From NCBI GenBank assembly GCA_002269645.1, contig NIVC01000384.1, positions 547,526 through 611,525 of the forward strand: a stretch of DNA of 64,000 nucleotides, given 5' to 3'. How positions within the stretch are numbered: position 1 is the stretch's first letter; each line of letters begins with the position of its first letter. The notes beneath the pieces were generated by a model that was given only the letters and a program-made list of their open reading frames with translations, made no database searches and was not told the origin of the DNA. The position numbers were made by a program, and so were the translations under genes. Origin of the DNA: Macrostomum lignano (Eukaryota). Positions 1 through 64,000 of this stretch are shown here, piece by piece.

Positions 1-302
1 ATTGCTTCACTTTTTCGCGTTACTTCAAGTAGTAAGCAGCGACAGATCTTCAAAAGCGGATTGAGATCTCGTGTTTGTCTATAGCTTCTTCATGGTTTTA
101 AGAAATATACTACTTTTCTAGTAAAAAATGTTATACCACTTTTAAAAAACCACTGCTGTAATTTTCGTCGTTAAGGTGTTCACAGACACACCGGATGCTC
201 GTTAAAACGTCTCCGAAACGACTCTTCGATTTTTCGATTCTTCGAGCCGTTACTAATTACAGTGGATCTTCATCAAGCCATAAAAACGCTTCAAATGGTC
301 GC

Positions 303-387
303 CAAGCCATCACCAACATTTCAGATGTTCTTCAAGCCGTCACCAGCACTCCAGGTGTTCTTCAAGCCGTCACCAACACTCCAGATA
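303..387. repeat. 30-bp tandem repeat, ~3 copies
   Basis: Unit caagccgtcacca(g/a)cactccag(g/a)tgttctt. Confidence 0.7.
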
Positions 388-442
388 TCCTAACACATAA
401 TATGTATGTTCGCGATTCCATTATTGGCCTCAGAACATGGTT

Positions 443-1415
443 CTAAAGCTGCGTGCTGACCAGGACTCTCCTGGACACAGATCGGCACCGGTCAAAGGCA
501 GCGGTCGCAATGTTGTTGTTCAGCGCGGCCGTGGCTCGCTGCTGTGGCGTCGTCGGTCTCAGACAGCCGACAAGCTGCCTGCGGAAGGCCGAACTGCGAT
601 AGGCCAGCAGCAACCAGTTAGCACAGAGCTGGCAGACGATGACAGTCTCGCAGAAGTGGCACAGATGCGCCATCAACTTCAGCATATTCGGCTCCGTAGC
701 TGGATTGGCTGCCATGGCTTCTACAAGGGTTACAACAGCGAGGCAGGGCAGCGAACTAGCTAGGAGGGCTCCGGACAAGGCTAGGCACAGTGTGCAGCTT
801 CTCAGGCTGCCGTTCAGAGCCACAGGCGACACCGAGGTGCCTCTGATGTTCGATTCGGAGCCTAGCTCGGCGGCGAGCCTCTGACGACGGTGCTGCCGAA
901 TGAGGAGCACCCGGCGCAGCAGGGCCGCATTGGCCGCCAGGATGACCAACACGATCGCAGCCGGAGGGAAGTTCAAGCCAAAGCCCAGCAGGAGGTTCAG
1001 AGCCCTGCTAGGCGAGTTGGCCGTCTTCGAGCAGGCGATTCGCCCCGCCACCGTTGACCAGCCAGCCCTGATCGGCGCGTGCGTTGCTATGGCAACAGTT
1101 GTTAAGCTGACGTAGCAGCAGACTCGAACGGCGGCGCGTCGGCCTCGAGTGTAAAGTTGAAAGGGCCGGTGCATGGCCAGGACCCGATCGCAGCACATGG
1201 CGGCGAACAAGGCGTAGGCGGTCAGGCTGGTCCAGGCCTGCAGGAACTGGTCCACGCGGCAGGCCAAGTCGGAAGCGTTCCCAACGATCCAACCGGCCGA
1301 GCCGTTGGTGAGCCAGGGCAGGCCGCAGGGCAGGAGGAAGTGAAACACGCCGAACACGACGCCGACTGAGCAGTTTGCGGCGGAGATGGCGCTGAGGTAG
1401 ACAATCTGGCGGGAC
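443..1415 (-). CDS. GPCR-1 exon 2 (TM2-TM7 + C-tail); spliced protein 402 aa
   Basis: Acceptor tttaactaccgcctgcgcAG| at 1416. Six hydrophobic segments, CDRVLAMHRPF (DRY-like), TM3/ECL2 cysteines and a helix-8-like RSSAFRRQL. Exon lengths 236+973=1209 nt, divisible by 3. Confidence 0.9.
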
Positions 1416-1764
1416 CTGCGCAGGCGGTAGTTAAACGGCTTTCTTGAGCTACTCTGGTCTGGTAAACACATTTCTTTGATCGAGAGTTCTTGAAATGGAA
1501 ATATACGAGTAATTTTGATAAGAAGATGCAAATAACCTACACTAGGATTGTGTTATTAAGACAATCGGAGTACAAACGGATCGAATGTTGTGTCGATTGC
1601 CTCTCACAAACAGACAGAAGAAAATGGTAAATGCACTAAAGGAGGAAACTTCATTGACTTGTGAAGGGCCATTCTTAATTGATATGTGTCATCACTGAGC
1701 ACACCCTCCTTACTAGACATCTCAACAGGTTGATGCAAATAGACTACCAGCAGAGCTTTCTAAC

Positions 1765-2000
1765 CTAGAATCCTTCACGACTCTAACCAGCAGCAGTCTG
1801 GTTGCTAGCGCGTTGCCAGGCAGGCCCAGGAGCAGAAAGCCGATCAGAGGAACGCCGGCCAGGATACCCAGAGCAGATGCGGCCACGCAGAGCATTTGCC
1901 CGCTGCTGCTCGATACGGAAGAGTCACAGTCTCTTAACAGCGATTGAAGCGTTCTCAGAAATCTGCCACCGGACTCAACGCTGTCACTCGAATCGTTCAT
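1765..2000 (-). CDS. GPCR-1 exon 1 (N-terminus + TM1) of a rhodopsin-class orphan GPCR
   Basis: ATG at 2000. N-glycosylation sequon NDS and TM1 GILAGVPLIGFLLLGLPGNAL (GN motif). Donor AG|GTTAGA at 1765/1764. The phase-2 join to 1415 gives ...KDSRSRQIVYL, collinear with KERRTRQSVYL of the paralogs. Confidence 0.85.
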
Positions 2001-5000
2001 GACTTGTGAAAGAAACTTCTTGTAGATTTCAGTCTTAGACTTAGGCTTTTAAGGGCTGCTATTTAAATACATGTTCTGTTGTGACGTTGAAGCCCAAGCT
2101 TCTGGGAAAACTTCCACCCACCTGTTTCGATGTTTTGCTTCAAGAGCTTTAAGACTCTTTGATGTCAGCTGTAATGAAGGTTTGAATTGGAAAAGCAATT
2201 AGCAAATGAGTTTTAATCAAAGCGCGAGATCCGGTCCGACTGTTTGAAGTCAAAGTTGATTTGCTGCTCAAAAAGAGCCCGTTAGCACGGGTAGCTCTGA
2301 AATCGAATTTCAAATGACACAATGATGCTAACACAAAACAAGACCTTAGACGTAACTGGAAATTGGTTTCAGTTACTACCTCGCTGTGACATTCCGTCAT
2401 ACAACGTATGTACGGTAAGAAAGAAGTCAATACTGAGGTTTTCTCCAGAAAGAGCTCAGCCCAGAGCTGAACAATAAACAACAAAATTAGGAGCTGTTTG
2501 CGCGTCTATTTGTAGTAGATCAACCTGGGGTGGTCGCGTGAAAAATGCACCAAATTTCACACTCACGTGTTGGGATTCTGTACGGATTCTGCATGCGTGC
2601 AAACAAATGAAAACTTTATATTTAATAGTCAAAATCATACACATCGATATTCTTGGCCTGACAAAGAGCCCAGAGGCTCAAAACCAGTAGCCTATATCGC
2701 TTGTACGAAATTTGTAACACGCCGTGATCTCTCTTCTCTCTCTACCTCTCTCCTCTCTCCTCTCTCTCTCCCTCTCTCTGATGAGTGAGAAGGGCGGCGG
2801 GAAACGCCTCTCAGTTAAAGCGTCAAAGCCTAATAAGGCCATGACATGGGTTAGGCCAAAGACATCTAAAAGCGCAGACATTACAGGCACTACCATCGGG
2901 TGTAGTCACGGTTGACGTTGTCTCACGCTTTTGACTGGCAACTTAAACAGTGAATGGCGCCAACTCGTTTCTGGTTCGCTCGGTCCCATCTAGCCGAACC
3001 AACGCTACCATATGCGTATTCCAAGATTTACCGTTATTATAGATGTCCAGTGCTGGTTGGCAGTGAGAAGGAGAGAGTAACGCGTCGAGATGCATACTTG
3101 CGATAGAGGTCCCTCAGTTAAAAGCCACCTGGTAGTCCAAAATGCTTCCCAATCAGCCATAGCCGTGCGTACAAATGGCTCCGGATATTCGACAACCAAG
3201 AAGTCCATTTGACCACATGTAATCTCCAATGGTTGTTTAATCCAATTCGTCCTTGCCCTCCGCAGTAGACATTCTCATAGCAAGCGTCTAAAGCTTTTGC
3301 CATCTGAGATTGGCATCTGCTGCAGGCGACATGTGGATCACAAAGCCTCTCTATCCGGCCCTTGGGTCCTTTGAAACTTAGAAAAGCAATCTGGTCCACT
3401 CAAATTTTGTTGTCTCATTTCAGCTCTCTGCTCTCTAATATCCTCTCATCCCTTTCTCTCCTCTCATCTCTTCTCCTCTCATCTCTTCTCCTCTCGTCTC
3501 CTTTCCTCCCTTATTTTCTCACCTCGCCTTTCTCCTAGCAATCTCCCTTCTCTATTCCCTCTCCTCTCTCCCCATCCTCTGGCCCGCAGGCCATGAAGTA
3601 ATGAAATTAAGTAAACATAATACAAAAAATTTTAAAAGACATAAAAGTGAGAGGGAGACCTGCTTTCAGGAGTCTATGTCAAAACTAAAGATAAAGAGCC
3701 AAAAGTTATAAACAAAGGCATCTGTGAAAGTATCTTAGTCAACAATGAATAAGAATTAGCAAGGAAAAAAATCGAGAAATTAAATGCACAGAAATTCGGG
3801 CCAATCCTTAAAAATCGGGCAATCGGTCCATTTCCAATTCGGGCCTTGTTCCCACCACTGCACTCCTTCTCTTCTTTCAATTTACCGTTGCAGTACAGCT
3901 TGCGGAAAACTAAAAACTTATTGTCCTGTAACCGGCACAGTACAGGCCATAGATGAAGAATACTTCATTTTTCGTTCGTTTTCTCTTCGCTTTAATTTCA
4001 AGGACCACTAAGGAATTTTAATTCTTTTGCACGATTTGGAAGTGTTGGCTGATGCGTCTTTCTAGTCTAGTATAATAGTTCTTGTTTAGTTTTTTCTCTA
4101 TGGATAATATTAATCATTTTCTAGTGTCTATGGCCACGTCCAAAGATCTAGCGACTCGCAATTTAGCTATTTTTGTACTTCTATTATTCAACTAAAGGCA
4201 TACCTAGTTATTCAAAGAGTTTGCAGTGAGTCGAAGCCGAGGTCAATAATCGAGACACGAATGCATTTTCTATGCAAGACTACACTGTACTGTACGAGTT
4301 AGTTACATGTACATGTACTTCATTCATTCATTCGTAGGTAAAAGCGTTTCAGCCCTAACGGGGCTCTTACGCTAATAATTTTTTTTTGGTTTCGAAGTTA
4401 GGGTGACGAGCTAGTTACATGTACTTCAAGGAAATTAAGATATAACACAGCACGCTAATAAGCGCCACCCCACGATAATGTAATAACAAAATTAGGCAGG
4501 TGTAGACTACTTAAAGTAGGGTCATTGCGTATAGTTACACATGTATAGGTAAAAATAAAGCATATTATCGATACATATAGGCAAATGCAGGCATAGTGCT
4601 CATGAAAATGAAGCATAACACGATACATATCGGTATATTTTGCGCATAATTTAGGAACGTATTGAAGCAAATTAAGCATACTTTCGGTATAAATCGCTAA
4701 TATTGAAGCATAAAATAGGCGCATACTGAGGCAAAATTAAGAATATATTGATGCATAGGCAGAAATATCGACAAAATACACGCAATTTAGACTAAAAAAA
4801 GTATACAAATTAGGTGAAATGGCATATAGATAAGAAATTCTAGGGTAGCAATGACACGGATCTTATCAGGCCACTCCCATCCAGAGACAGAGGACAGAGC
4901 CTCCAAATGTTGTTTTTAACCCCAGAGGGGAACCCTGAGCAGGGTACAAAGACCAAAATCGTGTTTTGAGGGGATCCGCATTGGAGTAGAGTGCAGAGAG

Positions 5001-7765
5001 GTGGACGGGGCGGGTCGGAGGCCTCGTACAGAGTGGCAGGTCTTATCACTCCGGAAAATCATACGGGCGGCTGACAACCCCCGCACACCCTCTTAGTCAT
5101 TACCCGTTGAAAAGTCTTGTCCATCTCAAGGGTCTTATCGCGCAGCTGGCCTTGTCGCGCCTGAACTGGGCCTGGGGCAGACGGACAGAGCCCCACACAG
5201 ACCATATAAATGATAAAATATAGACCATTAAAGTGAAAAAAGTGGGCCATTTCCCCATGAGTCCCTGGTCGTGCCGTGTCAATTCGTGAAAGTGAGTCCT
5301 GCAGAACATAACTTCAGGCTTGTCTTTGTGCGCTATGTCAATCACAAGATAGACTTAGATAGAATAACTCGCGTTGGTTTGTTGCCAACAAGAATTTGTC
5401 GTTCAGAATAGGGATTGCAATCCCGGGATCCCGGGATCGCAAAAAAACGGGAATTTGCAATCCCTGCAATCCGCTTTTGCGTTCCCAAAAAACAAAGCTT
5501 TAGATATTACAAGGACTAACTGGACTAACTGGAAATTCAAAACACATCGTACTCCATATGTTTTTTTATCATGAAAGACAATAGTATGGGATTTTTCCTA
5601 GATCCCTACTATTCTCTCTTCCCCCAATTTTCCTCTTACCTGCTAGTTCATTCAGTCTACTAGCAGAACGAGCCTAGCATGCCTGGTCTGTTATCTGTTA
5701 TTGGCCTGTGCCTGTCCCCTGTCCCACACGGACTCTCAAGGCAAGGATTTCTCTATAGCTAGAACTAGAAGGTCCGGGTCCGAGTGCCTCCACATAAGAG
5801 TTGGTGGTCCAGCTACTAGATCTACATGTATATCTCTATGCGAGAACCAGCTCTGGCAATCTCCAATTGGCCCGCAGCCCCACCCAACCCTGTCTCTGAA
5901 GTGGCCTATATAACAAATTCCCACCCTCCTGCGAACCTATAGGCTTTTTCTCGAAACCCTGCTGTAAACATGTCCCGCCGCGCTCTGTCCACACTCTGGG
6001 TAAACAACCAACCAACCCTCCAACGAGTTGACATCCATCCATCGACGGGGATATCCCTGAACACATTATCTCCCTAGGTAGTGTGTGTGACGGTCCTGAT
6101 AATTGGCATAGTGAACAATACATGGCATAAGTTCCCGCTAGTAACGATAACGACTCTGAGATATTCGATTTACCCCTGGTCTAAGGCTTTGCTTTTGGTG
6201 GGGTCTCTAGCGAGACCCTCGATAACGCCTCCGGCCCAGTCTCTCCTACATCCCTCGCTGCGGGAGATCTTCTCCGATGACGACCAGTCTAGCGAGATTG
6301 CCGAGGCCCGACAGCACTTTGGCAGCATTGTCCAATCATTTTACAGCCGGGATATTGACTGGTTGAGGTCTCGGCACCCTGGTGGTCTGCCTACTCCTGA
6401 GACCTTTATCCAGGCCTTTGACCGGGCTCTCGATACTATATAGCCTCGAGGTCTGGCGGTCTGGTCGAGGTTCAGGAGGCCTAGACAGTGTACCAGGACT
6501 GGCTGATGGGCCGGAATTCGTATGCGGAAGACCCCGAGGCTACCTGGCTGGTCCTGACACGCGCCCGACTGCTTTGGTTACGCCCGACCTCGATTTGGTA
6601 AGTTGATTGCGAATTTCATATACGCTGCATATTTCCTATATTGAATACTAGCGAGTTTTACTATCTATCTAGCTAGAATACTAGCTAGTATTGAATACTA
6701 GCGTGAGACCAATACTTCAATATTGTTTACTTTAACAGTCGGTGGACTACCGATTCGTGTCCGACAGAAGATGAGGCTGCGTTACGACACTGCCCTGACG
6801 AAGCGAGGGGCGGACGGAGGAGGTTGTGATCGAGTTTGACAAGGGGTTGCGGCTGTCCTACATAGTTGTTAAAAGTATATAGTCCACTAGATTAATACAA
6901 TAATAGAAAAATGAGCTGTAAACCTCCCTTTTGCTTCCCCTGGCCCTAACCGCGCTTAATGTGTGAATTTGTGTCAGTATGCGCCAATATATGCTTAATT
7001 TTTACCTACTTTTGTTTCTATGTGCATTGTATGAGCTATCATTCTTAATTTTGTCTCAGTAATATACTTTATTTTCTGTAAAGTGGAAGGCCCTTTCTAT
7101 TTCTATTTTGTGCGAAAATACTTAAACTTCACGCACCTCATCAAAAACGATTTGTTTTTTTCTGAGAATGAAGTAGAAGGAGCATATACCGTGTATACTA
7201 CTGATAAGAAGGATAACCGAAGAAAAGCGAAGTAGATCTCGAAGCATGCATATAGAATACCGAAGGCCGTGAGCCTTTAATCTCGGGAACGCCCTGGACT
7301 GGAATATATACATGCAATAAATATACTATACTATAGCAACAGTAATATACCGCTCAGGCCTACAAATAACGCTACCAGTGCAGAGAGTAAGAACGCTACC
7401 AGTAACGAGTAAGGAATATACTTAGATATATACTCAGACCAAATACTTAGACCTATAGTTAGACTGATACTTAGACCTATACTACTATACTAGTAATATA
7501 TTTGGAAAGGTAATTATTAGCCATGCGCAAAAACCTTGTCTATAACGCTATCGTTTTGTAGGTCTTTGATAAAATGTCTTCTGGTCTTATTACAGATGAG
7601 ATCAGTAGGGAACTCGAAAAGCTGAGGTGGAGCTCAGAACCTCAAACAAGCTACGTGTAGTATAATTTTTTACGGACCAATCAGTGCAACCCGTTTGCAA
7701 TGCTCCCGTTTATAAACCAATGTCTCAGCTCAAGACAAATAATCTCTCCAAGTGAACACCTTGTC

Positions 7766-8294
7766 ATGGACAAACTAGGCAACAACCTGACGTCAACCGG
7801 TGGAGATGAGGCGGTCCAGGTGTTCAGCCAGTCTCTTATTTCTGCTTTGGAAATCTGCTGGACTGGCGGGGACTCCGCTTCCCGCCGCCTCCTGTGCGCT
7901 CTGTCCTCAGTACTCGGCATTCTTTCGGGCATCCCGACGCTCGTCGTCGTGCTGATTGGAGCGCCTGGCAACGCCCTGTCTGCCTGGCTGCTGCTCCTTC
8001 GAGCTCGCGCCAAGGAGCGCCGGACGCGCCAGAGCGTCTACCTGGGCGCCGCGTCGGCCGCGAACTGCGGCGCGGTGCTGAGCTACGGGCTGCTGCAGTT
8101 CTTCCTGCCCTACGGCCTGCCGTGGCTTAGCGGCGGCTCAGCCGGTCTGATTATCGGCGACGTGTCCGATGCTGCCTGTCAGACAGTCAGCTTCCTGATG
8201 GCCTGGCTGATCCTGCTGGCATATGGGCTGCTCACCGCAATGGCGTGCGACAGAGCGTTGGCCATGTGGCGCCCGTTCCGCAGTCAGCGGCTCG
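7766..8294 (+). CDS. GPCR-2 exon 1 (N-terminus, TM1-TM3)
   Basis: ATG 7766 (MDKLGNNLT, NLT sequon); an in-frame ATG at 7700 is an alternative start. GAPGNAL and CDRALAMWRPF motifs. Donor G|GTAATG at 8294/8295, phase 1. Confidence 0.85.
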
Positions 8295-8314
8295 GTAATG
8301 ACGCTTGGGAAACT
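7886..8314 (+). repeat. 429-bp inverted repeat, copy A (GPCR-2 TM1-TM3 + 20 nt of intron)
   Basis: Reverse complement of 15672-16100; four mismatches found by eye. Confidence 0.95.
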
Positions 8315-8370
8315 GCTCCAGCTGAGCTATCTGGTTCTTTAGATTGGGTTGCTCGGGGATAAGTGCTGTG

Positions 8371-8785
8371 TACTTGGTTTTAAATGAGTTTAATTGGTCC
8401 TTCATACATGTATTGTTTACCTGGTCTTTCATGTTGTTTACTTGGTCCTTCATGTTGTTTACTTGGTCCTTCATGTTGTTTACTTGGTCCTTCATGTTGT
8501 TTACTTGGTCCTTCATGTTGTTTACTTGGTCCTTCATGTTGTTTTCTTGGTCCTTCATGTTGTTTACTTGGTCCTTCATGTTGTTTACTTGGTCCTTCAT
8601 GTTGTTTACTTGGTCCTTCATGTTGTTTACTTGGTCCTTCATGTTGTTTACTTGGTCCTTCATGTTGTTTACTTGGTCCTTCATGTTGTTTACTTGGTCC
8701 TTTATATTGCCTACTTGGTTTTACATGAGTTTACTTGGTCCTTAAAGTTGTTTTCTTGGTTATAAATGAGTTTATTTGGTCCTGT
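8371..8785. repeat. 21-bp minisatellite in the GPCR-2 intron
   Basis: Unit tggtccttcatgttgtttact; homogeneous 8420-8705, degenerate edges. Confidence 0.95.
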
Positions 8786-9629
8786 TGTTTGACAACTCAG
8801 CCATCGGGTTATGAAGTTATGAAGCTTGCGTGATGTGTCAGGGACGTCAAGTGCAAACGTTAGAGCAAACGGAAACAGCTCATTAAAATTCTTTTTTGGC
8901 GGATGGCTGGAATCGATTGAGACTATCAGAAATGTCAGACTGTCTGCAGACTGTCAAACATGGGTAAAAAGGCGCTTTTGATTCTCTTTCAACTGAATCT
9001 GTCCACTACAGAAACTATACGTATGCATTCAAACTGCAGACTATAAATTAATTTCGAAGGCTGCTGTCCCTGTTAATCAGTTTACAGCCGTTCCATCGAA
9101 ATCAAACCCAACGCTCGGAGACTTATATGTGATTGAATACAGTGAGTGATTCGAGAGATAGATCCGCCGTCATGATCGATTTTTAGATGTCCATGGTTCC
9201 AGTCCAGTTTTAGGTCTTTTTTCCTGAGGCCTACAAGTAACTTTAACTGTGTGTACTGTGAAACTACCATCGAATTTTATGCAAGTCTACAAATCCGTGT
9301 ATATTGGAGAGTTCAGAGCACCTACGCAGACAATATGCTGGTTCGGGAAGTTGTTATGCAGGAAGTTTTTGATCTGCAAACAGACTTTATTGGCTTCGGC
9401 ATCATTTTACAGAAAAACGGTCTATAATGTAAATTATTTTTTCATTTTTACGAAAATTGACTGTCAGACATTTGACTGTCACAATTTGGCTGCACAAGTT
9501 CAAAATTAGTCAAACCATCGGCAGTCAAATAGCTGATAAAGATGTATCCCTTGTTTCTGGAGTTCCTTTTGAAGAATAAAAAATCAGAAAATGCCGCTTA
9601 AAAAGTGTCATTGAATGCTCACCTACCAG

Positions 9630-10252
9630 GTCGCGGATCGGCCATCCAAGTGAGCTCGTTGATCTCCCTGGCAACCGGAATCGTGGCCAGCTACGCCCTC
9701 GCTGTGACTCGCTGGACGAGTAGCAATTCGACATCCTGCTCAAAGAATCCGTTCGAATCAGCTGTCCCAGCCGGCTTCAATGTCTTCTATGGCATCTGGC
9801 TCGGCTTCCCACCGGCGCTGCTGGTGCTGAGCATATTGGCCGCCAACGCCACCCTCCTGGCTCGAGTAGTGCGGGTTCGCCGGATTCACCAGCAGCTGGT
9901 GGCCACAAATCGGTCGGGTCAGCAGAGTCAGGCGCGTTGCCGAGTCAGGATGCTGGGCAACAGCAGCATCCGGAGCAGCATGCTCTGTCTGGCCGTCTCT
10001 GGGGCCTCGCTGGCCATATCGCTACCGTGCGTCGCTATGACAACGCTGGCCTCCTCGCTCAGCCTGCGGCCCAGCGCAGACCCGACTCTGCTGCCTGCCG
10101 TCCTGCTGCTCTGCCACATCAGCGAGCTGCTGGTTGTGTTCCAGCTGTCAATCAGCTGGATGCTGCTGGCCTGGCGAAGCTCCGAGTTCAGCTGTCGGCT
10201 GCTTCGATGCCTGAACTGCCAGATGCATGCCGGAGCTGGAGCTAGTGGTTAG
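9630..10252 (+). CDS. GPCR-2 exon 2 (TM4-TM7 + short C-tail); spliced protein 383 aa from ATG 7766
   Basis: Acceptor ctcacctaccAG| at 9629. The phase-1 join gives RPFRSQRLGRGSAIQV, gap-free against GPCR-1 RPFQLYTRGRRAAVRV. Four TM segments homologous to GPCR-1 and GPCR-3. Confidence 0.88.
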
Positions 10253-10512
10253 AGCGTCGGACTCATGAATGAAAGGTCGGAGGTTCGATTCTAAACCCAT
10301 ATGAACAATCTGTGTCCTGAGCATTGCTTCAGTTCACCCAGCTGTAAAGTGGGTGCCAGCATTAGCTGGGATAATTGAGGGTGTGTGGAGACCCCCCAGT
10401 CCTTGGACTGAACAGCCGTTATGCAGCCTTCAGATGAGCCCGCGCCAAATAGCTGCGGCTGAGCTGTCGGTCGCACATCTGCCCGCAGGTGTAATCAATT
10501 ATTATTATTACT
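10232..10512 (+). mobile_element. tRNA-derived CORE-type SINE, copy 1 (internally deleted)
   Basis: A box (agctagtgg) and B box (ggttcgattc), body ttgcttcagttcacccagctgtaaagtggg, and an (ATT)n tail. Homologous to 58168-58479 and 61491-61757. Confidence 0.85.
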
Positions 10513-11699
10513 ATTGAAAAGTAGGAAAAGCCCATAAAGAACAGTTTGTACTGATTAATACAGTTCGATGAGCTAATAAACAAAACCCTTTTAAAGAGCC
10601 CGCGGGAAACTAACTTTCTGCTGCCCATTAGTGCAACGTATTCAAACATCTTAGTCTCAAACTATCCTATGCGTTCAATATAGCTGGTCGATAGTTGTAC
10701 GCAATAATGTACAGTCTAATGTACATGGAAAAAATCGTCCTCGACTGGAAAGGCTTTGCGTCGTGGATTGTGGATAGTCTATGGCCAGCCCTGCTGACCA
10801 CGCCGAATAAGAACGGATTTTATTAACTTCAGTGATCAATTCTTTCAAATTAATGAATTAATGGATAAATGATTCACAGTAAAATGAAAATTGGCGACTA
10901 CTGATAGCTAAAGTATATTGCAGCAATTAAAATATTTTTCGCGACAAGTGCTTATTGTGTACAATTGCGACAGAAGAAACTTATGAAGCTACTAAATAAA
11001 CTAATAACATTGAGAGCGTTAGTCAGTAAATATTCAATTGTAAGTTTATGAAATATATGTTTCACTTTCCTCCAAAAAAAGACGACGAACACGCGAGATT
11101 CAAAAGCTTAAAAAGTAAGCGTCGGGAAAAGTACGTTATTCTTTATTATTTACGCAAAAGATAACTTTACTGCATACAATAGTATGGAAATAAAATCATA
11201 AATTTGACTATACTACTCTCAAAGAAGTAGTATTAACCGTTTTGCCCTTTCCACCTAATTGGTTTATTTATTGAAACAGGCACACCGAGTGAGCAGGACC
11301 TTCTTATTGCCTTCGTCACTGTACGATCTTACCCGTCACTATTGTTGTACACTATGAATGAGAGAGTTTTCGAGTTATCTACAACTGGCAGTCGGACACA
11401 CTATTCTAGATTAGAGCAAACCAGCTTTTGACTTCTACCAGCTATAGAACTATCGACTTCAGTTTTCAATTAAGGATTAGAAACAAGTTCCATAGTAATG
11501 TGCTTTTCTTGCATTCCCTCACTTTCCCCACGCCTTTGCGACCCCACTGAGGGCTACTACTGTTGGTTTAGCAACCAGGTGTCTACCTAGTCTCCCGGAT
11601 AACACGTTTTCATAGTCTTTCAATACAATATTATCTGCAGTAATGTACTACGTAGACTACGTAGTTACTACGTTCGCACTTTAGGCGACTATTGTCGCA

Positions 11700-12005
11700 C
11701 AACCGTTGAGAGGCATTACTGACCATTCCGCCGACTCCCCTGAGCAAGCGCACAAGCGCGCGGATACGTACGCAGTCATACGCACAGGCACACACTCACA
11801 CAGGAGTGTACAGCGGCCCTAACTTTATTTATCGTTAGGCATGTACACCTAACTGTGCCTTGGGGGTTGGCCCCTATGGGCGTTAATTGCACGAGCAGAG
11901 CCAAGCCGAGATTCCAATTCAGCCCCAAGTTAATGTGACTGCACTAGGAATCGAGCCTGGGCTCCTGGCACATCAGAGCGCACCATTGGGCTGCGGCCTT
12001 CCCTC
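11700..12005 (-). mobile_element. Possible second tRNA-headed SINE-like element
   Basis: The minus strand has an A-box-like cagcccaatgg and a B-box-like ggctcgattcc (spacing shorter than a tRNA). The body 11723-11825 is related to 15528-15630. Confidence 0.35.
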
Positions 12006-12469
12006 AGGTTAGGTTGGGTATCAAGCTCTCCACTCCAACTCAGTCTTAGGCGTCAAGCAAGCTACCTAAAATACATGTATGCCAAATGTATCAACCTGCT
12101 GCTCATAGCAAGAGTACTAAAAAAGTGTAATATACTCAAGCCTAGCCATCAAGGCATGTATCTATTTCTGTTGTAGCACAGCACGACTCAAGGGATTATT
12201 GTACAGTGAAAGTGACGTTGTGCGTAAAAAACCGATGCATAGCTAAGGCGGGCTAGTCAACCCTACGAGTCAACCTCACTACCAACCAATCCGAACCTCT
12301 AGACGAGTTCCAGCGAATCACAGAGCGACGGCTAGCTCTGAAAGGAAACAAGGCCAAATGAACTCAAGCTTGTAAACATATCAACGTTTGAAGGCTGCGT
12401 AAATGAGTATAGTATGGGAGAAGGCTGGGGCAGAAGCGCTATACTACCGTCCAACAGACCAATCTGCTA

Positions 12470-13134
12470 TCAATCTAGCGACTTCTCCACAGCTGAGTTT
12501 CTTGTCGCTGTATCGCCACCGCCACTTCCTCCGCTGCTGACGGAGACGTCCTGACCACGGCGATGCAGCAAACAGGCCGTCAAATCTCGTCGGAACTCCC
12601 GACTGCGCCAGGCTAGCAGCAGCCAGCTGATTGACAGGTCGAAGACAATGAGCAGCTCGGTGATGTGACACACCATGATTACAGTTTCAAGCAGGGCGAG
12701 GTTCGACTCGGGGCTCACAGTGTACGTCATGACTGCGGTGGTCAGACAGGGCGCCGAGCTGATCAGGAGGGCGCAGGACATCGCTAGACAGACAGTGCAG
12801 CTGCGAACGGCGCTGTTAGCTGCTCCAGCCGCTGCAGCCTTGACCTGCGCCTGCATCAGCTCCTGTCGGCGTCGGCGGATGCGCACTACTCGAACCAGGA
12901 GGGCGGAGTTCGCCACCAGCATGGCCAGTATGAGCAGCACTGGCGGGTAGCCAAGCCCGATGTCGTAGAGGATGTTGAAACTGCTCATCCCGGAGTCTGA
13001 GCTAGCGTACTTGGCGCAGGACATCGACCCCGTGACCGGGTTGGCGATCCAACGGGTCGCGGCGAACAGATAAGCGGCCGTGGCAACGGTTGCTAGGCAG
13101 ACCAGCCCGCAGACTTTGTAGGCCACGCTGCTGT
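12470..13134 (-). CDS. GPCR-3 exon 2 (TM4-TM7 + C-tail); spliced protein 419 aa from ATG 16286
   Basis: Acceptor attcAG| at 13135. The phase-1 join gives RSQRLDSSVAYKVCGL, collinear with both paralogs. GYPP, SAPC and SISWLLLAWRSREFRR motifs match the GPCR-1/2 equivalents. Confidence 0.88.
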
Positions 13135-13149
13135 CTGAATATGGGGTGC

Positions 13150-15630
13150 GAGGATCGAATTAGTGGAACCCGACCCACCCGTATTACTGTTTGACGTACG
13201 CATAACATACCCATTTGACTAAGTGTTCAACCTGAAAGACAGAATACAAAACCATGATGTAACCACGCTCTGGTCGCGGGATAGGGCATGGGAACTTTTT
13301 CGAAAGTGCCTCCTATCCCGTGCACCCTCTGCACAGAGCTGTCGAGACTCGGCCAGGTCTCCGACCGGGCCTGGAGACTCCCGCTCTGCTGCACCCCTCC
13401 TGCTGCCTTGGTCCCGTCTCTCCTGCCGCCACACCTGCCTTTCCGGAGCCCCTACCCCTTTCTGTACCTCCCCCTCTACCCTATCTCTTCTGTTCCCGCC
13501 CTATTCTTCCTGTACTTTCTCTACCTCCTCCCTTTTTTTGTCTCCCTCTGCACTCTTTTCCTGCGCTGTCCCCTCTTTCCCTGTGTCTACTTACAGTACT
13601 TTGTGTGCTCACCGTCTCCCCATCCCCTCTCAAACTCCCAAACGGTGACGCAAGTCGTGTGACCCCTTCTCCCCCTCGGTGACTCATCGATGACTCATCC
13701 CCCTCTCTTGCGCAACCTTTTCTCACGCTATTGTTCTCCTTCCCAAATTTCTCATGTGACACCCACCCCACCTCCGCTTCTATTGTTCTCGTTTTTGCTT
13801 CTTTTGTTCTCTCGACCCCCACCAATTATCACATTTTCTCCGATTTTCTCTTTCTTTTGTTCTCGTTTTCGCACCTAATTATCACCTTTTCTCCAATGTT
13901 TACTTTTCCATTGTTCTCAGTTTTCCCCAATTATCCCCGATTTCCAATTCCTTTGTTCTCGACCCCAGCCCTATTGTTCTCAATGTTTGCTTGCGCAACA
14001 CTTTCGCGACCACCCGCTGCGCCAATTATCCCCCACCCCACCTCCGGATTGCGCAATTTCCCGATTTCTCATGTTGCTATGCCGGTCTCATGCTTCTCAT
14101 CATGACTCATTCTGACGTCATTCTGCCGGCAGCCAATCAGAGAGAGGGAGCCATGGTAACGACCTTGAGGAGGCGGCTGTGAGGTCTATAAAAGGAAGCG
14201 ATTTCGGCATGAGAATGCTCAACTGAGTTTATCTCTGTTCCTCTCCTCGTCCTTCTTTGGACTTGCTGTCAGATTGAGTTCTGACCCATTCGTCTATAAG
14301 ACGAATCCCTGCCGGTCCGCGGTCTGTTACCGCCAAGTTATCCTTAGCTCCCCAAGTGAGCTCGCCTATCGGCCAGCGGTCTGATACCGCCCAGCATCAT
14401 CAGCATCGCCTGATCTACATCAGCGCCTCGTCGCTCCAGCGCATCGCCGCTTCACCGTCTGCCTGACTGCAGCCTACAGCCGCCCTCGGTCACTCCGTCT
14501 CTCTCTCTCTCTGTGCAGCTGCCGGTAAGTTCCTGCTACTAATTTGTGCTCTAATTGCCTTTGCTTATCCGGGGTTTGCCTATTTTCCATTGTCTGATTA
14601 GAGAGCTGAGCCAATTGTGATACCGTATCTTTTGCTGTATTTTACTCAATAGTGAAGCCGCCTAATTGCCTACTTATTTGCCTAAGGGCCTAATTATTAA
14701 CTATTAACTAACTTCATCATTATTCAATCTTTCACCATCATTTCACTCATGGCTTGCCAAGCCTTTCTCCCGGGGTGGCAAAGCATAAGGAAGTTTGGGT
14801 AAGCTAATGGCCTCTCCCCGTGCAAAGCCCGCCTGTGAGTGCGTGCTGCGGGGCCGCGTGTGCGTGCAGTAGAGGGATTAGCGAGTCTTGGCACAGAATG
14901 GCAGTAGGAAGGTTGCAACCCCATGCTAACGCGTCCCTTCGCCCTGAGCAATCTAAACTGTAGACAGTACATGTTCGCCTCATACTACTCTTAGTAATCA
15001 AAGTCGCAAGTCAGCCTCGCTCACAGCCACAAAGGATCCCCTGCTGAGAAATCCTCCAGGATTGAGCCCAGAGTTCCCGATCATGCCCCAAGCAGAGTCC
15101 CTGTACTCGGCTGCATGCGTCTCCCCTGTTAGCCTAAATCCCCTGGTAACCAATCCAGGCGGGGCTCTAGCCTCGAGAGGTCTGGTAGAAAGATCCAGGT
15201 GCGCCAGGTCACATAGAGTGGTGGCAGCCACTCGGTCATACCATGACCGAGTGACCAACTATTGCACCTTGGCTACAGGTGGGGTCCATGTGGGTCCTTG
15301 GCCCTCTGGTCACGAAGCGCTACCAAAGCTACTAATCATGTGGGCGGGACAGTCTGGTGCTGGAGGTCCGTCAGGTCATTGCCCGGTCATAGGCAGCCTA
15401 CGGTCATTGCCCCCTCTAGCCATGCGTTCGTCTCTCTACGGAGCGGACAGGCGACAAGGGCGGTTACATCAACCAGATCCCCAAGTGTTTAGCATGAAGG
15501 CCAAAGGTCAAGCCAAAAGACGATTAGAAGTTAATAGGGCCGCTGTACATCATGTGTGAGCCTGATGAGTGCGTGCCTGAGTACAGTATTGGCGCGCTTG
15601 TAAATAAATGCTCAGGAGTCAGCGGAATGG
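13150..15630 (+). mobile_element. Probable retroelement-derived insertion in the GPCR-3 intron
   Basis: Long pyrimidine-rich tract (13430-14100), compact promoter-like module (14102-14194), strong donor at 14525 and AATAAA at 15603. The 3' block is shared with 11723-11825. No recognisable protein domain. Confidence 0.35.
14102..14194 (+). promoter_or_regulatory. Pol II promoter-like module (AP-1, CRE, CCAAT, TATA)
   Basis: TGACTCA 14103-14109, TGACGTCA 14113-14120, CCAATCAG 14133-14140 and TATAAAAG 14187-14194, in canonical order. Extra TGACTCA at 13680 and 13692. Confidence 0.5.
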
Positions 15631-15671
15631 GCGGATGCTGGTGCCCGCAGCCCTCCTACATGATGCCTGAA

Positions 15672-16100
15672 AGTTTCCCGAGCGTCATTACCGAGCCGCT
15701 GACTGCGGAACGGGCGCCACATGGCCAACGCTCTGTCGCACGCCATTGCGGTGAGCAGCCCATATGCCAGCAGGATCAGCCAGGCCATCAGGAAGCTGAC
15801 TGTCTGACAGGCTGCATCGGACACGTCGCCGATAATCAGACCGGCTGAGCCGCCGCTAAGCCACGGCAGGCCGTAGGGCAGGAAGAACTGCAGCAGCCCG
15901 TAGCTCAGCACCGCGCCGCAGTTCGCGGCCGACGCGGCGCCCAGGTAGACGCTCTGGCGCGTCCGGCGCTCCTTGGCGCGAGCTCGACGGAGCAGCAGCC
16001 AGGCAGACAGGGCGTTGCCGGGCGCTCCAATCAGCACGACGACGAGCGTCGGGATGCCCGAAAGAATGCCGAGTACTGAGGACAGAGCGCACAGGAGGCG
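15672..16100 (-). repeat. 429-bp inverted repeat, copy B (GPCR-3 TM1-TM3 + 20 nt of intron)
   Basis: Reverse complement of 7886-8314. Confidence 0.95.
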
Positions 16101-16286
16101 ATTCCAGTTGAGGTCATCTGGAGTGCCGCAATGGCTGTGAATGTCATACAAATGCCGGCCATTTTCATTGACTAGCGTTGAGTTTCCTCTGGCCTTAGCA
16201 ACTGTAGCTAGAGCTGTCAGACGGTGAATCGAAAACGCGGAATTTTTCGTCAAATCGAGCAGAAATTTGGCGCTTTGGAGACTCAT
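15692..16286 (-). CDS. GPCR-3 exon 1 (N-terminus, TM1-TM3)
   Basis: First ATG at 16286, NST sequon; the true start or an additional 5' exon is uncertain. 16100-15692 is nearly identical to GPCR-2 exon 1. Donor G|GTAATG at 15692/15691, phase 1. Confidence 0.8.
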
Positions 16287-16602
16287 CGGCGTTGCTAACT
16301 GGACCAACGTTTTGTTTTTTTCAACTAAAGTTCTCGAAATTTTTTATGAGTTATGAGATACTCGTATTTTATAAAAAAGCACGTTGAAGCAGTGTTTGAC
16401 TTCAAGTAGGCAATTGAAAATACTGCGCATGGCTGGCATGTGGGAGAGTGGCACCTGCAGTTGACAGCTTGTCACATGGAGCTATTCTTAACCTTTGCAA
16501 TCTGATAAAAAAGCTTCGTCTACCTCTGAAATTGGGGCAATATTTCGCTATATCGCTGCATTCGCAATGTTGCAATATTTCGCTGACATCACTACTTAGA
16601 GT

Positions 16603-18835
16603 ACGGCGTAAAAAACCCTGAAAAAAGAGTGTACAAAATGGATTCATTTTTCAAAGACAGTGTTCTAATTCTAAAGATGGTGTCCTACTCCTGAAGACGG
16701 TATCCTATTCCTAAAAGGTTGTGTCTCACTTCTTAAGATGGTATCCTATTCCTGAAGATATTCCTAAAGATGGTATCCTATTCCTGAAGATGGTGTCTCA
16801 TTCTTGAAGCTGGTGTCTCATTCTTGAAAATGGTGTCTCATTCCTGAAGATGGTGTCTCATTCTTGAAAATGGTGTCTCATTCCTGAAGATGGTGTCTCA
16901 TTCTTGAAGATGGTGTCTCATTTTTGAAGCTGGTGCCTCATTTTTGAAGATGGTGTCTCATTCTTGAAGATGGTGTCTCATTCTTGAAGCTGGTGTCTCA
17001 TTTTTTAAGATGGTGTCTCATTCTTGAAGCTGGTGTCACATTTTGAAGATGGTGTCTCATTTTGAAGATAGTGTCTCATTTTTGAAGATGGTGTCTCATT
17101 TCTGAAGATTCTGAAGATGGTGTCTCAGACGGCGTAAAAAACCCTGAAAAAAGAGTCTAAAAGATGGATTCATTTTTCAAAGACAGTGTCCTAATTCTAA
17201 AGATGGTGTCCTACTCCTGAAGACGGTATCCTATTCCTAAAAGGTTGTGTCTCATTTCTTAAGATGGTATCCTATTCCTGAAGATATTCCTAAAGATGGT
17301 ATCCTACTGCTGAAGATATTCCTAAAGACGGTATCCTATTCCTGAAGATGGTGTCTCATTCCTGAAGATGGTGTCTCATTTTTGAAGATGGTGTCTCATT
17401 CTTGAAGCTGGTGCCTCATTCCTGAAGATGGTGTCTCATTCTTGAAGATGGTATCCTATTCCTGAAGATGTTGTCTCATTCTTGAAGCTGGTGCCTCATT
17501 TTTGAAGATGGTGTCTCATTCTTGAAGCTGGTGTCTCATTCTTGAAGCTGGTGTCTCATTTTTGAAGATGGTGTCTCATTCTTGAAGATGGTGTCTCATT
17601 CTTGAAGCTGGTGTCTCATTTTTGAAGATGGTGTCTCATTCTTGAAGATGGTGTCTCATTTTTGAAGATGGTGTCTCATTCTTGAAGATGGTGTCTCATT
17701 CTTGAAGCTGGTGTCTCATTTTTGAAGATGGTGTCTCATTCTTGAAGATGGTGTCTCATTCTTGAAGCTGGTGTCTCATTTTTGAAGATGGTGTCTCATT
17801 CTTGAAGCTGGTGTCTCATTTTTGAAGATGGTGTCTCATTCTTGAAGCTGGTGTCTCATTTTTGAAGATGGTGTCTCATTTTTGAAGATGGTGTCTCATT
17901 CCTGAAGATTCTGAAGATGGTGTCTCAGACGGCGTAAAAAACCCTGAAAAAAGAGTCTAAAAGTTGGATTCATTTTTCAAAGACAGTGTCCTAATTCTAA
18001 AGATGGTGTCCTACTCCTGAAGACGGTATCCTATTCCTAAAAGGTTGTGTCTCACTTCTTAAGATGGTATCCTATTCCTGAAGATATTCCTAAAGATGGT
18101 ATCCTACTGCTGAAGATATTCCTAAAGATGGTATCCTATTCCTGAAGATGGTGTCTCATTCCTGAAGATGTTGTCTCATTCCTGAAGATGGTGTCTCATT
18201 CTTGAAGCTGGTGTCTCATTTTTGAAGATGGTGTCTCATTCCTGAAGATAGTGTCTCGTTCTTGAAGCTGGTGTCTCATTTTTGAAGATGGTGTCTCATT
18301 TCTGAAGATTCTGAAGATGGTGTCTCAGACGGCGTAAAAAACCCTGAAAAAAGAGTCTAAAAGATGGATTCATTTTTCAAAGACAGTGTCCTAATTCTAA
18401 AGATGGTGTCCTACTCCTGAAGACGGTATCCTATTCCTAAAAGGTTGTGTCTCATTTCTTAAGATGGTATCCTATTCCTGAAGATATTCCTAAAGATGGT
18501 ATCCTACTGCTGAAGATATTCCTAAAGATGGTATCCTATTCCTGAAGATGGTGTCTCATTCCTGAAGATGGTGTCTCATTCTTGAAGCTTGTGTCTCATT
18601 TTTGAAGATGGTGTCTCATTCTTGAAGCTTGTGTCTCATTTTTGAAGATGGTGTCTCATTTTTGAAGATGGTGTCTCATTTCTGAAGATGGTGTCTCATT
18701 TTGAAGATGGTGTCTCATTTTTGAAGATGGTGTCTCATTTCTGAAGATGGTGTCTCATTTTTAAAGATGGTGTCTCATTTCTGAAGATTGTGTCTCATTT
18801 TTGAAGCTGGTGTCTCATTCCTGAAGATGGTGTTG
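16603..18835. repeat. Higher-order satellite: four blocks, each a ~200-bp leader plus a variable 20-bp minisatellite array
   Basis: Leader acggcgtaaaaaaccctgaaaaaagag at 16603, 17129, 17929 and 18329; subunit tgaagatggtgtctcattct. Confidence 0.95.
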
Positions 18836-19741
18836 TAGTTGCAGATGCATTTCCATATTGCAGAAGCGGTTACATTCTGAAGACAACCCTGCAATGCCTT
18901 TAATTTAATGATGCTGAAAAATGTGCTCTATAAAAATCGTTAGAACATATATTTGCTACTGTATTGAAACTAAATAAGGCGATTGATTAACCAATAATTT
19001 TGATTCTGCAAAAGCTCGTTTACTGGGAGGCGTGCAGATGACATATATAGAGAGAGATTTCGAGGGAAATAACGAGGCACAAAAACAGTTCAGCAGATTG
19101 ACTGATCATTGCAGCGAGATTATCCGCTTAGTGTACTGGATTTCAGACACAGAAGAGGAGAATTGCCCACTCTCCTCACGGCGAGGCCCAGCTAGAAAAA
19201 TGCCTTACTACAGGCGATTTTTTCAACTATCTGCCCGTTGCCTCAAAGTGCTATGGGAAGGGAGAGAGAGAGAGAGAGAGAAGGCGATAGAGGGTAAGCT
19301 GCTTGGGTAGGAAATTACGGGGAAACGAACGATTTTTGGGGACCAGAAACGGAGCTGGGGAGCGAGAAGCGGTGAAGGCTGAGGTACTCGCGTCCCAGCA
19401 GAACTGGTGAGAAAGTACAGGAGTGCAGCATCAGACACTTGCGATGGGGTTTGCGCGCCTGGCCAGTATTTTCTGCCTTGGATTGGCATTGATTGGCTGA
19501 GCGAGGACGTACTGGAGGCGTCAGGCAGAGGGCGGAGGGGCAGAGGGCAGAGGGTGAAGCCAGGAGATGCACATGCGGCCAACTCCCCAGAATTATTGAA
19601 ATTGTCCAACTCTCTTAGAGCTGCATGGGGAAAGACACTGAGAGAGAATTTCTAATGATGATCTGGGATTTATCAGTATTTCATTGCTTTGTATTTTGGT
19701 AGTTTAGGTAGAAAATGCCTGCGTTTAATATTCACACCGAG

Positions 19742-19808
19742 ATGAAATCATCTGGATTCAAGATCGTGATGACGCTGTTCGTGTTGCTTCACGCGGCCTC
19801 CTGTCAAG
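19742..19808 (+). CDS. Ly6/three-finger protein exon 1 (signal peptide)
   Basis: MKSSGFKIVMTLFVLLHAASCQ is a hydrophobic signal peptide (upstream in-frame ATG at 19715). Donor G|GTGAGA is phase 1, typical of Ly6/uPAR genes. Confidence 0.75.
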
Positions 19809-20022
19809 GTGAGATAGCAACTTACAATACATGTCTGCAGTTTCTATATTCTCTAATTATGAATATGACTCAAGGACAACTTAAGTTACTTAAGATGTGT
19901 CGAGCCTCTTGGGTGTAGGGGTTTGCAATGTCTGTTGGTCGGGAAAATTCGAATTACAGCCATTGGACTCTGACGCAGCCAGAGGGGAGTGTCAATAGTC
20001 TCAGGAATTAGTTAGCCTTGGT

Positions 20023-20350
20023 ATTTACTTACTTGACTCAGCTGTAGGGGATTCCAGGCATCCGGATGCAGTGGGGAGGCGTCGCCGCCCATTCCGCTAA
20101 CGTACCCTGGCGACCACGGGCAGCTGGTGCTGCGGTGTCGCGCAGGGAGATCCGGCGGTCCCCCACCTGGAGCCCTTAGGTAGCGGACGAGCTAGCAGAG
20201 ATTCTCGGGCCTGAAAACGTCGGTGGGGTCCGGGTTTGGGCAGAGGTAGGCGAGCCTGTCCTGTGTAAAGGCGGGGCAGTCACAGATGAAGTGCTCCGCA
20301 TTCTCGACACCGGAGAGGCAGAATGGGCATTCCTCGTTACCGATTTTTAC
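20023..20350 (-). mobile_element. 5'-truncated non-LTR retrotransposon (LINE) 3' end in the Ly6 intron
   Basis: The minus strand encodes KIGNEECPFCLSGVENAEHFICDCPAF..R, the CCHC zinc knuckle typical of LINE ORF2 C-termini. An in-frame stop is followed by LVRYLR, a 3' UTR and an aagtaagtaa tail. Confidence 0.8.
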
Positions 20351-20402
20351 CCTGGAAGTGACGATGTCTGGTAAAACAGCCATGTCCCAACCCCATGCGC
20401 AG

Positions 20403-20839
20403 TTTTCCCCTCGGACTCGGCCGGCGGCATCAGCTGCTTCCAGTGCCACTCGGTGAACAACTCGGACCCTACGTGTCACGACCCGTTCGACTCGGCTCTG
20501 CTCCCCATAAAGACCAGCATCTGCTCCGAGGGCCGGCGCGATCACCGAGGCAAGTTTCCTGGCCGGTACTGCTTCAAGATAAAAGGTAGACGAGCCTCCG
20601 ACGGAGTGGAAATCGTTGTTAGACGCTGCAGCGTTGACACATTGGTTGACAACACGTTGAAGAGTCACTACGGCCACTTCAAGATCGTCTCCGGCAACAC
20701 TACGGAGCAGTTCTTCGGCACCGTGTCGATGTGCCGCTTTGACGGATGCAACGCAGCATCGGCGCTGAGCTCAACCATCTGGCTGACCCTTGGTGCCGCC
20801 CTATCACTGCTCCTACGTGCAACTGGTTGCGGCTTCTAG
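20403..20839 (+). CDS. Ly6/uPAR (quiver/sleepless-like) GPI-anchored three-finger protein, exon 2; spliced protein 167 aa
   Basis: Acceptor cgcAG| at 20402. ISCFQCHS...TCHDPF, YCFK, RRC and the terminal DGCN motif, followed by small residues and a hydrophobic GPI signal (AASALSSTIWLTLGAALSLLL). Confidence 0.88.
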
Positions 20840-20995
20840 TGCCCAGCAGGTTGAATGACGCGAACTACTGAAAAGATAAAAGATTAAGATCGTGACAATG
20901 CTGAGAGGAAGGGGGCAGAATAACTGGTCAGAAATGCTCCCGACTCAACTCCCGAAATCTTGGTTTTGATTCAGTGTGCAGATTAGCCTGCAGGC

Positions 20996-21377
20996 CAACC
21001 CCCTGAGTCAAACCCATGGAAGCCAACCCCCTGAGTCAAACCCATGGAAGCCAACCCCCTGAGTCAAACCCATGGAAGCCAACCACCTGAGTCAAACCCA
21101 TGGAAGCCAACCCCCTGAGTCAAACCCATGCAAGCCAACCCCCTGAGTCAAACCCATGGAAGCCATCCCCCTGAGTCAAACTTATGGAAGTCAACCCCCT
21201 GAGTCAAACCCATGGAAGCCAACCCCCTGAGTCAAACCCATGCAAGCCAACCTCCTGAGTCAAACCCATGCAAGCCAACCCCCTGAGTCAAACCCATGGA
21301 AGCCAACCCCCTGAGTCAAACCCATGGAAGCCAACCCCCTGAGTCAAACCCATGGAAGTCAACCCCATGAGTCAAAA
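20996..21377. repeat. 28-bp minisatellite, 14 units each containing TGAGTCA
   Basis: Unit aaccccctgagtcaaacccatggaagcc. Confidence 0.95.
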
Positions 21378-22045
21378 GTCCAGTCATAAACGCTGCACAT
21401 CCTGTGTGAGTGTATGTACTCAGGGCTCAATAGAGTCAACACAGATGTACATGTAGCCGGATTCCGACTGTTGCTTGAGCTCTTGAAATTGCCTACTTAA
21501 AGTGTTCAAAGCCCATCTGCTTACTAATTAGCACAGGACTAATTAGTAACTGCGTCTTTGCGCCATTGCAATTCGAAGACCCAGCACCATGCAGCTCCTC
21601 CGCCTGCACACTACAGGTAGAAAAACTAAACATCGATAGGCCTAAGTCGCCTTCAGAAACTGTCTGCATTCATTATAGTTTCGAAAAAGCTGAACTCGAA
21701 AAATAACACAAAGTTCCAGCTGCTTTTCTACTTTATGACCATTATTATTATGAAATCTACTTGTTTTAATCTTCGGTTTTCACTGTTTTCTTAAACACAC
21801 ATCTGCAGTAAAATATTTCCTCATCGAAATAACGTCGATTTCAAATTACGGAATGGTCATTACGGAATTATTATAAATGATAATCTAAAATCTGTCTGTT
21901 TCATACCACGTTCAATTGTCTCATTTAAAACTATATTTTTGCAACATTGAATATATACTCGTATACTACTTTTTGTTTGCATATCTTCATATAGTTTTCA
22001 TTAAACACCTGCAAATTTGAGATAATGGACTGCAATCCCTTTTAA

Positions 22046-22083
22046 TCTGTCTTAGTGTCTGTCTGTCTGTCTGTCTGTCAGAG

Positions 22084-22158
<75 letters not shown>
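22046..22158. repeat. (TGTC)n microsatellite
   Basis: Direct inspection. Confidence 0.95.
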
Positions 22159-23896
22159 TCTACTGTCTGTGTGTTTACGTGGACTTTTTGGAAGTTCAGT
22201 AGCCTCGTTAGCTGGACCAACCGGTGTAGGTAGACCACTTAGGTGGACCACCAAATAATTTTGTCTCTGGTGGGGTTAAGACGTTGATGAGGATCTCACA
22301 TTAATGTCAGGCGGGTCAAGAAAGGCTTAAGCAATTTTGGGATGTCTAGCATGGATTTTTCCAAAGTTATTTGCATTTCAGTTTAGCTGGGCCTCCAGCC
22401 TGGTCTACCTAAACCGAGCGAGTCTGGTCCACGTAAACCGAAAAATTTTAGAAAATTTTTCGAAAATCGTCTGTTTGTGTCTGTTTGTGTCTGTTTGTGT
22501 ATAGCAGTTATTAAGCATAGATTCAATGCAAAACTGAATTTTTTACAGATCATTACCTTACGAACAAAGGGCTATGTTGGCATCATATTATGACCGCTAC
22601 TGGCTTTAAAACAATATGCGTTCAGTTATTTGACATTCAAGTAGGTACGCAGGTTAATTAAAAATTCTGAAACCTCGTATGCGAAATGAATTTGATACAG
22701 TAAACTTTAAACTCCATTTAATTAGCTCAGTTCCAGCAATTCCGGTATCGTACTCTGAGCACAGACTCACAGAGTAAGACACCAACGTAAAGAAATCCAA
22801 TTCGCTAACCAGATCAAACGATAAAGACTCCGAGACAAGAAAGATATTTAAGTGAAGCTTAAATAGTATTCTTCAATGACTTCTCAAGAACTCCCAGTGG
22901 TCCTTGATAGCCACACTGTGTAAATGCGAATTTCTGAGGCTCTACCATTACACAAGAAGAAAATAGCAACTTCATGAATTAAGTGCTTGCCAATTCTATC
23001 CTAAACACTATGGGATATCCTGTTCTATCCTCCTCCAATTTTGGAAGAAGAAGATCCTAAGCTGCAGCCTTTCAAGTGCAAAGTTGAAGATGCAATTTAC
23101 CTAATTGAAAAGGACAATTCATACATGTACATGCAAAAGATTTGATCAAGAGGACGCAATTAAGAAGGGCCTTTTAACTAGCGATCGGGTCTCTGACTCT
23201 CTAGCAAAAGGTCGACTTGATTGCGGTCCCAGTAAAACTAAGAACGCATTAACAGTCAGCCTAACACTCACTGTCTGTTTGGTCCACGTAAACACATGTG
23301 CAGGAGTATAGGGTTGGAACAGACAGACAGACAGACCTCCCTTTCTATAATTGGCTGGTTAACACTTAGGAGGATAGATCCACCCCAACAATGGGACCGA
23401 CCGCAGCCAATAGGAAACCCGCAAGCGTTCTGAAGGTAAGACAGTGGAGAGAGGGATATATAATGTCTAAGCGGCTGGTCCACGTAAACCATGGCGTAGT
23501 GAGACCAGACACAGACAGTTTAAAAGAAAGTACTTATAATCCATACTATACAACTCTAAAGGATTGCAATTGTATAGATTAGAACGGTTTTTTATACTTA
23601 ATAGGTCTAATGTTAATCCTTACTCCAAGTTTCATCCATATATAAATTTATTCTGCCAAAAACTGTAATCTACAACCAAGATATGATGACCCGCAAAAAA
23701 GGACGCCAAGCCTAAAATAAAAACTAAAAAAACACCGTCGCAAAAAGCCACTGCGAAATCGAAGAAGCCGCATCGCCTGGTGAAAATCATCAGTCTGCTC
23801 GCAAATCCGTCGACACCGAGTCCAGAAAAGTGAGTTTCGTTTGATGATCTCAAAGTAGCTAGCTGCAAGGCCTGCAACTCAATTGCTGTAGAGAAG

Positions 23897-26800
23897 CTGG
23901 TCCACCTAACCTACAGACACAACTGAATCAGCTCTCTCAGTCTGTTTGAGGCTTTGGCTCTCAGAAGGTGGTCCACCTAACCTACAGACACAACTCGAGC
24001 AGATTTCTCTGTCTGTTTGAGGCTCTGGCTCTCAGAGCCGCCGAGAAAGTTTAGTGCCGAGAATGCTTCAGTATGTTAGAATGCAATCAGAACAGATTCC
24101 TAGAAAGTGAGCTAGTCCAGCATCAAGGCAGAACATCTGGATGTGTAACGAGAGGCTCTCGGAGATTCCTGGCTCAGATTATCGCCTAGAAGTGCTGTAG
24201 AATAGCTGGTCCACCTAACCTACAGACACAACTCGAACAGATTTCTCTGTCTGTTTGAGGCTGTGGCTCTCAGAGCCGCCGAGAAAGTTTAGTGCCGAGA
24301 ATGCTTCAGTTTTTTAGAATGCAATCAGAACAGATTCCTAGAAAGTGAGCTAGTCCAGCATCAAGGTAGAACATCTGGATGTGTAACGAGAGGCTCTCGG
24401 AGATTCCTGGCTCGGATTATCGCCTAGAAGTGCTTTGGAGTAGCTGGTCCACCTAACCTACAGACACAACTCGAACAGATTTCTCTGTCTGTTTGAGGCT
24501 GTGGCTCTCAGAGCCGCCGAGAAAGTTTAGTGCCGAGAATGCTTCAGTTTGTTAGAATGCAATCAGAACAGATTCCTAGAAAGTGAGCTAGTCCAGCATC
24601 AAGGCAGAACATCTGGATGTGTAACGAAAGTCTCTCGGAGATTCCTGGCTCAGATTATCGCCTAGAAGTGCTTTGGAGTAGCTGGTCCACCTAACCTACA
24701 GACACAACTCGAACAGATTTCTCTGTCTGTTTGAGGCTCTGGCTCTCAGAGCCGCCGAGAAAGTTTAGTGCAGAAAATGCTTCAGTTTGTTAGAATGCAA
24801 TCAGAACAGATTCCTAGAAAGTGAGCTAGTCCAGCATCAAGGCAGAACATCTGGATGTGTAACGAGAGGCTCTCGGAGATTCCTGGCTCAGATTATCGCC
24901 AAGAAGTGCTGTAGAATAGCTGGTCCACCTAACCTACAGACACAACTCGAACAGATTTCTCTGTCTGTTTGAGGCTGTGGCTCTCAGAGCCGCCGAGAAA
25001 GTTTAGTGCCGAGAATGCTTCAGTTTGTTAGAATGCAATCAGAACAGATTCCTAGAAAGTGAGCTAGTCCAGCATCAAGGCAGAACATCTGGATGTGTAA
25101 CGAAAGTCTCTCGGAGACTCCTGGCTCAGATTATCGCCTAGAAGTGCTGTGGAGTAGCTGGTCCACCTAACCTACAGACACAACTCGAACAGATTTCTCT
25201 GTCTGTTTAAGGCTCTGGCTCTTAGAGCCGCCGAGAAAGTTTAGTGCAGAAAATGTTTCAGTTTGTTAGAATGCAATCAGAACAGATTCCTAGAAAGTGA
25301 GCTAGTCCAGCATCAAGGCAGAACATCTGGATGTGTAACGAAAGTCTCTCGGAGACTCCTGGCTCAGATTATCGCCTAGAAGTGCTGTGGAGTAGCTGGT
25401 CCACCTAACCTACAGACACAACTCGAACAGATTTCTCTGTCTGTTTAAGGCTCTGGCTCTTAGAGCCGCCGAGAAAGTTTAGTGCAGAAAATGTTTCAGT
25501 TTGTTAGAATGCAATCAGAACAGATTCCTAGAAAGTGAGCTAGTCCAGCATCAAGGCAGAACATCTGGATGTGTAACGAAAGTCTCTCGGAGACTCCTGG
25601 CTCAGATTATCGCCTAGAAGTGCTGTGGAGTAGCTGGTCCACCTAACCTACAGACACAACTCGAACAGATTTCTCTGTCTGTTTGAGGCTCTGGCTCTTA
25701 GAGCCGCCGAGAAAGTTTAGTGCCGAGAATGCTTCAGTTTGTTAGAATGCAATCAGAACAGATTCCTAGAAAGTGAGCTAGTCCAGCATCAAGGCAGAAC
25801 ATCTGGATGTGTAACGAAAGTCTCTCGGAGACTCCTGGCTCAGATTATCGCCTAGAAGTGCTGTGGAGTAGCTGGTCCACCTAACCTACAGACACAACTC
25901 GAACAGATTTCTCTGTCTGTTTGAGGCTCTGGCTCTTAGGTGGTCCACATAACCTACAGACACAACTGAAGCAGCTCTCTCAGTCTGTTTGAGGCTTTGG
26001 CTCTCAGAAGGTGGTCCACCTAACCTACAGACACAACTCGAACAGATTTCTCTGTCTGTTTGAGGCTCTGGCTCTCAGAGCCGCCGAGAAAGTTTAGTGC
26101 AGAAAATGCTTCAGTTTGTTAGAATGCAATCAGAACAGATTCCTAGAAAGTGAGCTAGTCCAGCATCAAGGCAGAACATCTGGATGTGTAACGAGAGGCT
26201 CTCGGAGATTCCTGGCTCAGATTATCGCCTAGAAGTGCTTTGGAGTAGCTGGTCCACCTAACCTACAGACACAACTCGAACAGATTTCTCTGTCTGTTTG
26301 AGGCTGTGGATCTCAGAGCCGCCGAGAAAGTTTAGTGCCGAGAATGCTTCAGTTTGTTAGAATGCAATCAGAACAGATTCCTAGAAAGTGAGCTAGTCCA
26401 GCATCAAGGCAGAACATCTGGATGTGTAACGAAAGTCTCTCGGAGACTCCTGGCTCAGATTATCGCCTAGAAGTGCTGTGGAGTAGCTGGTCCACCTAAC
26501 CTACAGACACAACTCGAACAGATTTCTCTGTCTGTTTAAGGCTCTGGCTCTTAGAGCCGCCGAGAAAGTTTAGTGCAGAAAATGTTTCAGTTTGTTAGAA
26601 TGCAATCAGAACAGATTCCTAGAAAGTGAGCTAGTCCAGCATCAAGGCAGAACATCTGGATGTGTAACGAAAGTCTCTCGGAGACTCCTGGCTCAGATTA
26701 TCGCCTAGAAGTGCTGTGGAGTAGCTGGTCCACCTAACCTACAGACACAACTCGAACAGATTTCTCTGTCTGTTTGAGGCTCTGGCTCTTAGAGCCGCCG

Positions 26801-29800
26801 AGAAAGTTTAGTGCCGAGAATGCTTCAGTTTGTTAGAATGCAATCAGAACAGATTCCTAGAAAGTGAGCTAGTCCAGCATCAAGGCAGAACATCTGGATG
26901 TGTAACGAGAGGCTCTCGGAGATTCCTGGCTCGGATTATCGCCTAGAAGTGCTTTGGAGTAGCTGGTCCACCTAACCTACAGACACAACTCGAACAGATT
27001 TCTCTGTCTGTTTGAGGCTCTGGCTCTCAGAGCCGCCGAGAAAGTTTAGTGCCGAGAATGCTTCAGTTTGTTAGAATGCAATCAGAACAGATTCCTAGAA
27101 AGTGAGCTAGTCCAGCATCAAGGCAGAACATCTGGATGTGTAACGAGAGGCTCTCGGAGATTCCTGGCTCAGATTATCGCCAAGAAGTGCTGTAGAATAG
27201 CTGGTCCACCTAACCTACAGACACAACTCGAACAGATTTCTCTGTCTGTTTGAGGCTCTGGCTCTTAGGTGGTCCACATAACCTACAGACACAACTGAAG
27301 CAGCTCTCTCAGTCTGTTTGAGGCTTTGGCTCTCAGAAGGTGGTCCACCTAACCTACAGACACAACTCGAACAGATTTCTCTGTCTGTTTGAGGCTCTGG
27401 CTCTCAGAGCCGCCGAGAAAGTTTAGTGCAGAAAATGCTTCAGTTTGTTAGAATGCAATCAGAACAGATTCCTAGAAAGTGAGCTAGTCCAGCATCAAGG
27501 CAGAACATCTGGATGTGTAACGAGAGGCTCTTGGAGATTCCTGGCTCAGATTATCGCCTAGAAGTGCTGTGGAGTAGCTGGTCCACCTAACCTACAGACA
27601 CAACTCGAACAGATTTCTCTGTCTGTTTGAGGCTCTGGCTCTCAGAGCCGCCGAGAAAGTTTAGTGCCGAGAATGCTTCAGTTTGTTAGAATGCAATCAG
27701 AACAGATTCCTAGAAAGTGAGCTAGTCCAGCATCAAGGTAGAACATCTGGATGTGTAACGAGAGGCTCTCGGAGATTCCTGGCTCAGATTATCGCCTAGA
27801 AGTGCTGTGGAGTAGCTGGTCCACCTAACCTACAGACACAACTCGAACAGATTTCTCTGTCTGTTTGAGGCTCTGGCTCTTAGGTGGTCCACATAACCTA
27901 CAGACACAACTGAAGCAGCTCTCTCAGTCTGTTTGAGGCTTTGGCTCTCAGAAGGTGGTCCACCTAACCTACAGACACAACTCGAACAGATTTCTCTGTC
28001 TGTTTAGGCTCTGGCTCTTAGAGCCGCCGAGAAAGTTTAGTGCAGAAAATGCTTCAGTTTGTTAGAATGCAATCAGAACAGATTCCTAGAAAGTGAGCTA
28101 GTCCAGCATCAAGGCAGAACATCTGGATGTGTAACGAGAGGCTCTCGGAGATTCCTGGCTCAGATTATCGCCTAGAAGTGCTGTGGAGTAGCTGGTCCAC
28201 CTAACCTACAGACACAACTCGAACAGATTTCTCTGTCTGTTTGAGGCTCTGGCTCTTAGGTGGTCCACATAACCTACAGACACAACTGAAGCAGCTCTCT
28301 CAGTCTGTTTGAGGCTTTGGCTCTCAGAAGGTGGTCCACCTAACCTACAGACACAACTCGAACAGATTTCTCTGTCTGTTTGAGGCTCTGGCTCTCAGAG
28401 CCGCCGAGAAAGTTTAGTGCAGAAAATGCTTCAGTTTGTTAGAATGCAATCAGAACAGATTCCTAGAAAGTGAGCTAGTCCAGCATCAAGGCAGAACATC
28501 TGGATGTGTAACGAGAGGCTCTCGGAGATTCCTGGCTCAGATTATCGCCAAGAAGTGCTGTAGAATAGCTGGTCCACCTAACCTACAGACACAACTCGAA
28601 CAGATTTCTCTGTCTGTTTGAGGCTGTGGCTCTCAGAGCCGCCGAGAAAGTTTAGTGCCGAGAATGCTTCAGTTTGTTAGAATGCAATCAGAACAGATTC
28701 CTAGAAAGTGAGCTAGTCCAGCATCAAGGCAGAACATCTGGATGTGTAACGAGAGGCTTTTGGAGATTCCTGGCTCAGATTATCGCCTAGAAGTGCTTTG
28801 GAGTAGCTGGTCCACCTAACCTACAGACACAACTCGAACAGATTTCTCTGTCTGTTTGAGGCTCTGGCTCTCAGAGCCGCCGAGAAAGTTTAGTGCCGAG
28901 AATGCTTCAGTTTGTTAGAATGCAATCAGAACAGATTCCTAGAAAGTGAGCTAGTCCAGCATCAAGGTAGAACATCTGGATGTGTAACGAGAGGCTCTCG
29001 GAGATTCCTGGCTCAGATTATCGCCTAGAAGTGCTGTGGAGTAGCTGGTCCACCTAACCTACAGACACAACTCGAACAGATTTCTCTGTCTGTTTGAGGC
29101 TCTGGCTCTTAGGTGGTCCACATAACCTACAGACACAACTGAAGCAGCTCTCTCAGTCTGTTTGAGGCTTTGGCTCTCAGAAGGTGGTCCACCTAACCTA
29201 CAGACACAACTCGAACAGATTTCTCTGTCTGTTTAGGCTGTGGCTCTCAGAGCCGCCGAGAAAGTTTAGTGCCGAGAATGCTTCAGTTTGTTAGAATGCA
29301 ATCAGAACAGATTCCTAGAAAGTGAGCTAGTCCAGCATCAAGGTAGAACATCTGGATGTGTAACGAGAGGCTCTCGGAGATTCCTGGCTCAGATTATCGC
29401 CTAGAAGTGCTGTGGAGTAGCTGGTCCACCTAACCTACAGACACAACTCGAACAGATTTCTCTGTCTGTTTGAGGCTCTGGCTCTTAGGTGGTCCACATA
29501 ACCTACAGACACAACTGAAGCAGCTCTCTCAGTCTGTTTGAGGCTTTGGCTCTCAGAAGGTGGTCCACCTAACCTACAGACACAACTCGAACAGATTTCT
29601 CTGTCTGTTTAGGCTCTGGCTCTTAGAGCCGCCGAGAAAGTTTAGTGCAGAAAATGCTTCAGTTTGTTAGAATGCAATCAGAACAGATTCCTAGAAAGTG
29701 AGCTAGTCCAGCATCAAGGCAGAACATCTGGATGTGTAACGAGAGGCTCTCGGAGATTCCTGGCTCAGATTATCGCCTAGAAGTGCTTTGGAGTAGCTGG

Positions 29801-30192
29801 TCCACCTAACCTACAGACACAACTCGAACAGATTTCTCTGTCTGTTTGAGGCTCTGGCTCTTAGGTGGTCCACATAACCTACAGACACAACTGAAGCAGC
29901 TCTCTCAGTCTGTTTGAGGCTTTGGCTCTCAGAAGGTGGTCCATCTAACCTACAGACACAACTCGAACAGATTTCTCTGTCTGTTTGAGGCTCTGGCTCT
30001 TAGGTGGTCCACATAACCTATAGACACAACTGAAGCAGCTCTCTCAGTCTGTTTGAGGCTTTGGCTCTCAGAAGGTGGTTCACCTAACCTACAGACACAA
30101 CTCGAACAGATTTCTCTGTCTGTTTGAGGCTCTGGCTCTCAGGTGGTCCACATAACCTACAGTCACAACTGGAACAGATTTCTGTGTCTGTT
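23897..30192. repeat. 238-bp satellite with interspersed 68-bp and 71-bp subunits (~6.3 kb)
   Basis: Monomer period 238 (e.g. gaatgcttc at 24061 and 24299). 21 full monomers are punctuated by 139-bp (68+71) junction modules. Every unit starts ggtccac(c/a)taacctacagacacaact. Confidence 0.97.
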
Positions 30193-31269
30193 TGATTGTC
30201 GGTTAATTTTATTTTCTACCTTTGTAGGAGCCTGTGGTTGATTTTGTTCGCCTGAGCTCGACGAGACTGACTGCGTTTCACCGAGATGAAGGTTAAAACG
30301 AACTGTAAAAGAAGATTCAAACCACTAATTGACGAGAAATATAGAAAGGTTCATCATAGAGCTGAGCTGACGAAAGCGGATTCGATGGCTGAGTAAGCTG
30401 AAATTCGTGAGAGAGGCAATGACAGATCAATAACAGAAGCGGTCCCGGACCACGGAGGCAGGGAAGGTCCAGGAGAATATTTCGTAGAAAAATAAGAAGA
30501 TTAAGCCATCATCTGCGTGAACGAAAAGATGAAAGTCGGTAAAATGATTGGCTTATCATATGATTGCTCACCAACTCATTCAGTATAATAGGACTGATGT
30601 AGTCAAATCAATTTAATTTCAGTTTTAGTAACTTTTGTCGTTATTAAAAATGCCCTTCAACTTCTTGTAGGCTCGTACTCGGATGACCTTTTTTAACTAA
30701 TGGAATCTTACGTTTGTTAACATGTATTTGAAGCATATATTTTGACCTAAATTAGTTTTAATGAGTTTACAGTTAGTATTTGATATGATTCTGTATTTAT
30801 TTTCAAAATGCTTTATTTTCATTCACCTTCTTGTATTCACGCGACGCAACTAACTAATGCGATCGTACATTTGTTTAACCCGATTAACCCGATTAATAAT
30901 GCTAAATAAATTGGTTTGAACTTGGGATATTTTCATTAAATGACGTCGTAACCCTTTTATCAGTTCTTTTTGAGAATTTCTGTTTTAATTAGTTCAAAAG
31001 AACAGTTTAAAGCAATAAATTTTCTACAACGAAAGAGGTCTAACTAAACCAACTGTTTTTTTGCGGTCCACCTAACCCGGTCCCCAAAACGTAGTTAGTG
31101 AACCACCACAGTTTCCCCGAACTGGCTATTCCGTCAAGTTAACAAAAAGATAACCCTAGCTAGCCTTTCGCGTTGTCAAAACAGATTCTATTTTTTAACC
31201 GGAATTGCGTGGTCCACGTAACGCATTAACATAACTCAGGTCCCGCTAAACACACAGACAGTCGTAAGA

Positions 31270-33514
<2,245 letters not shown>

Positions 33515-33843
33515 AGTGAGTTTGTCAGTCAGTCTGTTTGTGAGTTTCTTAAAAGTGAATCAACTCTGAGCTGCAGTTTGTTGGACGGCTGTTAAAATTA
33601 CCTTGGGATGAAGGGAAATGCATGAAGGGAAATTTCTAAACTGGCTGAATTCGAGGCCAAAAATGAGAGGATTCTGAAGAGCCGCGTGACGCACAGAGGG
33701 AAGAAGGGGTTTTGAAATTCTCCTCCATCAGTCAGTTTAATCCGGCGCTGAGTCACTATGAAACCCCCAAGCCCTAAGCAGCTTCAGGCAGCATATGGCA
33801 AACAGCCACCCTCCCCGCGATTATAACTACCGCTATAATTCAG

Positions 33844-34548
33844 ATTACATATTTATACACACATTCGATTTTAAACTGGTCATGGACTACTAAAAAGGAG
33901 ATCTGAAATTAAGTCCCGAAACAGAATTTGACCCGATTCCAGATTCTAGATCTAGCAGTCCTTGGTCCCATATTTCGGTGTCCTGTTGCTGGAATCCTAT
34001 TATTCATAGGAGCTCGATAATTGTGTAAACAATCCAGCAGCTTCAAATACAAATTGTGTAAACAACGCAGAGTTGTTGCCGAAACTGGGACTAAAAACTG
34101 GGAAAGTCGGTAAACAAAGTTGGTGGAGAATGAAGGAGATGGTCGAGGCTCTGAGTGACAGGCATTTTTATATCGATTTATTAAAAATATTTGGGAATCC
34201 AATTTGCTTCAAAGAAGGCAAAACTCCAACTAGAGAAAGCTCTAGGCTCTATAGCACTGAGATGTGTCAAATATAAAGTACATTCCTTTCCTTGAGACAA
34301 TCCTCAAGAAAATTTCTAATTACAAGTGAGATCTTCTTTGCTTTTTTGTGTGGACCAACGCAATTTTGTTTAAAAAAATTTCATTTGTATAGTCTAAATA
34401 ACAGCTCCTTAAAACACAGTAAATCACTATGATTTAGTTTTTAATGTTTTAACCTAACAAATTTTCCTATTTAGTTAAATTTTTTCAGTGTCATTACTAA
34501 AAATTCGCAAAATAAATTAATCTATGAATTTGTTTGAATTAGAGAGTA
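33844..34548 (+). repeat. Dispersed repeat, copy 1 (probable non-autonomous TE)
   Basis: Direct, high-identity match to 38511-39136, starting attacatatttata and including gtggaccaacgcaatttt. Confidence 0.85.
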
Positions 34549-34619
34549 CGATTGTTTCTATTTAAAAGGGAAGGGAATTTGAATTGAATTTCCGCAAGAA
34601 CCGCGTGTCACAAGATTGC

Positions 34620-35862
34620 CTGAGTCTTGTAAATGTCGTAGATGCAGATGTGGTCAGTCTTGTATCAGTAGATGTCGTCATTCTTATGTCAGTAGATGTC
34701 GTCAGTCTTGTGTTAGTAGATGTCGACAGTCTTGTGTCAGTAGATGTGGTCAGTCTTGTGTCAGTAGATGTGGTCAGTCTTGTGTCAGTAGATTCCGCAG
34801 TCTTGTGTCAGTAGATGTGATCAGTCTTGTGTCAGTAGATGTGATCAGTCTTGTGTCAGTAGATTCCGCAGTCTTGTGTCAGTAGATGTGGTCAGTCTTG
34901 TGTCAGTAGATGTGGTCAGTCTTGTGTCAGTAGATGTGGTCAGTCTTGTGTCAGTAGATGTGGTTAGTCTTGTGTCAGTAGATGTGGTCAGTCTTGTGTC
35001 AGTAGATGTGGTCAGTCTTGTGTCAGTAGATGTGGTCATTCTTGTGTCAGTAGATGTCGTCAGTCTTGTGTCAGTAGATGTCGTCAGTCTTGTGTCAGTA
35101 GATGTCGTCAGTCTTGTGTCAGTAGATGTGGTCAGTCTTGTGTCAGTAGATTCCGCAGTCTTGTGTCAGTAGATGTGATCAGTCTTGTGTCAGTAGATGT
35201 GGTCAGTCTTGTGTCAGTAGATGTGGTCAGTCTTGTGTCAGTAGATGTGGCCAGTCTTGTGTCAGTCGATGTCGTCAGTCTTGTGTCAGTAGATTCCGCA
35301 GTCTTGTGTCAGTAGATTCCGCAGTCTTGTGTCAGTAGATGTGGCCAGTCTTGTGTCAGTAGATGTGGTCAGTCTTGTGTCAGTAGATGTGGCCAGTCTT
35401 GTGTCAGTAGATGTGGTCAGTCATGTATCAGTAGATGTGGCCAGTCTTGTGTCAGTAGATGTGGTTAGTCTTGTGTCAGTAGATGTGGTTAGTCTTGTGT
35501 CAGTAGATGTGGTCAGTCTTGTGTCAGTAGATGTGGTCAGTCTTGTGTCAGTAGATGTGGTCAGTCTTGTGTCAGTAGATGTGGTCAGTCTTGTGTCAGT
35601 AGATGTGGTCAGTCATGTGTCAGTAGATGTGGTCAGTCTTGTGTCAGTAGATGTGGTCAGTCTTGTGTCAGTAGATGTGGTCAGTCTTGTGTCAGTAGAT
35701 GTGGTCAGTCTTGTGTCAGTAGATGTGGTCAGTCATGTGTCAGTAGATGTGGTCAGTCTTGTGTCAGTAGATGTGGTCAGTCTTGTGTCAGTAGATGTGG
35801 TCAGTCTTGTGTCAGTAGATGTGGTCAGTCTTGTGTCAGTAGATGTGGTCAGTCTTGTGTCA
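34620..35862. repeat. 24-bp minisatellite (~50 units)
   Basis: Unit gtggtcagtcttgtgtcagtagat. Confidence 0.97.
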
Positions 35863-36621
35863 AGCTACGATCCCAAGTAGGAGGAGAGAAGACTCTGAGC
35901 CCAGAGTCACCAAACAGAGGTTAGAGGGGGCACCCACCGCTCCAATGGAATAATACATCGAGTAGAGGAACAGTTACTCGTCGTCCAGATTCAACATCGG
36001 CTGGTTATTGCGTCATCAAGTCTATACCATTTTAGCTTGTGTTTGAGCCAGCCAAACAGAAAATATGACACGATGTTTGAATTAAAAAAATTTGGTTCTT
36101 CCCAGAGAGTTTGCTTGCGAATCGCTCCTAATGGCCGGTGCGAGACCTTCGCGTGTTTCGTTGAAGGCAGTTTCGTTTCAATTAATTTCACTCCAGTTTA
36201 TATACGGCAGTCACAATAAAAAATTGAATGCTTTGTGGCTCTCCTCCAGTTTCTTTTTCAACATGGGTTCGTTCTAAAACATTCTTTCCCGTCACAAAAA
36301 GCTGTAGAGGAATTATTGTATGAGACTGCGGTAGTGCTAAAAACTGCTGCTATGACTGACTCACCGCAGCTTTTTAAACCCCCCAAAGACGACATTTCCA
36401 GCCTAAAAACTGGCTAATGAGTTGCAGACCTGTTGCTGCGGCCACTGTGAGAACGTCCGGTTTTGGTGTCAGGGCGCCTCGCCTACAAACTCTGCATGGA
36501 AAATTTGAAGAGTGGGAAGTCAGGGCGTCGGAATAATTTAGTGAATTAATTGGGTTCTCACCCGTGCTGCGCTGAATGTTGCCGGAGAGAGCTGACATTA
36601 CGAGCGTATCTCAGATTCTTC

Positions 36622-37444
36622 AGTCACCCATGATCCTTCTGTGACCCACGATCCTTCAGTGACCCACGATCCTTCAGTGACCCACGATCCTTCAGTGACC
36701 CACGATCCTTCAGTGACCCACGATCCTTCAGTGACCCACGATCCTTCAGTGACCCACGATCCTTCAGTGACCCACGATCCTTCAGTGACCCACGATCCTT
36801 CAGTGACCCACGATCCTTCAGTGACCCACGATCCTTCAGTGACCCACGATCCTTCAGTGACCCACGATCCTTCAGTGACCCACGATCCTTCAGTGACCCA
36901 CGATCCTTCAGTGACCCACGATCCTTCAGTGACCCACGATCCTTCAGTGACCCACGATCCTTCAGTGACCCACGATCCTTCAGTGACCCACGATCCTTCA
37001 GTGACCCACGATCCTTCAGTGACCCACGATCCTTCAGTGACCCAGTGACCCACGATCCGTCAGTGACCCATGATCCTTCAGTGACCCACGATCCTTCAGT
37101 GACTCAGTGACCCACGATCCTTCAGTGACTCAGTGACCCACGATCCTTCAGTGACCCAGTGACCCACGACCCTTCAGTGACCCAAGATCCTTCAGTAACC
37201 CACGATCCTTCAGTGACCCACGATTCTTCAGTGACCCAGTGACCCACGATCCTTCAGTGACCCAGTGACCCACGATCCGTCAGTGACCCACGATCCTTCA
37301 GTGACTCAGTGACCCACGATCCTTCAGTGACCCAGTGACCCACGATCCTTCAGTGACCCAGTGACCCACGATCCTTCAGTGACCCAGTGACCCACGATCC
37401 TTCAGTGACCCACGATCCTTCAGTGACCCACGATCCTTCTGTGA
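36622..37444. repeat. 18-bp minisatellite with 26-bp variant units distally
   Basis: Unit gtgacccacgatccttca; an extra gtgaccca/gtgactca 8-mer appears after 37040. Confidence 0.97.
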
Positions 37445-37983
37445 CACATCGGCACATTTAAAAACTTTTTGGCCCCATTCAAATATGACAATAGCATTTA
37501 GCATCTGTTATTCAATTATTAGGCAATTAGGCAATGACTGCAACAGCTCTACTCGTAGATGACTGTTTTCCTATTGGTTGAGGCCATCCAGCCAATGAGG
37601 TGCCGCCTACATTCTGAGAGGCGTTTTTTCATTGTTAAAAGTTGCGAGATGAAAAGAAATGAGACTCTTCGTGGTCAAAGCTTTTAAAAGAAGACCTACA
37701 ATTTTCTTTGCCAGAAAAGAATAGAAATTAATAAACTTCTGAAAAAGTTTTTTATATAAGAATTGATTGCTATCAAATTGGTTCTGGTAAGTGATTATCG
37801 GTTTCTTGAAATTCATTCTTAGAAAAAGTCTTATTCAGAAAAACTAATCGGTGGTCCATAGGTCCAACTTTCTCAACCTATGGGGGACATACCAATGCAT
37901 TGTCCCCCCGCCCCACTTTGTGACCCGTTGTGGAAGTCAATAATTTTGCTTCAAAGCGTCAAAATATAGTGCCTTCACCTAAG

Positions 37984-38232
37984 GTGCCAAAATGAGTGCC
38001 TGTGGCGCCAAAATGAGTGTCTGTGGCACCAAAATGAATGCCTGTGGCACCAAAATGAGTGCCTGTGGCGCCAAAATGAGTGTCTGTGGCACCAAAATGA
38101 GTGCCTGCGGCGCCAAAATGAGTGCCTGTGGCGCCAAAATGAGTGCCTGCGGCGCCAAAATGAGTGCCTGTGGCGCCAAAATGAGTGCCTGCGGCGCCAA
38201 AATGAGTGTCTGTGGCGTCAAAATGAGTGCTA
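37984..38232. repeat. 21-bp minisatellite
   Basis: Unit gcctgtggcgccaaaatgagt. Confidence 0.95.
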
Positions 38233-38510
38233 ACAACATCGATTGCCATAAAAATGTAGGAATTTAGTCATGTAGAATTCTTGGCTGTGTCCCATCCCAA
38301 CCCCCCCCCCCAACATAAAATACATGGCGGCGCCCCAGTTCTCAAGGTCTCATTTGGCGCCACTGAAGTCCAATGCTTTGCTTTGAAACTAAAAACTGGC
38401 CTCACCAAAGTACAACTTGCTATCGCAGACGATAAGATGTGACAAGCGTTCACTACTTGCTGGTTCTAACAACATATCCAGAAGCTCTCGGAAGTTGTCG
38501 CCCCACTGGA

Positions 38511-39136
38511 ATTACATATTTATATACACATTCGATTTTAAACTGGTCATGGACTACTAAAAAAGAGATCTGAAATGAAATCCCGAAGAAGAATTTGACC
38601 CTATTCCAGATTCTAGATCTAGAAGTCTTTGTCCCATATTTCGGTGTCCTGTTGCTGGAATCCTATTATTCATAGGAGCTCGATAATTGTGTAAACAATC
38701 CACCAGCTTCAAATACAAATTGTGTAAACAATTCGGAGTTGTTGCTGAAACTGGGACCAAAAACTGGGGAAGTCGGTAAACAAAGTTGCTGGAGAATGAA
38801 GGAGATGGTCGAGGCTCTGAGTGACAGCATACAAGAAAGCAGACACAGCTACCGTTTTTAGATCGATTTATTAAAAATATTCGGCAATCCAGTTTGCTAC
38901 AAAGAAGGCAAAACTCCAACTAGAGAAGGCTCTAGGCTCTAGAGCACTGAGATATGTCAAATATAAAGTACATTCCTTTCCTTGAGACAATCCTCAAGAA
39001 AATTTCTAATTACAAGTGAGATCTTCTTTGCTTTTTGTGTGGACCAACGCAATTTTATAAAAAAAATCATTAATAAAGTCATTAATGAAAATTTAAAAAA
39101 TAAATTAGTCTATAAATTTGTTTGAATTAGAAAGTC
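38511..39136 (+). repeat. Dispersed repeat, copy 2
   Basis: Homologous to 33844-34548, with substitutions and indels. Confidence 0.85.
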
Positions 39137-39567
39137 TTGTAGATTTCGTACATTCTCATTCCCGAACGTTGTAGTCGTCATAAATGACTTTTGGTTTTTT
39201 ATATAAATTCTACCTCAGGAGGAAGCGGAATCCAGTAGCAGATCCAGTGGTAAACTCTGTTTTTCAACTCTCCACATGCCTCGCAGGTCACCAATTTTTT
39301 TTTACTTTTATATGCCGGTCCAGTGTCGTAAAATTTTTAATTTCCAACAGTTAGGCGAAGTGCTATAGCGTTAGCAGCACTAACTAGCTGGGGACACTGG
39401 GGACATGGTAAACAGTAGCCTTCAGTGCCACCCAGGCTTTGAAAGGTGTGAATCGCAGCAGTTGATGTGCAAATTGCCTGTCTGCATGCACTGACTATGA
39501 ATTCAATAGTTGAAGTTTCAGATCCCTAATGAATTCAGGTGTAAGACATTGTGCCGACTGGTAGTAT

Positions 39568-39954
39568 TTGGGGCGCCAGCACAATGGCGCACCAAGGGGC
39601 GCCAGCACCAAGGGGCGCCAGCACCAAGGGGCGCCAGCACCAAGGGGCGCCAGCACCAAGGGGCGCCAGCACCAAGGGGCGCCAGCACCAAGGGGCGCCA
39701 GCACCAAGGGGCGCCAGCACCAAGGGGCGCCAGCACCAAGGGGCGCCAGCACCAAGGGGCGCCAGCACCAAGGGGCGCCAGCACCAAGGGGCGCCAGCAC
39801 CAAGGGGCGCCAGCACCAAGGGGCGCCAGCACCAAGGGGCGCCAGCACCAAGGGGCGCCAGCACAAAGAGGCGCCAGCACAAAGAGGCGCCAGCACCAAG
39901 GGGCGCCAGCACCAAGGGGCGCCAGCACCAAGGGGCGCCAGCACCAAGGGGCCA
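39568..39954. repeat. 16-bp GC-rich minisatellite
   Basis: Unit gcaccaaggggcgcca. Confidence 0.95.
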
Positions 39955-40202
39955 GATGAGACGTCGGACTGACTGACAAAGCTCTGGAGTTTAGAAATGA
40001 GTTGAGTTTATCAGGTTTAAGAATGTATCTGTTGCACAATGAGGGTTTTATCAGTGAGTCAGGGAAGCCATTGATCCACACTAGTAGCAGGCCTCTCGCA
40101 GTCAGCCCATATCGGCTGCTTCTTGGAGCAGTTTTCCGAGAAACAGAATTAGTTTCGAAGAAAATTCTTTAGTGCATCGGCTCGTTCAAATCCTTCATTA
40201 TA

Positions 40203-40825
40203 TTTCAGAAATACCCCCTCAGATGCTTTAGTGTGTCAAAAATACCCCCTCAGATTTATGAGTGTCTCAGAAATACCCTCACATTTCTTAGTCTGTCTCA
40301 GAAATACCCCCCAGATGCTTCAGTGTGTCTCAGAAATACCTCCCCAGATGCTTTAGTGAGTCTCAGAAATACCCCTCAGAGTTTCTCAGTGTGTCTCAAA
40401 ATACCCCTCAGAGTTTCTCAGTGTGTCTCAAAATACCCCATCAGCTGCTTCAGTGTGTCTCAGACATACCTCCTCAGATGCTTCAGTGTGTCTCAGAAAT
40501 ACCCCCTCAGATGCTTCAGTGTGTTTCAGAAATACCCCTTCAGATGTATTAGTGTCTCAGTAATACCCCCTCAGATTTATTAGTGTCTCAGTAATACCCC
40601 CTCAGATGTATTAGTGTCTCAGTAATACCCCCTCAGATGTATTAGTGTCTCAGTAATACCCCCTCAGATGTATTAGTGTCTCAGTAATACCCCCTCAGAT
40701 GTATTAGTGTCTCAGTAATACCCCCTCAGATTTATTAGTGTCTCAGTAATACCCCCTCAGATGTATTAGTGTCTCAGTAATACCCCCTCAGATACTTCAG
40801 TGTGTCGCAGAAATTCCCCCTCAGA
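40203..40825. repeat. 31-33-bp minisatellite
   Basis: Homogeneous 31-bp unit tcagatgtattagtgtctcagtaataccccc distally; older ~33-bp variants proximally. Confidence 0.92.
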
Positions 40826-41654
40826 TTTGATCATGAAATTAGATTTGAATCTTAACAATCCCTCAAATATGTAAAATGCGAATTAAGCAAGGCAGTAACA
40901 GAGACTAATCCAGCATGATACGGCTTGCCAGCCAAGTGGAGGTGGGCAAACATGGCTCCTCAATATTTTTCATTTAGTCGCACGCATGCAGTCTTGATTT
41001 TAGCTTCATAGCTGTATAACTTTCCGTGTGCTACGGCGGCTTATCAATCAAATCAGAGAGATCGAACCCCCCCCCCCTACAGCCAGGGTCGGGGGTCGGG
41101 GTCTTTATCCACACATGCCCCCGTCAGCCACCAGCTGCACCAGCTATAAGTGGGCTCTGAAACCTGACCCCTGCCTCTCCCCGACCCCAGTAAACAGTCG
41201 GACCCCACCCACCCACGCGCAGCTAGGCAGCTCGAACCCCCGTAGCTTCCATTTAATCATCTTTCCTTTTAATACTTGTTGGCCAGGCCGTTCAATATTT
41301 GTCTTAATAGCTCGACCCACCTGCCCAGCCACCCCCCCCCGCCGACCCGCGAGATCCTTGAAGTCGTTGAATTTTTTTTCTATCGGTTCTATAAAACTGT
41401 CTTTACAACCTTGGGCCAAAGTGAGTCAGTCGATTAACTGGCACCCGCAGCTGGCGAGAAGCTGGCGTGACCGTTCGCCATCGTATTTACGATGTCAGTC
41501 TTTGTTCAAATGGGTGAGGTTGGCAGTCAGAAATGGTCATAGCCAGGTATCCCGAGCAATGATAGACAGAAATTAGAATAAGTCATAGCTGAGACATAGA
41601 GTCAGTCATGACCAACATTTAGAATTGGTCATAGCTGGCAATTTGTCATAGCAG

Positions 41655-41970
41655 GGAGTCGGAGTCGGTCATAACTGGGAATCAGAATCGGTCATAACTG
41701 GGAATCAGAATCGGTCATAACTGGGAATCAGAATCGGTCATAACTGGGAATCAGAATCGGTCATAACTGGGAATCAGAATCGGTCATAACTGGGAATCAG
41801 AATCGGTCATAACTGGGAATCAGAATCGGTCATAACTGGGAATCGGAGTCGGTCATAACTGGGAATCGGAGTCGGTCATAACTGGGAATCAGAATCGGTT
41901 ATAACTGGGAATCGGAGTTGGTCATAACTGGGAATCAGAATCTGTCATAACTGGGAATCAGAATCTGTCA
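41655..41970. repeat. 23-bp minisatellite
   Basis: Unit cataactgggaatcagaatcggt. Confidence 0.95.
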
Positions 41971-42498
41971 TATATTATACTTGTAGCTAGAAATCGATCA
42001 TAGCAAGGAATTAGAATGCTCATCTGTATCCCAGACACTTACTCTGTCTAGCAGACAGCAGAGCACAATGAAAGCAGCAAAGAGCATACATACGCGGTCG
42101 TACTAAGGCTGTAACTGCACCGCACAGCACCAGCTCCAGACCCGTGCACTCAAAACATTCGGGTAGCCAAAAACCGATAAAAATCTCTTCGGAGTCGAGT
42201 AGCTTAAAAAGATAGCGAGAGAGAGAGAGAGAGAGAGAGAGCAGGCGGCAGAATTTACAGCCATTCGAACTTTTTTGTCTGTTCGATTGAGACAGATTGG
42301 CGAGACAAAAAAGCAGCGGTTGAAAGCTGAGTTGCTGAGAATGAGAAGCAGGGGCTGGCGACTCAAGCAGTGCAGCTGGCGATCTTGATAAGAGGGGCTT
42401 TGAGACACGCGGCGACAGCTATAAACACTGAGTCGGTGAGCTCTGACGGCTGAGCAGGGTGGGCGGACTGACTCAAATATGCGGCGTCTATCTTATAC

Positions 42499-44287
<1,789 letters not shown>

Positions 44288-45171
44288 TAAAAACACCCTA
44301 AGGCACAGCGGAAATAGACTTAAAGAGTTGAAATTCGCTAGAAAACGTAGTAACCACTAGTTACCATAGCAATCAGGCATACAACGGATACAGGTGAGCA
44401 AACGCATTCGCTGTGGAAGTGGGCGTTCACTTGGCAAAGAGAAGGACTCAACCAATATTGACCTTCTTGCCCCCTTCAGTCTCGCTGCCTTTTGCAGCTT
44501 GCTTTGAATCACTTTTGCTGAAACAGTCCCAGGAAAGAACTTCGTCTTTAGCTCTGACTCTGACTGGCAAAACTTGTACTTGAGTCATCTGTGCCGTTGG
44601 AGTGGTCTAAAAAGGAAACACAGTTGCTTTGACAATCTGTGCCAAGTTTGCGCACTTTGCCTATTTCCTCTTCGGAGAGTTTGCTCACGAAGAAAATATG
44701 CTTTGTGTGCCGAAGGGGCCAGAAATACTTGAAGAGTTTCAGCGCTCTGTCTTCTTCTTCTTAGCTGGCAAAGCAATAAATTGTAGAGTTTGGCTTGGTG
44801 CCCCCCACCCCCCCCCCCCCCAGCTTAGTCAGGCTGATATGTCAAGTTCGCTTATCTAATCTGAGACAAGTATTAGCCAATATTTGTTCTGGAGTTATCC
44901 TGCTTTGAGCACACAGCCGACGGCCTAAGAGAGAGAGAGAAAGAGAGAGATATCTTCTGCTTTTGCGCCTGCAAGAAATTTTCTATTCTTATATAATGTA
45001 GGCGTATTTTGGAGACTTAGACTAGGAACTCGCTTCTTGCTCAAACTCTCCTGGCTTCGAGTTGCTAAGGCTGGTTCGTGGAGTTCTTAGATATTCAGTC
45101 TGGATTGGACTGAGCCGCCTTTAACTCATATGCAGTGTCAATTTCTGCCCACACAAGACGTTCCGTAAGTA

Positions 45172-45483
<312 letters not shown>

Positions 45484-46159
45484 TTTAGGTCTGTATTTCT
45501 CACCTATTTAATTTATGCTATTTTTGACCTTCCTAGGGACTCAGCAATTTCCTATCCATATTCTAGCTAATGCTCCACGGCCAGGACTCCATCAACCCTG
45601 CCAGTCTAGAGCTTAGCCAGGGACTTCTCTAAGTCATGCTATCTTATAACTGATACTGCTCGACCTCTTGTCGCTCCTTATCTCCTTGGTGCAATCTAGA
45701 CTCGTAGCGCGGTTTTATTGTCTGGGCAGCTTTAAAAATGAAAATCATTCCGACCGGCACGATATCGCAGTTGAGAATCTCAATCAACGAGTAGTGCGAT
45801 CTGGGGGGTTTCAAGTTGAGGGGGGGACCAATATCGTATGTAGGCGTGACTCGCGGCCCACCAGTGCGGATTTCAAGCTCGGAGACTTCCAAGTTAGTCT
45901 CGCGGAGCAGAACAATGAGACTCACTTTCTGATTGATGCCTCGGGAGACCTCTGTGTGTGTTTGTCTGAGTCAGAGCAACGTGCGCGGGTCTGCTGAGTG
46001 AGCGTTTTGCGCAATTCCGAGCTCTGGAAAAGATTTTTATTGAACTCAATTGCTCTGTTAGAGTGGCTGTTAGGTCACTGTCTAGATATTAGAATCATTC
46101 TGCAAGAACTGCATGCTGGATGAATGAGTCAAGATTACCTGTTTGTTGATATGGCTACC

Positions 46160-46400
46160 CAGCTGTTAGACAAGGATAAATGCCTGTTAGACATGGATAC
46201 CTGGCTGTTAGACATGGATACCTGGCTGTTAGACATGGATACCTGGCTGTTAGACATGGATACCTGGCTGTTAGACATGGATACCTGGCTGTTAGACATG
46301 GGTACCTGGCTGTTAGACATGGATACCTGGCTGTTAGACATGGATACCTGGCTGTTAGACATGGATACTTGCCTGTTAGACATGGATACCTGCCTGTTAG
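46160..46400. repeat. 21-bp minisatellite
   Basis: Unit gttagacatggatacctggct. Confidence 0.95.
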
Positions 46401-47062
46401 AGATATTAGATAAAGCTACAAAACTACAGTTAGTGTAAAAATGCATTGGCTGTTAGACAAAGATACACCTTAAACAAAAAAATCATAAACACTATCTACA
46501 TACCCTTCCGCCCAAAGGGGCATAGAATAGCGCAATAAAAATATAATATAAAACATCATTTTACTGCGAAGACCATCAATTTCGTACCTTTTTCATTTGT
46601 TAAGGAATTTTCGGTTAACAATTCACAATTCAGCACATTAGGCGTCTCTAAGAATCGTGCATATATTTGAATAATTTAGCAAGCTAATTTAACTTAAGTT
46701 TCGCCTCTGATCCGCGCTCAGTGATAAATTTTCGGACTTGCTGAAATTTCTTTGCTGTGCCAGAAATTCTGTACAGAAATGCAGACCGTAGGGCCACTTT
46801 TGCTCTGGATTTCAGACACTCAACTCGGTTTTAAACAGCTTGGATACGGGCCATATCTGCGAATTAATAAATATATGAATGATGTCCCGCGGGGCTGGCA
46901 GTAAAAACCGGTCTTTGTGGTCGTGCGCCTTGATTGTCTGCCTCATTTTTTAAACAAAATACGCAACCTTTTCCAAGGAGTCCAGGAACCGAAGTCTGGA
47001 GTGCCGAAGACATGGGATGGGGCGTTTTCACAACACAAGTCTCAATCACCTAAACCCTCTTA

Positions 47063-47362
47063 TATAAGACCTAAACTTTAAAAGACCTAAAATTCATAAG
47101 AAGACTTAAATAAGACCTAAACTTTATAAGACCTAAACTTCATGAGACCTAAACTTCATGAGACCTAAACTTCATGAGACCTAAACTTCATGAGACCTAA
47201 ACTTCACGGGATCTAAACTTCATGAGATCTCAGCTTCATAAGGCCTAAACTTCATGAGATCTCAGCTTCATAAGGCCTAAACTTCATGAGATCTCAGCTT
47301 CATAAGGCCTAAACTTCATGAGATCTCAGCTTCATAAGGCCTAAACTTCATGAGATCTAGAC
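47063..47362. repeat. 16-bp minisatellite grading into a 32-bp dimeric unit
   Basis: agacctaaacttcatg, then aaacttcatgagatctcagcttcataaggcct. Confidence 0.9.
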
Positions 47363-48034
47363 TTTTAATTGAGGATTTGATATTTTGGCTTCAGTATTCA
47401 TAGTATATTAATACCCATAATATAAGAGCTTATAGCTGTTATTTGAAGGTCATGGTATGGCTATATTGGCCCACTGTTCTAGCTTGGTACGCTTTGCCCT
47501 AGGACCTAATATGTAATGGACCCTCAAAAATGGAGTTATGATAACTTCAGTAAAATATGAATAGGATAAACTCGCGTATCTTCCTTTGTGTGCATTGTGA
47601 GTCACCCCACCTATCCCCAGGGGAACCCTGGTTCAGTTTGCTCACTTACAATTTATAATATTATTTTTTGCCGTTCCAATTTTCATAGAATATTTTAACT
47701 TGAATTTTTTATCTCTTTTTTTTAGCTAAGCAAAATGTCTCTTTGTTAGCGCCGATGCAGGAAATGGGGGCGGTCAAAATTGCTGCGGTTTTTAAGTAAC
47801 AGCCTGCAAAGTTTTTCTTTTTGCTCTTTCTGTTTAATACTTTTGCGCAGAAATCGGGACTTCGGCTTACTCATTTTGGCCGACTCGGCTGAGGGGGGGG
47901 GCTGTCCAGTCTCTGGGCCTGGACAATGGCGCAGAGAAAACAAAGAGGAGACGGATGGAAACTCCTGTTGACATTGCTTTTACATGCATTCGCTGGGCGC
48001 TGAATTTTTACCGAATTGAAGTGCTGCAAATTGG

Positions 48035-48450
48035 AATGGTAGTGCTGTAATGAGAGTGCTTTTTGGAGTGCTGTAATGAGAGTGCTTTTTGGAGTGCTGT
48101 AATGGGAGTGCTTTTATGAGAGTACTTTTATAGTAGTGCTTTTATGGGAGTTCTATAGTAGGAGTTTTGTAATGTGAATGCTGTCGTGGGAGTGCTGTAA
48201 TGGGTGTGCTGTAATGGGAGTGCTGTAATGGGTGTGCTGTAATGGGAGTGCTGTAATGGGTGTGCTGTAATGGGTGTGCTGTAATGGGTGTGCTGTAATG
48301 GGAGTGCTGTAATGGGTGTGCTGTAATGGGTGTGCTGTAATGGGTGTGCTGTAATGGGTGTGCTGTAATGGGTGTGCTGTAATGGGTGTGCTGTAATGGG
48401 TGTGCTGTAATGGGTGTGCTGTAATGTACTGTAATGAGATGCTGTAATTG
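48035..48450. repeat. 14-bp minisatellite
   Basis: Unit gtgctgtaatggg(t/a). Confidence 0.93.
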
Positions 48451-49744
48451 CACGCGGTTTTTTTATTGCTCTATTAGGACACTAATGTGAACCTGTAATG
48501 CAGTTCTGTAATTTTTTCCTACGACGCCGGGGTGGTGCTGCAAATGGGGCATTGCAAAGAACTGGCGGTCCAAGTTGAAGTCTGCAAGAACTGAAGACTT
48601 CAAACAGTAACTCAACTATCTGATATAGATCTTCTTACTCCGATTAAATTTATGGCTTAGATTTACACAGGATTGCTCTTATCATTAATACCATATGGGT
48701 GTTCCCCTATGCAGCTTCATCCCCAGCATCCCCCAGATGCACTTACGCAGTTCCGTCTGTTCACCTCTGTGTGGCAGCCAGCTGATGAAGCTCTGCTGCT
48801 GGGGGCTCGGGGCACATCCCCCCCATACTTGCTTGACTCGGTCGGGATTTCATGATTGCGGCCGTTTGTTACGAAAAAGGCCACTTCTGTTTCGCGGAAA
48901 GGCGGCCATTCAGTCAGTCATTCGTTTGTTGTAAGAAACGGGTTGGCGCGACCACCGCGGCTGCAGCAGCAAGACCCCGCTCCCCAATCTACTGGAAAAA
49001 GAGACACATTCGAAATTCGAGAGCTACTTTTTTGAAAGGCGTGGAAGCTTCATCAGTCAGAATCCTTTCTGCGCCATGGATTTCGAATAAGTTTAGTGTC
49101 TGGATTGGATAATTGAACAAAAAGCGCTGCCTTTTCGCTTCTACCCGGATCCTGCAAACCTTAGGAGTCCCTGGTCCCAGAGCCCGCTCCCATGGCCCTC
49201 CCTGTCCTCTCCGCTGCAGGCTTTTAACTCGGATGTCGCGTGCCCCCCTGCGTCATCTCCCGCATTAGAAACTGGGTGTAAACACATGGTTGGGCAAAGT
49301 CTGTACAAGTTACAGCATTCCCTGCTCCCTACCTGAAATCCCCTCCACCGCGCTTACCCCCCGCGGCGGTCCTCGCCACTTTGCCAATAGCGGACCTGCG
49401 GGGCTCCCAAGGGGGGGGGGCTGTTGGCGGTTTAAACAAGTAGAAATTCGGACCAGGAATTGCTTTCCGGCTTTGTAGCGCCAGGGTTGGATATCCCGGA
49501 ACCCAAACAGGCAGCGGCTTATTGCAAGCAGGTGAATAACTTTCCCTTCACTTGGGGAGGGGGGGGGGTTGGATTAAATGGCCACCCGACAGTCCCTCGG
49601 GCCTCCGTGGTCTCTAGCCAAGTTATTTTTCGAGTTTTACTTCGACATAACCAAAAAGGATATCTCCATGAATCAACTGCAGCCCGGGAAAGACAAATTT
49701 CTAGCATTGGGGGGTCTTCGAGTTTTTCTGATTCTATTAATAGA

Positions 49745-50268
49745 TGTCCTCGATCGAATAGCTTGGGAGTCTCTTGATCGAACAGCTTGGGAGTCCCTTG
49801 ATCGAACAGCTTGGGAGTCCCTTGATCGAACAGCCAGACAGTCCCTTGATCGAACAGCCAGACAGTCCCTTGATCTAACAGCTTGTGAGTCCCTTGATCG
49901 AACAGCCAGACAGTCCCTTGATCGAACAGCCAGACAGTCCCTTGATCGAACAGCTTGGGAGTGCCTTGATCGAACAGCCAGACAGTCCCTTGATCGAACA
50001 GCCAGACAGTCCCTTGATCGAACAGCCAGACAGTCCCTTGATCGAACAGCCAGACAGTCCCTTGATCGAACAGCCAGACAGTCCCTTGATCGAACAGCCA
50101 GACAGTCCCTTGATCGAACAGCCAGACAGTCCCTTGATCGAACAGCCAGACAGTCCCTTGATCGAACAGCCAGACAGTGCCTTGATCGAACAGCCAGACA
50201 GTCCCTTGATCGAACAGCCAGACAGTCCCTTGATCGAACAGCCAGACAGTCCCTTGATCGAACAGTCA
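49745..50268. repeat. 24-bp minisatellite
   Basis: Unit cttgatcgaacagccagacagtcc. Confidence 0.95.
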
Positions 50269-51129
50269 TATAACCTGGAATAGCAAAGGCGATATTGGCT
50301 CACACTAATATGCGAGGGAGGGCACAGCTTATAGAAATTTCAAGTATGGGCGGAGCCAAGCTGAGAGCATGGGGAAGGGAAGAGCCCTCGAATCCGCGCG
50401 GGTTTACTCACTGTGTCCGCGTGATCTAATAATAAGAGCCACTTAACGAGACGGCAGGTGTGGCTTTCGCTCTCCGTAGGCGAGTGACTCAATACCGTAG
50501 ATATCAAGCAGGCGATAGAGAATGGAACTATAGCGGTCTCCTAGCGGCCACTCGCTCCGTTTCTCAACAACAGTTTTAACCTCCGGACCCGGCTGACTGC
50601 AGCCAATTTTAGGCTTCATTGTTGAGAATTGAATAGCAACTCGCAGTTTTACCACAGCGCGGAGGTGGGAGAATGAGTTGGAAACACTGTTGCTTTGAAG
50701 AATGGGGTGAGTCCTGTCGAGGAAGCGTGTATGGGGAAATGAAGTTGAGGAGTTTTACAACCAAGCAGGTCTGGGAACCCCCCCAGAGACCAACCTCGCC
50801 GTGTGCCTTAAAACTGTGTGAAATTGTCAATCAAAAGAGCCAGTCTTGATTGACAGCTGGGCAGGTAAGGGGGAGCTTGGCCCGCTGCATCTCCCTAGCC
50901 AGGTGAAGCGAAAGCAGACTCAGGAAATGAGTAGGAGGGAGGCAGCGCTCCTCAGCCAAAAAAAGAAATGTTTAAGTTTTGCAGAAATTCTCCCAATACT
51001 TCGGCGTTGCATGGCTGAACTCTCAGCTGGTTTGCTAGCGAAATCACCTGGAGCAGTCAGGAACGGTTGGCATATGTAAATTATTTTATAACTTCCCAAA
51101 AGCAGCTTTGCTAATTAGCTTCTACTGTG

Positions 51130-51880
51130 CCTGACCCCCTCTAAATCCCCTGACCCCTTCTAATTACTCTGACCCCTTCTAGTTTCCCTGACCCTTCTAG
51201 TTCCCCTGACCCCTTCTAGTTTCCCTGACCCTTCCAGTTCCCCTGACCCCTTCTAGTTCCCCTGACCCCTTCTAGTTCCTCTGACCCCTTCTAGTTTCCC
51301 TGACCCTTCTACGAGTAGTTCCCCTGACCCCTTCTAGTTCCCCTGACCCCTTCTAGTTCCCCTGACCCCTTCTAGTTCCCTTGACCCCTTTCTAGTTCCC
51401 CTGACCCCTTCTAGTTCCTCTGACCCCTTCTAGTTCCCTTGACCCCTTTCTAGTTCCCCTGACCCCTTCTAGTTCCTCTGACCCCTTCTAGTTCCCCTGA
51501 CTCCTTCTAGTTCCTCTGACCCCTTCTAGTTCCCTTGACCCCTTTCTAGTTCCCCTGACCCCTTCTAGTTCCTCTGACCCCTTCTAGTTCCCTTGACCCC
51601 TTTCTAGTTCCCCTGACCCCTTCTAGTTTCCCTGACCCTTCTACGAGTAGTTCCCCTGCACCTCTTCCAGTTCCCCTGACCCTTTTAGTTCCTCTGACCC
51701 CTTCTAGTTCCCCTGACCCCTTCTAGTTCCCCTGACCCCTTCTAGTTCCCTTGACCCCTTTCTAGTTCCCCTGACCCCTTCTAGTTCCCCTGACCCCTTC
51801 TAGTTCCCCTGGCCCCTTCTAGTTCCCTTGACCCCTTCTAGTTCCCTTGACCCCTTCTAGTTCCCCTGACCCCTTCTAGC
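51130..51880. repeat. ~20-bp pyrimidine-rich minisatellite
   Basis: Unit ctgaccccttctagttcccc with 19-21-bp variants. Confidence 0.95.
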
Positions 51881-52544
51881 ACCCGAGCTTAGTCAACAAT
51901 CTGACAACAATCTAACATCTAGCTTAGCAAAACAATTTAGTCAGGTTTTTTACCACAGCTACCAAATCCGCTGTCTACAGTGTCTGATTCAATACACTGT
52001 GTGCTAGCGCCAAGCCCACCAGTCGGTATAAGCCCGTGGCTGTTAGTCAGACCGGCTGGCAGGCAGACAGGCAGACAAGACGTCGTCAGTTCCTGCCTAG
52101 ACGGGTGGATTGGCGACGCTGTCTGCCCCCCTCTCTTCTTCCCCGAGGCTTCGCCAGCCAGCCGCGGCTGCTGCAGCGACCGTCAGGCAGGCAGACAGAG
52201 GCGGAGTCTCCCAGTCCACAAGCAGAGCTCAGCCAGCTCTCATTGAATTCAAGAAGAAGCCACCTTCTTCTCCAGAAAGGGCCCCCCTTGCGTGCACGCA
52301 AGCTAACCGGCCCACATGATAGCTAAAGGGGATTTAGCAGCACGATAATAATATAACAACACAGAGATTGGTTGGATAATGCCAGCCCTCTCTGACCTCC
52401 AGCGAACACGCGCTACCGCATTGGCATTAAAAGACCAATTATTAGATAACAATAGTAATATGAATAATAATAATGATGGGGAAGAAAAGTTGAGAATAAA
52501 ATTCCTCGCAACGTTCAAAGCCAGAAGACGGGAGTTATAATAAA

Positions 52545-53545
52545 TGACAGAACAGACAACAGACAAGACAGTGAATGATTGAGTGACAAAACAGTGAATG
52601 ATTGAGTGACAAAACAGTGAATGATTGAGTGACAAGACAGTGAATGATTGAGTGACAAAACAGTGAATGATTGAGTGACAATACAGTGAATGAGAGATTG
52701 ACGCGACAGTGAATGATAGAGTGACACGAAAGTGAATGAGAGAGCCAGCCAGAGTGACAAGACAGTGTTTGAGAGAGTGAAAAGCGAGTGAATGAGAGAG
52801 CCAGCCAGAGTGACAAGAGTGTGAATGAGGGAGTGAAAAGCGAGTGAATGAGAGAGCCAGCCAGAGTGACAAGACAGTGATTGAGAGAGCGAAAAGCGAG
52901 TGAATGAGAGAGCCAACCAGAGGGACAAGACAGTGAATGAGGGAATGAAAAGCGAGTGAATGAGAGAGCCAGCCAGAGTGACAAGACAGTGAATGAGGGA
53001 ATGAAAAGCGAGTGAATGAGAGAGCCAGCCAGAGTGACAAGACAGTGAATGAGGGAGTGAAAAGCGAGTGAAAGAGAGAGCCAGCCAGAGTGACAAGACA
53101 GTATTTGAGAGAGTGAAAAGCGAGTGAAAGAGAGAGCCAGCCAGAGTGACAAGACAGTGATTGAGAGAGCGAAAAGCGAGTGAATGAGAGAGCCAGCCAG
53201 AGTGACAAGACAGTGATTGAGAGAGTGAAAAGCGAGTGAATGAGAGAGCCAGCCAGAGTGACAAGACAGTGAATGAGGGAATGAAAAGCGAGTGAATGAG
53301 AGAGCCAGCCAGAGTGACAAGACAGTGAATGAGGGAGTGAAAAGCGAGTGAAAGAGAGAGCCAGCCAGAGTGACAAGACAGTATTTGAGAGAGTGAAGAG
53401 CGAGTGAATGACAGAGCCAGCCAGAGTGACAAGACAGTGATTGAGAGAGCGAAAAGCGAGTGAATGAGAGAGCCAACCGGAGTGACAAGACAGTGAATGA
53501 GGGAGTGAAAAGCGAGTGAATGAGAGAGCCAGCCAGAGTGACAGA
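52545..53545. repeat. 23-bp array abutting a related 56-bp purine-rich minisatellite
   Basis: acagtgaatgattgagtgacaa(a/g) period 23 (52568, 52591, 52614), then the 56-bp unit gagtgaatgagagagccagccagagtgacaagacagtgaatgagggagtgaaaagc. Confidence 0.95.
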
Positions 53546-54417
53546 GCTGGTGATCCAGCAGGAATGCGGACGCAGCTAAAAGCCGGTCGCTAATGGGTCT
53601 GCAGACACAACCATAGACTTGACTGATCTGTGCCCAGCCACTCAATGCTTGGTATTATAGCCATCCACTTTCAGCCACGGGCCGCGCTGTCCTCTCCCCG
53701 CCCCCGCTCCCCAATTCTATCCGCTGTAAAAGCAAACCAATTGACCTGTTTGCCCGGCCCAATACAAATGTATATACATACTTATCGGGAGAAAAAAACA
53801 CAGAATCCCGGGTCAAAAGCGTTTCCAGCAGCTAATGGCTGGCAATTTGCCCATTGGCATCCCAGAAATTCTCCTCTTTGACTTTAAAATCCCGGGATAT
53901 CGAGGGTAAGAAGCGCCAATGTGACGGCGCTTGCAACTCGAGATTCGAGTTCTCCGACACATGTTGCAGTCAGTTCCCGGGCTCTGGATTGGCGAAGTGG
54001 CTTAAAGCGTTTTTTAAATCACCCGAGCCTCAGCAGCCACGCCATTGGGTGCCGGACAGAGCCGGGCGATCCATTGGACACAAAACTTGCCATTAAACAG
54101 TTTTCTTCTCCAAGGCCGAAGCCAAGCCATGCTCGAGGATTTGTCTTTGCAGGCTTTTTTGTTCCCCTAGTAGAAAGCCAGTTTTCATTCCTGGACCGCC
54201 GCAGGAGTTGCTGCCCTGATTGGCAGCTGAAAATAAAAGCAAAACTGCATTTAATTTCAGTTTCTGTTACAACTACAACGAAGTCTGACGAAACTGTTCC
54301 ATGGCTGCAACTCCAATCTGCCAGCTGTTTTGCTGCTGAGAACTGCTTCTAGAAGAGACTAGTCCGGAAACACTTCCTCTACGGCAGGTAAGCTCTTTCC
54401 AATGGCTCAAGTAAATC

Positions 54418-54494
<77 letters not shown>
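54418..54494. repeat. Compound (GATT)n(GATA)n microsatellite
   Basis: Direct inspection. Confidence 0.95.
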
Positions 54495-54887
54495 CGAGGT
54501 AAAATCCACCTGGGCGAACCAGCATCGGATTCTGTCCAAAAGCCCAACAACATTAATGATACTCGTCGCAGTGAACTGAAATTTTCTAACTTTCTGTGCC
54601 AGAAAAACTTTTATTCTCTTGTTTGTTTTCTCCTAAGTCGCGAAATCGGCAAGATTAGTCATCTCTGTTGCATTTTTTACCGTCTTGTTTAAATGCGCAT
54701 TTCCCGCGGCCTTTACAGCGGTCTCTTTAACACGATGAAAATATTCTGGCCAAGAAATTTAGCTCGTTAATTTTTTAAGTTCGAAATTTTCCAATTGGAC
54801 GCCGCAAGGTTGCTGATGAAGGTTACAATAGTTGGCTTATTCAGCATCCTCGGCCTCACCTTCAGTGGAATTGTGAAGCTATGCAAA

Positions 54888-55410
<523 letters not shown>

Positions 55411-55874
55411 CTCTGTTAGCTGCGCTAAAGCTCCCCCCCCCTAGAAGAGCCGGTTGCGCAATCAGCTTTGGCAGAAAAAAGCACATTAAGTGAGGAGCCA
55501 TGTTTCTGTTTAAAAAAAGTCCTGTGGCCCAACGGCAGCAGCCATAGAAGATCTGAGGTCCCAACTCAAGTGGCTCGCTAGCCTCTCGGAGCTGCTGCAT
55601 GCGATTCTGTATCAATTTTTCCCTTCCCCACTTCCATTTTGTCGCTCAATATTTCGCTGAAGTTGCCGAGAATAAAAGCCGCACCAGCCGATCGATGCTG
55701 GTGCGAAAGAAATCGAAGCAAAAAAACGCGATTGCGTAATCATCGCCGGATGCCGGTGGGCCAGGGGTGGGGGAATGATGGCGGCTTAGGAATCCAGAGA
55801 TGTGCCAGTGGATTTAAGCTCGAGCACTGAATACCGGTTTGAACGCTTCCGTCTGCCTGCCAGTCTTCTTAAGC

Positions 55875-56180
55875 CCAAGTGTCTGTCTTGGTGTCTGTCT
55901 TGGTGTCTGTCTTTATGTGTCTGTCTTTATGTGTCTGTCTTTATGTGTCTGTCTTTATGTGTCTGTCTTTATGTGTCTGTCTTTATGTGTCTTGTTGTCG
56001 GTCTTGGTGTGTCTTGTTGTCTGTCTTGATGCGTCTTGGTGTTTGTCTTTGTGTCGGTTTTAGTGTGTCTGGTTGTCTGTCTTAGTGTGTCTTCTTGTCT
56101 GTCTAAGTGTATCTTGTTGTCTGTCTTAGTGTGTCTTGTTGTCTTGTGTCATTCTGTCAGTTTATCTTAGTGTCTGCCTG
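55875..56180. repeat. Degenerate TGTC-derived 14-bp repeat
   Basis: Unit tgtctgtctttatg, decaying to gtcttgtt variants. Confidence 0.8.
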
Positions 56181-56929
56181 TCTGGTGCTAATGCAGACAA
56201 ATCTCATGCCTCATGTCTCATGTCGGGCTGACGCCAGACGATACCCCGCTGGCACCCTCGCAGCTCGCCTAGCCCCGCAGACGAGCAGTCTCAGCAGAGA
56301 GTCTGAGTAAAGTCGCAGCGGCTGCGTGACGGCTGTCAGTCAAACAGAAATTGCGCTCCTTCTCGCCCAGCCTCAGTTCCTCCGTTACGCTGCGGCGCAT
56401 CCTGTCCGAAAAATTGAGAGAAAAATGATTTCATTTCCTCACTTTCTCCCAATCAGCTTTCAGTGACTCAGCGCTAAAGACACTCCTTGCCTCCCTTGCA
56501 TGAGCTGGCGAGAGCTGCCCTCTCCACCCCCCCCCCCCAGATCGTTTCCGCGCACCCAGAACAATGGCAGGGGAATCTCGTCCTCTGATTGACAGACAGA
56601 TACGCCTCCTACTCCAGCGGGCACTGACTCACTTTGCTCCAACGATGTCTCCAAGAGCAGCCGCAGTCGCAGAGCATGGCCCTGTCAATTAACCCTCACG
56701 GTGGGCAGGTGTTGGGCTGTTGTTCACTGATTTAATTTGGTAGGTTGGGTTGGAGGGGTTGTGGTCGTCTCCAAGTGTATGGTCCGTTGTTGTCCATTCA
56801 CAAATTCGACAATTGCTATTGTGATTGGCACCCGTGATTGAGGCCATAAAACAGTAATGAAGCATAGTAATATTTTCTTCAAAGATTTGGCCGACTTTTA
56901 TTCATATGTACGAGTACATACGGCACCCT

Positions 56930-57250
56930 CTGGTTCAGATGTATCTGTGTCACCTCCTCAGGTACGGATGTATCTGTGTCACCTCCTCAGGTGCGGATGT
57001 ATCTGTGTCACCTCCTCAGGTGCGGATGTATCTGTGTCACCTCCTCAGGTACGGATGTATCTGTGTCACCTCCTCAGGTGCGGATGTATCTGTGTCACCT
57101 CCTCAGGTGCGGATGTATCTGTGTCACCTCCTCAGGTGCGGATGTATCTGTGTCACCTCCTCAGGTGCGGATGTATCTGTGTCACCTCCTCAGGTGCGGA
57201 TGTATCTGTGTCACCTCCTCAGGTACAAATGTACCTGTGTCACCTCCTTA
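56930..57250. repeat. 29-bp minisatellite
   Basis: Unit gt(g/a)cggatgtatctgtgtcacctcctcag. Confidence 0.95.
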
Positions 57251-57649
57251 AGTGCAAGCTGAATGTCTCTTCATAGACTAATGTCTTTGTCATATCAGGT
57301 GCAATTTAAAAGTACACCTAATCTAAAAATCATATTTATTTTTATCATTTGATTTGTTTCCCAGCTTCATCGATTATACAGTAGGTGACAAATAAAAGCC
57401 AATTTTTATTGATTGAGCTAATAACAGACTGAACAAAGAGCAGCCAAAAAATGAAGCAGTTAATTTAAACAAAACTAGGCGTCCTCATTTGCTTGTTCTG
57501 CCTGGCAAACTTGCAGCAGGTCTTGAATGCGATAAAAATAAATTTATATTTGAGACGGGGAATTAATTGCATTCTCGCTGAGAGAGAGAGAGATGGGGGG
57601 GGAGGAACTGAGCGACAGCCGGCCATTGCCTGTCGTTCAACTAAAGAAC

Positions 57650-57735
57650 AACACGACGTGCGTGACGCGGCGGTGTTTTTGCTCTGAATAAATTATCCGC
57701 CCAAAAACTAACCAATCAGTCAGGGAATTCCCTGA
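57650..57735 (+). promoter_or_regulatory. Candidate ROR proximal promoter
   Basis: CpG-rich stretch with GC box ccgccc (57697), CCAAT (57712) and palindromic GGGAATTCCC (57723-57732), ~240 bp upstream of the candidate signal exon. Confidence 0.3.
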
Positions 57736-57968
57736 GAGGCAGAACTGCGGGTCAGGGCCGGTTTGGGAGGAAAACTCGTTGGAGGCCGATGAAGGTAGAC
57801 AGAGTTTCCTCTTGATGGCGCCTCAGTTCTGAGTTTGTTACAGACAAATTACCAACCAAAAACTTGTCCCATTTTTCCCCAAGAGACTCGTCCAGTGTCT
57901 CCGCATGTCCAGCGTTTTGTGTTGCAAGGTCTCACACGGTGTGCTTGGCCTCCAATTGCAGGTAGAAA

Positions 57969-58081
57969 ATGGCTTGTCGCAGCCAATCGACTCTTATGCT
58001 TCTAGCAGCCTTCTCGCACCTGCTGCTGGCCAGAACGGCGGAAGCGGCTCAAAGTTCATCGAGCGCTGCTCTGCCTGAAAT
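57969..58081 (+). CDS. Ror: Candidate ROR signal-peptide exon
   Basis: MACRSQSTLMLLAAFSHLLLARTAEAA followed by donor AT|GTGAGC. This phase-2 donor does not match the phase-0 acceptors at 58904/58913, so the linkage is unresolved. Confidence 0.4.
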
Positions 58082-58167
58082 GTGAGCGGCTTTGTTAATT
58101 TTATTATTTGCCTTTGGGCACTGGTTGGTCAATTTTAGGACATTAAAAAACTGGTTTTGACAATTTC

Positions 58168-58479
58168 AATGATAATATAATAATTGATTGCACCTGCCCT
58201 AATGGGCAGATGGGCAACCGACAGCTCAGCCGCAGCTATTGCGCGGCGCATCTGAAGGCTGCGTACGGCTGTTCAGACCAAGGACTGGGGGGTCGCCACA
58301 CACACCCTCAATTACCCCAGCTAATGCTGGCACCCATTTTACAGCTGGGTGAACTGAAGCAATGCAGAGTTAAGTGTCTTGCTTGCTCAAGGACACAAAT
58401 TGTTCCGAGTGGGCCGGGAATCGAACCCCCGACCTTCAAGTCGTGATTCCAACGCTCTAACCACTAGGCTAAAACCCCC
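58168..58479 (-). mobile_element. tRNA-derived CORE-type SINE, copy 2 (most complete)
   Basis: The minus strand reads tagcctagtggttagagcg...ggttcgattccc with tRNA-like A-B box spacing, then gtgtccttgagcaagcaagacacttaactctgcattgcttcagttcacccagctgtaaaatggg (resembles MIR CORE) and an AT-rich tail. Confidence 0.88.
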
Positions 58480-58904
58480 ATATTCATGTTAAATTTCAGG
58501 TATGCTATTAAGGGCACCGTGCTAGGGGAAGGGCTAGGGGAATCATTTAGGGCAGTTGTGAAATTAATTTTCCCAGTCCAGGCGGTTGCTAGGAGAGCGT
58601 CACGGAAAAGACAGGCGTTGGCTAAAGTAATAATTTATATAATAATAATAATAATTAAATAATTAAATAATAATCTACTCATCTTTCTCCTATTTAAAGG
58701 ACAGGGACAGGGAGAGAGGTTAAGGACAGTCAGACTGTTGCGAGCTTGTGGCAAAAGCACCTTCATTTTTCAGCGCTCTTATGGCACTAAAAATGCCACT
58801 CTGATACGTTAACCCCAGATAGCTTAGTCATTTTATAGGAATTAAGTACTACGGCATGCAAAAGCAAGTAACGACCTCCAAATATTACTTTGCGTCTTCT
58901 CTAG

Positions 58905-59134
58905 CCCGGACAGTGTCCGAAAAAACCGGACGATTTGTCCGGCCTACGCCAGTCCATCACCCTGGCCAGGGAGATTCAAAACGAGACGAAATACCTGGGC
59001 GAGCAGGTGGTTATCTACTGCGACATTGTGGGTACACCGGTGCCAAACTACCAGTGGTACAAGGACGGCGCGCCATTGCCTGACGGAGGCGCTGATCGTC
59101 GGATCCGCGCCGAGGTCACTCTGTACGGGGCAGT
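58905..59134 (+). CDS. Ror: ROR exon: Ig-like domain, first part
   Basis: Acceptor ttctctAG|. VVIYCDIVGTPVPNYQWYKDG is an I-set Ig motif. Donor GT|GTGAGT, phase 2. Confidence 0.88.
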
Positions 59135-59189
59135 GTGAGTTGCTTCTGCCCTGGCTTGGATTTAAAATCAATCTTGGACTCTTCACTCT

Positions 59190-59300
59190 GATACCTCCTC
59201 TCTCGGATCCTTCTCTCTGATGACCCACTCTCAGATCCTTCTCTCTGATGCCCTACACTCGGATCCTTCTCTCTGATCCCCACTCAGAGGATCCTCAGAT
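59190..59300. repeat. Short degenerate ~28-bp repeat in a ROR intron
   Basis: gatccttctctctgat repeated three times. Confidence 0.7.
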
Positions 59301-59406
59301 GCTTGCCTGTAAGGAGCATCCCGACTGTCAGTTCATAAGTGCATGCTCACTTCTTTTCTCAAAGCACCTCGGTGACAGCTGTTCCGACATCGCTCCCAAA
59401 TTGCAG

Positions 59407-59723
59407 GCTGAGGATCCGGCAGCTCAGAGTGGCGGACTCGGGCAGCTATCGCTGCTTGGGCTCAAACCCAGCCGGCCGAGTCGACACCACCGGGTTCCTG
59501 ATTGTCTACCCAACCAGGCGACCCTCGCGTAAGGACGGCAAACATAAGCCGGATGCACCGTCTGACGTTGGAGGCGAGGGCGCCGAAGGAGACTCAGGAG
59601 CGGTGCAGACCGGCTTCTGCCAGCGCTTCAAACCGAACGTCTGCAGAGGATTTCTGGGCGGGCGAGACGTCTTTGTACGGTCGAATATGTTCCAGTTTAA
59701 CAAGGAGGCCGAACTGCTGCACC
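59407..59723 (+). CDS. Ror: ROR exon: end of Ig domain + start of Frizzled-type CRD
   Basis: Acceptor ttgcAG|. LRIRQLRVADSGSYRC (DxGxYxC), then GFCQRFKPNVC. Donor C|GTGAGT, phase 1. Confidence 0.9.
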
Positions 59724-60200
59724 GTGAGTTGTCTGGCTGTTGCTTGTTACAGCTGCTATTTGACAGAGAATGTCAACTTCTCAAAACCACCCTCAAACTG
59801 AACGGAATCTGAACTGGACTGTTCGACTCTCAAAATTGAGGCATCTAACAAACCAACGTCTTCTGACCTTAAAATAGGAAAAGAGAAAGAGGAAAAGTAG
59901 CCCTGTGCAATCCTGTGCAATCCTGTGCAATGATACTGCGAACAACCAACTCCATTGCAGAGCCTTAATTTAGGACATGATGAAGTTCCGAAATTCCTCA
60001 AATTCATTCCCAGGGGCTACAAAGACAGGGGTCACATGGGATGCTTTGGGCTCCGTTGTTTTGACCTCGTGCTCCATTTCAATGCCTAAATGAACAGCAC
60101 CATTCAGAGCGTTAAAAATAAATAAAAAACTTACCTAAGAGTTAAATACGACCCAGAAGGTTATCCACATCTCTCCATTGTCTTTTCACTCGCATCGCAG

Positions 60201-60452
60201 TGCTACAACGAATGGCGGACATAGTGAACGACACCGAGTGCACCCAGCCCGTCATGGAGACCCTGTGCCGATACAATTTTCCCGAGTGCCATCGACCGGT
60301 TTCCCCTGATGGCGCCGAGATTTTGGCGCCAATACCGCGGCGCCTGTGCCGAACCGACTGCGAGAAAGTGACTCAGCACTGGTGCCGTGAGAACTTCGAG
60401 AAACTGCGAGCGAGCTTTAGCTACTACCAGGAGAACACCCACTCAGACATTG
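60201..60452 (+). CDS. Ror: ROR exon: CRD core
   Basis: Acceptor atcgcAG|. ECTQPVMETLCRYNFPEC...RRLCRTDCEKVTQHWC. Donor G|GTGAGA, phase 1. Confidence 0.92.
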
Positions 60453-60529
60453 GTGAGAAATTTTCTAGCACAGAAGGAGTGCATTGTAGTCTTCTTTGAA
60501 TTTGACTGCTCAACCTGCTCTCATTGCAG

Positions 60530-61012
60530 ACTATCTGGGGCTGCTGCCCAACTGTGCGGCGCTGCCCGCCGAGACCACTCTGTGCGTCAGTCTGGCGCCG
60601 GAGCTGCAGTCGACGACTTCTCCGCCTCAGCTGCCTCAAACGTCAACACGCAGCAGGCCAGCTGTCCAAGGCTGCTACAACGCCAGCGATGCCACGGGCT
60701 ATCGTGGACCGGCCGCGCGTAGTCGCTCCGGTCGCGTCTGCCTACCGTGGAGCCTCGTGCCCGGCTACGGAGCCCTTGGCGACCACAACCAGTGCCGCAG
60801 CCTGCCCGTTGCTGGCCCGTCTCTGGGGGTCGCCGGGTCCGCGGCAACTCCGCCGCCACCGCCGCCGCCCTGGTGCTTCGTGTCCGGCGCGGGCGAATGG
60901 GAGGACTGCGGCCTGCCGCCCTGCTCGCAGCCGCCGCAGCCTCCACCGGCGCGACCAGTTTTCCCCAATACGCCTCCTCTGGTGAAGTCGCCGCCGAAGC
61001 GAGCTGGTGGCG
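60530..61012 (+). CDS. Ror: ROR exon: CRD end + kringle domain
   Basis: Acceptor cattgcAG|. LPNC...LCV completes the 10 CRD cysteines. Kringle CYNASDATGYRG...SGRVCLPW...HNQCR...PWCF...WEDCGLPPC. Donor G|GTAAGT. Confidence 0.92.
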
Positions 61013-61112
61013 GTAAGTTTGGACTCTACATGGTGCACTGCAATTCACATTTAGCATGGACACCGTTGACGTGTTTACAATTAAAAGAAAATTATTTGTT
61101 CCTCCATTCAAG

Positions 61113-61455
61113 GCCACGCCATTGCTGATGGAAACCGCAAAGTCGGAGACGAAGGAGACAGTGAAAAAATAGTCGTGTCAGTCAAGGAAATTCTACCTGT
61201 CGTGATCTCCCTGGCCGTCCTCTTACTCGTTGCCATCGTTCTAACCATAGTCTTCTGCGTTTATCGACGCTCAGCCAAGGCAGCCGCCGCTGCCGACGCG
61301 GCAGCAGCCGCAGCCGCCGACGATCCGTGCGGGCTGGCCAGCGGCAAGGCAATGCGGCTGGCGGCCACCAAGAAGTCCGTCTCGGACGTCAGACTGGATC
61401 TGCAGTGCACAACGCCGTTGCTCACGGCGCAGGAGTTTCCCATTACTCAGATTCG
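61113..61455 (+). CDS. Ror: ROR exon: transmembrane + juxtamembrane
   Basis: Acceptor ccattcaAG|. ILPVVISLAVLLLVAIVLTIVFCVYRR is the TM helix with a basic stop-transfer. Donor CG|GTGAGA, phase 2. Confidence 0.92.
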
Positions 61456-61490
61456 GTGAGAAAAGCTTGACCGAAAACCCAGACTCATTT

Positions 61491-61757
61491 TAATGATGAT
61501 AATTGATTAAACCTGCCTTAATGGCCAGATGTGCAACCGACAGCTCAATCGTAGCTATTGCGCGGCGCACCTGAAAGCTGCGTACGGCTGTTCAGTCCAA
61601 GGACTGGGGGGGGGGTCGCCACACAGCCTCAATTACCCCACCCATTTTACAGCTGGGTGAACTGAAGCAATACAGAGTTAAGTGTCTTGCTCAAGGAGAA
61701 TCGAACCCCGACATTTCAGCCGCCAGTCCGACTCTCTAACCACTGGGCTACAATCCC
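61491..61757 (-). mobile_element. tRNA-derived CORE-type SINE, copy 3 (ROR intron)
   Basis: Same head (tagcccagtggttagag...ggttcgattc), core and tail as copies 1 and 2. Confidence 0.85.
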
Positions 61758-61986
61758 AGTTGTAGGATTTTTATTGAAGACTCAATTTGACCCTTATAGT
61801 GCTTGCTACGAACTAAATGCCATGGAAACATCCTGTAAGCTTGCCGTACAAGCCAATGTAGAACGTAGACGTCTCGTCTCGGGAAGTACATGCAGCGAGA
61901 ATCTCAGAGCTCTAGGAACCAAAATTCTATTGCATCCAAATCCCAATGCAGATTTAATTATTCCAAAACTTCTCTCCCACTTTCAG

Positions 61987-62983
61987 ATTCGGAGAACTTC
62001 TCGGCGAGTCAGCGTTCGGTCGCGTCTACAAAGGTGAACTGATAGGCGTCTACAGCGAGACGTCTCTGACACCGGTGGCCATCAAGTGCTTGAACGGCAG
62101 TGCAGATGCGGCCCTAAAGGAGGAATTCTCCCAGGAGCTTCAGCAGCTGGCCGGCCTGTCCCATCCCAATCTGACCCGACTTCTGGGTGTGTCGCTGCGC
62201 CAGAGCCCCTGCTGCCTGGCCATGGAGCTGCCTCCGCACGGCGACCTTCACGAGTTCCTGGCCTACAGAAGTCCTCGAAGCGAACACAGCGGCGACTATC
62301 ACGATCCCCTGAGCCAGGCACAGATGTTCCACATGGCCACTCAGGTGGCCTCCGCTGTGGAATACCTGACCCTGAGGTGCCTCGTCCATCGGGACATCGC
62401 GGCAAGAAATATTCAGCTGGGCGACAAGCTGGAGTGCAAACTGAGCGACCTGGGCCAGTGCCGCGACATCTACGCGCCTGACTACTACCTGCTACGGCCG
62501 GGCAGCCGCCTGCCCATCCGCTGGATGCCGCCCGAGGCCACGCTCTACGGCCAGTTCTCAACCCACAGCGATGCCTACAGCTTCGGGGTGCTGCTGTGGG
62601 AGATCTGGTCCTACGGCCTGCAGCCCTACTACGGCTATTCGAATAGTGACGTCATTGAGCTGGTGCGCAAGCGCCAGCTATTGGCCTGCCCGCCGGACTG
62701 CCCACCCAGGCTGTACAGCCTCATGCTAGAGTGCTGGACCCAGCCGATGGTACATCGAGTGTCGGCCACTGAGATCTGCAATCGATTGAGACAGCTTCAA
62801 GCGGAGGTTCTGGTCGAACTGTCGACTTCATCTCAGGGCTCGTCGGGCAACACCAACTCGACTGCGTTCAGCGGCGAACGGCCGATGGGGCAGCTGGCTC
62901 AGCCGGCCTCTCAGCGAGTCATTCCGGTGCCAGTGCCGCAGTTGAGTCCCCCAGGGTCCAGCGCGGGATCCGCGGCTCGATAA
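61987..62983 (+). CDS. Ror: ROR exon: tyrosine kinase-like domain + Ser/Pro-rich tail
   Basis: Acceptor tttcAG|. RFGELLGESAFGRVYKG, VAIK, HRDIAARN, SDLG, YAPDYY, LPIRWMPPEA and SYGLQPYYGYSN..VIELVRKRQLL are highly characteristic of ROR. The six exons from 58905 sum to 2622 nt (874 codons), in frame. Confidence 0.95.
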
Positions 62984-64000
62984 CGGCGTACAGCAGCGGC
63001 GGCGGAAGCAGCTCAATGGTGCAGAGCTACCAGCTGCACGGACCGCCTCAGAGGCAGCCACTGGGACTGCGGCAGAACTTCCACTCCACCATGGCTGTCT
63101 GAACTAAACGGATCGCCGGCAATCAAAGTGCTGGATTCCCCCCCCCCCGACTGACATTTCCCATCCAAGATTTCAACTGCCTGACGCGATAGCGGTACTG
63201 GTGGCCGGGCATATGGCTGCAGCTTTTTGTAGTGCCGAGAGACCCGCTGGCGGACTGCATTGCATGTCGCCATCTGGCAATACCATCTCTGGACCGATTT
63301 GATGGGACCGAAGCCGCCGTGACAAAGAGGGACACTCACTGTGATGGGCACAGCTGATGGAATGCAATTTGACGCGATTCGAGAAGGAACTTTATGACGG
63401 CCCCCAATCCTGTACAAGCGATCGTGACTTTGCATTGACATCCCAGGGACGCCTGACCCCAGCTAAAACCGCTGCAGTTTCGAGAGCCGAAAGTTCAGCC
63501 ATTTTTACTAATAACATCAAGAGATAAACATTTTGACACAAGTGCAGCTGAGTTTCTTGGCTTTCCTTCACACTGTATCTGTTCCCGTAAGAAGCAATCG
63601 GCACCTCAACTTCATATCTACTCGCTATAATTGTCAGTTTGAAAAAAACTCTCCCGGAGCGACTTCACTGCGAACTCGTTGCATTATCAACACACCGTTG
63701 TTTTGAAGACGCTGGAAGCACAAAAATGCTTGTACATTTTGATCATTTATTTCTGTTTAATCTTGTCAGTTCAACTCTCGTGTCTGGATGGCCTTTTGTT
63801 TTTATTTTGAGATAGGGAACTGCAAATGCGGGTCTCTAATAGCTGAAATATACTCCTGTTTCATACTTGCTTAATCGAAACTATGACTTTTATAACTGCG
63901 AGTCATAGTAATTTTCGATAGGGATCGTGTTTGAACGTCAGCGCTGGCTGTGGCACGATGTCACCGAAGCAGCGATATTCATGAAAACTGAAAAGCATTC

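What the first reader, a model, noticed from the sequence alone, without database searches (positions are those of the whole stretch)
7886..16100. Convergent GPCR pair joined by a 429-bp near-perfect inverted repeat: possible invertible receptor-swapping cassette or exon-limited gene conversion
Seen: GPCR-2 (+) and GPCR-3 (-) face each other tail-to-tail. 7886-8314 and 16100-15672 are reverse complements with only 4 mismatches found (2 synonymous, 1 L/R, 1 intronic). The identity starts at TM1 and stops 20 nt into the intron, just past the shared phase-1 donor. The N-termini are unrelated and the TM4-TM7 exons are strongly diverged (very roughly 40% aa by eye). Both 3' exons lie inside the 7.36-kb interval between the repeats and both accept phase 1. 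Inference: one crossover between the repeats would invert 8315-15671 and swap which promoter/N-terminus is spliced to which TM4-TM7 half. That gives two new in-frame receptors from the same parts, a shufflon-like layout for a 7TM receptor. The conservative reading is recent intrachromosomal gene conversion homogenising TM1-TM3 while the ECL2/TM5-7 ligand-facing half diverges, which is itself notable.
Basis: partly seen in the sequence, partly recalled or inferred. Interest (0 to 1): 0.8.

Follow-up and report, generated by a model that had tools for sequence, protein, structure and literature searches.

The report
Gene-conversion island in flatworm receptor pair
Two old, tail-to-tail receptor genes of a Macrostomum flatworm keep their first three membrane helices almost identical by repeatedly copying a 429-base stretch from one to the other; this is a clean example of a well-known process, and nothing shows that the DNA between them flips.

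Summary
Window 7886-8314 and 16100-15672 are reverse complements, 429 nt with 4 mismatches and sharp edges. The repeat runs from the start of TM1 to 20 nt past a shared phase-1 donor in two convergent rhodopsin-class orphan GPCR genes (G2 +, G3 -). The organism is Macrostomum lignano or a sibling species. The rest of the two genes is old: dS 0.96 and 46% aa identity in TM4-7, against dS 0.018 in the tract.

A second copy of the locus (L001, M. lignano GCA_002269645.1) has the same 429-nt repeat with the same edges. At four sites G2 and G3 agree within a locus but differ between loci, and no site shows the orthologous pattern. With G1 as outgroup, three of those states are derived in the window. 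So at least one conversion of 278 nt or more occurred after the loci split, which means recurrent interlocus gene conversion.

The invertible-cassette reading gains no support. Both copies have the same orientation and no recombinase ORF was found. Ordinary repeat-mediated inversions that swap exons between inverted paralogues are already known (human AQP12A/B; a yeast flip/flop region). I rate it a new member of a known kind, of modest interest.

The parts
7886..8314 (+). Left arm of the inverted repeat (conversion island). It covers G2 codons 41-177, i.e. TM1, ICL1, TM2, ECL1, TM3 and proximal ICL2, plus the first 20 nt of the G2 intron.
15672..16100 (-). Right arm of the inverted repeat. 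It covers the same segment of G3 plus the first 20 nt of the G3 intron.
7766..8294 (+). G2 exon 1: ATG, 40-codon divergent N-terminus, then TM1-3. It ends in a phase-1 donor G|GTAATG.
   Evidence: the donor is conserved in L001
8295..9629 (+). G2 intron. It contains a 21-bp minisatellite at 8413-8760.
9630..10252 (+). G2 exon 2 (TM4-7 and helix 8). The frame is intact in both loci with no indels, but dN/dS is 0.79 between the loci.
10242..10520 (+). SINE-like repeat (tRNA-like head, ATT-rich tail). It supplies the last codons and the stop codon of G2 and truncates the G2 tail relative to G3.
12470..13134 (-). G3 exon 2 (TM4-7, helix 8 and a longer C-tail). It is under strong purifying selection (dN/dS 0.08 between loci).
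13135..15691 (-). G3 intron. It includes a 2217-bp element with terminal inverted repeats at 13255-15471, which is absent from the second locus.
15692..16286 (-). G3 exon 1: ATG, 62-codon divergent N-terminus (dN/dS about 1 between loci), then TM1-3. Same phase-1 donor as G2.
443..2000 (-). G1, the third paralogue, used as outgroup. It is 54-58% aa identical to G2/G3 in TM1-3 and 39% in TM4-7. Its intron lies in ICL1, and it has none at the G2/G3 position.

Best explanation
G2 and G3 are products of an old inverted duplication of a flatworm-specific rhodopsin-class orphan receptor gene. A 429-nt homology island is kept nearly identical by recurrent non-crossover interlocus gene conversion between the two inverted copies, which lie 5.7-7.4 kb apart on the same chromosome. 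The island covers TM1 to proximal ICL2 plus 20 nt of intron.

The likely mechanism (inferred) is this. A break inside one arm is repaired by synthesis-dependent strand annealing, with the other arm as template. Both ends of the repair must anchor in homologous sequence, so tracts cannot extend into the N-terminal coding sequence, which evolves about neutrally in G3 (dN/dS about 1), or into the indel-rich intron. The edges therefore stay fixed. The process sustains itself: identity permits conversion, and conversion restores identity. Everything outside the island has passed the point of no return.

The result is two receptors with the same TM1-3 half and different N-termini, ECL2/TM4-7 halves and C-tails.

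Shown here: the identity and its edges; the homogenised synonymous and intronic sites; the same island in a second locus; shared derived substitutions; a single orientation in both copies.

Inferred: the repair pathway, the direction of transfer, and that both genes are functional receptors.
For: 1. dS is 0.018 in the tract and 0.96 in TM4-7. Third codon positions are 98.5% identical and 19 of 20 intron bases match, so the identity does not come from selection on the protein.

2. In TM4-7, G2 and G3 are about as far from each other (44-46% aa) as each is from G1 (39%). The duplication is therefore old.

3. The second locus, L001 (M. lignano NIVC01000376.1), has the same 429-nt inverted repeat with the same edges.

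4. Four-way comparison of the arms: 4-5 differences within a locus, 8-9 between loci. Four sites show window G2 = window G3, different from L001 G2 = L001 G3. No site shows the orthologous pattern.

5. G1 polarises three of those sites (7904, 8128, 8181). The window state is derived and present in both paralogues, so a conversion of at least 278 nt occurred after the loci split.

6. Orthologous dS between the loci is 0.035-0.054 in every segment, about twice the paralogous tract dS of 0.018-0.026.

7. All four coding sequences are intact and the splice sites are conserved.

8. Precedents: conversion between adjacent inverted paralogues limited to part of an ORF and reaching into introns (PMC3966223); Drosophila Hsp70 and Amy palindromic pairs (PMC3924832).
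Against: Only two copies of the locus could be examined, and how they relate is not established. They may be homeologous subgenomes, different strains or sibling species.

The polarisation rests on three sites and an outgroup that is only about 71% identical in DNA.

I found no transcript evidence for the two-exon models. The only annotated protein (PAA84399.1) reads through the G2 donor into the intron.

How the first conversion got started between sequences whose neighbours are now unalignable cannot be reconstructed.
Confidence: 0.88

Rival explanations
1. Recurrent or polymorphic inversion (flip-flop). Crossovers between the arms invert 8315-15671 and exchange which promoter and N-terminus is joined to which TM4-7 half. 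Different chromosomes, subgenomes or cells would then carry different receptor chimeras. The strong form is a programmed, shufflon-like switch.
For: The geometry allows it. Both 3' exons lie inside the interval and both introns are phase 1, so both chimeras are in frame. The arms hold perfect-match runs of up to 174 nt. Conversion and crossover are alternative outcomes of the same repair (PMC3924832). Natural precedents exist: the yeast 24-kb flip/flop region between homogenised paralogous genes (PMC9731477), and human HsInv0241, which swaps exon 1 of AQP12A and AQP12B (PMC3961182).
Against: Both available copies have the same orientation at all four junctions, even though at least one conversion has occurred since they split. 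No ORF in the interval matches a recombinase or transposase family. At 429 nt the repeat is shorter than those behind known polymorphic inversions, which run from 0.8 to 13 kb in the human set, and yeast uses 4 kb. Nothing points to a programmed mechanism.
Confidence: 0.07
2. A single, one-off replacement of one gene's TM1-3 segment by the other's (one conversion or template-switch event), with no exchange since.
For: A single event would also give a sharp-edged block of high identity.
Against: The island and its exact edges predate the split of the two loci, yet three to four later substitutions are shared by both paralogues of one locus only. Within-locus tract dS is about half the between-locus dS. 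At least two rounds of exchange are needed.
Confidence: 0.03
3. Assembly or polishing artefact: cross-mapped reads homogenised two similar segments, or a chimeric read created a false palindrome.
For: The M. lignano genome is hard to assemble. It holds three near-identical subgenomes, and 93% of read pairs map to multiple loci (PMC10733133).
Against: The same island occurs in two separately assembled copies that differ by 2-7% around it. Each arm has private differences, and the shared variants are locus-specific. Cross-mapping among all six or so arms would blur that pattern, not create it. A false palindrome would mirror everything, not a 429-nt patch inside diverged genes.
Confidence: 0.02

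Closest known systems
Concerted evolution of adjacent inverted ('palindromic') gene pairs by ectopic gene conversion: Drosophila Hsp70Aa/Ab and Amy-p/Amy-d, C. elegans hsp16 and hsp70 pairs (PMC3924832, PMC3966223)
   Same: Closely linked inverted paralogues. Paralogues within a genome are more alike than orthologues between genomes. Homogenisation is confined to coding sequence or part of it, sometimes reaching into introns, while the flanks evolve independently. Crossover would give an inversion.
   Different: In those cases the whole coding region is homogenised and the two genes stay functionally equivalent. Here only 429 nt (about one third of the CDS) is homogenised, the pair is tail-to-tail, and the other two thirds are at saturation divergence. 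The products are mosaics.
Domain-limited gene conversion between GPCR paralogues: CCR2/CCR5 in mammals (PMC8877049, PMC2720389)
   Same: Rhodopsin-class receptors. Repeated independent conversions affect only part of the 7TM protein and produce chimeric receptors.
   Different: The cited papers place no emphasis on an inverted arrangement for CCR2/CCR5, and I did not check their orientation. The bat tracts always include extracellular domains and vary between lineages. Here the tract has fixed edges, is shared by both loci, and ends in an intron.
Inverted-repeat-mediated inversion polymorphisms maintained by homogenisation: the yeast chrXIV flip/flop region (PMC9731477) and human HsInv0241, which exchanges exon 1 of AQP12A/AQP12B (PMC3961182)
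   Same: The inverted repeats are paralogous gene sequences kept identical by conversion. A crossover inverts the spacer and, in HsInv0241, swaps exons between the two genes.
   Different: In those systems both orientations have been observed, and the repeats are 0.8-13 kb. Here only one orientation is seen (two copies) and the repeat is 429 nt.
Bacterial shufflons and phase-variable hsdS inversion systems (from general knowledge, not tested here)
   Same: Inverted repeats inside coding sequence allow an inversion to re-pair the 5' and 3' halves of a protein.
   Different: Those systems need a dedicated site-specific recombinase and short defined sites. Neither is present here, and this is a eukaryotic nuclear locus with introns.

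Membership tests
Interlocus (ectopic) gene conversion / concerted evolution | A block of paralogue identity far above that of the flanking homologous sequence, with sharp edges | tested here: met
   99.1% over 429 nt against 59% in the 3' exons and random identity in the immediate flanks. P is about 1e-90.
Interlocus (ectopic) gene conversion / concerted evolution | Silent sites (synonymous and intronic) are homogenised as well, which excludes selection on the protein | tested here: met
   Tract dS 0.018 against 0.96 in TM4-7. 19 of 20 intron bases are identical.
Interlocus (ectopic) gene conversion / concerted evolution | Paralogues within a genome copy are more alike than orthologues between copies, with shared derived substitutions | tested here: met
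   4-5 differences within a locus against 8-9 between loci. Four sites show the within-locus-shared pattern and none the orthologous pattern. Three are polarised as derived by G1.
Interlocus (ectopic) gene conversion / concerted evolution | Polymorphisms shared between the paralogues in a population sample | not testable with these tools
Programmed DNA inversion switch (shufflon / invertase type) | A site-specific recombinase encoded at or near the locus | tested here: not met
   No ORF of 50 aa or more in the part of the interval listed at that cut-off (10250-12470) resembles a recombinase. Seven ORFs inside the interval, one in the left arm and intron, and one upstream were scanned against Pfam. 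None matched a recombinase or transposase family; the only hits were spurious coiled-coil matches from a minisatellite ORF. Nothing recombinase-like stood out among the window's ORFs of 110 aa or more, though most of those were read by eye and not scanned.
Programmed DNA inversion switch (shufflon / invertase type) | Both orientations coexist | tested here: not met
   The window and L001 are collinear at all four arm junctions. This rests on two copies only, so it is weak.
Inversion polymorphism by non-allelic homologous recombination between inverted repeats | Highly identical inverted repeats flank the segment | tested here: met
   429 nt, 99% identical, longest perfect run 174 nt, spacer 7357 nt in the window and 5719 nt in L001.
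Inversion polymorphism by non-allelic homologous recombination between inverted repeats | The inverted arrangement is observed in some chromosomes | tested here: inconclusive
   Zero of two copies are inverted. No further copies could be retrieved.
Rhodopsin-class (family A) GPCR, flatworm orphan clade | Match to the 7tm_1 profile and a 7TM layout with the class A landmarks | tested here: met
   Pfam 7tm_1: G2 31.7 bits and G3 39.8 bits, cut-off 30.5. G1 scores 29.7, just below. Hydropathy peaks mark TM1 and TM3-7, and TM2 is weaker. GN in TM1, C-D-R at the end of TM3, W in TM4 and P in TM5/TM6 were read from the sequence.
Rhodopsin-class (family A) GPCR, flatworm orphan clade | The nearest relatives are platyhelminth orphan receptors | tested here: met
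   The best hits are M. lignano proteins. More distant named hits are 'rhodopsin orphan GPCR' of Echinococcus and proteins of Anoplocephala and Opisthorchis. Whether this is the published PROF1 family was not tested.

The most novel reading that the evidence does not exclude
The homology island also serves as a substrate for occasional crossovers. Somewhere among the three subgenomes, or in natural populations of Macrostomum, the 7.4-kb interval would then exist in both orientations. Four different receptors (two N-terminus/promoter halves times two TM4-7 halves) would be drawn from two genes, as a eukaryotic flip-flop that shuffles GPCR halves. A programmed somatic version of this is much less likely (about 0.01).
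Probability: 0.08. Interest if true: 0.6.

Novelty: new member of a known kind. Interest (0 to 1): 0.3.

Why it matters
This is an unusually clean natural example of mosaic concerted evolution. One third of a receptor gene stays locked to its paralogue while the other two thirds have diverged to saturation. The same island edges are preserved in two copies of the locus.

It shows how conversion can tie a fast-evolving copy to a constrained one. Between the loci, G2 TM4-7 has dN/dS 0.79 and G3 TM4-7 has 0.08.

It also carries practical warnings:
- Trees and duplication dates for such flatworm GPCRs will be wrong if built from TM1-3.
- Short reads and primers in this segment cannot tell the two genes apart, nor the three subgenomes.
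- The public annotation of the gene is truncated at the intron.

It does not open a new mechanism.

Tried and rejected
- Homologue search with full-length G2 in the word-indexed 5.8-billion-protein collection: no hits.
- The exhaustive HMMER search with G3 was needed to find PAA84399.1 and so identify the organism.
- Exact look-ups of window-encoded ORFs (the G1 ORF and the G2 exon-1 read-through ORF): not on record.
- Search with P0001 for further alleles or homeologues: it found only itself.
A third copy of the locus could not be obtained.
- Pfam scan of ORFs in and around the interval for a recombinase or transposase: nothing.
- tRNA scan of the whole window and Rfam scan of 6000-18000: nothing. 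The tRNA-like head of the SINE is too degenerate.
- Paper search for the gene identifier Mlig016690: no paper.
- Rejected, selection on the nucleotide sequence as the cause of identity: it cannot produce parallel synonymous changes in both paralogues of one locus.
- Rejected, a mobile element as the nature of the repeat: the arms are in-frame receptor coding sequence homologous to G1.
- My first coordinates for the G1 window-versus-L001 dN/dS were out of register, and that line should be ignored. tblastn gives 98.1% aa identity.
Full report
OBSERVATION. The arms are 7886-8314 and 15672-16100, 429 nt, 99% complementary, 7357 nt apart. Base-by-base comparison finds four mismatches: 7966 T/C and 8173 T/A (synonymous), 7998 T/G (Leu/Arg) and 8306 T/C (intron). 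Identity collapses to random level immediately outside both ends. A sensitive blastn of the two halves of the locus finds nothing else apart from two short patches in the 3' exons, at 75% and 85%. Against the 59% identity of the 3' exons, 425/429 matches has a probability of about 1e-90.

GENE MODELS. G2 (+) is 7766-8294 | 9630-10252 (383 aa). G3 (-) is 16286-15692 | 13134-12470 (419 aa). Both have a phase-1 donor G|GTAATG after '...RPFRSQRL' in intracellular loop 2, and a cag| acceptor. Both pass the Pfam 7tm_1 gathering score. The tract runs from the first residue of TM1 through TM3 and the C-D-R (DRY-like) motif to 20 nt inside the intron. A third paralogue, G1 (443-2000, -), has its intron in ICL1 and none at the G2/G3 position. 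The genes are convergent and their 3' ends are 2.2 kb apart. This follows automatically for any pair of paralogues that share an intron phase.

HOW OLD ARE THE GENES, AND HOW YOUNG IS THE TRACT? Between G2 and G3 the tract has dN 0.003 and dS 0.018. TM4-7 has dN 0.50, dS 0.96 and 46% aa identity. The N-termini align no better than chance. In TM4-7, G2 and G3 are about as far from each other (44-46% aa) as each is from G1 (39%). In TM1-3, G1 is 54-58% identical to them. So the duplication is old. TM1-3 is the more conserved half of this family in any case, and the near-identity includes synonymous and intronic sites. Selection on the protein cannot explain that.

ORGANISM AND SECOND LOCUS. The word-indexed protein search found nothing. 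An exhaustive HMMER search with G3 found P0001, which is PAA84399.1 of Macrostomum lignano, and further M. lignano GPCRs. More distant named relatives are flatworm 'rhodopsin orphan GPCRs'. P0001 is the G2 exon-1 ORF read through into the intron, and it comes from a different copy of the locus. Its contig region (L001; GCA_002269645.1, NIVC01000376.1:607036-627632) is collinear with the window and 80-97% identical by blastn segment, lowest across the minisatellite-rich stretch upstream of G3. L001 contains G1, G2 and G3, all intact and with conserved splice sites. It also has the same 429-nt inverted repeat, 99% complementary, with the same edges and a 5719-nt spacer. The spacer differs from the window's because of insertions. 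A 2217-bp element with terminal inverted repeats lies in the G3 intron of the window only, and a 650-bp hairpin element lies in L001 only. Non-coding divergence between the two loci is 4.5-7% substitutions with about 10-12 indel events per kb. This resembles the relation among the three homeologous subgenomes described for M. lignano, although it is above the published genome-wide average (PMC10733133). A sibling species cannot be excluded.

THE DECISIVE TEST. In the four-way alignment of the arms, window G2 and window G3 differ at 4 sites, L001 G2 and L001 G3 at 5, and any window arm from any L001 arm at 8-9. There are 13 variable sites. Nine are private to one arm. Four (7904, 7945, 8128, 8181) show window G2 = window G3, different from L001 G2 = L001 G3. 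None shows the orthologous partition G2=G2, different from G3=G3. Just outside the tract the partition is entirely by gene. G1 can be aligned at three of the four sites, and in each case L001 has the outgroup state while both window paralogues share the derived state. So, after the two loci separated, at least one conversion spanning 7904-8181 or more (at least 278 nt) copied new substitutions from one paralogue to the other in the window's lineage. The island and its exact edges already existed before that split. In agreement, orthologous dS is 0.035-0.054 in all segments, about twice the paralogous dS inside the tract (0.018 in the window and 0.026 in L001). This is recurrent interlocus gene conversion, that is, concerted evolution confined to a homology island.

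MECHANISM (INFERRED). A double-strand break within one arm is repaired from the other arm on the same chromatid or the sister chromatid, by synthesis-dependent strand annealing. Invasion and re-annealing both need homology, so tracts cannot leave the island. To the left lies N-terminal coding sequence that evolves about neutrally in G3 (dN/dS about 1; 9 non-synonymous to 3 synonymous changes). To the right lies intron with a high indel rate. Three of the nine private differences fall in the last 10 nt at the intronic edge. That is what edge erosion of such an island would look like, although faster neutral change in intron would also produce it.

THE TWO GENES ARE NOT EQUIVALENT. Between the loci, G3 TM4-7 has 2 non-synonymous and 9 synonymous changes (dN/dS 0.08). 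G2 TM4-7 has 14 and 6 (dN/dS 0.79; Fisher p = 0.009). The stop codon of G2 lies inside a SINE-like repeat that shortened its C-tail before the loci split. Even so, G2 exon 2 has no indel in 623 nt where about 6-7 would be expected at the non-coding rate. Its frame is therefore still maintained, and G2 is evolving under relaxed or diversifying selection and is not a dead gene. Conversion ties its TM1-3 half to the strongly constrained G3.

THE INVERTIBLE-CASSETTE READING. Both copies of the locus have the same arrangement at all four junctions. No ORF in the interval matches a recombinase or transposase family. The repeat is ordinary coding sequence and not a short recombinase site. Crossover is the alternative outcome of the same repair (PMC3924832), so a rare inversion by non-allelic homologous recombination is possible. 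Two copies cannot exclude a polymorphism. The idea is also not new in kind. The yeast chrXIV flip/flop region inverts between 4-kb repeats made of paralogous genes kept identical by continual homogenisation (PMC9731477). Human HsInv0241 exchanges the first exons of the inverted paralogues AQP12A and AQP12B (PMC3961182). The repeats in those cases are 0.8-13 kb, longer than the 429 nt here.

ARTEFACT? A polishing or collapse artefact is unlikely. The island appears in two separately assembled, diverged copies. Each arm has private variants, and the shared variants are locus-specific. Cross-mapping of reads among all arms of all subgenomes would erase that pattern.

COMPARISON WITH KNOWN CASES. 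The closest known cases are the concerted evolution of adjacent inverted gene pairs (Drosophila Hsp70 and Amy; C. elegans hsp16 and hsp70 pairs; PMC3924832, PMC3966223) and domain-limited conversion between GPCR paralogues (CCR2/CCR5; PMC8877049, PMC2720389). This case differs in degree. Only about a third of the coding sequence is homogenised, the edges are stable across two loci, one edge lies in an intron, and the rest of the genes is at saturation divergence.

VERDICT. The conservative interpretation is demonstrated and extended to recurrent conversion. The shufflon-like interpretation is unsupported. I rate it a new member of a known kind, with interest about 0.3.

Noticed in passing
window 10242-10520; other copies at 58164-58467 (-) and 61491-61744 (-); L001 12378-12681: A SINE-like repeat of about 280 nt with a tRNA-like head and an ATT-rich tail. 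The G2 stop codon (10250-10252) lies inside it, so the insertion shortened the G2 C-tail by about 36 residues relative to G3. The repeat is present in both loci and therefore older than their split. ARAGORN and Rfam do not recognise the head.
   Followed up: partly
window 13255-15471 (G3 intron): A 2217-bp insertion bounded by 15-nt imperfect terminal inverted repeats (TGATGTAACC... / ...GGTTACATCA). L001 has the empty site. There is no coding capacity recognisable by Pfam and no other copy in the window.
   Followed up: partly
L001 14286-14937: A hairpin element of about 650 bp (254-nt arms, 98% complementary, 144-nt loop) sits in the G2-G3 intergenic region of the second locus and is absent from the window.
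   Followed up: no
window 9630-10252 versus 12470-13134, compared with L001: The two 3' halves are under very different constraint between the loci. G2 has 14 non-synonymous and 6 synonymous changes (dN/dS 0.79). G3 has 2 and 9 (dN/dS 0.08). Fisher p = 0.009. G2 still has no indels in 623 nt.
   Followed up: yes
L001 10001-10597 (PAA84399.1, BOX15_Mlig016690g1): The only public annotation of this gene is a 198-aa model that reads through the exon-1 donor into the intron. G1 and G3 are not annotated at all in that contig. Several other flatworm family members in the databases also look like exon-1-only fragments (P0027 of 140 aa, P0010 of 222 aa).
   Followed up: partly
protein P0012 (Anoplocephala perfoliata KAM7539016.1): A distant family member from a tapeworm has two consecutive TM1-3 modules in one predicted protein. 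This suggests that the TM1-3 exon is duplicated, or is a neighbouring-gene fragment, there too.
   Followed up: no
window 443-2000 (-): G1 has its intron in intracellular loop 1 and none in loop 2. G2 and G3 have the opposite pattern. G2 and G3 therefore share a gene structure that sets them apart from G1.
   Followed up: partly
window 8413-8760, 16660-18833, and around 35.3, 36.6, 39.5-40.1, 45.1-45.5, 49.6-50.3, 52.3-53.6, 54.8-55.6 and 56.9-57.3 kb: The window is packed with minisatellite arrays. Examples are the 21-mer in the G2 intron and the 2-kb array of 20-mers just upstream of G3. They create long spurious ORFs on both strands, and their copy number differs between the two loci.
   Followed up: no
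window 59339-63000 (+): A ROR-family receptor tyrosine kinase gene. The kinase exon at 62075-62983 best matches human ROR1 (6tu9, E = 4.6e-76) and ROR2. Ig-like and faint kringle signals lie upstream.
   Followed up: partly
window 20453-20839 (+) and 20192-20677 (-): A Quiver/Ly6-type (QVR) ORF lies next to G3 and matches the QVR gene annotated at the end of L001. It is overlapped on the other strand by a retroelement-like ORF whose peptide (EECPFCLSGVENAEHFIC...) also occurs inside a chimeric 2481-aa M. lignano gene model (P0002).
   Followed up: no
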